From: Euryarchaeota archaeon RBG_19FT_COMBO_56_21
Lineage (GTDB): Archaea > Thermoplasmatota > Thermoplasmata > UBA10834
Reading direction: 5' to 3'
Length of the DNA: 55,833 bases
Assembly: GCA_001800815.1 (NCBI GenBank)
Contig: MGWC01000018.1
Span: 1-55,833 of the forward strand
The number at the start of each line of letters is the position of its first letter. Position 1 is the first letter of the stretch. Below the pieces are notes generated by a model. It searched no databases. It was not told where the DNA came from and was given only the letters and a program-made list of their open reading frames with translations. The translations under genes and the position numbers were made by a program. Shown here piece after piece: positions 1 through 55,833 of the stretch.

Positions 1-48
1 CTATGGCGGTCTCCGACCTATTGAAGCCCGAGCTTCCTCTCGCTGCTG

Positions 49-243
49 GTGTGTGTGGTCGCCGGCGAGATCCTGGCGCTGGGGGAACCGCTCGCAATGA
101 TCGCGGACTCTGCTGTCGCGTACTTCTATCTCAGCTTGTACAGGAGCAGAGAGATTGGGGAAGGTCGGAGAAACATACGATTCCTGTACCTGACGATGGT
201 TTCATTCGTCATCGCATTCATCGTCAGTACGGCGGTCTGGTAG
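49..243 (+). CDS. Small hydrophobic membrane protein, probably the 3' part of a gene cut by the window edge or frameshifted
   Basis: Two hydrophobic stretches (VVAGEILALG..., FLYLTMVSFVIAFIVSTAVW). The frame is closed upstream by TGA at 22-24, so the true start is unclear. Confidence 0.4.
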   Translation: MCVVAGEILALGEPLAMIADSAVAYFYLSLYRSREIGEGRRNIRFLYLTMVSFVIAFIVSTAVW

Positions 244-382
244 TCGGCTGCACTGCCTTGCATGGCCAGGTGATACATACCTCCGGTTCATAGAGCCGCC
301 AGGTACCGTTATCAACTACGAGAACTCAGACTGAGAACATAAATAGCCCCGTCCAGGATAACACACACACCCAGGTGGGCAC

Positions 383-823
383 ATGGGATTCCTAGATAAG
401 ATGAAGTCAGTCGGGACCGCCATGACAGGCGGAGCCGCGAAAGTGAGCCTCGAATACCCGCACCAGATGTTGAAACCGGGCGACTCTATCAATGTGAAAG
501 TGACCGTCGTATCGATGGGCAAGGAGGTCAAGTCAGGCGGTGTCTTCGTGGATATTCATGCAACCGAGGTCGGTGAAGTGAAGTGCAAGACATGCCAGAA
601 GATGGTGGGTATCCGCAGCGAGACCGTGAAGCAGGCGATCAACATCGCCCCAGCGTTCGTGCTCCAGCCGAACGAATCCAAGACCGTCGAGTCAACTATC
701 CAGATACCGATGGGGCAGCCGACGTACCACGGCACGGTGAGGAATGAGTGGAGCATCAGGGGAAGACTCGACGCATTCGGGAACGATCCTGACTCGGGCT
801 TCCAGGTAATCGAAGTGAGATAG
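383..823 (+). CDS. Spo0M-like / arrestin-fold protein
   Basis: N-terminus MGFLDKMKSVG..GGAAKVSLE and an all-beta pattern typical of Spo0M-like proteins; host-like codon usage. Confidence 0.6.
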   Translation: MGFLDKMKSVGTAMTGGAAKVSLEYPHQMLKPGDSINVKVTVVSMGKEVKSGGVFVDIHATEVGEVKCKTCQKMVGIRSETVKQAINIAPAFVLQPNESKTVESTIQIPMGQPTYHGTVRNEWSIRGRLDAFGNDPDSGFQVIEVR

Positions 824-860
824 AACCGATCTCCGACTGATACACTTCTGAAGATTCAAG

Positions 861-882
861 GCCGGGATCTGTGGATCCCGGC
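861..882 (+). terminator. Perfect 9-bp hairpin followed by pyrimidine/T tracts, candidate terminator
   Basis: GCCGGGATC-TGTG-GATCCCGGC, 38 bp after the stop at 823, followed by CCCCTTTTCTC and a T6 run. Confidence 0.4.
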
Positions 883-962
883 GAACAACCCCTTTCTCGA
901 CCGGAGCTTTTTTCAAGTAATCGTCAATCTCTCCCTCGACGTCTCAAGAGAAGGGGCCGAGT

Positions 963-1286
963 ATGTCGCGAGCTTCCAGAATGAGAAGAGAGAAGCGGAC
1001 CGTGCGAGCGATGGTTCGAATGTACTGCAGTCATCATCACGCGAGTCCATCCAATCTCTGCTCAGACTGCGATAAGCTGATCAAGTACTCGGAAACACGA
1101 GTCGATAGGTGTGTCTACAAACAGTCAAAGCCGACCTGTGCAAAGTGCCCGATACACTGCTACGAGCCATTGTCCAGGGAGAGGATGAAGGCCGTCATGC
1201 GCTACACTGGCCCACGGATGCTGTACACTCATCCATATCTGGCCATTGCACATGCCCTCGACTCTGCTAGGAAACCGCGCAAGTGA
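963..1286 (+). CDS. YgbA / nitrous oxide-stimulated promoter family cysteine-rich protein
   Basis: MVRMYCxxHH..LCxxCxxL..Y...R..RC...KPTCxxCPIHCY...R..M..VMRYxGPRML..HP family pattern. Confidence 0.85.
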   Translation: MSRASRMRREKRTVRAMVRMYCSHHHASPSNLCSDCDKLIKYSETRVDRCVYKQSKPTCAKCPIHCYEPLSRERMKAVMRYTGPRMLYTHPYLAIAHALDSARKPRK

Positions 1287-1424
1287 CAGTACATGAACCT
1301 AGACCCTCACCGTATTATCTAGAGGGAACGCAATAGAAGTAGCGAAGTGGGGAGGGCTACGAACCCCTCGAAATGCTAGCTCTTGGACAACAACGCAACT
1401 TACTGATGAGAGAGTGATCAAGCC

Positions 1425-2897
1425 GTGCAGGGACTTGCAGGGTGTTATGGCGAGTGCGACCGACAGCTGGTCCAGCGCATGCTGGATAGGATAAGGCACC
1501 GGGGACCAGACGCGTTCAAGATCGTCGAGGCCGACGGCGTTGTTTTGGGCTCGAGAGCTCTGGCCAGACATCTCGGAGGCAAAACGCGATGCGCGGCTGA
1601 GGAAGACGGAGTGGTGGTAACGGCTGATTCCTACATCTACAACAAGTCGGAGCTTCTTCAGGAATATTTCGGCTCAAAGGCGGAGCCAGCAATCACTGAT
1701 GTTGAGCTGCTCCTAGAGATGTACCGGTCTGCCGGTCTGGATATGTTTGGCCTGATCGACGGTGCCTACGCGATTGCGATAGTCGACGGCTCGAAGCTCG
1801 TTCTTGCAAGAGACCGATTCGGGATAAAACCGCTCTATCATTCAGGCAGTAGCAAGAACGGCTCGTACTCTTCTGAGATGAAGTCTCAGGTCGCAGCTGG
1901 ATCTGACTTCGCACCATTCCCTGCAGGCAAGATCTTCGTGCAAGGGCAGGGAATGAAGAACATAGGAGACCTACCCGCGAGGCGGACATCGGACAAGGAG
2001 AAACCTGAGGATGCCCTCAGGAGGCTGGCACTCTCTAGTACAGATCAATGCGTCGAGAATTCCGATTCCGTAAACATTCTGCTGGACGGAGGAATCAACA
2101 GCAGCGCCATTGCTGCCGCAGCCTCCTTTACAACAGTGGACATTGACACGGTTTGCGTGGGACTTGCGGAGAGCGAGGAACTCGAGCTGGCGAGGCAGGT
2201 CGCCGCGCATCTCGGGACGAGCCACATGGAGAGAGTGTTCGAACAAGAGGACGTGCTCCAAACACTTGACGAGGCGATATATGCAGTGGAAAGCTTCGAT
2301 TTCCCCCAGGTCAGGAATTGCATTCCGGACTACATGGCCGCTCATCTCTTCTTACACCCCAACAGAACAACGCTTGTGGGCGAAGGAGGAGATGAGATTT
2401 TCGCAGGTTATGACTACCTGAATACAATCAAGTCAGATTCGAAACTCAGGAACGAGAGGGCAAGGATACTAGCATCTGGGTCGTCGACGAGTTACCAACG
2501 AGTTGACAGAGTGAACGCTTCCGCCTGCCTTGACGGACGCATGCCATTCATGCAGGCGAGCATTGTGGACCTGGGCCTTGGCCTGGGTCGGAGAGATCTC
2601 ATCGGAGCAGGCCCTAATCAGAACAAACTCGTCCTAAGGAAGGCGTTCGAGAAGCTTCTACCCAAGGACCTTGTTTGGAGACGTGAGCCGAAGCACAGCG
2701 ACGGGGTGAGCTCCATGGGCGTGCTTCGAAACTACGCCGAGGAGGTAATCTCTGACAAGGAGTTCGAAAAGGAACGGAAGGTGCTTCCAAAGGGACGCAT
2801 ACGAACCAAAGAAGAGCTGATGTACTTCAGGAGCTTCCAGAAGTTCTTCCACAGCAAGAGTTGCTACGACGCTGTCGGCCTCACCGAAAGCCTATGA
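1425..2897 (+). CDS. Asparagine synthase (AsnB)-family protein with degenerate catalytic motifs
   Basis: HRGPD, ARDRFGIKPLY, GEGGDEIFAGY, RMPF and KLVLRKAF motifs are present. The N-terminus is MQGLAG (no Cys nucleophile) and the PP-loop reads LDGGINSS. Confidence 0.8.
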   Translation: MQGLAGCYGECDRQLVQRMLDRIRHRGPDAFKIVEADGVVLGSRALARHLGGKTRCAAEEDGVVVTADSYIYNKSELLQEYFGSKAEPAITDVELLLEMYRSAGLDMFGLIDGAYAIAIVDGSKLVLARDRFGIKPLYHSGSSKNGSYSSEMKSQVAAGSDFAPFPAGKIFVQGQGMKNIGDLPARRTSDKEKPEDALRRLALSSTDQCVENSDSVNILLDGGINSSAIAAAASFTTVDIDTVCVGLAESEELELARQVAAHLGTSHMERVFEQEDVLQTLDEAIYAVESFDFPQVRNCIPDYMAAHLFLHPNRTTLVGEGGDEIFAGYDYLNTIKSDSKLRNERARILASGSSTSYQRVDRVNASACLDGRMPFMQASIVDLGLGLGRRDLIGAGPNQNKLVLRKAFEKLLPKDLVWRREPKHSDGVSSMGVLRNYAEEVISDKEFEKERKVLPKGRIRTKEELMYFRSFQKFFHSKSCYDAVGLTESL

Positions 2898-2970
2898 ACA
2901 GAATCATTTCTGATAATCATCTAGAAAACGACTTAAACGGTGGACCTAGATAGTCACGTTCCAGATTCCG

Positions 2971-3369
2971 ATGAAATGCCGGTACTGCGGTCACGTCAAT
3001 CTAGACAATGCGGAGTTCTGCGTAAACTGCGGGAGCAGAATCGCACAGACCTTCGTGGCGGTTGAACCTGGAGCCAGAATCCCTGGATCAAGGCGGAGGA
3101 GCGGAGTCTCCTCATGGTTCAAGGGTTCGGCGATTGGAGGGGTCCTTGGAGTCGTCTTCATCCTGGTCGGCATCCTGTTGATCATAATGTCGATCGGCTC
3201 GTTCTTGGATTCCGCCGGAGGCGCTGGAGACGACCCGCTAGGCACTGCCAAGGACATCCTGGGTGGATTTGGGACTATGATAATCGGAGCCGTCTTGATT
3301 GCCATCGGTGGCACGCTCATCTTCTTCAGCGTGATTGCATTCATCATCGGAGCAGTTGACAGAAAGTAG
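2971..3369 (+). CDS. Zinc-ribbon domain membrane protein
   Basis: N-terminal CRYCG..N..AEFCVNCG followed by two TM helices. Confidence 0.75.
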   Translation: MKCRYCGHVNLDNAEFCVNCGSRIAQTFVAVEPGARIPGSRRRSGVSSWFKGSAIGGVLGVVFILVGILLIIMSIGSFLDSAGGAGDDPLGTAKDILGGFGTMIIGAVLIAIGGTLIFFSVIAFIIGAVDRK

Positions 3370-3462
3370 CGCCCTTAGGCTTTCAGACACCCGAATCGTT
3401 CTTATAGCGCAGACGCGCATCAGCGACGCCAGTAGATCTATCAACTCAAGGGGGAGAGTTAG

Positions 3463-4623
3463 TTGGAGAACACACATAGTAGAGTAGTGGCAACTGGACT
3501 GCTTGTGGTCATTCTCGCGTCGGGCTTCTTCGTGACCATGCCTGCGAGCGGTGTAACGGTTGTAGAGCCAAGTGAATGGACTATCGCTGTATACGGCGAT
3601 GCTGACAACAATCTCGAAGGCGCGTGGGACAAATACACGGACCCAGCTCTTCTGGGAATCCCGACCAACGACAAGGTCAAGGTTGTCGCAGCCTTGGACA
3701 GGTACAGCACTTCTGGAGCCGAGGTGATCGAATACGCCTATGGGACATCGGTAGTCTCGGCGACCTACGATGAGAAGAACTTCGGCGCCTGGGAGACACT
3801 AGTTTGGTTCCTGCAGGACGTCGCTGCAACGTACCCATCAGACAAGCTTGCGGTCATCCTGTGGGACCACGGCGGAGGCTGGTGGGGAGTTTGCTGGGAC
3901 GACACTGATGGCGGGTACATATCCGCGAATGAGCTCCAGAACGCAGTTACCACCGCGGGTGTATACATCGACGTTCTTGGCTTCGACGCGTGCATGATGT
4001 CCAGCGTAGAGGTTGTCTATGGAATGTACCAGACGGGCCTCGTGGGCATGATGGTCGCCTCCGAGCAGCTCGTGCCGTACAATGGCTTCCCATACGACCT
4101 CATGTTCGCGCCTCTGACGGCGAACCCGGAAGAGACGAGAGAACAGGTCGCGGATGACATGGTCGCGGGCTGGGGAATGTACTACGGCAACAAGGGCTGG
4201 GTCGATCTCAGTGCTTTGAACGTGACGATCCTCGGCGAGATCGTGACAGAGGAGTTCACGGCCTGGGTCGGTGCAATGCAGGCTAACCTGATGACGAACA
4301 GCGGCGACTACGCGTTTGCGTTCAAGAAGTCCGAGATGGTCAAGAGATGGTACATCTGTGACGTGAACATATTCGCGAACACGATGCTCGCGGACAGAGA
4401 TGTAGCGGACCCAGCATTGAGGGACGCCACCATGGCGCTCAAGGCGGCGGTCGATCTCGGCGTGAACCTGCAGAGCGGCGGAGGGAAGACCCAGCTGTCT
4501 GGAATCACTTTCTGGTTCGGGATCGGCTCCGAGTACACGAACTACGGCCCGATGTACCAGACGCTGTCGTTCGCGGGCGACACGGGATGGTACGACTTCG
4601 TGTCTGCGTTCAACGCGCTGTGA
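3463..4623 (+). CDS. Secreted clostripain-family (C11) cysteine peptidase
   Basis: Signal peptide; WTIAVYGDADNNLE, LWDHGGGW (catalytic His), GFDACMM (catalytic Cys). Confidence 0.85.
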   Translation: MENTHSRVVATGLLVVILASGFFVTMPASGVTVVEPSEWTIAVYGDADNNLEGAWDKYTDPALLGIPTNDKVKVVAALDRYSTSGAEVIEYAYGTSVVSATYDEKNFGAWETLVWFLQDVAATYPSDKLAVILWDHGGGWWGVCWDDTDGGYISANELQNAVTTAGVYIDVLGFDACMMSSVEVVYGMYQTGLVGMMVASEQLVPYNGFPYDLMFAPLTANPEETREQVADDMVAGWGMYYGNKGWVDLSALNVTILGEIVTEEFTAWVGAMQANLMTNSGDYAFAFKKSEMVKRWYICDVNIFANTMLADRDVADPALRDATMALKAAVDLGVNLQSGGGKTQLSGITFWFGIGSEYTNYGPMYQTLSFAGDTGWYDFVSAFNAL

Positions 4624-4673
4624 CGCCCGAAGACGAAAACCCTTTGGGCACGGGTCCACTGAGGACCCGGAGC

Positions 4674-5174
4674 TCACTTCTTTTTCGGCAAGCTCTCCTT
4701 GCCAGACATGCTGAGGACCTGGATCCTGCCTATGCAGACCTTCTCCAGAGAACTCTGTTGGATCAGCTGCTTCTTGGCCTTCTCGGGATGATGCTCGTAG
4801 CTCTCAATCATCGCTTCCAGCGCCCTCCTCCTCTCCGAGAGGTCATCTAGGAATGTGACCCTGCCCTCGAACATGACCGACCTGTATCCGTATTCGCACT
4901 CGCCCTCGACGTACCCGAGGTCTTCGATAACCTGCCCACAGACGAACGGGTTGGCGCTCAGAGTATCGATCTTCCTCCCTCCCCTGGCGCAATGGAAGTA
5001 GAAGCAATTCTGACGCGGATCGAAGGCGTAGTTGAGAGTGACCATGTATGGTTTGTCGTCCTTGCACATGGCAAGCGTCAAGTAGCTCTGGCCCCTAATC
5101 ACCTCCAGCATCTCGGCCTCTGACTTCATTGCTAGCTCAGAGCGCCTCATGTGATACGCTTCCATTCCAATCAT
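4674..5174 (-). CDS. Pyridoxamine 5'-phosphate oxidase-like / NimA-type flavin-binding protein
   Basis: LAMCKDDKPYMVTLNY, FYFHCARGGRKID.L..NP.VC and YRSVMFEG motifs. Confidence 0.85.
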   Translation of the reverse strand: MIGMEAYHMRRSELAMKSEAEMLEVIRGQSYLTLAMCKDDKPYMVTLNYAFDPRQNCFYFHCARGGRKIDTLSANPFVCGQVIEDLGYVEGECEYGYRSVMFEGRVTFLDDLSERRRALEAMIESYEHHPEKAKKQLIQQSSLEKVCIGRIQVLSMSGKESLPKKK

Positions 5175-6586
5175 CCATCCTTCTGGGTGTGTTCGTGACG
5201 ATGTGGTTCCGGCTCGAAGTTCACTGGTTTCAGCGCTCCGAAGGCTGATGCTAAGGCTTCAGTCAAGGTCGGATGTATGATCTGCGCGCGCGCGAGCGGC
5301 ATGTACGTCTGAGCCTCGGAGTTCATCAGGTTGACCACCTGCTGAACCAAGATAGACGCTTGGGGCCCAGCGACAGTAGCACCTAGTATCTTACGCGATG
5401 GAGACTCGACAATCACCTTGACGAACGCCTCCTCGTCAGCGTACGCGTAACCCATCGCGGTATCGTAGAATCTTGAGAACCCGACCATGATCTTCCTGCC
5501 TATTCTCGCATCGTTCTCGGTCATGCCGACCTGACCAACCTGGGGGTCGGTGAAGACCGCATGGGGTACTGCGTGCAGGTCGACTGTCACCTTCTTCTCA
5601 GCGAACATGTTGTATCTCACTATCGAGGCCTCATAGTTGGCAGTGTGGCGATACATGTTCCTGCCAAGAGCGTCGCCAAGGGCGTAAATGTTGGGCTTAG
5701 ACGTCTCGAGGAACTGGTTTGTCCGAATCCAGCCCTTGTCGTCCGTATTGACACCCGTTTTCTCTGGCTTCACCCAATCCGAGTTGGATTGAACGCCAGT
5801 GGCCACTAGCAGGTGCTGGGAATCGACAGTCTTCACCCCGGACTGCGGATCCCGAATGGTCACAGAGATCATGCCGTCCCGGCCTTCCACACCCAGCGTG
5901 TCGGTGGCTGTGTGGACCTCGACATGGCTGGAAAGGCGCTTCTTGACCAGGGCACTCGTCTCAGGTTCCTCATGCGGGAGCAGAACGGGGTTTCTGCCCA
6001 CGAGCGTCACCTTAGTCCCGATAGCGGAGAAGAAATGTGCGAACTCGCATCCGATGTAACCTCCTCCGAGTATCACGATGCTCTCCGGCCGTTCCTCGAT
6101 ATTGAACACCGTTCTGTAGGTATGGTACTTGACCTTGTCTAGACCTGGAACTGGAGGTATCTGTGCCCTGGCACCAGAGGCGATCACGATTCTCGGTGCC
6201 TTGATGGTCTCGCCTCCTACCTGCATCGTGTAGTCCGAAACGAAGCTCCCGATAGAAGTGTACAAATCGATCTCTCGGACGCTCTTCACACCATTCTCCA
6301 GTTCGTGCCTCCCTGTGAGCACGATGTCCCACATGCGTTTCTTAATCAGAGCATAGTCTGTCTTCTCGACCCGGAGCGATACCCCTGCCTTCTCGGCAGC
6401 CTCCGCTTCGCGAATGCTGTCGGCTGCATGGACCAGTACCTTGGACGGGATGCAGCCCCTGTTGAGACATGTGCCTCCGAGGGGACCTTCTTCGACCAAG
6501 GCAACACGCAAACCCCTCTGGAGCGCAACGTCGACGACATTCATTCCGGCTCCCGTGCCGATCACAATGAGCCCGTATTCCTTCAC
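5171..6586 (-). CDS. Class I pyridine nucleotide-disulfide oxidoreductase (dihydrolipoyl dehydrogenase / mycothione reductase-like)
   Basis: GGTCLNRGCIPSK redox disulfide, ILGGGYIG NAD(P) motif, IYALGD, C-terminal HPTLTE; overlaps the next gene by 4 bp. Confidence 0.9.
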   Translation of the reverse strand: MKEYGLIVIGTGAGMNVVDVALQRGLRVALVEEGPLGGTCLNRGCIPSKVLVHAADSIREAEAAEKAGVSLRVEKTDYALIKKRMWDIVLTGRHELENGVKSVREIDLYTSIGSFVSDYTMQVGGETIKAPRIVIASGARAQIPPVPGLDKVKYHTYRTVFNIEERPESIVILGGGYIGCEFAHFFSAIGTKVTLVGRNPVLLPHEEPETSALVKKRLSSHVEVHTATDTLGVEGRDGMISVTIRDPQSGVKTVDSQHLLVATGVQSNSDWVKPEKTGVNTDDKGWIRTNQFLETSKPNIYALGDALGRNMYRHTANYEASIVRYNMFAEKKVTVDLHAVPHAVFTDPQVGQVGMTENDARIGRKIMVGFSRFYDTAMGYAYADEEAFVKVIVESPSRKILGATVAGPQASILVQQVVNLMNSEAQTYMPLARAQIIHPTLTEALASAFGALKPVNFEPEPHRHEHTQKDG

Positions 6587-6698
6587 ACCGATCCCCGACT
6601 CCTAATGGTTTCGGGGGTCAAAAGCGTTCAGACGAAAATCCTCGATGAATCCTGGAAAAAGCTCTAGAGGGTGTACGCAATCTGTCCCATGGATACTG

Positions 6699-8180
6699 AT
6701 GGTCGATTCTCAGGCGGAACTAGTCCATAGCTTCAACATTGACACGGAGCTGTCGCATTCACAACTCATGGCCTTTCCCAAGTTCATCCGCGAGCACATG
6801 ACCTTCGGAGCGCTCCCTGGCGTCAAGATGAGCGATCCAGAGGCGTATGCATCCTCCGGCGGGCACTACATGGAATTCAAGTCGGGGCCACAGAGGAAGG
6901 ACTACGCATGCACTGTGCGAGTCTATCTGGAGCGACCAATCAAGGTAGAGCTGCGGTCATCCATGGGAAGAGATCAGGAATTCGAGAAGCAGCTCGAGAA
7001 TGTCCTCTTGATGGTGGTTCAGTTCTTCGAAGAGGAGGCCAGGAAATCCACTCTGTATGTGGCGTTCATGCCCGGGAGCCCGAAAACGGCCCAGCTGAGG
7101 CAGAGGACTTCCGGAATCCGCAACATATTCATGGGCAACATGATCAGCCTCCTGTTTATCTCCATACTCATCGGAGTTGCCGTCCTCTTGATAATGACCG
7201 CAATTGGCTATGCCAGGTACGCCCCCATCGTCATGATTGTTCTGATGCTGACTTTGGTGCTCTCCGCAGGCAAGATATCGTCGCTCGGGACCCCATGGAG
7301 AATCACAAGGAACTCCCGCGAGGTCGTTATCGTTCAACACCAAGTGCCTGAGGGCGCCCTACAGTTCTATGTAGGCGAGTACAGGGATAAGATCAGGGCC
7401 GCGAAGCAGAGCCTGTACGCGATGTTCGCAGGGAATCCAGGAGAAATCAAGCAAGAGACTGTCGCGAAAGAGTTTGTAAGAGCTGGGATTCCTGTGGACA
7501 AGAACGACTTCCTCGTCCGAAGGGTAGACGTCTACGGCATGGTTGAACGGGTGGCGCAGAAATTCGACCTGTCGATACCCACGATAGTCGTAAGCCACGA
7601 CCCGAGACCAAACGCAGCGGCCACGGGGTTCACGAAGCAACTCGCGACCATGATAGTCACAATGGGACTGCTGGTCCAACTTGACGACGAAGAGATAGAG
7701 CTTGTCATCGGCCACGAATTGAGCCACCTGCGCTCAGGCGACCCTATCGTGTTGTTCTCGCTGGTGGTCGCCGAGTACTTCGCACGCGTGTACGTCCTGT
7801 TCCCCAAATGGACGGCGCTATCGACGATACCCGGACTATGGATAGTGTATCTAATCGGCGTGTTCTGGGCGATTTTCTTCTTCGGCAAGTTCCTCGAGAG
7901 CAGGGCGGACCTCGAGGCGGCGCTCATACTCCAGAAACCAAAGGTGATGGCCGAATCATTGAAGAAGATAGGCTTCAGAAGACTCGTGCTCGAGGAGCGC
8001 TTCCTCGAGCCAGGTGGGAGCAGGTTGGACGAATGGCTCAGGATGGACCCTCATCCGCCGCTTTACTTCAGGATCCAGAGACTCGAATCACTGGACCTGG
8101 CCAACCCGCCGAAGCACCCGTTCCTGAGCTCGGTCCGTGCGGTCATGTCGGGGTTTGTGAACTCACGCAGAGTCCCTTGA
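6699..8180 (+). CDS. M48/HtpX-family membrane zinc metalloprotease with a long N-terminal extension
   Basis: PNAAATG, GHELSH (HEXXH), ESRADLEAA and HPPLYFRIQRL motifs; several TM helices. The ORF is open from 6645; ATG 6699 is the likely start. Confidence 0.85.
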   Translation: MVDSQAELVHSFNIDTELSHSQLMAFPKFIREHMTFGALPGVKMSDPEAYASSGGHYMEFKSGPQRKDYACTVRVYLERPIKVELRSSMGRDQEFEKQLENVLLMVVQFFEEEARKSTLYVAFMPGSPKTAQLRQRTSGIRNIFMGNMISLLFISILIGVAVLLIMTAIGYARYAPIVMIVLMLTLVLSAGKISSLGTPWRITRNSREVVIVQHQVPEGALQFYVGEYRDKIRAAKQSLYAMFAGNPGEIKQETVAKEFVRAGIPVDKNDFLVRRVDVYGMVERVAQKFDLSIPTIVVSHDPRPNAAATGFTKQLATMIVTMGLLVQLDDEEIELVIGHELSHLRSGDPIVLFSLVVAEYFARVYVLFPKWTALSTIPGLWIVYLIGVFWAIFFFGKFLESRADLEAALILQKPKVMAESLKKIGFRRLVLEERFLEPGGSRLDEWLRMDPHPPLYFRIQRLESLDLANPPKHPFLSSVRAVMSGFVNSRRVP

Positions 8181-8249
8181 AAGCGCCCACCCACAACAGT
8201 TCGTGGAATCCTTGATTACTGGACAAGGTCTTGCTCTCTCGGTGATCGA

Positions 8250-8501
8250 ATGGGGAAGCTAGAGCTGCCTATGCCGGATATGGGCAAGGGCTTGAAGGCT
8301 GCCGCGAAGGATCTGGAGACAAAAATCAGAGCGCATGTGCCCGTTGAGTTCAAGAAGTCCGTCGCTGTGACCGCATTCAAGAGGGGCAAAGCGACAGGCC
8401 TAGCCATAGAGTACGACGACCGGGCTGAGAACCACGTCTACGCCGCGATCGAGTACCCTGTCGGAGGCGGCAAGGGAGAATCCGTCGATCCGAGCCGCTG
8501 A
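8250..8501 (+). CDS. Small hypothetical protein
   Basis: 83-aa ORF with host-like codon usage; no family recognised. Confidence 0.65.
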   Translation: MGKLELPMPDMGKGLKAAAKDLETKIRAHVPVEFKKSVAVTAFKRGKATGLAIEYDDRAENHVYAAIEYPVGGGKGESVDPSR

Positions 8502-8502
8502 A

Positions 8503-8589
8503 TTACCTCTTCTTGTGCACAGGGCAGGGCCTCCCGAGCCTGCAATACCTGCATTTGTCCTCGGGCACAGGGGGGATGGGCCTGACCAT
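8503..8589 (-). CDS. Putative 28-aa CxxC-x5-CxxH zinc-finger microprotein (below the ORF-track cutoff)
   Basis: Manual translation MVRPIPPVPEDKCRYCRLGRPCPVHKKR*. Strongly GC3-biased codons; its stop lies 1 bp from the convergent stop at 8501. Confidence 0.5.
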   Translation of the reverse strand: MVRPIPPVPEDKCRYCRLGRPCPVHKKR

Positions 8590-8667
8590 GTGGCCGTACT
8601 TGCGTCTGGGAATAATCTCTCCCCCATAGGAGCAAGGTGAAGGTCTTAGATAAATGCACTCCTGGCA

Positions 8668-10776
8668 TCACTGCAATCGTGGGATCATGATGTTGAAGAC
8701 GCAGCCCTTAGTATAATCTCCGGGAGCTATGTCCGAGACCCACATGCTCCCTCCGTAGCGCGCCACGATGTTTCTGGCAGCTGCCAGCCCTATCCCGAAT
8801 CCGCCCGCGAGCTCTGACTTGGAGCTCTTGGACATGCGCAGGACCTCACCCTTTATGTGGTGTGGGATCGAACGGCCTGGCTGGGCCACCTTGACCCACC
8901 AATAGTCCACCTTCCTCTCCCTCCTGACCTCCGCACTTATCGAGAGGAGATTCTTCTGCTTGGTCTCGTTGAGGCCGGTGCTATAGAACAGGTTCACGAA
9001 TATCTCCTTGAGCAACTCGTCCGCCTTCACGAGCATGACCTGCTCGGGCTGGAGGTTGACCTCGAAGTTCATTCCTCTGACATGCGACCTATCTGTGACC
9101 TCAAGTATGGCGGAGTCGATGGCTTTCCGCAAGTCCATGCTCCTGAACGACTTGGGCGGGCCCTCCCTCAGCCTGGACAGGACCCTGACCATCTCGATCA
9201 GGCGCATCATGTTCTCGACCTGGCGAGCGGTCTTGTCGGCCATCGACGCCACGACTGGGTCGAGGTCCTTCTTCGATCGTATCGACTCGAAATAGGCGGT
9301 TATGGGGGTGGCGTAGTTCGCGATGTCGTGCGTGAGGAGATCCATGTGCATCTCGACCTGGTCCCTCTCATCTGTGATCTCTTTCACCAGTCTGGCGTTC
9401 TCAAGCGCGACAGCAGCGTGGTTCGCAAACAAGGTCGCGATCTCCAAATCCTCCTGCGAGAAGCTCACCGGCGGATACCTCATGAGCTCGATCACGCCGA
9501 TCGTCTCTTTCTTTCCGACGATCGGCACGGCCAGCATCCGTGTGTGAGTCTGAGGGGTGCCTGGTATGTACTCCGCTCTCGGGTCGGCTTCGGAATCCAT
9601 GATTATCTCGGGTTTCCTCGTCCTACCTATGTATCCAACTATGCCGGTGTCCGCGGGGAAATCCCTGTCAGACATTATCTCGCTCGCGTAGTGACCTGAT
9701 GCGAATACAGGACTGCATGTCCGCTTCGGCCAATCGAAGACGTACAGCGCGAGCTCGTCACACGGGACGAGTTCCGCAACCCTGGTGGCAATTATCCTGT
9801 ATATCTCCTCGGACTCGATCTCCTGTTGAACAGCGGCGGCTGTCTCGATGAGCACCTTCTGTGCCCTCGACCTCACCTGCATCTGTTGGAACATCCTGGA
9901 GCTCTCGAGCACCCAGGCGACATGGACAGCCAGTCCCTCGACGACGTCTATCTCGACAGGTGTGAGCGGCACTATTCTTGAGCTGTCCCCCACCACGAAC
10001 AGCCCGTCGATCACGTTGTCGTAGATAATGGGCCCAACGACGGTGTGAGTGAATGACAGCTTCGTCTGCCCCTTTCTCTTGAGCTGAGCGGGCTCTTCGG
10101 ATGCGAACGATGTCCTCATCGACGAAATCGTCTCCGCCGCAAGAGGAACAGCGTCCAGCTGGAATGTAGAATCCTTGGCAAGCGTGATGCTCTTCGAGGA
10201 GCTTGACAAGCACGTAAGCTCCTTCGAATCCGATGAATACTTGAAGATGGCAACGAAATCCGCATCGAAGTAGTCGAGGACGCTCTTGCAGAACCTCGCG
10301 AGTGCCTGATCAAAAGAGTACTTCGAGTCCGGCGCGCCAGGCATGCACAGGGAAAGAGATGAACGCATGTCCACGTACTGCTCCATGAGAACGAGGGTCC
10401 CCTCGATGCTCCGATCGATCATAGAATCAAGGGCGAGCTTCGCTGTGGTCTTGTTCATCTGCGGAAGGTCGTGCTCCACGACGCTTAGCATAGCTTCCCT
10501 GAGGAGTGTCTGTCGCTTGATGATCGCCGCGAAGTTGAGCTGTCCCCCGTGCTCCGCCCTGATTGCGCTCTTGAGGACTTCCTGTGAGCGCCTCTCAGTC
10601 GGGTTCTCCGAGCGCATGATCAAGGCACCGATGAACGCCATCATCCGGTCAGTGCGGACCTGCTCCGATGTGCTGAGATCCGAACCTCTCAGATAGGATG
10701 ATTTTGCAGTGCTGAGTGCCCACAGGTCGACAATCTTGCCGATATTGGCCTTGAGCACATCGAAGACTGCCTTCAT
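8668..10776 (-). CDS. GAF-GAF sensor histidine kinase-like protein with an N-terminal helical (RsbRD_N-like) domain and a degenerate ATPase domain
   Basis: Two GAF domains; H-box LLTHDIANYATPI; G2 GFGIGLAAARNIV. N-box reads NLFYST and G1 reads VAQPGRSIP. Confidence 0.8.
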   Translation of the reverse strand: MKAVFDVLKANIGKIVDLWALSTAKSSYLRGSDLSTSEQVRTDRMMAFIGALIMRSENPTERRSQEVLKSAIRAEHGGQLNFAAIIKRQTLLREAMLSVVEHDLPQMNKTTAKLALDSMIDRSIEGTLVLMEQYVDMRSSLSLCMPGAPDSKYSFDQALARFCKSVLDYFDADFVAIFKYSSDSKELTCLSSSSKSITLAKDSTFQLDAVPLAAETISSMRTSFASEEPAQLKRKGQTKLSFTHTVVGPIIYDNVIDGLFVVGDSSRIVPLTPVEIDVVEGLAVHVAWVLESSRMFQQMQVRSRAQKVLIETAAAVQQEIESEEIYRIIATRVAELVPCDELALYVFDWPKRTCSPVFASGHYASEIMSDRDFPADTGIVGYIGRTRKPEIIMDSEADPRAEYIPGTPQTHTRMLAVPIVGKKETIGVIELMRYPPVSFSQEDLEIATLFANHAAVALENARLVKEITDERDQVEMHMDLLTHDIANYATPITAYFESIRSKKDLDPVVASMADKTARQVENMMRLIEMVRVLSRLREGPPKSFRSMDLRKAIDSAILEVTDRSHVRGMNFEVNLQPEQVMLVKADELLKEIFVNLFYSTGLNETKQKNLLSISAEVRRERKVDYWWVKVAQPGRSIPHHIKGEVLRMSKSSKSELAGGFGIGLAAARNIVARYGGSMWVSDIAPGDYTKGCVFNIMIPRLQ

Positions 10777-11256
10777 GTCGCTCTGGGAGCTGGCTGCGAG
10801 TGTCCGTTCTAAAGGTATGTGTATTCCTCCAACTCCGTGGGGGGATGTTCGCTGACTTATGTCTCTTTGAGCTTAAATCGCTTTACCCTCGCGAGATCGC
10901 GCGCAGTAAGATTGGCCAGTGCTCCAAACGCTCACCCCCACCGCCTGTCCCACAAACCCTTTGCTCTCGCTCGAAACCACTCTGCGCGACGACGCGTTCC
11001 TGTTGAATTGTAGCGGGAGTTCGGACGCCCTAGGCTGATTGTCCCAATTATGGTTTCATGTCCGCGCACGCGTCGCGTGTAATAACGGCATGGCGCAAGT
11101 GCGAGCCCAAACACGTCGCATCCAACACATTTGGGTAGAGCCACTCCGATGAATCCCCGTTTCGAAGACCGAATGATCTTGAGAAGGAATAACTAGTCCA
11201 TCCCACGACCAACCGAGATTCACATAGCATGGTTGAGGCGCTAGCGTTGAGTATCG

Positions 11257-12258
11257 TCATCCAGATTTGAGAATCTTCCTTAATGCCTTGTTCTTCGCGG
11301 CCTCCTCACAGCTTTGCGAGTATTCTTCGTGACTGAGACCTAACATCTTCCTCTGCACATCGCCAAACTCCTCACCGGTCTCCAAGAGAATCGGGCGAAG
11401 GAAGGACCGCAGCCTCTGGTACTTGACCGCAGCCTCTTTGAAGTCCCTAGGCAGAGGGGAATCATCAACCTGAAGTAGCACGCCGCCCCCTTCAAGTTCC
11501 TCTATCACGGAACAAGGTTCTGCCTTCTTGATAGCATCGACTCCTCCCAGCCTTTCGACGTGGACTGGATTGAGGAAGTTGGTCCAGAAGACTCCTTTTG
11601 CATATTCCTTGAAGAAATCGATGATGTAGACTTTGATATCATAGTCAAAGGAAGTGAAGGGGAAGGCATCCTTGGATTGCTCGAATACGTGGTCACTTCC
11701 GACGCTGAAGGGCATGACAGGCTGTGCCCCAAGATGGACGAACGACCAGCTCAGTCTCAGGTTGACAAACTGCCTCTTCACGAGGTCTATGAGACGTTCC
11801 TGAAATCCACTTTTCTCCCCTATCCTGAATCTACTTACTGGATATGTCACTGTGATACAACCCCCGCGCCCAAAATGATCGGCAATGATGGGGTTCCCCT
11901 TCGTGCGCACAGCAGGTGCGGTGAACAAGAGTATGTTGGTCCCTTCGGCCAGCCATCGCTTCCAATCAGGTTTCTCACTGATTGAGTACAAATGAATATC
12001 GCCAAGTTTGCCCTCTTCGAACTCTCTCATCCATTTGGACAGAGTTGCGCCGTCGAACCGGGTGATTCTCTTCCAGCGATCTGTCTCCTTAAGGTGTACC
12101 TTCCCTTCGACGAACGAATCGGTTCCCTCTAAATCGATAAAGCCCTGGAGCAACTTCGCCCATTTCTCGAAGTCATCATTGAATTGAAATGCGCTATAAC
12201 TGCCCACGAAGTAGATGTTTTTGGAATTCATCTCAGATACATTCATGTTCAAACCCAT
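11257..12258 (-). CDS. Putative immunity protein for the cassette-3 toxin (DUF3396-like C-terminus)
   Basis: Overlaps the toxin stop by 10 bp; FWTNFL..VHVERLGG..I....IEELEGGGVLLQV..P resembles DUF3396-type immunity proteins; AT-richer than the host genes. Confidence 0.65.
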   Translation of the reverse strand: MGLNMNVSEMNSKNIYFVGSYSAFQFNDDFEKWAKLLQGFIDLEGTDSFVEGKVHLKETDRWKRITRFDGATLSKWMREFEEGKLGDIHLYSISEKPDWKRWLAEGTNILLFTAPAVRTKGNPIIADHFGRGGCITVTYPVSRFRIGEKSGFQERLIDLVKRQFVNLRLSWSFVHLGAQPVMPFSVGSDHVFEQSKDAFPFTSFDYDIKVYIIDFFKEYAKGVFWTNFLNPVHVERLGGVDAIKKAEPCSVIEELEGGGVLLQVDDSPLPRDFKEAAVKYQRLRSFLRPILLETGEEFGDVQRKMLGLSHEEYSQSCEEAAKNKALRKILKSG

Positions 12259-12887
12259 ACATAGCCGATAAACGAGATTCTGTCAGCGAAACGATGGAAT
12301 TCTGAATAGTGGGCCAACTGGTATTTGCTGATCTGGCCGAAGCAATGCGTGACAGGGTTCACCCCCTCATGGTAAGGCTTTATCTCGATGATATGTCCTT
12401 GCTTGAGCATATCAAGCCTTGACCCTTTGCCGAGATACTTCTCGATTTGATATCCCTCAGGGGCTAGACCATATATCAGATCGTGTGCGTACTTGCCCCC
12501 GGCAAGGGATTTTGGCGTATTGCCCCATCTCCCAGCCATGTATAGATCCTCGAAGTCGGCTCGGCTGATGGATATGACGCCATCCCATTGGCCAGTTCTA
12601 CCCGAGAACTTAGAGAAGTCCGCGAAGTCCGCTGTCCGCTCGATCGCCCTCCCACCCTCGAAGGCCTTGTCTGCCGGCCTCCAGATGTCCGCGACCTTGT
12701 CAGCGCCCTTGACGAGCCTGGCCACCCCGCCGACAGCCGGCACGAATGGCAGTATGGCGCAACCGATATCTGCTGCGAGCCAGCCCGCGTTCGCCCAGGT
12801 CGGGTGGTCCCACAGCTCCTTGATGTCCCAGATGATGCAGCCGATACAAAAGCGGTCTCTAGATACGAACCAGCCGAATCCCGTCAA
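12249..12887 (-). CDS. Orphan polymorphic toxin cassette 3: pre-toxin helices plus a PD-(D/E)XK (Tox-REase-type) nuclease tip
   Basis: Residues GCIIWD..AIERT are nearly identical to cassette 2. The tip carries E..RLD......EIKP......GQISKY. The first ~15 residues are unrelated sequence, so it is probably silent. Confidence 0.75.
   Translation of the reverse strand: MTGFGWFVSRDRFCIGCIIWDIKELWDHPTWANAGWLAADIGCAILPFVPAVGGVARLVKGADKVADIWRPADKAFEGGRAIERTADFADFSKFSGRTGQWDGVISISRADFEDLYMAGRWGNTPKSLAGGKYAHDLIYGLAPEGYQIEKYLGKGSRLDMLKQGHIIEIKPYHEGVNPVTHCFGQISKYQLAHYSEFHRFADRISFIGYVWV
12632..12843 (+). repeat. 212-bp direct repeat, copy in cassette 3 (pre-toxin segment)
   Basis: Manual alignment to 13909-14120: 186/212 identical, including an ~85-bp stretch with one mismatch. 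Confidence 0.95.
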
Positions 12888-12981
12888 AGACTGGTTCCTT
12901 GCTATTCCTATGGGATTCGCTCACAACTCAGCAGAAGATAAGGGAATCTACAATGCCCGTCGCGACCCGGCTAGAGCTACT

Positions 12982-13569
12982 CTACAAGCCGAATTCGAAG
13001 TCCTCCGAGGGCTCGAACTTGCAGTTCATGACTTTCGCTTCCCTGAACGCAGCCCTCACTCGTTCGGTCGTCAGAGCGATTCTTGGCGCATCATCTAGCG
13101 TGAATAGATCGCTGCCGTCCCAATCCGTAGGCAAGAGACCCCGCGTATTCAGGATTCTGGTTCCTTTGATGACTCCTGAGGCGTACGCCTTTGGATCGTT
13201 CAATCCGCCTCGCCCTGTGATAGCCAAACCATGATACCCGGCAATCTCCTTCCCCGCCAACACTACCTTTACATGGTACGTTGACCAGCCAGTGAGACGC
13301 TTGCTCCCGAGAATCTCGACGACTTTCTTCGAAACAACTGGATAGAGGTATCCGTTCCAAATGAAATCCGCGGCGACAGTTCCGGTGTCAACGTCCATGA
13401 CCATCGGAGCCCTTAGCTCATCCAAACGCCGCAATCCCAAATCGACCAGCCCCTCCGGCGAAAGGAGACCGTTCACCTGTCCCCAGTAGTATCTCGTGGC
13501 ATATGATGGATGAAGCGAGTAGTATCGCCGACCTTGCCTTCCGGGATCAGAAAAGGACTTTGAAACCAT
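12982..13569 (-). CDS. Putative immunity protein for the cassette-2 toxin (Imm43/DUF1629-like)
   Basis: Overlaps the toxin stop; DFIW....PVVSKKVVEIL....LTGW..Y.V and WDGSDLF...TERVR..F...K...FEP motifs. Confidence 0.7.
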   Translation of the reverse strand: MVSKSFSDPGRQGRRYYSLHPSYATRYYWGQVNGLLSPEGLVDLGLRRLDELRAPMVMDVDTGTVAADFIWNGYLYPVVSKKVVEILGSKRLTGWSTYHVKVVLAGKEIAGYHGLAITGRGGLNDPKAYASGVIKGTRILNTRGLLPTDWDGSDLFTLDDAPRIALTTERVRAAFREAKVMNCKFEPSEDFEFGL

Positions 13570-13908
13570 ATTCAGGCATGCCTCCTAGCTTCCTTGCGAA
13601 ATCGAATACGTCATCTATGGATTTCACTCCTGGGCTATGAATGAATCTCTCCCATTTCAAGTTGTAGCTGTAGCTCCAGTGTCCGTGTGCAACTGCGTCA
13701 ACCCACGAACCGTATCTCGGATTCCAGACATCAATGCCCCACTTATCCCAGAGTAGATCTCTGAACGTCACAGGGAACGCATGATGTGCCTGCATCGACT
13801 TGTCGAAGCTCAGACCTGTGATCTTCGCAAGGTTCGCTCTGAAGATTCGATAGTCGTCAGGATATCGACAGGCCTCATCCATCTGCCTGAAGAATCCGGA
13901 GATATCGT

Positions 13909-14120
13909 CTGTCCGCTCAATCGCTCTCCCACCCTCGAAGGCCTTGTCTGCCGGCCTCCAGATGTCCGCGACCTTGTCGGCGCCCTTGACGAGCCTGGCC
14001 ACCCCGCCGATAGCGGGGAGGAAAGGCACTGCAGCGCAGCCGATGTCGACAAGAAGCCAGCCCGCGTTCTCCCAGGTCGGGTGGTCCCAGAGCTCCTTGA
14101 TGTCCCATAGTATGCACCCG
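13909..14120 (+). repeat. 212-bp direct repeat, copy in cassette 2
   Basis: Partner of 12632-12843. Confidence 0.95.
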
Positions 14121-14147
14121 GCGTCGAAGAGAGTCTCGAGGATCGTC

Positions 14148-14242
14148 CCGGTCGGGTCGACATAGCTCAGCGGATTGTTGATGCAGTACGGGTACCTGTT
14201 CTGGGTCTGCGGGGCGCTCAGGGAGCCGAGCTCGGGATCCAT
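14148..14242 (+). repeat. 95-bp direct repeat, Rhs-core end, copy in cassette 2
   Basis: 86/95 identical to 16104-16198; encodes MDPELGSLSAPQTQNRYPYCINNPL(K/S)YVDPTG. Confidence 0.95.
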
Positions 14243-14595
14243 GTGCCGGACGAAGACGTAGTAAAGGCCAGGAGACGAGCTGGCCGCGCCAACGAGCATC
14301 TCGCCCGCATGCTCGAACATCTCCGTGCCAGAGGCGGCTACGGGCGTCCCGTCCCGAACTGCTTGTACTTGGCCACGGAGAATGCTGACTTCGTCGCCCC
14401 GTGCTTCTAGACCTGGCGTCGCCAGTGCGACGCACCGCAACCATCACCAGTCTGTAAGCCTTTTGGTCATGTTCGCAAGGTCCGGGTGTCTGTTCTTTGT
14501 TTGAGGTATGCTCGGGGGTCAGGACACAATCAATGTCATGGCTGTGGCGTGGAGTGGCGAAGGCATGCACAGGAATTGCTGACAAGGATCCATCA

Positions 14596-15459
14596 TCAAT
14601 CTTCCACAATCACCGGCTCGAATGTGACCCGCTTGATGCTGTGCGCCGAGAACAGCTGATACACTCTGTGACTCACGATTCTTTTCGGACGAGCATCATA
14701 CAGACCGAGCCATTCTGAGGTCAGGTTGAAATCCTTCGCATCCTTCAGAGATCCTCTCTTATACCTAATCGGAACAGCGACACCATAGACGGAATCCAAA
14801 GCCCGGTTTCGGCCGAATCTTCCGCAGGAGCACCGCTTCGGACCCGCCTCTGGCAGCTTAAGGTCCACAATCTCCGTGTTTGGAGACATCGGAGGGAGTC
14901 GGTTGGTCACAAAGAGCTGGTAGTACCCTTGAATTAGTTCCTTCCTCTTGTACCGAAGTAAGGGCCAGAACTCCACACCGGTTAGGCTAGCATCCTCAAT
15001 GAGCCTCCTCAGACGCTCAGTCACGAGGAACTCATAGGTCCAGTTCAGGGCTAGGATGTCGTTCCTGCCGAATTTTGGCTCTCTCTTCACGAGATAGGGT
15101 ATGTTCTGGACTGCACCGAATCCGCAGAGTGGACAAGCAGTGCTCAGGTCATAGGATGCTCTCTGCCAGTCTTCCATCCTCTCTTCTGGTTGCGGATATC
15201 CCCAGTAACCCGCCGGCCCCATGTAGAGGAATTCGGCGCTATTGAGCTCCTTCTCCGAGAACACCTTTTCTCTCAATTCGAAAGGTTTGATTCCCATTCT
15301 TGATAGCTCATCCTTCAGGCGAGCGTATCTCTCGTCATCAATGAACAGAAAAGCAATTCCATCAATCTTCTCCTCAATCTCAATCCCCAGATTGTCGAAA
15401 ACCGTCCGAAGCCTATCGAGGGTTTCGGGACGGAACACGAGCTTCGCTTTGATTCTCAT
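14596..15459 (-). CDS. Putative cognate immunity protein of the full-length Rhs toxin (Imm43 / double-CXXCG-like)
   Basis: Starts 10 bp after the Rhs stop; CPLCG and CSCG motifs, EFLVTERLRRLIE..LTGVEF.P, DFNLTSEWLG....IVS..VY. Confidence 0.7.
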   Translation of the reverse strand: MRIKAKLVFRPETLDRLRTVFDNLGIEIEEKIDGIAFLFIDDERYARLKDELSRMGIKPFELREKVFSEKELNSAEFLYMGPAGYWGYPQPEERMEDWQRASYDLSTACPLCGFGAVQNIPYLVKREPKFGRNDILALNWTYEFLVTERLRRLIEDASLTGVEFWPLLRYKRKELIQGYYQLFVTNRLPPMSPNTEIVDLKLPEAGPKRCSCGRFGRNRALDSVYGVAVPIRYKRGSLKDAKDFNLTSEWLGLYDARPKRIVSHRVYQLFSAHSIKRVTFEPVIVED

Positions 15460-15469
15460 AGATGACCCC

Positions 15470-18400
15470 CTACGGAAGATAACGAGCTATGGTTCTGAAC
15501 CACTCAGAACCTCCGCCGTAGACATCCATATAGATGCCCCTAAGCTGGGATTGAATGACTTCATCCGTGTAATCAGATCCATATGCCAACCGGCTCCTCA
15601 GCATCTGAGTGATCGTGTTATGGTCCCCATGCAGCAGAGCGACTGCGGGTACGTCGTTCATGTTCTTGAATCCTAGGTGCTGTGCGACTCGCCATTCCAA
15701 CAGCTTGTGTCTTTCCATTCCTCGCGGAAGCGAGACCTTCTTGAGCTCTCCGTATGGCATTATCTCGCTCCTCCCAAGATGACCCACATTGTCAGCATCG
15801 CGAACAGCCTGCCCAGTCGGCGCGCGCTTCCCGATGGTCGTCAGGTCGTCGACCCACTTCAGCCCGAAGGTCTTCCCGACCGCCTTCGCCCCGGTCTTCA
15901 CATATGAGCTGCCAACAAAGGGCAACAGCGCGCAGCCGCCGTAGAAAGCGGCCGTCTCCCAGTCGCCGTAATAGGCGGCCTTGCCGAAGAAATAGAGGTC
16001 GGAGATGACGTCTAGTACCGGAATGAAGCCCAAGTAGTACATGAACTCGTCGAAATCCAGGTAATCATAGGGAGCCGAAATCATCGGACCGGAAGCGGCG
16101 AGGCCGGTCGGGTCGACATACTTCAGAGGGTTGTTGATGCAATACGGATACCTGTTCTGAGTCTGCGGGGCGCTCAAGGACCCGAGCTCGGGATCCATCG
16201 ACACGAACCGACCGAGCTCCGGGTCCATCTGCCTCGCAAACACGTGGTACAAGCCAGTGGAGCCGTAGTCCTGCATCTCCTGGGCGAATCTGACGCTCTC
16301 AGTGCCCGCGAAGCCGATGACGGGAGCGCCGAAGGGCTTGTACATCTTGACGCTGAAGGTGAGGGCGGTGCCGTTGTACACTGCCCTGGTGCCTCCGAGG
16401 CGGTCACCGTAGTAGTAATGGACATTAGCTCCGGTGCTCCCAACGAGCTTGAGCTTCAGCTCGCCGTTCACATAGACATAGTCGGTGTACTGGCTGCCCT
16501 TCCTTTCGCAGATCGGGTCGTGGCCTAAGTACACGTAGTCGGTCGTGGCGGACCCCTCTACCATTCGCGCCCTGGCGCCGTTCGCATCGTAGTAGTACTG
16601 GCCAAGCGTAGACCAGCCACCCTTGTTCGTCCACTTGAACGCCGTGGTGAGCTGGTTCTGGGAGTCGAACTCGTACTTGTACTTCGTGTTCGACTGAGTC
16701 TTCCACCATTGGTTCCCTATCTTGTCGTATGAGTAGCTCCAGCTCGAGTCGCTCGTCAGCCTGTTGTACTGACCACTACCGTATGCGTAGGTAGTCGTGA
16801 CAGTGTTTTCTTTCTTCGTGAGCCTGTTGCCGACCTGATCGTATGTGAACGAGATTGGTACGAAAGCATCTCTATTGCCCCACGGACCTCTTGCATAAGT
16901 CATGCGGTCAAGGGCGTCGTAGCTGTAGTTCTCTTTGTAGAGTTTCAACGAGCCTCCAATGTCGACCGTGTGATTGTAATATTTCAGGTTGCCAACTTTG
17001 TCGTAGACATGAGAGAGATTCAGTTTGATCACGGAATCATGTGTCGTCTCCTTAGCCCAGAGCCAATCGCGGTTCTTGTAGGCATATTTGGTCACAAAAC
17101 CGTTCCCGCTCGTCTCCTGCTTGATGGTATCATCGAGATTGTACTCGTCATAAGTGAGCAGAGTAATGACGGTGGGGTATGTCCTTGTCACTGAGGTGAC
17201 CCTGTCCAGGGAGTCATAGTAGTAGGAGATGTTCGCACCATTTGCATAACGTATCCAAGTCGACTTCCCGTCAGGATCGTAGCCGAACTGCGATACATAG
17301 CTCGTCCCTGAGATCACCTCAGTCAGTCGCACGACTCGACCGCAGACATCGTAGCAATAGGCTATGTTGCCGAGTAAGTTCTGAGAAACGAGGAGTTGCC
17401 CCTCGTCATCGTATGCAAGCGCAATAGACTCCGACGGGGAAACGATCTTCACCATGTTTCCCACAGCATCATATGCTGACCTGGTGACATTTCCAGCTCT
17501 GTCCGTCTTCGTAATGGTCCTCCCAGCGTCATCATAGAGGGCGGACTCGAACAGGGAGTCAGGATATACGGTTTTGTTCAGTCGATTCAGTCTGTCATAG
17601 GTCATTCCTGTGACCTGTCCCTTTGCGTCTCTGACCGTAATCAGGTTGCCAGTGCTATCGTATGTCACCAACGTCTCGTAGTACTCCGTGGGTCCAGGCC
17701 CGTAGAATTCCCGTGTCGCATTCAACTGGCCTATTGCATCGAACATCTCAACAGACTTGTGACCGAGTTCATCAACACGGGTGACTGTAATGTTCAAGTC
17801 GTCATAGTAGATCGTGGCGAAACTGGCGTCAGGGTTGATGACCTTTGTTGGGCGGCCAAGCAAATCATATTCGAACGAAGTGACGTGGCCTCGCTCGTCG
17901 CGCACGTACAAGATCTGGTCCTGCCAGCTGTTTCCATACATGACATACGAGTAATTGCTTCCAAGTCCTCCCCAGCGTTCTACCTTCACTAGACGGCCAA
18001 TGGAATCGTACTTCCTGACAGTCTTGTGAGACATCTGATCGAATAGCGTTACGGTGTTCATCGCGTCATCATAGCATACGATCTGAGAGCTGCCGTCTGG
18101 TGCTGTCAGTTTCGAGATCCTGCCCAACGGGTCGTATCCGTAGAGACTTACTCTCCCCAGAGAGTCGGTCACCGACCGGAGCGTTCCATTGCTCTCCCAG
18201 AAATCATTCAGAGTCTTGGGGTTTGTCGAAACGTCATTGACACAGAAATCGTCGAAGAACATCTCAAAAGTGTCCCAGTATGCACCTTGAACCTTCACAT
18301 AGATCTCGAAAGTAATGTTCCTGCATGAGGTCCACTGAATACCGCCGAAGTCAGCATCGGGGTACATTGTGTAAGGTTTCCACACACCGAATTCGGGAGG

Positions 18401-21400
18401 TGGTACCCACAAGTTCTTCGTCGTCTGATTCATGTCAGTCCTGTTGTCCGTGTTGCCTGACCAACAGGCTAGCCAATATGTGTAGGTCGCGTAGTTGGAA
18501 CCGCTGAGGTCAAACAACCTCATCCTTAGTCCGGCTTCCATCTTGTCTCTGACGCCCCCGTTGTGCCAATAGTCAGCGAGGTTTGTCAGAACCGAAATGG
18601 CCTTTACGGGGCGAGTCATCTGGTAGTCCTTCCACAGTCGCGCTTCACCCCAGTCGTCGAACCCCCCAGAGCTTCCATGGAATGATAACCGTGCTGAAAT
18701 GTCCGGCGTGGTGAATACGGACGAAGAGAACCCCGATTCAATCGTTATCTGTGGATTGCCTTTGACGACAACGGAGTTCCATGGATCTGAGGATTTGAGT
18801 ACGTCAACCAATCCCGTGGGATACGAAGCGATTGGGTATGTGTACCCATCAACGGGCGAATAGTCAATCGCTGTTCTCCTGCCACTGGCGTCGATCTGCC
18901 ATATCTGATTTCCGAAAGCATCATGCCCGAAGTACGAGCTCACCCATCTCGAATCGAGCCTTGATTTGGAGGCTGCCAGATCTCCATCTTCGTCGAGCAG
19001 ATAGTAGGTCTCGCTAGCCACCTTCTTCGATGCGTTCTGATATGCAAACGACCCTATCAGGACGCCGTGAGCATCTGAGTTCAGCGAATTCGCATAGAAT
19101 CTCGGAGTGTAGAATGTGAACTGGTCCATGTTGAATATCTCTTCAATCCACGGGCTCTCGTATATCATTCTGCCAGATTCGAACACACGGAATCTCCCTG
19201 TACCCGGGTAGCACAGGATACCGAAATCCCGCGGGCGAAGTGGCTGAAGCGATCCCGTGACAACAGTGCCATCTTCCAACTCCAGTTGGACCGTCTGAGC
19301 GGGGGATAACCCATTGACATAGACACCTTGAGGGCCGGATGAAGTGAAATCCCATTTGGCTTCTCCGCCCCATAGTCCCCATATTATTCCGCCAACGTTG
19401 ACGTACGAGGTATCAGGACTAATCCCTAGATCCGTCGCTCTCACTGTCAGTTGGAGCCATCTGCCTGTGATCTTCGGAACATCGCCTATACTCACATTTG
19501 TGACTGGATAGGCGATTTCGGGGAAGGTGTTCCTGGGTTCGATGACGTTGTGGTAGTTGCCGTTTGACAGGAACCCGCCCCAATAAACGCGATGCCAGTT
19601 TGAATTGAAGAACATCTGGACCATGATCTCAGAGGGAAGTCTTCCCTCTGTCAGCTCGACGTATTGGATGAAGGACTCGTTGCCATCAATGCGCATAGTG
19701 CTGCTCGGCGGGCCGTAACCGTGGAAGTGCACTGCGTCACAATACGGGCTAATGTGGTACTTGGAACCCGATGCGGAACCGGGTGCGTCATCAACCCATA
19801 CGCCTTCGCCAGTATAGCCAGCTACATAGTCAATAGGATTCTTTGCATATTCGTCATCAGGCAAATGGTCCCATTGATCGCAGAACCCGAACTGAGTCTT
19901 CGGTAGGGCCGATTCGCGAACGCCCACTCTGAGAGCATAAGTATCTCCCCCCCAAATATCCATCACCGGGATCCGGAACGAGTAGTTGCCCACTTGATAC
20001 ACCTCGATGAACCCCGGAGGGAACCTCTCATCAATCGAAGGAACGATGAGAACTCCTTCCTTCGCCTGGCTAAGAATGGCCCCATCTTCGCCATGGAGCT
20101 CGAGCAGGAACCCGGAACTGTCTGAAACCGATACGGTCATGCTTGTGTATATCCTGATGTTGTCAAAGGAACTGCTGCCAAGTCCCCGGCCGTCGTCGTG
20201 TAGCGTCAGTTGGTTGATGCTGCCTTCCCCAGCCATCAGTTTGGCATCTACACACTCCCCGTCAATGTGGTAGGAAACCCAATCCCATTCCCCGAAGACA
20301 ATTGAGAGGCCAAGATCGTACCATCTATCAGGAGAAGGGGTCAAATCACCCAAGCGCTGCCATCCAGACTGACCATCGTAGCGATAGAATCCCGGCTGGT
20401 ATCCGTCCAGAGGCTGTGCAAGCAGTCTAACCAGAACTCGGGACCCTGTAGGACCGGACAACTCGACCATACCATTGAGAGTACAGTGAACGGACACTTG
20501 CACCACGAAATCATCGCTCTGACTCGGGAATTCGTGGGAAGCCCCTGCCTCGGAGCTCGAGTAAGCGAGGATGCCCAATGCCGGCGCATCAGACCTGTCT
20601 TCAGTGTAGCTGTCGAAGAAGAACAAGCCTTGCGGGATTTCGCTGACCCAACCAGAAAGGTTCCATTCATCGAAGGTACCGTAGAATATCTTCCCGGAGC
20701 TGGTTCGCTCCAGCACGCCTCCTCCTTGGAAGGAGTTGCTGGAATCAGTGTTGGAGTAGGAGAAGTATGATTCAGAGCCCAGGCCATCCCTCGTGAAGAT
20801 GACGTTTCCCCAGTCATCATAGCCAACGAACTCGGAGCTCGATATCTCTTCGGCGGCACCCCTGTAGATGTCGCGGCGTATAGGCTGACCGTAGGAATCA
20901 TACCAACTGTCGACTCTTGAGAGCTGGGTGCCATTGGCCGCCTTCTTGGTCTCTCGAGTACACTGCAACTCAGATCTGAAGGTGATTTCATCTATGGTTC
21001 GAATTGCGCCACTCTCGTCCCGTTGGGCTAGACTAGCAAAGGCCACCGCCCCGTCCACTGTGATATAATCATAATCGACCTGTCGTATCAGCTCGTTCGT
21101 CAGAACGTGTCGTAACGACTCTGATGTCACAAACCATTGGGAGAAGTCCTCGAACTCCAAAACGGAATAAGTAAGAGTTGTTTTCGACCATGACGGGAAA
21201 CCCACTCTCATGAGCAAGGGAAATCCGAAATCGCCATTTGTAAACCTGTAGTCAAACCAGGTGACGCGGTTCATAGGATCCATAATTGACTTCAGCACAT
21301 AGCTTGCACCCGAGAGCACATAGAACAACGAATGAACCTTACCATCTGGCTGGACGACCGCGGACAGCCGGGAGTTCTCGTATATCAACTGCAGAGATCT

Positions 21401-24040
21401 GTCCAATCCCACAACAGTCTGTCTTACATACTCAAGAAGCCCCGTCCCGGGATTGTACTCAAATGTCAGGTTGGTACGTCCAACAGTACCGTCTGCATTC
21501 ACGTGCATATCGGCTTGTCGAACTAGTCTGAACTCTCCGGTGAATTCATAGACTACTCCAGAAGATGTGGTAAGGAGGTACATTGTAGTGGGGCCACTCA
21601 CATTCCTTCGGAGGATGAAGTGAATCAGGTCGTGATTCTCGAACTCATTGGGATGGCCGTTGTTTCCCCACTGGATCACGAACCTAAGACCGCCAGGCAA
21701 GGAAACATAGTCCAGATTGAGCCACGGAAGATCGAGCCCCCAGGCTCCCCATCCTAGTGGGCACGCAGGGAACTTCTTTAGATCGAACGGCAATCCGTTC
21801 GGACGCATATACTTCGGCTGAATGTAGATCAATGACAAGCTGAGATCAACTCCTGCACGCCCTGGAACCGACACGAGTTCCAGCCTCTGGGTCAGTAGGC
21901 CCGACCCAGGTGAGATGAAGTTGTCAATCGATGAAAAGTAAGTCCCGTACGGAGATATGCCTTCGCGATCCCATGAACTCCTGCCAGTTCCACCGGACCC
22001 ATATGGAACCGGCTCAATGGAGTACATCACCTTCACCGTTGGTCCGATGTCCTCCTCTTCCCACAGTACCAACTGATACCCAACCGGATGAGACCATGTC
22101 ACCAAATTCGTGATATCGTTGAAAGATCCGTACCAGCTGGTGGGCTCCGACCATTCGGTGAAAGCAATCGAGGCTGGCTTTCGAGTATTGAAGATATTCC
22201 ACCCGCTATCGTAGCAGACAAAGTAGATGTTTAGCTGGGAATTCGCATCCAAAGATATCGAGGGATAGGTACAGGCCATGTCGATCTCACACGCGGTCCA
22301 AGGGGTATCCAGCGTGCGATATGCATAAGCAAGAGAGTTGTACCAGTTCCTGAACGCAATGTGAATCGTGCCGTTTGAGTCCGCAACCGCCGAGAAGGCG
22401 TCTGACTTATCTCCGGGCTCTAGTCCGCTGGCTCCTGGGGAAGCAGTCCCTTTGTCATACCAGAAGCCCCCAATTCTGCATCTTGTTCTGACCGTTGAGT
22501 CGTAGGAAGGGTTGCCCGACCACGTTGTCTCGAGAATCGCGATGTTCGCATCCGGCAGTGGAAGGAGGATGAACCAATTCCTAGTTGCGTCGACCACGAT
22601 TGGCTGTGACCAATTCTCCCACTGGAAGCTCAGCTGTTCCCCGATGATTGTCTCTTTGTAGACTGATATTATTGGATAGTCGTGGCTCGGCGAATCCAGA
22701 GTATCGCTACATGCCACCCAGCACGTCCCGTCTGTTCCGATCGTGACTGAAACCGCTGAAACGAATGCGCTAGATGTGACCAAGATCGGGCCAGTCCATG
22801 TGATGGAGTCGCCATCGATGTGGCCTATCTCAGCAAACGTGATTGGGTGAACGTAGTACCCCATAGGCGGACTGACCCAGGCGACGACAACTTTGCTCCC
22901 TAGTTGAGCGACATCAAATCCAATACCAGGATAAATCGGAGTACAGTCGAGAATCATCTCCGCATCAGAAAGACCTCCTTCGAGAGTAGCTGACCGATAA
23001 TGGATTTCCGCGCCATTGCTGTAGAACATCCAGGAATATCCATTATATCTGAAGGCCTTTCTCTGGTAACTCATCGCGGTCATTCCCTGCACCATGGAGG
23101 AATCCACTATGGTGGGGTCAATTTCCCTCCTCCCCGCTCCGAAATCTATCTTCACCGAGTAAGCAGCATTCGCATAAACAGCGGCATCCGAGACCAAGGA
23201 GAACCGCCCCTCACCAGCGTCGGACCAGTCAATATTGACCGGTGTTGATCCAGGACCACACGTCAGGTTGATCTCCAAATCGGTCACCCGAGCGATTCTC
23301 CCCGTAGAGTATTGTAGGGCGCTCACACTTTTGGAACTCTCGGAGTCGATCAGGTTGAATCCTGCTGTCGGCGCAATGTGCCAGAATACATTCCAGTCAT
23401 CAGTCGTGCCGTTGACATCGGACACTTCTGCAGTCAACTTAGGAGGCCGCGACGGAGAGAAGTCTATCAACAGTCGCATTTGGCCTTTGAGATCCAACAC
23501 ATTCCCATCTCGCTCTAGAGCGTAACTGACCACAAGCCCGCCATCAAACGCATTTTCAATGGATGCGAAGACTGGCCTAGTCGCTGCGCCAGAAACGTTT
23601 AGTGCGAAGTACGATTCAGCAATGAGCAATTCTCCTTTTGCGGAAAGCAGCGAGAACTTCGCGGGGTTTGAGACGTTGACCACATATGTTCCGAAAGAAG
23701 TCACCCAGCTGATGCTGGACTGACCCCTGATCATCCTGCATGCCAGATTCGAGTCGACTCCGGAGGGAGTTGCGAGTGGAACGCCAGTAAGGTGATTCTC
23801 AACGGATCCCCCACCCACCTCTTCAGTGATTGGAGTAAGTACAGGGGCTAGATTCACATTGGGCTCGTCCTCGGTAGGCCAATTGCCTAGCGACTCGGAA
23901 CCAGATCCTTCCTTAGCCCCCTCGGTCGTACCTACACAGACCTGGAAGATCGTAATAACCATTAAGCTAGCTGCCAGCATCGAGAAGGCGACCTTGCGCG
24001 TTCGCCCCCTCCTCACTCCTGAGAACATCTGTTCATGCAT
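15470..24040 (-). CDS. rhs: Giant exported Rhs/YD-repeat polymorphic toxin with a C-terminal HNH-like nuclease tip
   Basis: N-terminal signal or TM segment; DUF6531-like ISPGSGLL..VPGRAGVDLSLSLIY; many YD repeats (YDPLGR, YDSIGR, YDLLGR, YDRLNR, YDALDR); core end RFVSMDP...NPLKYVDPTG; pre-toxin helices; tip ERHKLLE...PAVAL..GDH. The ORF is open from 24073; ATG 24040 with an AGGGTGG SD is the likely start. Confidence 0.92.
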   Translation of the reverse strand: MHEQMFSGVRRGRTRKVAFSMLAASLMVITIFQVCVGTTEGAKEGSGSESLGNWPTEDEPNVNLAPVLTPITEEVGGGSVENHLTGVPLATPSGVDSNLACRMIRGQSSISWVTSFGTYVVNVSNPAKFSLLSAKGELLIAESYFALNVSGAATRPVFASIENAFDGGLVVSYALERDGNVLDLKGQMRLLIDFSPSRPPKLTAEVSDVNGTTDDWNVFWHIAPTAGFNLIDSESSKSVSALQYSTGRIARVTDLEINLTCGPGSTPVNIDWSDAGEGRFSLVSDAAVYANAAYSVKIDFGAGRREIDPTIVDSSMVQGMTAMSYQRKAFRYNGYSWMFYSNGAEIHYRSATLEGGLSDAEMILDCTPIYPGIGFDVAQLGSKVVVAWVSPPMGYYVHPITFAEIGHIDGDSITWTGPILVTSSAFVSAVSVTIGTDGTCWVACSDTLDSPSHDYPIISVYKETIIGEQLSFQWENWSQPIVVDATRNWFILLPLPDANIAILETTWSGNPSYDSTVRTRCRIGGFWYDKGTASPGASGLEPGDKSDAFSAVADSNGTIHIAFRNWYNSLAYAYRTLDTPWTACEIDMACTYPSISLDANSQLNIYFVCYDSGWNIFNTRKPASIAFTEWSEPTSWYGSFNDITNLVTWSHPVGYQLVLWEEEDIGPTVKVMYSIEPVPYGSGGTGRSSWDREGISPYGTYFSSIDNFISPGSGLLTQRLELVSVPGRAGVDLSLSLIYIQPKYMRPNGLPFDLKKFPACPLGWGAWGLDLPWLNLDYVSLPGGLRFVIQWGNNGHPNEFENHDLIHFILRRNVSGPTTMYLLTTSSGVVYEFTGEFRLVRQADMHVNADGTVGRTNLTFEYNPGTGLLEYVRQTVVGLDRSLQLIYENSRLSAVVQPDGKVHSLFYVLSGASYVLKSIMDPMNRVTWFDYRFTNGDFGFPLLMRVGFPSWSKTTLTYSVLEFEDFSQWFVTSESLRHVLTNELIRQVDYDYITVDGAVAFASLAQRDESGAIRTIDEITFRSELQCTRETKKAANGTQLSRVDSWYDSYGQPIRRDIYRGAAEEISSSEFVGYDDWGNVIFTRDGLGSESYFSYSNTDSSNSFQGGGVLERTSSGKIFYGTFDEWNLSGWVSEIPQGLFFFDSYTEDRSDAPALGILAYSSSEAGASHEFPSQSDDFVVQVSVHCTLNGMVELSGPTGSRVLVRLLAQPLDGYQPGFYRYDGQSGWQRLGDLTPSPDRWYDLGLSIVFGEWDWVSYHIDGECVDAKLMAGEGSINQLTLHDDGRGLGSSSFDNIRIYTSMTVSVSDSSGFLLELHGEDGAILSQAKEGVLIVPSIDERFPPGFIEVYQVGNYSFRIPVMDIWGGDTYALRVGVRESALPKTQFGFCDQWDHLPDDEYAKNPIDYVAGYTGEGVWVDDAPGSASGSKYHISPYCDAVHFHGYGPPSSTMRIDGNESFIQYVELTEGRLPSEIMVQMFFNSNWHRVYWGGFLSNGNYHNVIEPRNTFPEIAYPVTNVSIGDVPKITGRWLQLTVRATDLGISPDTSYVNVGGIIWGLWGGEAKWDFTSSGPQGVYVNGLSPAQTVQLELEDGTVVTGSLQPLRPRDFGILCYPGTGRFRVFESGRMIYESPWIEEIFNMDQFTFYTPRFYANSLNSDAHGVLIGSFAYQNASKKVASETYYLLDEDGDLAASKSRLDSRWVSSYFGHDAFGNQIWQIDASGRRTAIDYSPVDGYTYPIASYPTGLVDVLKSSDPWNSVVVKGNPQITIESGFSSSVFTTPDISARLSFHGSSGGFDDWGEARLWKDYQMTRPVKAISVLTNLADYWHNGGVRDKMEAGLRMRLFDLSGSNYATYTYWLACWSGNTDNRTDMNQTTKNLWVPPPEFGVWKPYTMYPDADFGGIQWTSCRNITFEIYVKVQGAYWDTFEMFFDDFCVNDVSTNPKTLNDFWESNGTLRSVTDSLGRVSLYGYDPLGRISKLTAPDGSSQIVCYDDAMNTVTLFDQMSHKTVRKYDSIGRLVKVERWGGLGSNYSYVMYGNSWQDQILYVRDERGHVTSFEYDLLGRPTKVINPDASFATIYYDDLNITVTRVDELGHKSVEMFDAIGQLNATREFYGPGPTEYYETLVTYDSTGNLITVRDAKGQVTGMTYDRLNRLNKTVYPDSLFESALYDDAGRTITKTDRAGNVTRSAYDAVGNMVKIVSPSESIALAYDDEGQLLVSQNLLGNIAYCYDVCGRVVRLTEVISGTSYVSQFGYDPDGKSTWIRYANGANISYYYDSLDRVTSVTRTYPTVITLLTYDEYNLDDTIKQETSGNGFVTKYAYKNRDWLWAKETTHDSVIKLNLSHVYDKVGNLKYYNHTVDIGGSLKLYKENYSYDALDRMTYARGPWGNRDAFVPISFTYDQVGNRLTKKENTVTTTYAYGSGQYNRLTSDSSWSYSYDKIGNQWWKTQSNTKYKYEFDSQNQLTTAFKWTNKGGWSTLGQYYYDANGARARMVEGSATTDYVYLGHDPICERKGSQYTDYVYVNGELKLKLVGSTGANVHYYYGDRLGGTRAVYNGTALTFSVKMYKPFGAPVIGFAGTESVRFAQEMQDYGSTGLYHVFARQMDPELGRFVSMDPELGSLSAPQTQNRYPYCINNPLKYVDPTGLAASGPMISAPYDYLDFDEFMYYLGFIPVLDVISDLYFFGKAAYYGDWETAAFYGGCALLPFVGSSYVKTGAKAVGKTFGLKWVDDLTTIGKRAPTGQAVRDADNVGHLGRSEIMPYGELKKVSLPRGMERHKLLEWRVAQHLGFKNMNDVPAVALLHGDHNTITQMLRSRLAYGSDYTDEVIQSQLRGIYMDVYGGGSEWFRTIARYLP
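16104..16198 (+). repeat. 95-bp direct repeat, Rhs-core end, copy in the full-length gene
   Basis: Partner of 14148-14242. Confidence 0.95.
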
Positions 24041-24737
24041 CACAACCACCCTTCGAATCCAATTCCTCCTCACTCACCTCATCTGAATGCATCTCTGAAG
24101 ACCCCTTCAAAGAGTATTCGACGGGGGAATTCTACCCGGAGTCGGTAGTGCTGTCTCTCGATATGAAGATTCCATTTGGGCTCGACTTGGACCCCTCAGA
24201 CAGTCTCACTCTTCATGAGACTGAGAACGCAATCTGGCCGCGGTTTGTTCATCCGAGTTCCGGTCTTTCATTGCACACAGGGACCCTATTTGTGTCCATT
24301 CTGTGCGGACACTGAGTTGCGCGACGTGCACCTTGGAGGCCTCGTTTGAACACCGTCTGGCCTCTAGGTCGACTTGGCCAATAGCACCTTCAGTCAGCCA
24401 AAGGTTGAGATAACCGGCGACGTTCCTAACGAAGTCATAGTAGCCCTAATCGAGTACCGCGATGATCGACTGGGGATCATGGAAGTCATGAACAGGCTGG
24501 ACAAATGGCGCATGAGTTCCAAGCAAGTGGCCTCCAAGATCGTCGAGTAGGGCGTTTTATGCGTGGGATCTCCGAGTCTGAAATCGCTTTTCCAGAGGAA
24601 CTGCTGCTATCTGTCCAACCAACCGTGACGCTTTTGGTCCTCTCTGGCTTGGCAATTCAGAGAAATCAAGTTATCAATTAGGTCGAATACGCTTATATTG
24701 CGATAGCAGATAGCGACTTACCGGAGTTGTATTACCG

Positions 24738-25760
24738 ATGTCGACACAACACGCTTCGGTGAAGACCTTGCTCCTGACGGGGAAGCAGGTCAAGAAGCTC
24801 CTGGATATGAAGGACGTGCTCGGCGCGGTCGAGAACGCCTTTAGGCATAAGGGGCTCGGAAAGGTGCAGATGCCTGCGAAGGTGTACCTTTTCTATGAGA
24901 AGTTCAACGGCGACCTCAGAACGATGCCCTCCTACGTCGAGGACATGGACGTTTCCGCGGTGAAGATCGTGAACGTGCACCCGGATAACGCGAAAAACTT
25001 CGGGATGAGGACAGTCATGGCGGTCCTCGTCCTCGTGAACCCGCACACGGGCGCTCCCCTAGCGTTCATGGATGCGACCCACATAACAGACATGAGGACC
25101 GGTGCTGCGAGCGGAATTGCATCGAAGTATCTCGCGAGACCGGATCCGAAGATTCTGGGCATCATAGGAGCTGGGAACCAGGCCAGGACCCAGATGCTAG
25201 CCCTGATCACTCAGTACGGCCACTTTGATGAGGTCAGAGTGAATGACCTTTACCCCGAGAAGAGCAAGGCGCTCGTAAGGGAGTTCAGGAGGAAGTACAA
25301 GGAGCAGGTCGGCAAGTTCAAAGCGGTCAGCGACCCGAAGGACTGCGTCGTGGATGCCGACATTGTCGTCACGGCGACAGCGTCCAGAGCACCAATCGTG
25401 AAGGACGAGTGGGTGAAAGCCGGCACGCACATCAACTGCATAGGCGCGGACGCCCCTGGCAAGCAAGAGATGGACCCGATGATCCTGAAGCGGGCGCGAC
25501 TAATTATCGACGACTGGGAACAGGCCTCGCACTCCGGCGAGATCAATGTTCCGCTCGCGAAGGGCGAGCTTACGAGGGACGATGTCAACGCGGAGATTGG
25601 GCAGATCGTCGCCGGACTGAAGCCTGGCAGGGAGAACGACGAGCAGACAACAGTATTCTGTTCGACAGGCCTGGCCATCCAAGATGCCCTAACTGCGAAG
25701 ATCGCGTACGATACCGCGATAGCTCAGAAAGTCGGCAGGTACATGCAGATCGTCCTGTGA
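24738..25760 (+). CDS. ala: Archaeal alanine dehydrogenase (ornithine cyclodeaminase/mu-crystallin family)
   Basis: GDLRTMPSY, KIVNVHPDN, TDMRTGAA, GIIGAGNQA, HINCIGADAPGKQE, STGLAIQD. Confidence 0.88.
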   Translation: MSTQHASVKTLLLTGKQVKKLLDMKDVLGAVENAFRHKGLGKVQMPAKVYLFYEKFNGDLRTMPSYVEDMDVSAVKIVNVHPDNAKNFGMRTVMAVLVLVNPHTGAPLAFMDATHITDMRTGAASGIASKYLARPDPKILGIIGAGNQARTQMLALITQYGHFDEVRVNDLYPEKSKALVREFRRKYKEQVGKFKAVSDPKDCVVDADIVVTATASRAPIVKDEWVKAGTHINCIGADAPGKQEMDPMILKRARLIIDDWEQASHSGEINVPLAKGELTRDDVNAEIGQIVAGLKPGRENDEQTTVFCSTGLAIQDALTAKIAYDTAIAQKVGRYMQIVL

Positions 25761-25915
25761 TCGCGCACCCGAAACCCCTTCCGTCATGTGTCTTTCCATA
25801 GCTAAGAACCCTAGCTCGGCGCATGCCGATGTTCCGGCGGAAAAGTACCTTATAGAACATCGGGCGCTAGTAATGCAGCCTCGGATGTGGGTCCGAGGTT
25901 GATGGAGGAAGACAG

Positions 25916-27662
<1,747 letters not shown>

Positions 27663-27682
<20 letters not shown>

Positions 27683-29006
27683 CCGTCTCGTCGACCGCCG
27701 TCAGGAACTCCTTCTCTTTGCCTTCGTCGATGGTAGCTCCCGCAGCGACCGCGTGGCCTCCGCCAATTCCTCCGAACTTCTCGGCTGCCTTCTTCAGCGC
27801 GGCCGAGAGGTCGAGGCCCTTTGAGACAAGGTACTTCGTCCCGCGGCTCGAAACCTTGACGCTCCCCTTGACCCTGGATAGTGCAAGCGTAGGCTTCGAC
27901 TGATCAAGTATGTACTGCATCGCGAGCCCGCATTGCGCTCCGGCCAGTGAAGGCTCAGAGGCTTCGAAGTACTGAATGTGGTTCTTGTGGCTGACCCCGC
28001 CCGTCTCTATCTCCGTCAGCCTGTTGAGCAACTTGTTGTTGTACTCTCTCCTCAACTCGGACGCGCGTGCAAGGGCTTCGGTATCCCCCATGCACATGGC
28101 GATCCCAAGGCCCTCGTGGTTCATCCGTCCACAGGCATTGAGAAGGTCCGCGAGGTCGAAGGCTGTGAGATTCATCGACGGAATCCAGTGTATATCGCTC
28201 ACTAGCTCCTCGACAGTCTCCGGCCTGCATCCCTGACCCATCAGCCTGAGCGAGAGCATCGATGTGAGCTTCCTCCTGTGGACATCGTCCAGGGAGCCCA
28301 TCGGGTGGTCCGGGTTGAGCCTCATCGACTCTAGGAATGCCAGCACGTTGTCCTTCCGCCCCGAAAGGCCAACGAAGTAAGGATCTGCGGAGTCTGCGAT
28401 GGCGTCCGCAATAGTGGTTCCCTTCAGGTTGAGACCCCTCTGGACCTCAATGAACCTCTTCTCCCGGGCGTAGTCCAGGATTTGCTGGTTCACGGATTTC
28501 ATGCCGCCCATGTGCTGCCTGTCCCCAATGATGCCCGCTATCGCAATGGGAGAAAGGTCCCAGTTGCATGGGTCCATCATGATCGCCATCAGGAACGAAA
28601 CGCTCGATGCGCATGCCTCAGTCATGCCGTCCATCCCGAAGAAGTGCGGATTGGCCTGGACTATCTTCTTGGACTTCCGGATCGGCTTGTGGTGGTCGAG
28701 CGCGGCCACCTTGGCCTCCAAGATCTCGAGCCCGTCAATCTGGCCCGAACCCATATCAAGGAACAGGATCGCCTCGTTCCCCTCCTTCGCGAGGCTCTCA
28801 AGGATCTCCTTGTCCAGGCTCTTGCTGATAGTCAGGTGGAACTGCTTCTTTCCGCGGGAAAGGGCTCCGACGACGATGGCTGCAGCCGCGAGCCCGTCGG
28901 CGTCATAGTGCGAAACGACTCTGAGGAAGCTGGCTGAGTTCACGACTTTGACAGCGTGCTTCAGGCTGTCAGAGAACTCGTCCGGGAGGGCTATGCTCCC
29001 GTTCAT
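27663..29006 (-). CDS. DHH/DHHA1 phosphoesterase (archaeal RecJ-like)
   Basis: SHYDADG, FLDMGSG, LDHH, GIIGD, GGGHAVAAG; lies directly downstream of rps15 as in many archaea. Confidence 0.9.
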
Positions 29007-29013
29007 AGAATCA

Positions 29014-29469
29014 TCACTCTACTTGCAGCGCGGCCGTGTCGAGAGCGTAGTTCCAGGACTCCGGTATGATGCCCTCTCGCTTGTAGTACTTTACTAGCCG
29101 CCTGATCTTGGATTCCAACAGATGCCTGCCCCTGAGATTGTGAAGGTCCTTCGGGTTCTTGGAGACATGCGAGGTCATCGAGACCGCGCGCTTCATGAGC
29201 GCCTGCAAGTCCTCGGGGAGCTCCGACTTGATGTTCTTCTCCGTAAGGATCTCCTTGACGCTCTTGCCAGTCGCGAGCCGCACATTTGGTATCGCATGCT
29301 GGTCCCTCAGAACAAGTCCTATCTTGGCCATCGACATGCCCTCGCCTGACAGCTTCGCTACGAGGTCCTTGACTTCGTCCGCAGATGACTGCACCCATTT
29401 AGGGTTCTCTGTCAACAGCGGCTTCTTGGACCCCGACGAGCCCTTCCTGCTTGAATGCATCCTTGACAT
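29014..29469 (-). CDS. rps15: 30S ribosomal protein S15 (uS15), archaeal type
   Basis: MSRMHSSRKGSSGS..P..W....IGLVLRDQHAIP....PEDL..L....KDLHN.RG..L.ESKIRRLVKYY. Confidence 0.98.
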   Translation of the reverse strand: MSRMHSSRKGSSGSKKPLLTENPKWVQSSADEVKDLVAKLSGEGMSMAKIGLVLRDQHAIPNVRLATGKSVKEILTEKNIKSELPEDLQALMKRAVSMTSHVSKNPKDLHNLRGRHLLESKIRRLVKYYKREGIIPESWNYALDTAALQVE

Positions 29470-29494
29470 TGTCCATCTGACTCCGTCTGATTTC

Positions 29495-29923
29495 CTATTG
29501 TGGCGAGGCAGGGGCGACTATATTCTTCCCCCTTTTAAAGGTTTCCACGATGATTCTTGCCTGAGCCAGCATCGTCTCGTACTCCACAAGCGGGAACGAG
29601 AGTTGGCCAGGCAAGGAGTCGAACTCCTTGACCTCCTTGATATTGTGCTCTGACGGACCTCTCGCGACCCGACCGTTTACGAGCGCCACGAACACCCTTC
29701 CACCCTTCCGGTCGATCCTCAGCTGGCCGATGATGTCGATGCTCATCCCGGTCTCCTCGAAGAATTCCCTGACAGCTGCTTGCTCGTGCGTTTCATGCGG
29801 GAGGAGTCGACCTCCGGGCATCTCCCACGAGCGATCTCTGTGACGGACCATGACGAACTTGCCCCCATCAAAGGCAATGACGTAGGCGAATCTCTCCAAG
29901 CTCAGGCCTCCACGATGAAGCAC
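29495..29923 (-). CDS. NUDIX hydrolase
   Basis: WEMPGG..LPHETHEQAAVREFFEETG Nudix box. Confidence 0.9.
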   Translation of the reverse strand: MLHRGGLSLERFAYVIAFDGGKFVMVRHRDRSWEMPGGRLLPHETHEQAAVREFFEETGMSIDIIGQLRIDRKGGRVFVALVNGRVARGPSEHNIKEVKEFDSLPGQLSFPLVEYETMLAQARIIVETFKRGKNIVAPASPQ

Positions 29924-30567
29924 GCATGATCCTTCGAATAGCGTTCGAGGTCGATGACGGCTCTGACCGTAAGATTCTTCGCTACTAGGGCACGCCTTGC
30001 TTCAGAGAATATGTCCTTCGGAGATCTGTTCACATTGATGCTCCTCGACTTGAGCATCAGGACTCCGTGGCCCGCGTCAAAAGCGGCCATGTTCCGGACG
30101 AAGATGTCCACTTGGTTCCGCTGCGCGATATCCTGGTACACGAGCTCGATCCCTTCGATCATGTGTGCGTACTCCTCCGGCCGGTTGGCATCCTCGAGGA
30201 TAGGGATCATGTTCCTCCTCGTCTCGCACACCTTGACTAGATCACGGAAGGAGCGTTCGGAAATCTCGATGCAGTGGACCATCCCGTTGACCACGATATC
30301 GGATATGTGCGACGCGGTAGTGCCAGAGGCGGCCCCGAGGTACAGGACCTTAGTACTCTGATCCATCCCGAAGCCATTTCCGCCCAGCATGATCGAAGCA
30401 GCAAGCTTCGAGCGACTTGGGTTCCAGATCCGGTACTCGACGCCTTCGACCGAGATCAGTCTCTCGCCGTAGACTGTCTTTCCAGGAGTGGCATTGACCG
30501 TGAGAAGATGCTCCCCGTCGGTGAAGACCCCTGGGATATCTCCCGTCAAAGACAGCAACCGGCTCAT
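29902..30567 (-). CDS. flpA: Fibrillarin-like rRNA/tRNA 2'-O-methyltransferase
   Basis: VYGE, YRIWNPSRSKLAA, VLYLGAASGTTASHISDI, IYQDIAQ-like LVYQDIAQRNQ, KSRSI. Confidence 0.96.
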   Translation of the reverse strand: MSRLLSLTGDIPGVFTDGEHLLTVNATPGKTVYGERLISVEGVEYRIWNPSRSKLAASIMLGGNGFGMDQSTKVLYLGAASGTTASHISDIVVNGMVHCIEISERSFRDLVKVCETRRNMIPILEDANRPEEYAHMIEGIELVYQDIAQRNQVDIFVRNMAAFDAGHGVLMLKSRSINVNRSPKDIFSEARRALVAKNLTVRAVIDLERYSKDHACFIVEA

Positions 30568-30625
30568 TCGTCCGGCGAACGGAGTCCCGGCTAAAGAATT
30601 ATACGATATACACGGATGCTAGACC

Positions 30626-31117
30626 GTGGCCGATGAGGATCTGGAGAAACAGATCAAGGAGCTAGCCGAGAAGATGGACTCCTTGGAGAACTCGATGTCC
30701 AAGGTGACCGCTCCTTATTCGCAGCTCCTGGACTACATTGAGCGGTTCCAGAAGATCTCCTCGAGCTACTTCAAAATGCTTGGGCTGTACCAGCGGTTCG
30801 GGGCCATATCTCCAGACCTGCTGATCCCCGGAATCAAGGACCCGATCTCGAGGGACATAGTCAAGGTACTTTTCGAGCGGGATGGGCAGAACATATCGCA
30901 GATAACGGACAAACTCAAGGACATGCGAGGGACAGCCTCGCGCAGGATCGTTCGTGAGCGTCTCAAGTTGTTGGAAGAGAAAGGCGTCCTGAAGGGCAGG
31001 GGTTCCCCCCGGTCCAAGGAGTACTGGCTCACTCAGGAGTACATTGATAAGTGGTACGACCTGCTGGGACTTGGAATAACGAAGGGCGGGAACCCCGAGA
31101 ACAAGACATCAGAATGA
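30626..31117 (+). CDS. Coiled-coil plus winged-HTH putative transcription regulator
   Basis: N-terminal heptads; NISQITDKLK..RGTASRRIVRERLKLLEEKGV wHTH. Confidence 0.7.
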   Translation: MADEDLEKQIKELAEKMDSLENSMSKVTAPYSQLLDYIERFQKISSSYFKMLGLYQRFGAISPDLLIPGIKDPISRDIVKVLFERDGQNISQITDKLKDMRGTASRRIVRERLKLLEEKGVLKGRGSPRSKEYWLTQEYIDKWYDLLGLGITKGGNPENKTSE

Positions 31118-31181
31118 GCGCCTGTCGGTCACTTTTGCTCACTTCGCTTATCTACGTGGACGGCGCATAGAGCAACCACAG

Positions 31182-31535
31182 GTGAAACAAATGATGGTCG
31201 ATGACCACGAGATGGATGTCGAGCAGCTGAAGGAGGTCATGTCCGTAATATCGACGGAGATACCAAAGCTGCTCGATGCGGTGAACAAGCAGCTGAGCAA
31301 CCCCGAGAACGCCCGGAAGATGGGTGAGGTAGTCGCCCTGTTCTACAAGCAGATGGTAGAATCAGGCATGGGTCAGAAGGAAGCATTTGCGCTTACCGAG
31401 AAATTCATGTCGAGCTTCAGCCTCGGGAGCATGATCGGCCAGGTCTTCTCGCACGGGAAGACCAAGGACGACATCGACGAGATGGTCGAGGAGCGCATCA
31501 AGGAACGCATCAGGAAGAAGCTAGATGACGACTGA
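31182..31535 (+). CDS. Conserved archaeal hypothetical helical protein
   Basis: 117 aa; FYKQMVESGM..EA..LTEKF motif shared with the next gene. Confidence 0.7.
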   Translation: MKQMMVDDHEMDVEQLKEVMSVISTEIPKLLDAVNKQLSNPENARKMGEVVALFYKQMVESGMGQKEAFALTEKFMSSFSLGSMIGQVFSHGKTKDDIDEMVEERIKERIRKKLDDD

Positions 31536-31809
31536 TCAACAAGCGTCCAACATGCCCAAGATAGTGGCCACCGTCATGTGGACCGCGCCTGGGCTGGTCA
31601 TCAAGACCGGCTTCGCCTACCTGAGGATGCGCAGAGACCTCCGGAAGAGCGCACAGATCTTCTACGACGGCATGATAGATGCGGGTATGCCGCTAGATCA
31701 GGCGGCGCGGCTCAGGGAGAAGTATGAAAACGACCTGAGTACCCGCGGGTTTGTGAAATCCCTCGGCATCACGCTGCCGGGGGGCTCTTCATCCCATTCG
31801 GGAAAGTAA
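31525..31809 (+). CDS. Hypothetical helical protein, paralogous to the preceding gene
   Basis: FYDGMIDAGM..QA..LREKY motif; overlaps the upstream gene by 11 bp. Confidence 0.65.
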   Translation: MTTDQQASNMPKIVATVMWTAPGLVIKTGFAYLRMRRDLRKSAQIFYDGMIDAGMPLDQAARLREKYENDLSTRGFVKSLGITLPGGSSSHSGK

Positions 31810-31837
31810 TATACCCCACTCTCTCAATACTTCTGGC

Positions 31838-32617
31838 GTGAAAGCGGAACTGACAGGCATCGCGAACGAGGTCTACAGCGCTTACAAGGAGCTACCGAAG
31901 GACTTCGATGGGCATGTCCTTGTGGGCAAGGGGGCAAGCGGCTCCGCTACCTCCAAGATAGATAAATTCGCCGAAGATGCGATCCTCGGGTACCTTGACA
32001 GCGAAGACATTAAGCTCAACGTGCTGAGCGAAGAGGCGGGCACGATTGACCGGGGCGCGAAGCTGACCTTGGTTGTCGACCCGATCGACGGTACTCTGAA
32101 CTGCACGCGCGGGATACCGTTCTTCTCGGTGTCTTTGGCAGTCTGCAGCAAGAGCATGTCTGACTGCTCTTCCGCGCTCGTGAGGAACCTCTCATCGGGC
32201 GACACCTACTTCGCCAGAAGAGGTGGGGGAGCAGAGCTGAATGGCCATCGGATAGGCGTGTCCAAGTACAACAGGGACGACGCGGTCTTCATCATGTTCG
32301 ACGGAGTCGACGTGGCACCCGAGACGCAGCGCGTGAAGCAGCATGCGAGCAGAGTGAGGACCATGGGCTGCGCGTCCCTTGAGATGTGCCTGGTCGCTCA
32401 GGGTTCCGTTCAGGCACACTACATGAACTGCACGAACTTCAATAGGATGATCAGGATAATCGATATCGCCGCTTCGTGTCTGATACTCCGGGAAGCGGGT
32501 GGCGAAGTCGTCGACATGGACGGCAACAAGCTCGAGATGGACCTTGACCTCAAGGACAGAAAGAACTTCCTGGCGTATGGCGACCCGAGAATCAAGGAGA
32601 TGGTATTACGAAAATAG
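31838..32617 (+). CDS. Inositol monophosphatase / FBPase-family phosphatase
   Basis: KIDKFAED, LSEE, VVDPIDGTLN, RTMGCASLE, DIAA...ILREAGG. Confidence 0.92.
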   Translation: MKAELTGIANEVYSAYKELPKDFDGHVLVGKGASGSATSKIDKFAEDAILGYLDSEDIKLNVLSEEAGTIDRGAKLTLVVDPIDGTLNCTRGIPFFSVSLAVCSKSMSDCSSALVRNLSSGDTYFARRGGGAELNGHRIGVSKYNRDDAVFIMFDGVDVAPETQRVKQHASRVRTMGCASLEMCLVAQGSVQAHYMNCTNFNRMIRIIDIAASCLILREAGGEVVDMDGNKLEMDLDLKDRKNFLAYGDPRIKEMVLRK

Positions 32618-33438
32618 GGATAACGGGCACACCTGAGTTGAAGAGCTTCCGACAAGTCGCGAAGAAGGTCCTCGTGGCGCTCAAGGGCGTCGACTATGTT
32701 GTGGAAGCAAGAACTGCAGAAGCGCTTGGAATCAAGGACGGGGTGCCTCTCGCGAAGATCAAAGCTGATTGTCTCATCACGATAGGAGGAGACGGAACTA
32801 TTCTGAGGACGCTCCAAGGGAACGACTCCCCCGTGATGGGGGTGAACGCGGGCGTCCTTGGCTTCCTCACCGAGATCCAGGCGGACGAGATCAGACAGTC
32901 CGTGAAGAGACTGCTGGCCGAGGATTATCACATCGATGAGCGGCTCAAGCTCAAAACCACAATGAATGGCCGGAGGCTCGAGGACGCAACCAATGAGGCG
33001 GTCATACACACGGCTCACATCGCGAAGATGAGGGACTTCAGCATATCGATTGACGGGACACCGGCAACGGAAGTCCGGGCGGACGGCATAATCATCGCGA
33101 CACCCACTGGTTCGACGTCATATGCCATGAGCGTGGGTTCGTCGATCATCGACCCGCGGGTCGAAGCGCTGGTGATCGCCCCCATCGCGCCATTCAGACT
33201 AGCTGCAAGACCGCTCGTTGTCGCCGCCAAGAGCAAGATACAGGTCACCCTGAAGAACCCGCGAGAGTGCACTATGGTGATAGACGGCCAGTGCGAGTTC
33301 AAGATCAGGGGTGACGAGAACCTGATGTTCACGGCCTCTGAGAAGACCGCTAAGTTCGTCAGCTTCAAGGACGACTTCTACAGGAACCTCGAGGAGAAAC
33401 TCATTGCATCTGCCCCATTCGCGGCGCACAGACACTGA
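32608..33438 (+). CDS. nadK: NAD(+) kinase
   Basis: GGDGTIL, GVNAGVLGFL, NEAV, DGIIIATPTGSTSYAMS. The family N-terminus (M)KIGIT starts at an ACG (32608); the first standard start is TTG 32638. Confidence 0.93.
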   Translation, partial: TKIGITGTPELKSFRQVAKKVLVALKGVDYVVEARTAEALGIKDGVPLAKIKADCLITIGGDGTILRTLQGNDSPVMGVNAGVLGFLTEIQADEIRQSVKRLLAEDYHIDERLKLKTTMNGRRLEDATNEAVIHTAHIAKMRDFSISIDGTPATEVRADGIIIATPTGSTSYAMSVGSSIIDPRVEALVIAPIAPFRLAARPLVVAAKSKIQVTLKNPRECTMVIDGQCEFKIRGDENLMFTASEKTAKFVSFKDDFYRNLEEKLIASAPFAAHRH

Positions 33439-33456
33439 TCGGAGATCGATGGTCAG

Positions 33457-33978
33457 ATGGTCGATACAAGGATGGCCTATCCGAAGCACTGGTTCGTTCT
33501 CGTGACCGTCGTCCTCGAATCGATCCTGACGTATCTATTCCTAGCAGCACTACTCGACCCGAACAGCATCCTCAGGGAATTCTGGCTCGCCATCTGTCCG
33601 TTGATCGGGGCCGTCATATTCATGCTGGAGGTCCCTCCGATCTTCACCGCCCATTCATTGACATCCACGGGGCTCAGGCTTAGAATGGGGCTGTTGGTGA
33701 ACGAAGAGATCCCTTTCGACGCCATCAGGGAGGTGAAGGAGACGTCTACCGCGAGAGGCGGACTGAGGATAGGAATCGGGGTCAAGTACATCCCGACGAC
33801 TAGACAGCTGTTCGTGACCTCGGCCTTCAGCAACCTCATATCCGTTCAGCTCGAGAACGCAGTGTCAATCGGAAGGTTGCGGAGGCACCGGGTGGAAGAG
33901 GTCATCATCAACGTCAACTTCCCGAGGGGGTTCTTGGATTCACTGGAGCCCATGATCAATCGTCCAGGAGAAGGATGA
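33457..33978 (+). CDS. Membrane protein with a bacterial PH-like domain
   Basis: Two N-terminal TM helices followed by LRLRMG...EEIPFDAIREV, typical of bPH-type domains. Confidence 0.6.
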   Translation: MVDTRMAYPKHWFVLVTVVLESILTYLFLAALLDPNSILREFWLAICPLIGAVIFMLEVPPIFTAHSLTSTGLRLRMGLLVNEEIPFDAIREVKETSTARGGLRIGIGVKYIPTTRQLFVTSAFSNLISVQLENAVSIGRLRRHRVEEVIINVNFPRGFLDSLEPMINRPGEG

Positions 33979-33981
33979 GGA

Positions 33982-34386
33982 ATGTCGCTCTTCAGACTCT
34001 TCAAGGACGACAGGGCGAACGTGGACAGCATCAAGAAGAATACGCTGAAGATGATACTCGAGGCGTCCAAATCGACCTATCCCGAGGAGTTCGGGGCGAT
34101 ATTGAGAGCAACGAAAGGAGTCATCAACGAGCTCATCCTGCTGCCGGGCACGATACAGGGGGAGCGCTCCGCATTGTTCAAGCTCCACATGCTCCCAATC
34201 GATTTCACGGTCGTCGGAACGGTCCACTCGCACCCCTCGGGCGCGTGCTATCCCTCCGATGCAGATCTCGACCTTTTCCGGAGGTACGGTTGGGTGCACA
34301 TCATTGTGTGCAGGCCTTACAGTATGAGCAGCTGGGCCGCCTACGATGCATCGGGAGAGCAGAGAGAACTCAAAGTGGTAGATTGA
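33982..34386 (+). CDS. JAB/MPN+ (JAMM) metalloprotease
   Basis: PEEFGAIL (Glu) and VHSHPSG...PSDADL JAMM motif. Confidence 0.92.
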   Translation: MSLFRLFKDDRANVDSIKKNTLKMILEASKSTYPEEFGAILRATKGVINELILLPGTIQGERSALFKLHMLPIDFTVVGTVHSHPSGACYPSDADLDLFRRYGWVHIIVCRPYSMSSWAAYDASGEQRELKVVD

Positions 34387-34456
34387 ACCGGCTCGTGAAC
34401 CTGATTCCGATTGGAATCCGTCCGCAGCCCGAGGGGCCCGAATCAGCTGCCTTTGC

Positions 34457-35671
34457 TCACGGGTTGCCCACTGCCAGCCAGTATGCCTCCAGGAAGCCAA
34501 GCCAGAACTCGTTCGGCATTACATACTCGTAGTAGTATGCCGGAACGTCGGCCTCGTGCATCGCGAATCGGACGCCTAGCCCATGAACGCTGTCAGATAG
34601 AGGCTTCAGGACCTGTAGCGCGATGACCGTGTCATCGAAATCCTCAAGAACCGCTGCGCAAGCTGCCTTGATCTCTTTCGATGAGGCGAGGGTTCTGCTG
34701 AGAGAAGCCACAAAGTCCCTCAAGTCCATCACATCTATCGCGTTCGCGCCGTAAGAGAAAGCTGCGGCGCCTCTCGCTTTCGAGATGGCGCCCGAGTACA
34801 GGTTCATGTCCTTCACCAACAGCCTGCTGAGCTCCTCAAGAGAGTCTGCTAGCTCCTTGACCATCGCCAGGTCAATAGCAGCGTGGTCGTTGATCGCCTC
34901 GCCCATATGCGGCGGTTGGCTCAGGAGGCTCTCGACCTCGTCTATGAACATGATTGCACACTCACGCGGGGTCATTGATGGATCCGCCACAAGCCTTCCA
35001 AGGGTCTGATCGTAGGGGTAGCCTCTCCACCCGGTGTAGGTCTGGCTCGCCAGCAGGTAGTCGCAATCGAGCCCAGCCATGGCGTACTCATATGCCACTT
35101 CGATCTGTCCCACGAGGCACTCGTCAGCGCCCATCACATCAACCCTGTATCCGTCCAGCGCCTGGAGGACCTCGTGGTGCGTCAGGGCGTCAGGGACTCC
35201 CTCTGCAGGACCGTTGTCGTCCCACGCTATGATGTTCGGACTACCGTGGTTCCAGAACATTAGAACCGTGTGGTCTGCCGGTGTTGCTTTGTATGTGTAC
35301 TGTACGAAGCTCCTAAGGGTGGCCGGGTCACCCATATTCACTTCTACGTCATTGAAGACGAAATCTGTCATCTCGACCATCTCGCCCTTCTTGACCATGA
35401 ATAGGTTGGCGGGGCCATACCATCTGTCGACGAACACATAGCATGCGACCTCGTCGGTCGATCCGACGGACATCAGCTCTTCGAAATCGTCTTCGACAAC
35501 CGAGACATGTTGCTGCCCAGTATAGACGTCAAGATTGTTGTCCGCCACCAGATAGATCAGATATCTCCACTGCGTGTGCGCCGGAGGCGCCGCATTCACG
35601 CTCGGAGCGATGAACGCCCCTGCAAGGACTGCGATCACCAACAGACCCACAATAAGACCCTTCGGTATCAT
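34457..35671 (-). CDS. Secreted clostripain-family (C11) cysteine peptidase, second paralogue
   Basis: Signal peptide ending VNA; WRYLIYLVADNNLD, VNMGDPATL..F, FWNHGS, GADECLVG..EVAYE. Confidence 0.85.
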   Translation of the reverse strand: MIPKGLIVGLLVIAVLAGAFIAPSVNAAPPAHTQWRYLIYLVADNNLDVYTGQQHVSVVEDDFEELMSVGSTDEVACYVFVDRWYGPANLFMVKKGEMVEMTDFVFNDVEVNMGDPATLRSFVQYTYKATPADHTVLMFWNHGSPNIIAWDDNGPAEGVPDALTHHEVLQALDGYRVDVMGADECLVGQIEVAYEYAMAGLDCDYLLASQTYTGWRGYPYDQTLGRLVADPSMTPRECAIMFIDEVESLLSQPPHMGEAINDHAAIDLAMVKELADSLEELSRLLVKDMNLYSGAISKARGAAAFSYGANAIDVMDLRDFVASLSRTLASSKEIKAACAAVLEDFDDTVIALQVLKPLSDSVHGLGVRFAMHEADVPAYYYEYVMPNEFWLGFLEAYWLAVGNP

Positions 35672-35750
35672 GTCTCCAACCTCCCCCCTAGCGAATACTG
35701 ACTAAGGTCGCCCCTGAATGGATTGCGGATTATTTGAGCGTGCCGAGTAA

Positions 35751-36164
35751 CTAGGTCTTGAGCGCTTCGACCTCGCACTCAATCTGGATCAATACAGGGT
35801 CGAGCAAATCGAAGTGGTGCACCCATCGAAGGGTCACGTGCGCCCCTGCGGCACATGGAGATGCCTCGACCGTGAAGGTCTCGCTTGAGTAGCCCGTCCA
35901 AACGGTGATGTGGACAAGGGGGGTCCCACCTTTGGTCCCGATGTTTGTGATATTGCCCGTGATCGTCACATTGCCAGGGCCGTCCACACCTGACGGGACA
36001 CCAGGGTCCATCTGAGTCTGGTAGCGCACGATGACCGTGAACTCAGGCCCTCCCCCGATCAGGCTCGGTCCGAATACGAAGACCAATGCAGCGACGACCG
36101 CCACCGCTGAAACAAACAATATGAGAGGCCAGTCCTTTTTCTTCCCCTTGGCCTTCCTTTCCAC
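35751..36164 (-). CDS. Hypothetical N-terminally anchored protein (small Ig-like ectodomain)
   Basis: Basic N-terminus, one TM helix, then beta-rich NVTITGNITNIG..G. Confidence 0.65.
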   Translation of the reverse strand: MERKAKGKKKDWPLILFVSAVAVVAALVFVFGPSLIGGGPEFTVIVRYQTQMDPGVPSGVDGPGNVTITGNITNIGTKGGTPLVHITVWTGYSSETFTVEASPCAAGAHVTLRWVHHFDLLDPVLIQIECEVEALKT

Positions 36165-36357
36165 GTTGTTTCCTCGCAGAGTCCGTGCTCACCATCCCTG
36201 ATGGCGTACTGGCTAGTAACCCTTACGGCGAGTGACTACGAAAGTGGGGACACGATACTGCGCTTGTGACCGACGTAGTTGCGCTGGTCCATCTCCCCTT
36301 CAAGGCGTGAACATGCATCGCGCTGAATACGGTTTCTGCAAATCAAACACAATCTAG

Positions 36358-37584
36358 CTAGAATATTCTGCTCCTGGCTGCGACCGTCCCTCTAACGACT
36401 GCACCCATGCCAATCATCGTTCCCTCCCCGATGATCGAGCCCGCATCTATGCTCGCATTTATCCCGGTCTTCACGTCGTCTCCCATGATGACCCCTAGTT
36501 TCCTACGGCCGGACCCGGTCCTCTTACCATCCACGATGACTTGGACCTCTTTCCCATCCAGCCGGAGGTTTGCGACCTTCGTGCCCGCCCCGAGGTTGCA
36601 CCTCTCCCCGATGACGCTGTCGCCCACGTAGGTGAGATGCGGGATGTTCGTGTTGCTCATCACTATCGAATTCTTGATCTCAACTGCGGCTCCAACCTTG
36701 CAGTGGTCTCCAATCGACGTGCTAGGCCTGAGGTAGGTGTTCGGGCCGATCTCGCAATCATCTCCTACTGTTGCGGGGCCGACAACATAGCTACCCGGAA
36801 GGATTCTGGAATTCTTGCCCACATGGATGTCGCCAATGACCGTGGCGCGCTCGGAGACCTCTCCCTTCACCTCCGTCTTGAGATCCTCCATCAATATTCT
36901 GTTCGCCTCGATGAGGTCCCATGGCCGGGCGACATCGATCCATTCGCCTTTCAGAAGATGCGTGAACAGATGCGTCTTCTTCATCAGCGTCTTGAAGGAA
37001 TCGGTTAGCTCATATTCGCCCCGAGGAGATTTCTTGGTCTCCGAAATGGCCTCGAATATGTCTGGCTCCAGCATGTACGCGCCAGCGTTGATCGTGTTGC
37101 TCTCGGGCACGTCGGGCTTCTCAACGATGTCCTTGACCACGCCGTCCTCGGCGATAATGACGCCATATCGCTTCGGGTCTTCCACGGTCGTCAAGGCCAT
37201 CACATTTCCCTTGACCTTACGATGGTGCTCGACAAGTCCTTTGACGCTCTCCTTTGTCAGCACAACATCGCCGTAGAGGCACAGGAAAGAAGAATCGATC
37301 TTGTCTCTGACCATGCCTACGGCATGGGCGGTTCCCAGGCGCTCCTTCTGTTCCACGTACTCTATCCTGACCCCGAACTCCTTTCCGTCCCCGAAATGCT
37401 CCCTTATGCGCTGCGCTCTCCATCCGACCAGGAGTATCAGGTCCCTGATGCCGGCTTCCTTCATCGCCTCGATATTGTGCTCGAGGAAGGGTTTGCCCGC
37501 AACTGGCAACAGTGGTTTAGGAATGTTGGCAGTGAGTGGGCGCATCCGCAGACCTTCGCCCGCCGCGAGTATGTACCCCTTCAT
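36358..37584 (-). CDS. glmU: Bifunctional sugar-1-phosphate nucleotidyltransferase/acetyltransferase (archaeal GlmU)
   Basis: ILAAGEGLRMRPLT...PKPLLPVAGKP, Q..RLGTAHA, VEKP, C-terminal hexapeptide repeats. Confidence 0.92.
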   Translation of the reverse strand: MKGYILAAGEGLRMRPLTANIPKPLLPVAGKPFLEHNIEAMKEAGIRDLILLVGWRAQRIREHFGDGKEFGVRIEYVEQKERLGTAHAVGMVRDKIDSSFLCLYGDVVLTKESVKGLVEHHRKVKGNVMALTTVEDPKRYGVIIAEDGVVKDIVEKPDVPESNTINAGAYMLEPDIFEAISETKKSPRGEYELTDSFKTLMKKTHLFTHLLKGEWIDVARPWDLIEANRILMEDLKTEVKGEVSERATVIGDIHVGKNSRILPGSYVVGPATVGDDCEIGPNTYLRPSTSIGDHCKVGAAVEIKNSIVMSNTNIPHLTYVGDSVIGERCNLGAGTKVANLRLDGKEVQVIVDGKRTGSGRRKLGVIMGDDVKTGINASIDAGSIIGEGTMIGMGAVVRGTVAARSRIF

Positions 37585-38885
37585 TTCACACACTCCCTGA
37601 CGGCCTTCGATATGATGGCCATGATGTCCGAAGCGAGCGCGTCTGATCTCGCCTCAGCAAGGAACCGGATCCTCGGCTCAGTGCCGGAGGGCCTGATGAG
37701 CGCCCAGCCTTCCTTGAACTGGAGTCTGTGCCCGTCCATTGTGAGCATTGACTCGCACTCTATGCCCTTCAGTTCCCTCTCGATCCCGTGCAGTATCTTC
37801 TCCCGGTTCTTCGGGTCGAACTCGACATGGTCCCTAAGGATGGGGTAGCACGGTATGGCCTTCCTCAGCTCTGAGAGCTTCTTCTCTTCCACGAGTTCCA
37901 CAAGCCTCGCAGCGGCGAGGACTCCATCAGGGCAGTATGTCTGATCGGGGAAGATCCAAGTCCCCGAGGGCTCTCCCCCAAAATCCGCCTTGCTCCGTTT
38001 GACCGCTTCGCTCACGAAGACATCTCCGACCCGGGTCCTAATGATCTCAGCATCAACATAATCGTCGATGGCCATCGATGCGTCCACGGTGACCACGATC
38101 TTCTTCTTGCCATATCTCTTAGCGAACAGTGCTAGGAGCTGGTCGCCCCCTACGAACCGTCCCTTCTCATCGATCGCCATCATTCTGTCGGCGTCTCCGT
38201 CGTGAGCTATTCCGAGATCGGCCTTCATCGATACGACTGCCTTCATCACGTCCTGGAGGTTCTCTTCCGTCGGTTCGGGAGGTCTTCCTGGAAAATGCCC
38301 GTCCGGGTTTGAATTGATGGTGATGACTTTGCAGCCCATCTTCTGCAATAGCAAAGGAGTGATGTTTGAAGCAGGCCCGTTCGCGCAGTCGACGACGACC
38401 TTGAGAGTGGACTTCCCGACACCTGCGAGGATGCGCATGATGTGACACCGGACGGCGTCCTGGAGCACGTGACTCGTGCCCACCTTGTCCCAGGGCTGGA
38501 GCTTGAACTTCTTTGATTCCAACTGGCTCTCGATGGCCTCTGTCTGCCGAACTCCGAACCCTGAACCATCAGGGTTCAATAGCTTGATCCCCTCATACTC
38601 TGGTGGGTTGTGGCTCGCAGTGACCATGACACCACCGCCGAGCGCCCTGGAAGCTTCTGCGAGGGTAGGCGTTGTCACAAGGCCTGCGTGGAACACCTCG
38701 CAACCGGCAGCCATCAGACCGCTCGATACTGCGGCTTCAATCATCGGTCCCGCAGTCCTCGAGTCCGTGCCAACGGCTGCGGATTTCATCTTTGACCCGA
38801 CCGCCATTCCTATCATTGCGGCGAGTTCGGGGGTGAAATCCTTGTTGATGACTCCCCGAACACCAGACGACCCGAAAAGCGACAT
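37581..38885 (-). CDS. glmM: Phosphoglucosamine mutase
   Basis: LFGSSGVRG, TASHNP, DGDADR, GGEPSG, IRPSGTEP. Confidence 0.93.
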   Translation of the reverse strand: MSLFGSSGVRGVINKDFTPELAAMIGMAVGSKMKSAAVGTDSRTAGPMIEAAVSSGLMAAGCEVFHAGLVTTPTLAEASRALGGGVMVTASHNPPEYEGIKLLNPDGSGFGVRQTEAIESQLESKKFKLQPWDKVGTSHVLQDAVRCHIMRILAGVGKSTLKVVVDCANGPASNITPLLLQKMGCKVITINSNPDGHFPGRPPEPTEENLQDVMKAVVSMKADLGIAHDGDADRMMAIDEKGRFVGGDQLLALFAKRYGKKKIVVTVDASMAIDDYVDAEIIRTRVGDVFVSEAVKRSKADFGGEPSGTWIFPDQTYCPDGVLAAARLVELVEEKKLSELRKAIPCYPILRDHVEFDPKNREKILHGIERELKGIECESMLTMDGHRLQFKEGWALIRPSGTEPRIRFLAEARSDALASDIMAIISKAVRECVK

Positions 38886-39015
38886 CTGATGAAGCCTCTC
38901 CAATCTGAATACAGTACTCAGTTATATTACATATGTGTGGGCAGAACGGCAGTCTGAGTCCGTTGCCAGGAACAAAAAGAGAAAGAGGAAGTGGTTTTCC
39001 CAATGATGCCCAATC

Positions 39016-41184
39016 TCAGGTCGCGCTCAGGACCGCTGTGCCGTCGACGATGGCCTGATCGACCTCTAAGGTGGTCACGACGAGCTTCGAGTACAGAACA
39101 TCCAACTTAGACTCGAGCTGGGAGATCTCCCAAGAATAGTCCGCACCCGCGCTTCCGATCTTCTCCTCGATCGAACTGTGGACCTGATGTACGTTCGTGA
39201 CCCACGGGAGATATCCTTCTGCCCAGTTCAGATACTCGGTCCCGTTGAATGTCCACAAGCAGTCAAGATACACTGGATAGCTCACGTGCTCCCCCCAATC
39301 CATTGTGGCGACATTCTCAAGCGACATGAGGGCGGACTCTCCGTCCCCCGCCTCCAAGGCAAAGATGGCGTCCATCAGCTGTCCCATGTCGTTCGTATAA
39401 GTGTCGAACTTGGAGACAGTGCACCAGCCAGGAAGCGGGTTCTCGAGGCCGATGTCCTGATCCCAAATGTGCGGGTTGACAGTCTTGACGGCCAAGTGCA
39501 GCTTTGCGTTGATAGCGGTGATTTTCGCTTTCGACGGGCGCTTGAGGCTGTCAATGTACTTGTCTAGCGCAATGGCTGACGCATCGAACTCATCGAGCTG
39601 CGAGACCAGGTTTGCGATATCAGCGTCTGGTACTCTCGCGAGCAGAAGATCCAACGCCTCCCTGACGTTCTTGCTAATCTCTGTCAGCTCGTAGGGCAGG
39701 AGCGCGTTCTCGCTCATCCTGAGAGCCCCCACGGCCCTGTACACCATATCTGCCATCAGGTACTCTGGATCAATCACCCTGTCGACTGTCGAGATGTCCA
39801 TGTGGTAGTAGAATTCCCCATGGAGGCCCGTGAGATCTATGTTGTATATGCTGCACGTCGGCACGCCTGCGGCGTAGAACGACCAGCTGTCGAAAGAGGA
39901 CACCGGCGTGAATATGAAGGGCAGCATGAGCGAGCTGATCCCAGTGTCCCTGAACAGCTTCGTCAGGAACCCGCCCATCTCGGGTGTGGTCTCGACGAAC
40001 ATCACGGCTGCCGGAATCCCCACATAGTCGGATACGAAGCTCATCACTATCCTGTCCGCCCATTCGGGGTGCAGCTCCGTCATGAAGAAGTGCGTCCCGA
40101 GGGCCCAGTCCCAGAACGATTCCTGAGACCCGCCAGTCCCTGACTCGTGCCCGCTGCACGTCATGAACACTATGGTTCTCTTGGGCTGGATGCCTGAGTC
40201 TGTGATGGCTTTCGCGATTGCCATCTGCGATGCGATTGCCGCGTTGTTGTCGTTCGCCCCGCTCCACCAGTGGTCGTGGTGTGCCTCGAGCAGGACGTAC
40301 TCGTCAGGGAACTCGCTTCCCCAGATGAACCCATACACGATGTAGGCATCCCTGTCCTCCGTGAACCGGTTGTCAGCAGAGAGTCTCACAGTCACGGGTC
40401 CTTGCGCAAGAAGGTCCTTGACATACAGCGCGTCGTTGACCGTGATGGAGAGCGTCGTGGCATTGTTGTGGGCGCAGTCCATATTGATGCCCGCCGGATC
40501 CCTGGCAGGATTCCAGATTATCGCTGCTAGAGCTCCATGGTATACAGCTTCGCGGACTGAGGGTCCCATGTACCACATGACCTCGTTCCTCTCGATCAAT
40601 ACGATCTTACCCTCAACACCTCCGGGAACTGCCTCATAGTCCTGCGTCCGTCCGTAGCCGACATCCACAAGCTCCGCCTCGATAGGTCCTCCGCCAGGCG
40701 TCGACCAGCTCATTCCATGGCTCCTGGTCGGTATCGCCTTGTGCTCCGGAGAGATGACCTCAAGCGAAGCGGACACCGGCTCCCAATTCACCAGCTTGAA
40801 GGACTCGATTGTCACGTCCTCCAGTCCGACAGACCTCATCTCGTTCGCGATGTAGTTCGAGGTTTCGTAGTCCTCGATGCTTCCCGGGATGACCTCTCCC
40901 ACATACGGGTAGTCGAAGCTAGACAGTCTCCAGAGCAGGTCCATGGCATAGTCAAGGTCCAAAGTGCCTTTCAGCAGCTTCTCGTCCGCAGACAGAGGCG
41001 ACGGCTTTCCCGCCTGCGCCGGAAAGGCCGCGAAGGCCATGCTGGCCACTAAGATGAAACATACCACAAGGACCAACAAGCTCCTTGTCCTTCTCCAGCT
41101 CCATTTGCCATCGGGCCTGCCCGCTAGCATTGAATCGCTGTCTCTATCGCATCCTCCCATTCTCTGATCCCCTTGCCGAGGCAT
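39016..41184 (-). CDS. Secreted M28-family aminopeptidase with a PA domain and a TfR-like helical C-terminus
   Basis: Signal peptide; PA domain (LVDVGYG..DY....GKIVLI); AHHDHW, GANDN, GHESG, YYH. The exact start is uncertain. Confidence 0.85.
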   Translation of the reverse strand: MPRQGDQRMGGCDRDSDSMLAGRPDGKWSWRRTRSLLVLVVCFILVASMAFAAFPAQAGKPSPLSADEKLLKGTLDLDYAMDLLWRLSSFDYPYVGEVIPGSIEDYETSNYIANEMRSVGLEDVTIESFKLVNWEPVSASLEVISPEHKAIPTRSHGMSWSTPGGGPIEAELVDVGYGRTQDYEAVPGGVEGKIVLIERNEVMWYMGPSVREAVYHGALAAIIWNPARDPAGINMDCAHNNATTLSITVNDALYVKDLLAQGPVTVRLSADNRFTEDRDAYIVYGFIWGSEFPDEYVLLEAHHDHWWSGANDNNAAIASQMAIAKAITDSGIQPKRTIVFMTCSGHESGTGGSQESFWDWALGTHFFMTELHPEWADRIVMSFVSDYVGIPAAVMFVETTPEMGGFLTKLFRDTGISSLMLPFIFTPVSSFDSWSFYAAGVPTCSIYNIDLTGLHGEFYYHMDISTVDRVIDPEYLMADMVYRAVGALRMSENALLPYELTEISKNVREALDLLLARVPDADIANLVSQLDEFDASAIALDKYIDSLKRPSKAKITAINAKLHLAVKTVNPHIWDQDIGLENPLPGWCTVSKFDTYTNDMGQLMDAIFALEAGDGESALMSLENVATMDWGEHVSYPVYLDCLWTFNGTEYLNWAEGYLPWVTNVHQVHSSIEEKIGSAGADYSWEISQLESKLDVLYSKLVVTTLEVDQAIVDGTAVLSAT

Positions 41185-41400
41185 GCAACGAAGCGCATAC
41201 CTCGAGAGACGAGAGGAACGAGGGATTATAGCCCTGTCGAATTTGGCATTTCCTCATCGCAAGACTCCCTTAGGCAATATAAGGCATCTCGGAAGCGGTG
41301 CGATGCTAGGCGGTGACACCGAGGTGCTCGGAAGGCCGCCAACGAAATGCACAAATGGGAATCATAACATGAGCGCTTCGGACAGCTCGGACTCAACTCG

Positions 41401-42558
41401 TTAGAGCGTGACTATCTCCTCATGGACGGGCAGCTCGAAGTCGGGAAGCCTGTTGATGACATAGTCTGTCGGGAGATGCTCCGGGGCGACTATTCCCTTC
41501 CGCTTCACCTTGCCGGCGATCAGCAACTCGGCCCCTATCGCACCGCCCACGCCGACGAGGTAGCCGACCGCATTGGATCTGCAGAGCTCGTACGCCCTGT
41601 CGTGTGACATGATGATCCATTCCTTGAGCATCATCTTCTTCCCGTCCTTCTTACCGATCACCTCAGCGACGATGCACGAATATCCTTTAACCTTCCCGAT
41701 GGTCTCGACCGGCCTTGGGATGAGCGCGGTGACGACGTCGATCGGCCTCACGCTCACGCCGTCCACATCTACGGGGTCGAAGCTGTGCATCCCCAGCTTC
41801 CGGAGCATGTTCGCGGCTGCGGCCAGGTTGTCGCTGACAGATATCTTGAAGTCCGCCTTCACGAGTCCCTTGATGAATTTCGGCATCAATCGAGTCTCCT
41901 CGTGGTTCGTGTTGTAGACAGGCAATGGGCCAACGGGTTCCGGGAAGTTGTACAGCTCTCTCTTGTGCAGGGGCGGAAGAAGTATGAACTCCCCGTGCCT
42001 GAATATCGGAGCGGGCGTGGTGACCTCCTCCATCATCTCGAGAGGAGACCAAGTGATCACGAAATCGCGCCCATCAATCTTGGATATCTCCCCGTCCCGG
42101 ATGTACGCCTCGGTGGCGCTGTCAAGCTTCCCTATCGCGTGCTTCGCCATTATGTCCGATATCCCCGAGTCGCAGCCCATTGCGTGGATTGCTGTCAGAC
42201 CAGCATCCTTGAACATCCTGTGTATCTTCGCGAAATCCCTGATGGATTCGTTTGACATGGAGAAGTCCAGGTAGTCCAGTCCCAACGAGACAGCGGACTC
42301 CATGACGCGGACATTCAACTCCCCCGGAAGAGCGAACACGACGAGGTCATTCCCGCGCAACAACCTCCTTAAGACTGGCTTGTCTCGCGCATCCACCTGC
42401 TGAACGGAGAACTTGTCGCTCCCAACCCGTTTCGCCATCCGCTCCGCGGCGTCCGGATCGATATCCGCCAGGACTATCTCGTCGACCTGCTCGTTAGGTT
42501 CGAGCAATTCCGCACAGACAAGCCCCGTGATACCGCAGCCAAGCTGGACCAACCTCAA
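41401..42558 (-). CDS. Saccharopine dehydrogenase-family oxidoreductase (carboxyspermidine or lysine dehydrogenase-like)
   Basis: LGCGITG Rossmann motif, YLDFS, GCDSG, TWSP, HEE. Confidence 0.85.
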   Translation of the reverse strand: MRLVQLGCGITGLVCAELLEPNEQVDEIVLADIDPDAAERMAKRVGSDKFSVQQVDARDKPVLRRLLRGNDLVVFALPGELNVRVMESAVSLGLDYLDFSMSNESIRDFAKIHRMFKDAGLTAIHAMGCDSGISDIMAKHAIGKLDSATEAYIRDGEISKIDGRDFVITWSPLEMMEEVTTPAPIFRHGEFILLPPLHKRELYNFPEPVGPLPVYNTNHEETRLMPKFIKGLVKADFKISVSDNLAAAANMLRKLGMHSFDPVDVDGVSVRPIDVVTALIPRPVETIGKVKGYSCIVAEVIGKKDGKKMMLKEWIIMSHDRAYELCRSNAVGYLVGVGGAIGAELLIAGKVKRKGIVAPEHLPTDYVINRLPDFELPVHEEIVTL

Positions 42559-42649
42559 GCGATCTCTCCCGCTGTCTCAGTAATGGCGTTGAACGTAGAT
42601 ATTGTTAGCCGAGACATTCCAGAGACGCTTGAAATACTGCGAGAATCCG

Positions 42650-43492
42650 TCACCGGTTGAAATACATCGAGTGCTCCGGCAGCTTCCCGAAAATCCTGAA
42701 GCCGAGTCTGCTGTAGAGCTTCACGCCATCGACCGTCGACAACACGACGACTATCTTGAAACCGAGGTCCCGTGCCTCGCGAAGAGCGGCTGCAATCACA
42801 GCGGACCCGACTCCCTTGTATCTTGCGGATTTGAGAGTGCCAACAGTCTGCAGGCCAGCCACATCGTCGCTCCAGTTCAGCATGCATGTTCCGACAGGCT
42901 CGTCACCGATTAGGCCGAGGTACATCCGTCGAGACATCTCCTTCCCGCTCTTCGGCCTGAGCTCCACGTTGTAACAGGGATTCGCCATCATCCAAGGGAC
43001 AAGTTCCCTCGGCGATTCCCACGAGGACGCGAGACACTCGGTCCACTTCCTCGAGTCCGATGCGTTTCTCACTGTCCTCACGACGAGGCCTTGCGGTTCC
43101 AAGAAATCTCCCATAACCAATTCGAGGTCGATCGCCATCGCAGTGAGGTCGTAGTCATGAGGAAAGCCTTTTGCCTCGAGGCGCTTGCCCATGTCCCGCG
43201 GAGTGCACAGGAGGCCAGCATACCACAGCAAGGGGGACTGCCTCGCCTTGAAGTAGCTGATTACGGAATCGGTCGCGGCGTCAGCAGTGTCTTCATCGAA
43301 ACTGGTTCTGAGCACGACATTGAAAATCTCCTGTTGTATGCCAGTGTATGCAAAGGTGGCCCCGCTCTCCTCTCGAAACTCGGCGTTATTCGAGTCGCAC
43401 GCAGCCCTCCAGTAGTCGATGAAGTTGATCTCGCACAGCCTGACGATATCATCCGGCGATAGTTCGGCAAGGGATTTCTCGCGTGTTGACAA
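42650..43492 (-). CDS. GNAT-family N-acetyltransferase
   Basis: VGTLKSARYKGVGSAVI acetyl-CoA motif, LYSRLGF. Confidence 0.88.
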   Translation of the reverse strand: MSTREKSLAELSPDDIVRLCEINFIDYWRAACDSNNAEFREESGATFAYTGIQQEIFNVVLRTSFDEDTADAATDSVISYFKARQSPLLWYAGLLCTPRDMGKRLEAKGFPHDYDLTAMAIDLELVMGDFLEPQGLVVRTVRNASDSRKWTECLASSWESPRELVPWMMANPCYNVELRPKSGKEMSRRMYLGLIGDEPVGTCMLNWSDDVAGLQTVGTLKSARYKGVGSAVIAAALREARDLGFKIVVVLSTVDGVKLYSRLGFRIFGKLPEHSMYFNR

Positions 43493-43753
43493 GAGTCTCA
43501 GGAACCCGTACGCGAACGTTGTCTATGACCCTTTCGAGAGAGCTGGCTTTCACGACTGCGAGAGACATAGACTGCCTGGCAGAGGGCGAAAACAGAGCCA
43601 GCGCATCTGGACGTTCGGTCATTCTGCGTCAATAGACGAATAGCCAGATGTCTCCGAGAACGTAGCCAGCATACACAAATCATTAAATACCAGCCAATAA
43701 GATACATCTGCTGGCCTATGTCTGGATGGCATGGCCAGAGCACAGTCGGAGGG

Positions 43754-43981
43754 ATGAAAAAAATGGTCATGGAACCAATAAGCGTTGAGAAGGCAATGGA
43801 GATTGCCAAGAAGAAGGGCATCAAGCCGGGCCGCGTCAAGGGCACGAACGGGATTCAGTTCACGAAGGGCAGGAACTCGCGCCTCGAGATCATCGACTGG
43901 GACGAGTTCAAGACGACCCTCTCGAAGAGAAGGCTAGCGGTCTACGAGAGCGGCGGCTGGATGAAGATAATGAAGAAGTGA
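43754..43981 (+). CDS. Small basic hypothetical protein
   Basis: GGAGGG SD; PGRVKGT...LEIIDWDEF....LAVY pattern. The start could be 43754 or 43763. Confidence 0.75.
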   Translation: MKKMVMEPISVEKAMEIAKKKGIKPGRVKGTNGIQFTKGRNSRLEIIDWDEFKTTLSKRRLAVYESGGWMKIMKK

Positions 43982-44020
43982 GAAATCACTTCTTCCCAAA
44001 CCATTAGTCCAAAACCCTTC
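43976..44020 (+). repeat. 45-bp direct repeat, left copy
   Basis: AAGTGAGaAATCACTTCtTCCCAAACCaTTaGTCCAAAACCcTTC; 40/45 identical to 54155-54199. Confidence 0.9.
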
Positions 44021-44119
44021 TTCTGATACATTTTTCGAATCATATTCTGATGCGACAGAGTGTGCCAACGTCTGGGATCTCAAGGAAACGCATGCTCCCC
44101 CCTCCCTCGAGCAACAGAA

Positions 44120-44133
44120 AGTGATTAATCACT
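44120..44133. promoter_or_regulatory. Perfect 14-bp palindrome upstream of the giant surface-protein gene
   Basis: AGTGATTAATCACT, 58 bp before ATG 44192; the central TTAAT could be the TATA element. Confidence 0.4.
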
Positions 44134-44191
44134 CCAAACCGTTCAGGGGGACAGTCTCAAGCGGTGGTACTATCCGCGGGGGGAGCGGGGC

Positions 44192-47100
44192 ATGAGATCG
44201 ACCAAAGTCTATTCTTTAGCGGTTTGCATGTTGATGGTTTTCATCGTTCTGGAAAGCTCTGGAACAGTGTCTCCGGAAACGCCCGCGCCTTGGGTCGTTA
44301 CGGGCACGGAATCACGTGAGAATGAGTTCCTGCAGGTTTTCAACGACATTATTGTAGAGAGCGGGGGGGTTCTGACCATCACCAGCTGTCAGCTGGAAAT
44401 GGTCGACCCGGGCAACTCTGTAGGAATTGATATTGAAGTCAAACAAGGTGGGACCCTCAATATCATCGGCTGCGATTTGTATGGCAATCTGGACGCGCTC
44501 TATGGCCAGACATACTATGATTTCGTGGTCAACGGAAGATTGACTGCATCCGAGTCAACGTTTGCGAATATCGGAGGCGTTGGCCCTGTTGGCGGGCTGC
44601 AGATCTATTCGAGTGACGTGACCCTGTATGCATGCCTGATGAGAGATTCACCATCTTCAGGGGTGTACGTCAAGAATGCTGCGCCGTCCCTCGAGGAGGT
44701 CATTACTCTCAATACAGTCTATGGGTATTACTTCGACGGAGACGTCCAGAACACAGCGCTTTCTACTTTCGCAGACGGTGACACTCAGGAGAGGAGGACA
44801 CTCATTGGTGCCAGTTCATCCAGCGACATATCACTGTCGCTGCCAAGTGGCGCGCGGATTTCAAGTGCTGAGATTAGGCTGCAAGGCTCGTTCCATCAAC
44901 CCACAGTGGCCGCAGGATCGCCATACTCAGGCGGATTTGCCAAGGGGATGGGGATAGACGCGGGTTGGTGGTTCAGATATTGGGACCCCGGGCAGTGGGA
45001 AAGGGGCATATATGCGGCAGACGACACCAAAGGACTGCTTCTGATGTATGACCTCACCAATCCGTATGTGCTGGTTCCAATCACCATGCCAAACCAAAAC
45101 CTCGGTTATGATCTCACCAACCCAGTCGATGCCACGTCTGATGGATCATATGCATACGTCATCGATGGGGCACACGTTGACAAGTTCACCGCGCGCCCAG
45201 ACGGAGGGGGTAGCTACATTGAGACCTACAGCTACGGACTCAAGTCACCGCAGGCACTGGATTTCGGAGAGGGGCAGGTCTACGTTGCTGACGGAGTGAA
45301 CAAAGTCAAGGCCCTCTACACTGGGACGACTATATCTACCAACATCGCCAAGGCGATGGATATCGCGGTACATGACGGGCGCATATACGTCGTCGATAGC
45401 AATACACACATCGATGTGCTGACCACGGATGGGACCCACCTCTTCACGATCTCTGACTCTATGACCAAACCCATCAGTATTGATGTCGAAGACATGATAT
45501 ACGTCATAGATGACACAAGAACAACGGACGAACTGGTTGTCTTCGGCCTAGACGGTTCGTTCGTGTGTAGGACGAGTGCTAGCCTGTCTGGACCGAAGGG
45601 CGTCACTGTGGACGATGGAGGCCATGTCTTCGTCCAGGACGCGACAACTCACATGGATGTCTTCGACAAGGGATTTCCGCTCAATCCGAAGATAGATATC
45701 GGCTCAGATGGTGATTTCGAGTGGACCTACAATGGATTCTTCTCAACTTCGGTTGTGCTCAACGGAGACAACTCGGCGATTGTAGAGGAATTGCAGTCAT
45801 GCATTGATGAGAGCTCAACCAGCACTGCTAACATACCGATCACGATTCAGTGTGACGCCACTGGCGAATTTACGATTTCGGATGTGCTGATAACGTACTC
45901 CATGAACACTGATGTCCAGTCCTGCTTAGCGTTCAACAACGTATATGGCATGATGTTCGAGGACTCGTCAAGTGTGAGATGCAGCGACATCCGGGTGCGC
46001 CACAATACTCAGGGCATCCACCTTGTTAATTCTGGCCCGACAATCCAAGACTCATCTATTGAGTTCAACACGAATTACGACATGTATCTAGAAGACGCCG
46101 TATACCCCACGCTTGTCAATGTTATCTACGATGGTCAGAAGGTGTATCTTCCAACAACTGCTGACTCCGATGGAGACGGCCTCCAGGATGCCGTTGAGGT
46201 ATTCAAGACGAAGACAAATCCCGCCCTCAGCGACACAGACGGTGATGGATTCGCTGATGGGCTGGAGGTATCCGCCGGGGCCGACCCACTGAGTCCTACG
46301 GACATGGGTCCAGACGATGACTGCGACCTGTTGGGGATTCTCATGGAGATTCAGTTGGGAACGAGCCCCACAGATTCCGATACTGATGGAGATGGGATCT
46401 CGGACGGCGTCGAACACTATTTCCTCGCCTCAAATCCTCTTGACTTCGACACGGATGGCGACGGTCTCGGAGACGGGATAGAGAAATCTTTCGGCCTGGA
46501 TGTCAATCTTCCAGATAGCGATAGCGACGGCGTCCAGGACGGGACGGAGATAGCTTGGAGCTCTGATTCGGACGGCGATGGGAAGATCAATGCTCTGGAC
46601 AGTGATTCTGATGGTGACACTTTACTGGACGGAGCGGAGATCACACTCGGAACGGATCCTCTCGTCCTCGATACCGACAATGACTTGTTGAACGACAGCG
46701 CGGAGAAAGGGTTCTGGGACAGCCTTGGCGGCTTGAGCTTGGTCGACTCTGACAACGATGGATTTCCGAATGTCCGTGACATCGATTCCGACAACGACTG
46801 CCTCCGAGATGGCCAGGAATCAAGACTATGGTGGACAGCTGACTCGGACTCAGACTTGATACCCAACGTACTTGATGGCGACAGTGACGACGACGGAATC
46901 TCTGATGGTGAAGAGGTACTAGGAGAGCAGATCGGTGGCACGATATCCATTGAAGGTGCTGATTGGGCGGGCGTTGAGAATCGAGATGGTATGGCCAAGT
47001 GGACCTACGACCCGATTGCCGGGAGCGCCGTAGTGTCAGAGTCGATTGACGAGATCTACCTATCAGTGGGGACGTGGACTGACGGAACCCAGGCCAGCTC

Positions 47101-50100
47101 GACGCAATCCTTCATCGCTTTCGACACGACGCGACTTCCGGACGACGCTCAAGTCGTCTCTGCGACACTGCATGCAACAGTCTCGAACTCCGAGTTCTCG
47201 ACAGACTTCGGGGTTCAAGTCTACAACACACACTATGGACCGAGCCTGACACCTGCGGATTGGGATGCACTCGGGACTTACCAGGGCACCATTGTAACGG
47301 CAAGCCAGGCGGCGGCGGGGCAGACGTATGGACTTGCAGTCATGCCTGGAGCAATCAATGTCAACGGCTACACGGAGTTTGTGCTCAAACCGTCCGTGAA
47401 CAAAACTGATGAAACGAATCTCGTCGTCTTCCTGGGATCGGAGTGGGGGGTCGGAGCGCAAGACTCCGGACTCGCGTTGGACATTCAGTACGTTACAAGA
47501 GGAGTTGCCTTCGGAACCAGTGCGACTTCAAGCGACTCTGACGCGGACGGCCTCGAGGACTACGAGGAATTGTTCGTCTACATGACGGGGCCGTGTTCAG
47601 AAGACACCGACTACGACCTGCTTAGCGATCAAGAGGAGGTTGTCTACTGGTCGTCGCAGGGCATGGACCCCGCGGTGGTGGACACAGACAATGATGGCAT
47701 GCGCAATATCGTCGACCCCGACAGCGACGGCGACAATCTCCCCGACGGATGGGAAATCCAGAACGGCTTGGATCCTGGAGCGCCTCTCACGCTTCCCGGT
47801 CCTCCGGAGATGCTCTGGGCAAACCCTGCCGACCAATGCATCTTCCTGTCATGGTACGAGCCGGTGAACAAGGGCGGTTCAGACATAATGCTGTACAGGA
47901 TCTATCGCTCTGAGGTATCCATGGCTGAGACCTTCCTTGCCGATGTGTCCGGAGACAGTCTCGAGTACACGGATACTGGACTCGTCAACGGCGTGTGGTA
48001 TTACTACCGGATCAGTGCAGTCAACCTGCTTGGTGAGGGTCCGTTGTCCTATGAGGTTTCCCGTGCGCCATGCAGGCCGCCGTCGGCACCTCTGAACTGC
48101 ATGGCATCTCCTGGCCAACTCAATGGCAGCGTTTTCGTCGAGTGGGATCCTCCCGCAGACGATGGAGGCAGCAGAATTCAAAGCTACGGGGTGTACATGA
48201 ACAACACCGAAGGCGAATTCGTTCTCCTTTACTACGTCAAAGCCGCCGCAAACGCGAACACCAAGATCAATCTTGTGAGAGGGGTCACGTACTACTTCAA
48301 GATCACAGCGGTGAACGTTGGAGGGGAGAGCCCATTCTCGAATGTTGCGTCTTCGGTTCCTGCTTGCGTGCCAACGCCTCCCAGAAACCTTCAGGCACAA
48401 GCGGGCGATTCGCAGGTCTACCTAACTTGGCTTCCTCCAGAGGACGATGGTGGCACACCAGTCTGGAGGTATATCGTGGGCAGAGGAACGGAACCGGGAG
48501 GGCTAGACGTCCTGTACTATCTGGACCTCTCCCTGGAATACACGGACTATGAAGTGACGAATGGAGTCACATACTACTACAGCGTGTATGCGGAGAATGG
48601 CATCGGATTTGGATACCGCAGCGAAGAAGTTGCCTGCATGCCATGTGCGACTCCTTCAGCGCCATTGGATTTCGTAGCAACTGGAGGGAACATGGTGATC
48701 GCACTTTCGTGGTCGCCCCCGGCTGATACGGGTGGAGTAGAGCTCTTCGGCTACAAGATCTTCAAAGGCCTTTCCTCCGGAGGCGAAGGAGAATTGATCA
48801 CTCTAGATGACACCATTCTGTCCTACGATGACTATGATGTCGACGCTGGCGTGCCATACTACTACTATGTCAAGGCGTACAACATAGCAGGACCGGGACT
48901 ACCGTCCGTCGAGCAAAGCGCAGTGGCCCTGGGAGTTCCAACGGCCCCGGTCAGCTTGACAGCGCAGCCCGGCAATGGGGTGGTCACTCTCGACTGGCTT
49001 CCGCCTGTGTCCGATGGTGGGACTAACATAACGCTGTACAAAATACTCAGACGAACCGGATCCAACCCAGTAAGCGAGATAGCCCAAGTCCCCTATTCCA
49101 CGACGCACTATGTCGACTCCGGACTTGGACAGAATCAGTTCTACTACTACAGCGTGAAAGCGGTAAACGCCCTGGGTGATGGACCAGCATGTGGAGAGGT
49201 CAGCGCACAGACCTGGACGACTCCATCAGCGCCGATAAATCCTCAGCTCACTCCGATGAGTACGTCAATATCGATCAACTGGACCAAGCCGGTCAGCACG
49301 GGTGGAGCGCAGTTGCTCGGCTATCGCATATTCAGGGGAGAGACGCCTGGAGGAGGTACGCAAGTGGGATCGGTTGGACCGCAGATATTCGTCTTCCTAA
49401 GTTCAGGGCTCTCGAGCACCAAGACCTACTACTTCAGAGTGGTCGCCTACAACGACGTTGGCTCTGGTACCGCTTGCACAGAGGTCAGCTCAAAGCCGCT
49501 TCGAACACCAACTGTCCCAACTGCCCCCCTCAATCTCGCCATGGTCCCCATCATCTTCGGAGAACACGGGATCAAGATGAAGTGGGAGGTGCCGATGTCG
49601 AACGGCGGCAACGCTGTGACTTCATATGTCATTCTCAGGAGTACTCTGGCGAACAAGGAAGTGCCAATTGCCACGATCGGCTCATCGGCCATCAGCTACA
49701 ATGACCTGAGCGTGACCGCTGGTACGCTGTACTACTACAAAGTGCGGGCGCACAACGCGAAAGGAGACGGCGCGCTGTCGAACGAGATCTCTGTCCGGGC
49801 GCCAACTGCGCTGCTCGCAGCATCGAAATCAAGTCTCCAGTCCGTCATGAAGGAAGATGCTGGCTCTCAACTGACTGAGATCAACGTGAATCATGCGACT
49901 CAGACGAGCAAATTGGGAAGCTACGCGACTCTGTCTAACGCGGAAGAGTGGCCGTATCTTGACGATGATGATGATGGCCTGGCCAACGGCGATGAAGGAT
50001 TTACCGATGGGGATGGCGACGGAATCACCTACTCCACCTCTCCGTTCTTTGCTGACACCGATGACGATGGCATAGATGACTTGGACGAAGTGAACTTCTG

Positions 50101-53100
50101 GACGTCGCTAAGAGTGCCGCCAGATGACTTGCCAATAAGGTACATCACCACCCAAGACAGCGACAATGACGGCTTGACTGATGGCGAGGAGAAGGAGTTC
50201 TTCGAGAAGTTGAAAGCTAATGACCCCTCGAGTCCCAGCGGTCCTGGGGACGACGTGGACCAGGACGGACTGATCAACATCCTAGACAGGGACAGTGACA
50301 ATGACGGCGTTTCCGACTCTGAAGAGATGATGCATTTCATTGGACAACCATTGGACCAGCTCTATGTTTTCGACCAGAACTACTACGGTTGGGACTTTCC
50401 GTGGGTCAGCTCGGGTACTGAGGTCAACATCCCCGTTGTAAACGGCATCCCTGCCCCAGTCAAAGGAGGCCAGCTGAAGATATCAGGAGTCGAGACAGGC
50501 GGAGGACTCTTCGGAGACAATTACAAGTACTACTCGAGCCTCCAATGGATCACCGGAGTTGCGACCGCAGACTTCAACGGAGATGGCAAGATCGACATCG
50601 TGGCGGTCAACGAAGCTGGCATGATCGCGTATCTGAGGAACAATGATAATACAGGCTTCATGCTGGTTCGGCTGATTGACCACCAGACAGGGAGCTTCTC
50701 AGGTATTTGCGCTGGTGACTTTGACAAGGATGGTAGGCCGGATCTGGCGGTAACTGATTTCGTCAACAACAAGGTATCTGTGTTCTTCAACAACGGAGAG
50801 GAGACCTTCGCATCTCCCGTGGACATCACGGTGGGACCCAAGCCCCTTCAAATCGTGTCTGGCCCTTCGGGAGATGTCTGGACCGCGAACAACGACGGCA
50901 CGACCGTCAGCAGGATAACCTTCTCGTCGCGGACCCCAACTCTCTGGAGCTACACTGTCGCTGACGGAGACAAGCCCAAAGACATCTACGTGGCTGTAAT
51001 GGATGGCGCAGGCACAATCGCGTTCCTGACAGCTAACACTGCGGACAAGACCGTATTCATGGGAGTGATGGCCGGCGACAATGTGATAATGCGAAGAACA
51101 CAACCGTTCACGGATTTCGAACCGAAGACAGTTGTGGCCTTGGATGTCAATGGCGGCGGAGTCAAGGATATCGTAGTGACGGATCGCTGGGGCAACCTAT
51201 GCACAATATACCAGTACCCCTCTTTGGGCGACTTCCTGACACCCGTGTTCAAGGAACGCCCAGACGATATGCCCCCAAATGTGGTGGATGCGCAGGCCGC
51301 AGACCTGGATCAGGACAGCTTCGATGACCTGGTTTATGTGGAAGACAGCCAGTGGTCCACGATTCGCCGTCACTTGAACCCCTTGGGAGGTGGCCTTGGA
51401 CAGAACTTCTACAACAAGGCTTTCGAGACCACGCCGATGCCCTCAGCACTGGCCATGGCGGACGTCACGGGAGATGGGTACCCTGACGCGATAATAGGCC
51501 ACTACTGGACTGAGAACACACTCGAGGTTCGTCCCGACGGCATGTTCCCAGACACTCCTTACATCAACATCTATCCTGGGATCTTGCCTCTCAATGAGTC
51601 TATTTTCAACCACGACGGGCCGTATTCCGGCACGGTCACGATATCCAACTTCTATGACTATCTGCTGGATTACCTCGAGAGGCACCCCATGATAACTGAC
51701 GGGTACGATGGTGATGTAGACGGGCGCATAACTCTCACCCTGTTTTTCCACGTACTTGGGCCAGGAAGCCTAAAGATCGAGTCTCCGGACATCGGCCGAG
51801 ACTTCTTCACGATGGACCCTTTCAATGATGACATGGATGGAGACGGGTTCAAAGACGGTGAGGAGATACGCACCTGGGGCACTGACCCGCGCATGGACGA
51901 TACGGACAATGACGGGCTGAGCGACTCTGTGGAGGCTGCCTACTGGCAGAGCGAAGGCGTTTCGATATTCTCCAACGATGACAAGGACTGCTACGAGAAC
52001 CTACTGCTAGATCCGGACTGCGATAATGACGGACTCTACGACTCTGAAGAAATCGCCCGAGGGACAGATCCGTTGAAAGCTGACACGGACTCAGACGGAC
52101 TGGAGGATTACCTTGATCTATCGCCGAGCCGGAACCCGCCATCCGACGCCTTGCAGTGGACAACGCAGTACCAAGCGGGCATGCTGCGTATCACTCAGGA
52201 TATCGACACGCTGTATTTCTTCAAAGCGAGGGCCATGAAACTGGACAACGGAGCAGTAATCTACACCGGTGATTGGAACGATCAGAAAGAGGTGAAGACA
52301 GCCTGGCCCATGGATGAGGATGTCAAAGCGGACATCGAGGAGAACAATCCAGACTATGAAGTGAAATCGCAGACACGGAACACCTTCATGTTCCCCGAGA
52401 CGACCCTCTCGACAACCTACGGCGGAGACCACCGATACAACTATCGGTTCGACTACGAGGTCGCGAGCAGGAATGATACGGTGACGCTGGCCAACAGAAA
52501 CGCGATGCCGTACGAAGGCCAGTCCTATGCGCTGGCGAAGATCGGCGTCATACCGAACGTCGACACATCCATCGTCCTGCAGCTCAGAATAAACCGAAAC
52601 GACTGGACGACGTATGTAGATCAGGACAGGTTCGTTCTCCCAGGCTTCTGCTTCGCACTATACGAACACGGTAATTTCCAGGACCCCGCGAATGTCCCGT
52701 TGTACAGCTACATGGCGACTGGGACTCCTCTCGGAGGAAATTACTACCAGTTTGAGCTGAGGCTACCAAAGGAATATCTGATAACCGACAACCTAGTCCA
52801 GGAAGCCAGTGGCGACTGGACCGCCTTCCTCTACCTGTGCCCGAAATGGATCAGCAAGGCATACGGACCCGCGTTCTACTCGAACTGGGACCCCGCAACC
52901 TTCTCCTTGTGCGCAGCCGTTGAGAAGGTTCCACAGGGAAGCAATGCGGTATACGTTAGGCAAACTGAGGACCTCGACTCGATTGTGGCCGCGCTTCCGG
53001 GCAGCTACGATGGACTCAACGGAGGACCCTACTACTACGGAGCGTACAAGATCTATGTCAGGAATCTGATGATGGGAGGGAGTTTCGATCCTGCTGTGAT

Positions 53101-54160
53101 CACAGACCTGAGCTATGACGCGATTGTGATAGTAGGCTATTCTGCCAACGAGGTCCGCGCTGAAGAGGCGACGATTGACTGGGGCACAGTGGACGATGGC
53201 TGGTACGTGCCAACGATAGACGACTACGGCGACGCAGACATACTGAAGGATGCTATCGACGCAAGAGCCGAAGCCTTCGACCTGACATACAAGAGAGCTG
53301 TCGCCTGGTGGACGATCTCACCGGCAACGCTGAGAGTTCGCCAGCACGTACCTCTATACGAATCGCACGTCACCATGCTCAGACGAGTTGCGGATGGCGA
53401 TGGCAATTCTCTTACCATAGGCTACCAGCGAGACCAGTACCTCGACGCCGTGATTGAGTCAGATATCCCGATCACGATTGCGACCAGGCATGTGGAGAGG
53501 CAGCAGACTGGCGATCCGGACAAATTCCTCCTCGATCCGGTCAAGTACGACAGAATCAAGATCGGACTAACTGGGGCGCAACTCGGGGCAACCGTGGTTT
53601 GCGACGGCCACAGTGCATTCCTGGCGTTCAGGGACGGAAACGTTGTGAGAGGGCTGGCGTACATGCTGGAAGGCGGAGTGGACGCCTATACAGAGGTAAG
53701 AACCGTCCAGACCGCGCTGAACGGCATGAAAGTGCCCGACTGGTGGGGGAATGCCGCCACGATAGCGGTAGGGGCCATTGAGATCGGATATGACGCCTAC
53801 GAGTACTTCAACACGAACGACGAGATGCTCAAGCTGGCGTACACAGAGAAGATATTCGCGACTGCGATTGACACGGGGATTTCGCTCATTCCCGGCGGAG
53901 CGATTGTCGGCTTCACTTGGTCTGCGACGATAGCCTTCATGTCATGGGCGGTACCCGACCCAATGGCGAAGAAAATATGCGGATCGATTGGAACGTTTGT
54001 CGTATTCATCTCCGAGTACTACTTCGGTACGAAGATGATACCTTCGACGTTCGCGACCAGCGCATATGAAGTGCACGCGCTGTGGCTATACGATGAGGCA
54101 GTGAGACGCAACAACAACAACGATGTGACCAGGATATACCTGCCCCCTGAGGACAAGTGA
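44192..54160 (+). CDS. 3,322-aa exported multidomain surface protein (beta-helix, NHL-like propeller, TSP3-like Ca-binding repeats, CBM96/DNRLRE-like domain, 7 FN3, FG-GAP propeller, hydrophobic helical C-terminus)
   Basis: Signal peptide; DxDxDG..D..E repeats in four blocks; QSFIAFD...LP....V.SATL; seven P..P..L....W..P...GG....Y.....Y.Y.V.A.N repeats; five D(F/V/L)xxDGxxD FG-GAP motifs. Confidence 0.92.
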   Translation: MRSTKVYSLAVCMLMVFIVLESSGTVSPETPAPWVVTGTESRENEFLQVFNDIIVESGGVLTITSCQLEMVDPGNSVGIDIEVKQGGTLNIIGCDLYGNLDALYGQTYYDFVVNGRLTASESTFANIGGVGPVGGLQIYSSDVTLYACLMRDSPSSGVYVKNAAPSLEEVITLNTVYGYYFDGDVQNTALSTFADGDTQERRTLIGASSSSDISLSLPSGARISSAEIRLQGSFHQPTVAAGSPYSGGFAKGMGIDAGWWFRYWDPGQWERGIYAADDTKGLLLMYDLTNPYVLVPITMPNQNLGYDLTNPVDATSDGSYAYVIDGAHVDKFTARPDGGGSYIETYSYGLKSPQALDFGEGQVYVADGVNKVKALYTGTTISTNIAKAMDIAVHDGRIYVVDSNTHIDVLTTDGTHLFTISDSMTKPISIDVEDMIYVIDDTRTTDELVVFGLDGSFVCRTSASLSGPKGVTVDDGGHVFVQDATTHMDVFDKGFPLNPKIDIGSDGDFEWTYNGFFSTSVVLNGDNSAIVEELQSCIDESSTSTANIPITIQCDATGEFTISDVLITYSMNTDVQSCLAFNNVYGMMFEDSSSVRCSDIRVRHNTQGIHLVNSGPTIQDSSIEFNTNYDMYLEDAVYPTLVNVIYDGQKVYLPTTADSDGDGLQDAVEVFKTKTNPALSDTDGDGFADGLEVSAGADPLSPTDMGPDDDCDLLGILMEIQLGTSPTDSDTDGDGISDGVEHYFLASNPLDFDTDGDGLGDGIEKSFGLDVNLPDSDSDGVQDGTEIAWSSDSDGDGKINALDSDSDGDTLLDGAEITLGTDPLVLDTDNDLLNDSAEKGFWDSLGGLSLVDSDNDGFPNVRDIDSDNDCLRDGQESRLWWTADSDSDLIPNVLDGDSDDDGISDGEEVLGEQIGGTISIEGADWAGVENRDGMAKWTYDPIAGSAVVSESIDEIYLSVGTWTDGTQASSTQSFIAFDTTRLPDDAQVVSATLHATVSNSEFSTDFGVQVYNTHYGPSLTPADWDALGTYQGTIVTASQAAAGQTYGLAVMPGAINVNGYTEFVLKPSVNKTDETNLVVFLGSEWGVGAQDSGLALDIQYVTRGVAFGTSATSSDSDADGLEDYEELFVYMTGPCSEDTDYDLLSDQEEVVYWSSQGMDPAVVDTDNDGMRNIVDPDSDGDNLPDGWEIQNGLDPGAPLTLPGPPEMLWANPADQCIFLSWYEPVNKGGSDIMLYRIYRSEVSMAETFLADVSGDSLEYTDTGLVNGVWYYYRISAVNLLGEGPLSYEVSRAPCRPPSAPLNCMASPGQLNGSVFVEWDPPADDGGSRIQSYGVYMNNTEGEFVLLYYVKAAANANTKINLVRGVTYYFKITAVNVGGESPFSNVASSVPACVPTPPRNLQAQAGDSQVYLTWLPPEDDGGTPVWRYIVGRGTEPGGLDVLYYLDLSLEYTDYEVTNGVTYYYSVYAENGIGFGYRSEEVACMPCATPSAPLDFVATGGNMVIALSWSPPADTGGVELFGYKIFKGLSSGGEGELITLDDTILSYDDYDVDAGVPYYYYVKAYNIAGPGLPSVEQSAVALGVPTAPVSLTAQPGNGVVTLDWLPPVSDGGTNITLYKILRRTGSNPVSEIAQVPYSTTHYVDSGLGQNQFYYYSVKAVNALGDGPACGEVSAQTWTTPSAPINPQLTPMSTSISINWTKPVSTGGAQLLGYRIFRGETPGGGTQVGSVGPQIFVFLSSGLSSTKTYYFRVVAYNDVGSGTACTEVSSKPLRTPTVPTAPLNLAMVPIIFGEHGIKMKWEVPMSNGGNAVTSYVILRSTLANKEVPIATIGSSAISYNDLSVTAGTLYYYKVRAHNAKGDGALSNEISVRAPTALLAASKSSLQSVMKEDAGSQLTEINVNHATQTSKLGSYATLSNAEEWPYLDDDDDGLANGDEGFTDGDGDGITYSTSPFFADTDDDGIDDLDEVNFWTSLRVPPDDLPIRYITTQDSDNDGLTDGEEKEFFEKLKANDPSSPSGPGDDVDQDGLINILDRDSDNDGVSDSEEMMHFIGQPLDQLYVFDQNYYGWDFPWVSSGTEVNIPVVNGIPAPVKGGQLKISGVETGGGLFGDNYKYYSSLQWITGVATADFNGDGKIDIVAVNEAGMIAYLRNNDNTGFMLVRLIDHQTGSFSGICAGDFDKDGRPDLAVTDFVNNKVSVFFNNGEETFASPVDITVGPKPLQIVSGPSGDVWTANNDGTTVSRITFSSRTPTLWSYTVADGDKPKDIYVAVMDGAGTIAFLTANTADKTVFMGVMAGDNVIMRRTQPFTDFEPKTVVALDVNGGGVKDIVVTDRWGNLCTIYQYPSLGDFLTPVFKERPDDMPPNVVDAQAADLDQDSFDDLVYVEDSQWSTIRRHLNPLGGGLGQNFYNKAFETTPMPSALAMADVTGDGYPDAIIGHYWTENTLEVRPDGMFPDTPYINIYPGILPLNESIFNHDGPYSGTVTISNFYDYLLDYLERHPMITDGYDGDVDGRITLTLFFHVLGPGSLKIESPDIGRDFFTMDPFNDDMDGDGFKDGEEIRTWGTDPRMDDTDNDGLSDSVEAAYWQSEGVSIFSNDDKDCYENLLLDPDCDNDGLYDSEEIARGTDPLKADTDSDGLEDYLDLSPSRNPPSDALQWTTQYQAGMLRITQDIDTLYFFKARAMKLDNGAVIYTGDWNDQKEVKTAWPMDEDVKADIEENNPDYEVKSQTRNTFMFPETTLSTTYGGDHRYNYRFDYEVASRNDTVTLANRNAMPYEGQSYALAKIGVIPNVDTSIVLQLRINRNDWTTYVDQDRFVLPGFCFALYEHGNFQDPANVPLYSYMATGTPLGGNYYQFELRLPKEYLITDNLVQEASGDWTAFLYLCPKWISKAYGPAFYSNWDPATFSLCAAVEKVPQGSNAVYVRQTEDLDSIVAALPGSYDGLNGGPYYYGAYKIYVRNLMMGGSFDPAVITDLSYDAIVIVGYSANEVRAEEATIDWGTVDDGWYVPTIDDYGDADILKDAIDARAEAFDLTYKRAVAWWTISPATLRVRQHVPLYESHVTMLRRVADGDGNSLTIGYQRDQYLDAVIESDIPITIATRHVERQQTGDPDKFLLDPVKYDRIKIGLTGAQLGATVVCDGHSAFLAFRDGNVVRGLAYMLEGGVDAYTEVRTVQTALNGMKVPDWWGNAATIAVGAIEIGYDAYEYFNTNDEMLKLAYTEKIFATAIDTGISLIPGGAIVGFTWSATIAFMSWAVPDPMAKKICGSIGTFVVFISEYYFGTKMIPSTFATSAYEVHALWLYDEAVRRNNNNDVTRIYLPPEDK
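47795..49800 (+). repeat. Seven tandem fibronectin type III domains
   Basis: Seven protein-level repeats with conserved W, GG, Y and AxN positions; diverged at the DNA level. Confidence 0.88.
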
Positions 54161-54199
54161 GCAATCACTTCATCCCAAACCCTTTGTCCAAAACCTTTC
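54155..54199 (+). repeat. 45-bp direct repeat, right copy
   Basis: AAGTGAGcAATCACTTCaTCCCAAACCcTTtGTCCAAAACCtTTC; includes the stop codon of the giant gene and is followed by a T tract. Confidence 0.9.
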
Positions 54200-54299
54200 C
54201 TTTTTGCTTCTGCCTGCAGATTTCTCCATCGTCACTCTCCGTGATGGGTTGTACTTTCGTTGACCTGCCAGCAAGCTCTTAGTTAAAGCGCATGATTTC

Positions 54300-54665
54300 A
54301 TGACGTTGATCTCCATGAGAATCGAGGATGTCAAGACTGAGCAAGACGTGAAGGAGTTCCTGAAGGACAGCCCCAAGTTCGCGACGGCTGTCTACCTCGT
54401 GACGTACAAGATGCCGTACGGAAAGGTCTGCACGTACGGGCGGGTCGCGAAACTGATCGGGAAACCTGGGGCATCCAGGGCGGTTGCCAACACCTTGCAC
54501 AACAATCCACTGTTCCCCGTCGTTCCTTGTTGGAGGGTTGTCAAAGCTGATGGGGGGTTCGGCGGGGATCCCAAGGCAGCAGCTGGTAGAAGAGGGCGTG
54601 TCCAGAGCGAGGGCGTTCGCATAAGAGATGGAAAGGTCGTCATGAATAGCGATGTGCTCTACTGA
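54300..54665 (+). CDS. MGMT/Ogt-family alkyltransferase (C-terminal domain only)
   Basis: PYGKVCTYG.VA.LIG.PGASRAVANTL..NP....VPCWRVV...G..GG. Confidence 0.88.
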   Translation: MTLISMRIEDVKTEQDVKEFLKDSPKFATAVYLVTYKMPYGKVCTYGRVAKLIGKPGASRAVANTLHNNPLFPVVPCWRVVKADGGFGGDPKAAAGRRGRVQSEGVRIRDGKVVMNSDVLY

Positions 54666-54925
54666 CATCTCATCGTGATACAGATCCCAGGTTGTTTCCG
54701 ACTTTGTGCCCATGCGGAGAAGCATGTATGTTTCCGCAGAGGCAGATATCATTAGTGGCGGCACCGCCACGCACTTGGGGCACACTTCGGGAATCAGCTT
54801 GACTTCCGATTTTCGCTCGTCCGCCAGTCAAATGATTGCTGCCCTCAGCTATGTCGTTTCTTATGGAAAGCCTGCTCTGGCTCTACCGTACATTGGGCAA
54901 AGATATTTAGTCCCAAGGCAATTCC

Positions 54926-55642
54926 GTGCCACAAGGGTTGGTCTGGAGGGTCGGGAACACGGAATGCCCCAAGTGCGGCACGCACAACCTTGAGAGCGCG
55001 GAGCTCTGTAGGATTTGCGGAAACCCATTGCGAATCAATAAGGGACCTACCGGTCCCACAAGAAGCTGTCCATACTGCAAAACCGAGAACGACCTCGAGG
55101 CACCTTTCTGTTTAGGATGCAACAGACTCCTTTCAACGATGACCGGAAAAGCGCCCAAGAAAGAGAAGAAGAGCAAGGCGGAGAAGTATTACGATCGTAC
55201 CTACGCAGACTACTCCGCGTCCGGCCTCAGGACCGCAAGGCTCGGACTTGCGGGGATCATTTTCATCATGGTCAGCTTCTTCGTTTTCGCGGACATAGCT
55301 TTCACATTGGGGATCGGTTGGGAGGCAGCTCAGAGCCAGGAGTGGGAAGAACTCGAACGAGAGAATCCTACGCTCAAGGCAGCGATATCGAACCTGGTTG
55401 TCTGTCAGGTGATCAGAGTCGTCTTCGTATGTCTTGCGCTCCTCGGAGGCGTTGCTGCTGTACGGAAAGTGCAGTTCGGATTTGCAGTCACAGGAGGGGT
55501 GTTCGCGATACTCTCATTGATGACGGGCGTTCTGGCATTGCTTTTCGGGTGGTGGCTCATCCTGACCGGGATACTGTTCCTTGCTGCGATCCTCGGCCTG
55601 GTTCTGGTGATCATCTCCAGGCGCGAGTTCATGTTGGAATGA
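54926..55642 (+). CDS. Double zinc-ribbon membrane protein
   Basis: CPKCG..N...C..CG and CPYC..EN...C..C motifs, then four TM helices. Confidence 0.78.
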   Translation: MPQGLVWRVGNTECPKCGTHNLESAELCRICGNPLRINKGPTGPTRSCPYCKTENDLEAPFCLGCNRLLSTMTGKAPKKEKKSKAEKYYDRTYADYSASGLRTARLGLAGIIFIMVSFFVFADIAFTLGIGWEAAQSQEWEELERENPTLKAAISNLVVCQVIRVVFVCLALLGGVAAVRKVQFGFAVTGGVFAILSLMTGVLALLFGWWLILTGILFLAAILGLVLVIISRREFMLE

Positions 55643-55713
55643 GAAATATCAGATTGGGACCCGGACTCCGGGGAAGCTGCACGACTCGGATCGGACTCGC
55701 TCCAGGAGAGGTA

Positions 55714-55719
55714 TTTATA
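55714..55719 (+). promoter_or_regulatory. TATA box of the tRNA-Leu gene
   Basis: TTTATA about 30 bp upstream of the mature 5' end. Confidence 0.55.
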
Positions 55720-55749
55720 CGGGGGCTGTAATCGTCTGACCGCCACGAT

Positions 55750-55833
55750 GCAGGGATAGCCAAGCCTGGTCAACGGCGCTAGATTCAGGGTCTAGTCGCG
55801 CAGGCGTCCGCCGGTTCAAATCCGGCTCCCTGC
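55750..55833 (+). tRNA. tRNA-Leu (anticodon CAG)
   Basis: Acceptor stem GCAGGGA/TCCCTGC; anticodon arm CTAGA-TTCAGGG-TCTAG (CAG at 55786-55788); long variable arm; T arm GCCGG-TTCAAAT-CCGGC. The window ends before the discriminator base. Confidence 0.96.

Follow-up and report, generated by a model that had tools for sequence, protein, structure and literature searches.

A contig of an uncultured archaeon carries, on its minus strand, an Rhs locus with two orphan toxin/immunity cassettes, an array that has probably arisen by serial replacement of toxin tips at two junctions and whose repeats are probably still substrates for recombination. In the window, by which we mean the whole stretch of 55,833 nucleotides that was analysed, the ORF list, Pfam and NCBIfam show a giant Rhs toxin gene whose 3' end is followed by the two spare cassettes. 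The main Rhs gene bears tip 1 and precedes immunity 1, after which come cassette 2 with immunity 2 and finally cassette 3 with immunity 3. This anatomy of a main Rhs gene and two silent tip/immunity cassettes agrees, by ORFs, Pfam and NCBIfam, with the original prediction for this DNA. The nearest named relatives of the host lineage are MAGs of Thermoplasmata, Bathyarchaeia and Theionarchaea, and the population of the locus is represented in several metagenomes.

Anatomy of the locus

The features are as follows.
15470-24073, minus strand: main Rhs/YD-repeat polymorphic toxin gene (2,867-aa ORF)
16104-16198, minus strand: repeat D2, main-gene copy, encoding MDPELGSLSAPQTQNRYPYCINNPLKYVDPTG, the last 31 Rhs core codons up to the DPxG(L) end
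15470-16103, minus strand: tip 1, the end of the main gene, with a pre-toxin region ('PT-A') and predicted toxin 1
14596-15459, minus strand: predicted immunity gene 1 (287 aa), following tip 1 directly
13547-14440, minus strand: orphan cassette 2 (297-aa ORF from TTG; 257 aa according to gene callers)
14148-14440, minus strand: core remnant of cassette 2, part of its ORF
14148-14242, minus strand: repeat D2, cassette 2 copy, 86/95 identical to the main-gene copy
About 13891-14147, minus strand: PT-B pre-toxin domain of cassette 2, part of its ORF
13891-14120, minus strand: repeat D1, cassette 2 copy, within the PT-B domain
13547-13890, minus strand: predicted toxin 2, with a conserved AHH...H motif
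12982-13569, minus strand: predicted immunity gene 2 (195 aa), sharing 23 nt with the end of cassette 2
12249-12887, minus strand: orphan cassette 3 (212-aa ORF), PT-B and toxin 3 without a core end
12614-12843, minus strand: repeat D1, cassette 3 copy, its 3' end (12624-12669) varying between strains
11257-12258, minus strand: predicted immunity gene 3 (333 aa), TsiV family (Pfam TsiV, 38.1 bits, cutoff 25)

The main gene, which gene callers start at 24040 (2,856 aa), encodes a protein with a hydrophobic segment at the N-terminus and some 2,000 aa in which Pfam recognises no domain, besides the RHS shell, the core end and tip 1. It has the RHS/YD-repeat shell by which Rhs polymorphic toxins are recognised, with RHS_repeat in four stretches (Pfam, E=1.2e-30), YD_repeat_2x (NCBIfam, 66.6 bits, cutoff 15.8) and the complete Rhs_assc_core profile (NCBIfam TIGR03696, positions 1-76 of 76, 55 bits, cutoff 32.5); TEN_YD-shell is among the precomputed matches. 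The core end reads NPLKYVDPTGL and fits the PxxxxDPxGL pattern directly before the variable tip. RHS_repeat is the sole Pfam match in the 2,867 aa, and no recognised N-terminal delivery domain (PAAR, VgrG-linked, T7SS/LXG or TcB-like) was found in them. The N-terminal part of about 1,200 aa is shared, at 26% identity, with P0145, a distantly related full-length Rhs protein (3,071 aa) of the same family. An identical main protein is encoded on four contigs. Tip 1 has no Pfam match and no sequence match in the PDB. The toxin 1 domain recurs beside an immunity 1 homologue in P0030; in locus L037 it is seen as an orphan, followed by a homologue of immunity 1 (72.6% identity). Immunity 1 itself matches Imm11 weakly (Pfam, E=0.03, under the cutoff).

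Cassette 2 is an orphan by the usual definition, being 5'-truncated and direct, with homology to the core end (D2 and a partial Rhs_assc_core match that covers positions 27-75 of the 76 in the profile and, at 26.9 bits, misses the NCBIfam cutoff) and immunity 2 downstream. It lacks 30 nt ('RFVSMDPELG') just upstream of D2 that are present in the main gene and in relatives. Its homologues P0002 and P0003 keep the pattern 'AHHxFP...WGIDV..PRYGSWV..AHxHW', and in locus L038 a toxin 2 homologue is followed by an immunity 2 homologue (40% identity, with only 50 aa before the contig end). Cassette 3 has no Rhs_assc_core match in NCBIfam, and the alignment of its 142-nt 5' flank to core ends does not surpass that of shuffled sequence. 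Its homology to the array is confined to PT-B, shared with cassette 2, so that not every orphan keeps core homology. Toxin 3 has no Pfam match. It is a putative PD-(D/E)xK-type nuclease, judging from a D...EIK motif ('LD...IIEIKP'), and may form a pair of the TsiV/VRR-NUC type with the TsiV-family immunity 3. Residues 100-212 of cassette 3 are modelled by AlphaFold as an alpha/beta fold with pLDDT above 90, for which Foldseek returned only weak PDB matches (E of at least 0.1), PD-(D/E)xK nucleases among them. P0145 ends in a homologous PT-B and toxin 3 (37% identity to tip 3 over 205 aa) and is followed in locus L039 by an immunity 3 homologue (38% identity). The expectation that related genomes would carry the spare tips fused to full-length Rhs proteins thus holds for tip 3; for tip 2, the homologues retrieved were all orphans or fragments.

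The GC content is 0.58-0.67 in the repeat blocks and the core remnant and about 0.49-0.50 in toxin 2, toxin 3 and immunity 3; the low values are consistent with imported modules. Both orphan toxin ORFs are intact, which fits recent displacement and equally fits selection for usability.

Repeats and traces of recombination

According to the repeat search and to blastn against the whole window, D1 and D2 each occur in exactly two direct copies. The D2 copies (86/95 identical, longest identical run 17 bases) start 1,956 nt apart (3 x 652) and are in phase 0 of the main and cassette 2 ORFs. They differ in seven synonymous codons and one non-synonymous codon. D1 (12632-12843 and 13909-14120, 186/212 identical, spacing 1,277 nt) extends without gaps to 230 nt (12614-12843 and 13891-14120, 196/230) and is in phase 2 of both cassette ORFs. 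Its spacing is not a multiple of 3, which is harmless because the phase is the same within each ORF. The repeats are therefore real, direct and in a common codon phase, as had been predicted, and blastn, flank alignment and profile search also confirm that cassette 3 lacks the D2 block and shares the 212-nt block with cassette 2 only.

The 90% DNA identity between the D2 copies contrasts with that among relatives, in which this block is 48-75% identical and main/orphan pairs within other loci reach 57% and 48%. In the stretch directly upstream of D2, only 17/41 aa agree between cassette 2 and the main gene, compared with 25-26/45 between cassette 2 and members of another lineage; the closest relative of the main gene in this region is P0027 (26/41 aa). 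The D2 identity is best read as a recombination patch and not as motif conservation, because it exceeds that seen in relatives and because the flanks belong to different lineages. By these alignments, the core remnant of cassette 2 upstream of D2 derives from another Rhs lineage. The identity of D1 is uneven (87/110 in the 5' half, 99/102 in the 3' half; unbroken matches of 31 and 53 nt occur), and this sharp gradient makes D1 look recently converted.

Strain variants show breakpoints as well. One contig (L001) has no differences to the window from 23569 to 12670, and then, at the 3' edge of D1, four SNPs within 24 nt and a 9-nt indel. At all four SNP sites, cassette 3 of the window is identical to cassette 2; the source of the patch could be an unsampled donor or an assembly error instead of cassette 2. 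The 9-nt indel next to the SNPs falls outside the homology with cassette 2. Another contig (L003) is identical to the window from 16425 downward, over tip 1, immunity 1, cassette 2 and immunity 2, and has a diverged core upstream, with the frame broken by two stops and an 8-nt indel, in a metagenomic contig of 3.6 kb whose first 200 nt or so could be a chimeric join. Since this diverged core is frame-disrupted, tip 1 of L003 looks like an orphan.

Pre-toxin and toxin domains occur in the following combinations.
PT-A + toxin 1: main gene of the window
PT-B + toxin 1: P0030
PT-B + toxin 2: cassette 2, P0002
PT-A-like + toxin 2: P0003
PT-B + toxin 3: cassette 3, P0145
PT-B + REase-9, REase-5, GIY-YIG or Fic: other matches

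As judged from these architectures, relatives freely shuffle pre-toxin and toxin modules. The main-plus-orphan layout with direct repeats recurs in them as well. PT-B is an unannotated helical pre-toxin domain and a common module boundary. Its segments have no Pfam match even at E values up to 10, nor was one found among 37 PT-B proteins, with the PT-TG, PT-HINT and PT-VENN models included. A library of 1.84 billion proteins contains 129 PT-B representatives, of which nine have at least 1,000 aa and PT-B near the C-terminus, while about 20 short ones start with PT-B, lack a core end and thus resemble cassette 3. The elevated D2 identity with its foreign flank, the strain patch at D1 and the shuffled modules bear out the claim that the blocks take part in recombination. 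At the sequence level, the short patches that resemble conversion, the mosaic borders and the breakpoints between strains indicate that the repeats are still substrates for recombination.

Probable tip replacement, possible reloading and retained immunity

We infer the order of events and the direction of the array history as follows. The two junctions would be the last 31 or so Rhs core codons (D2) and the shared helical pre-toxin domain PT-B (D1). In the ancestor, the main gene may have ended in PT-B and toxin 3, like P0145 today. A module of PT-B, toxin 2 and immunity 2 would then have ousted tip 3, leaving cassette 3 without a core end, and a module of tip 1 and immunity 1 would later have ousted tip 2, leaving cassette 2 with a core remnant of about 75 aa. 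RadA-type homologous recombination between the direct repeats could still fuse tip 2 or tip 3 in frame to the Rhs body by deleting 1,956 nt, 1,277 nt or both. In silico crossover confirms the predicted geometry of both deletions: the D2 product is an uninterrupted main::tip 2 ORF of 2,856 aa, the D1 product an uninterrupted main::PT-B::tip 3 ORF of 2,863 aa, and each deletion would take out the preceding immunity gene. Reloading at this locus would be rare, possible in either order, and a latent capacity. The everyday benefit of the cassettes is more likely to be the retained immunity genes.

The original prediction had seen in the array a working magazine, in which the 1,956-nt deletion exchanges tip 1 for tip 2 and only then the 1,277-nt deletion brings in tip 3, with a change of toxin and immunity identity. 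We consider this unlikely. The order is not forced, because the D1 deletion can come first, as that prediction had itself conceded, and the claim of a fixed sequence is thus unsupported. D1 is the better recombination substrate, with a perfect run of 53 nt compared to 17 nt in D2. D2 is 95 nt long and 90.5% identical, and its longest perfect match spans 17 nt, as opposed to 522 bp of homology at 95% in Salmonella (PMC3967940). No switched arrangement was found in about six metagenome assemblies carrying these genes, which show majority haplotypes only, and no main::orphan junction was found in JGI metagenome contigs. All contigs with immunity 2 or 3 that reach far enough upstream are collinear with the window, and all four complete main genes (4/4) end in tip 1. 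A simple deletion would also cost immunity to siblings. Ordered switching would nevertheless fit the direct, in-phase repeats with their open fusion ORFs, the intact orphan toxins and immunity genes, the recombination footprints at D1 and D2, and the tip 3 module that looks functional on a full-length Rhs elsewhere (P0145), and it has an experimental precedent in Salmonella (PMC3967940). Even less probable is a stronger version, in which the nested homology is a true multi-round switching device in an archaeon and PT-B DNA a second dedicated handle. If this were true, one Rhs body would fire three toxins in turn, and the metagenomic PT-B-only cassettes would be ammunition.

Orphan cassettes without a main Rhs gene nearby occur in related archaea, which argues that cassettes can be kept without a role in a magazine. 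Such orphan-only islands would be expected if the cassettes were never reloaded, with immunity 2 and 3 guarding against toxins 2 and 3 of neighbours and the repeats now idle. The damage to the cassette 2 core remnant (the 30-nt deletion and a score below the Rhs_assc_core cutoff) and the lack of switched variants in the assemblies fit this idea, which has been discussed before (PMC3150448, PMC10539506). We nevertheless regard it as improbable, because the orphan toxin parts are still open with conserved motifs, which a bank of immunity genes does not need, and because the 97% identity of the 3' half of D1 and its conversion-like strain patch indicate that the repeats are not inert. It is also very unlikely that cassettes 2 and 3 are translated internally, from ATG at 14320 and TTG at 12887, and act with their immunity genes in a toxin-antitoxin-like manner. 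The start codons are arbitrary positions in a decayed core remnant or spacer, and an export signal is absent, although gene callers predict proteins of 257 and 212/209 aa, the overlap of the orphan toxin ORFs with the immunity gene starts suggests coupled expression, and stand-alone expression has been reported for a Salmonella Rhs orphan (PMC7043789).

Comparison with known systems

The main-plus-orphan locus type and the idea of reloading are already known, and at present the locus provides a useful annotation and a hypothesis open to testing, but no new mechanism. Experiments on contact or secreted toxin systems of archaea are very rare, and the locus is a clean example of a giant archaeal Rhs toxin with two spare tips. 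It suggests that the tip-replacement logic of enterobacterial Rhs and CDI systems operates in archaea too. In 2009, Jackson et al. reportedly described how new Rhs tips displace old ones, which are left downstream as fragments with a piece of the core. Such displacement predicts the decreasing homology seen here. That model concerns enterobacterial Rhs proteins and displacement at the core end, whereas one displacement here has apparently occurred via the pre-toxin domain.

Pre-toxin domains between the delivery part and the toxin are known from polymorphic toxins, and Methanosarcina acetivorans has been noted for RHS toxins with cassettes (PMC3482391, Zhang, Aravind et al. 2012). Compared with those archaeal toxins, PT-B lacks a Pfam model and the host lineage differs. 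In CDI systems, orphan cdiA-CT/cdiI modules form arrays downstream of the main gene, with varying upstream homology that is absent in some, and are fused to full-length genes in other genomes (PMC3150448, Poole et al. 2011). Reloading through the short conserved VENN junction was proposed for these orphans, with a warning about immunity loss, and the same work cites a deletion in Y. pestis Microtus by which an orphan was loaded (PMC3150448). The arrays resemble the present locus in their downstream modules, varying homology and tips fused elsewhere, but differ in having a CdiA filament instead of an Rhs shell, VENN instead of the DPxG core end and PT-B, and bacterial hosts.

[quoted passage not shown] 2014). 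Recombination in the core homology loads the orphan toxin in frame and removes the main tip and its immunity gene; evidence for the recombinants came from PCR, Southern blot and phenotype, and a duplication preceded them (PMC3967940). The prior duplication was invoked because simple deletion loses immunity to siblings. The layout of main gene and direct orphan is the same in both loci. The homology is 522 bp at 95% identity in Salmonella, but 95 nt at 90.5% in the archaeal locus, whose host also has no recognisable T6SS or PAAR context. Recombinants are demonstrated for Salmonella, whereas the archaeal locus is known in unswitched assemblies alone. If reloading were shown, orphan switching of the Salmonella type would extend to archaea and to a case with two cassettes, since the single orphan of Salmonella is matched here by two, of which the second shares only the pre-toxin domain with the first.

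The cassette array and its two direct repeats

The Rhs locus occupies a single minus-strand gene array in the window (11257-24073), in which the main gene, ending in tip 1 (the pre-toxin PT-A and toxin 1), is followed by its immunity gene and by two cassettes, each an orphan tip with an immunity gene:

15470-24073, minus strand: main Rhs ORF, 2,867 aa, with RHS/YD repeats and a complete Rhs-associated core domain ending NPLKYVDPTGL
14596-15459, minus strand: immunity 1, 287 aa
13547-14440, minus strand: cassette 2, 297-aa ORF
12982-13569, minus strand: immunity 2, 195 aa
12249-12887, minus strand: cassette 3, 212-aa ORF
11257-12258, minus strand: immunity 3, 333 aa, with a match to the TsiV immunity family above the Pfam cutoff

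Judged by its marker families (archaeal RecJ, archaeal GlmU and GlmM, Kae1 and fibrillarin), the contig is archaeal. Among named organisms, the Rhs core has its closest relatives in MAGs labelled Thermoplasmata, Bathyarchaeota/Bathyarchaeia and Theionarchaea, and about six ENA or Logan assemblies hold near-identical contigs. A scan of the GTDB species genomes with the core end returned only bacterial Rhs matches of about 25-30% identity, the species being absent from that set. The giant architecture is a family trait, because homology between the main gene and the related protein P0145 (3,071 aa) extends through the N-terminal region (about 1,200 aa, 26% identity) as well as the shell (36%). 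The contig also carries a second giant ORF (44192-54160, plus strand; 3,322 aa). Five fn3 domains are recognised in it, along with bacterial TSP3 repeats and segments of FG-GAP and NosD/beta-helix type, and its product is probably a very large surface or adhesion protein. In relatives (L040, L041, L042), NosD/beta-helix proteins likewise adjoin the Rhs or orphan loci. Two further genes are clostripain-like (Peptidase_C11), one at 3463-4623 (plus strand) according to the gene tables of matching contigs, the other at 34457-35671 (minus strand) by a weak NCBIfam clostripain match.

The original prediction described two direct repeat blocks, one shared by the main gene and cassette 2 at the core end (D2), the other shared by the two cassettes in the pre-toxin region (D1). 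Repeat search and whole-window blastn recovered both at the expected sizes and identities. D2 (14148-14242 and 16104-16198) is identical at 86/95 positions with a spacing of 1,956 nt, and D1 (12632-12843 and 13909-14120) at 186/212 positions with a spacing of 1,277 nt; D1 can be extended to 230 nt. Within the window each block occurs in exactly two copies, both direct, and has the same codon phase in both ORFs that carry it. The predicted in-frame fusions were reproduced in silico, with simulated crossovers giving uninterrupted products of 2,856 and 2,863 aa.

Cassette 2 is composed of a core remnant of about 75 aa (a partial Rhs_assc_core match, under the cutoff), a DPTG motif, the helical pre-toxin segment PT-B and toxin 2. 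It lacks 30 nt encoding RFVSMDPELG directly upstream of D2 (window position 14243, corresponding to 16199-16228), which the main gene and all relatives have. The gap is a deletion between two direct repeats coding for MDPELG, and it costs the core end one of two DPxLG motifs. Cassette 3 starts about 9 codons past the expected DPTG position and keeps PT-B, followed by a domain with an LD...IIEIKP motif. As proposed, it is devoid of the core-end block: no core remnant is detectable in it, and a candidate remnant upstream of it was rejected, its 5' alignment scoring no better than shuffles. The window and most contigs have a 9-nt tandem duplication in cassette 3 (window 12624-12641, minus strand; GCGGACTTC twice, encoding ADFADF). 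Contig L001 has a single copy, and its cassette 3 is 209 aa long. The duplication adjoins a cluster of four SNPs at 12646-12669.

Toxin tips and the exchange of modules

Toxin 2 has a conserved signature, AHHxFP...WGIDV..PRYGSWV..AHxHW, which is common to the related proteins P0002 and P0003 and looks like a putative HNH/AHH-type nuclease motif. None of the toxins matched Pfam at E up to 10, or an entry in PDB sequence searches, and for toxin 1 no relative of known function could be recognised. AlphaFold modelled cassette 2 too poorly for use (pLDDT 52) and the toxin 3 domain with confidence, as an alpha/beta structure with pLDDT above 90. Foldseek found no significant PDB match for the cassette 3 model, the weak ones including PD-(D/E)xK nucleases. 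Given the motif, the model, these weak matches and the TsiV-type immunity gene, toxin 3 is likeliest to be a nuclease of the restriction-endonuclease fold. The pairing of toxin and immunity is conserved in relatives for all three tips, with an immunity 1 homologue (72.6% identity) next to toxin 1 in locus L037, the start of an immunity 2 homologue next to toxin 2 in L038, and an immunity 3 homologue (38% identity) next to toxin 3 in L039.

Relatives combine pre-toxin and toxin modules freely. Toxin 1 follows PT-A in the main gene and PT-B in the related protein P0030, and toxin 2 follows PT-B in cassette 2 and P0002 and a PT-A-like segment in P0003. PT-B is also found before toxin 3 and before Tox-REase-9, Tox-REase-5, GIY-YIG, Fic and DUF2380 domains. 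The segment (window 13891-14147 and 12614-12852) matches no Pfam model, and an exhaustive search of 1.84 billion protein representatives yielded a family of at least 129. Nine of these reach 1,000 aa or more, PT-B lying some 200 aa before the C-terminal end, and about 20 short members start with PT-B and have no core end, like cassette 3. This placement in long and short proteins identifies PT-B as a general module boundary, and orphans that begin with the pre-toxin as a recurrent class.

Origin of the repeat blocks

The similarity between the 31-codon D2 copies could in principle reflect mere conservation of the core-end motif. This was rejected, because the equivalent block has only 48-75% DNA identity among eight relatives, and within-locus pairs elsewhere (main gene and orphan, or two orphans) reach 57% and 48%, compared with 90% here. 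Upstream of D2 the similarity collapses: the cassette 2 remnant agrees with the main gene at 17/41 aa and with another lineage (P0006, P0008, P0013) at 25-26/45 aa, and the sequence of the main gene directly upstream of D2 is closest to P0027. D2 is therefore a patch of mosaic origin, common to two core ends that otherwise differ. The steep identity gradient of D1, from 87/110 in the 5' half to 99/102 in the 3' half, likewise points to a recombination footprint.

An exchange at D1 may be visible between two strains. Contig L001 matches the window without a difference across 10.9 kb (23569-12670); beyond 12670, four SNPs fall within a stretch of 24 nt, accompanied by a 9-nt indel at the 3' edge of D1. 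At each of these SNPs (4/4) cassette 3 of the window agrees with cassette 2. The difference is consistent with gene conversion over a short tract between both copies of PT-B, in either direction; the patch may also come from an outside donor or be an assembly error. A conserved junction motif between the cassettes, as a possible site for site-specific recombination, was rejected, the three post-immunity spacers aligning no better than shuffles.

We infer that successive tip replacements built the array. A core-PT-B-toxin 3 gene would have been the ancestor; a PT-B-toxin 2 module would have displaced its tip and later given way to the tip 1 module of today. The repeats left behind would still support homologous recombination, presumably RadA-dependent, deleting 1,956 nt, 1,277 nt or both.

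Switching and known systems

The original prediction envisaged, as its main case, an ordered magazine, in which the 1,956-nt deletion loads tip 2 and only then the 1,277-nt deletion loads tip 3. Nothing forces that order. The 1,956-nt deletion alone would achieve attachment to the Rhs body, and the 1,277-nt deletion could precede or follow it; the latter is also the likelier of the two, to judge from a perfect run of 53 nt in D1 versus a longest run of 17 bases in D2. The route is thus not hierarchical in any enforced sense. Of the original interpretation, the geometry of the blocks and their recombinogenic character are upheld, but active, ordered switching is not, the assembled contigs speaking against frequent switching. 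All four contigs with a complete main protein (4/4) carry tip 1, and contigs found via immunity 1, 2 or 3 are collinear with the window wherever they reach far enough. No main::orphan recombinant is assembled among the contigs carrying these genes, and L040 and L041, from two samples with the same main gene and orphan of a relative, are collinear too. JGI metagenome contigs gave zero matches to a cassette-2-specific 27-mer, a probe able to catch parental and switched forms alike, and zero to the 5' sequence of contig L003.

That the spare tips would occur on full-length Rhs proteins in relatives was borne out for tip 3 and not for tip 2. PT-B and toxin 3 form the active tip of full-length P0145, with an immunity 3 homologue, whereas toxin 2 was found only in orphans or fragments. 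Orphan cassettes with no full-length Rhs nearby are present in related archaeal genomes (L037:10001-12645, L042:10001-12905 and L043:7688-10888), accompanied by small downstream genes; L037 lies in a complete 2.55-Mb genome, and two orphans in L043 have 272 nt in common at 97% identity. Cassettes are therefore kept even where there is no adjacent main gene for them to serve. In L042, from a related archaeal MAG, a cluster of ThiF (E1-like), UQ_con (E2-like) and JAB genes (6454-8699) lies directly upstream of the Rhs orphan and looks like a ubiquitin-like conjugation system.

L003 (sample ERZ27254736) is identical to the window from 16425 downward, through tip 1, immunity 1, cassette 2 and immunity 2. 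Its first 200 nt (equivalent to window 16426-16620) are, in place of the intact main gene, a homologous core that is diverged and frame-disrupted, with an 8-nt indel and two stops, so that tip 1 seems to be an orphan in this other strain. In four independent assemblies, contig ends (L003, L004, L008, L011, L014) cluster at 12957-12999, the immunity 2 stop codon and following spacer. There the L008 tail and L011 head diverge from the window, a different gene end (...AAFECGL) preceding L011, which hints at further, unsampled variants of cassettes in the interval from immunity 2 to cassette 3. Together, the P0145 tip, L003 and the clustered ends suggest strain-level structural variation at cassette borders, in one direction or the other, with the proviso that ends of short metagenomic contigs can be chimeric.

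The concept of tip replacement and reloading is already established (PMC3482391, PMC3150448, PMC3967940). Zhang et al. described tip replacement by toxin-immunity cassettes and noted cassette-bearing RHS toxins in Methanosarcina acetivorans (PMC3482391). Poole et al. reported orphans with varying or zero upstream homology and the fusion of orphan modules to full-length genes in other genomes, and described for Y. pestis Microtus a natural deletion by which an orphan was loaded (PMC3150448). Reloading of a Salmonella Rhs orphan was demonstrated by Koskiniemi et al. through 522 bp of 95% identity (PMC3967940), in contrast to the 86/95 positions of D2. A plain deletion would strip the cell of immunity against the sibling toxin, and for this reason the Salmonella study proposed duplication before recombination (PMC3967940). 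Specific to the present locus are the archaeal host, the very short core-end block, and a second orphan tied to the first solely via a pre-toxin domain without annotation.
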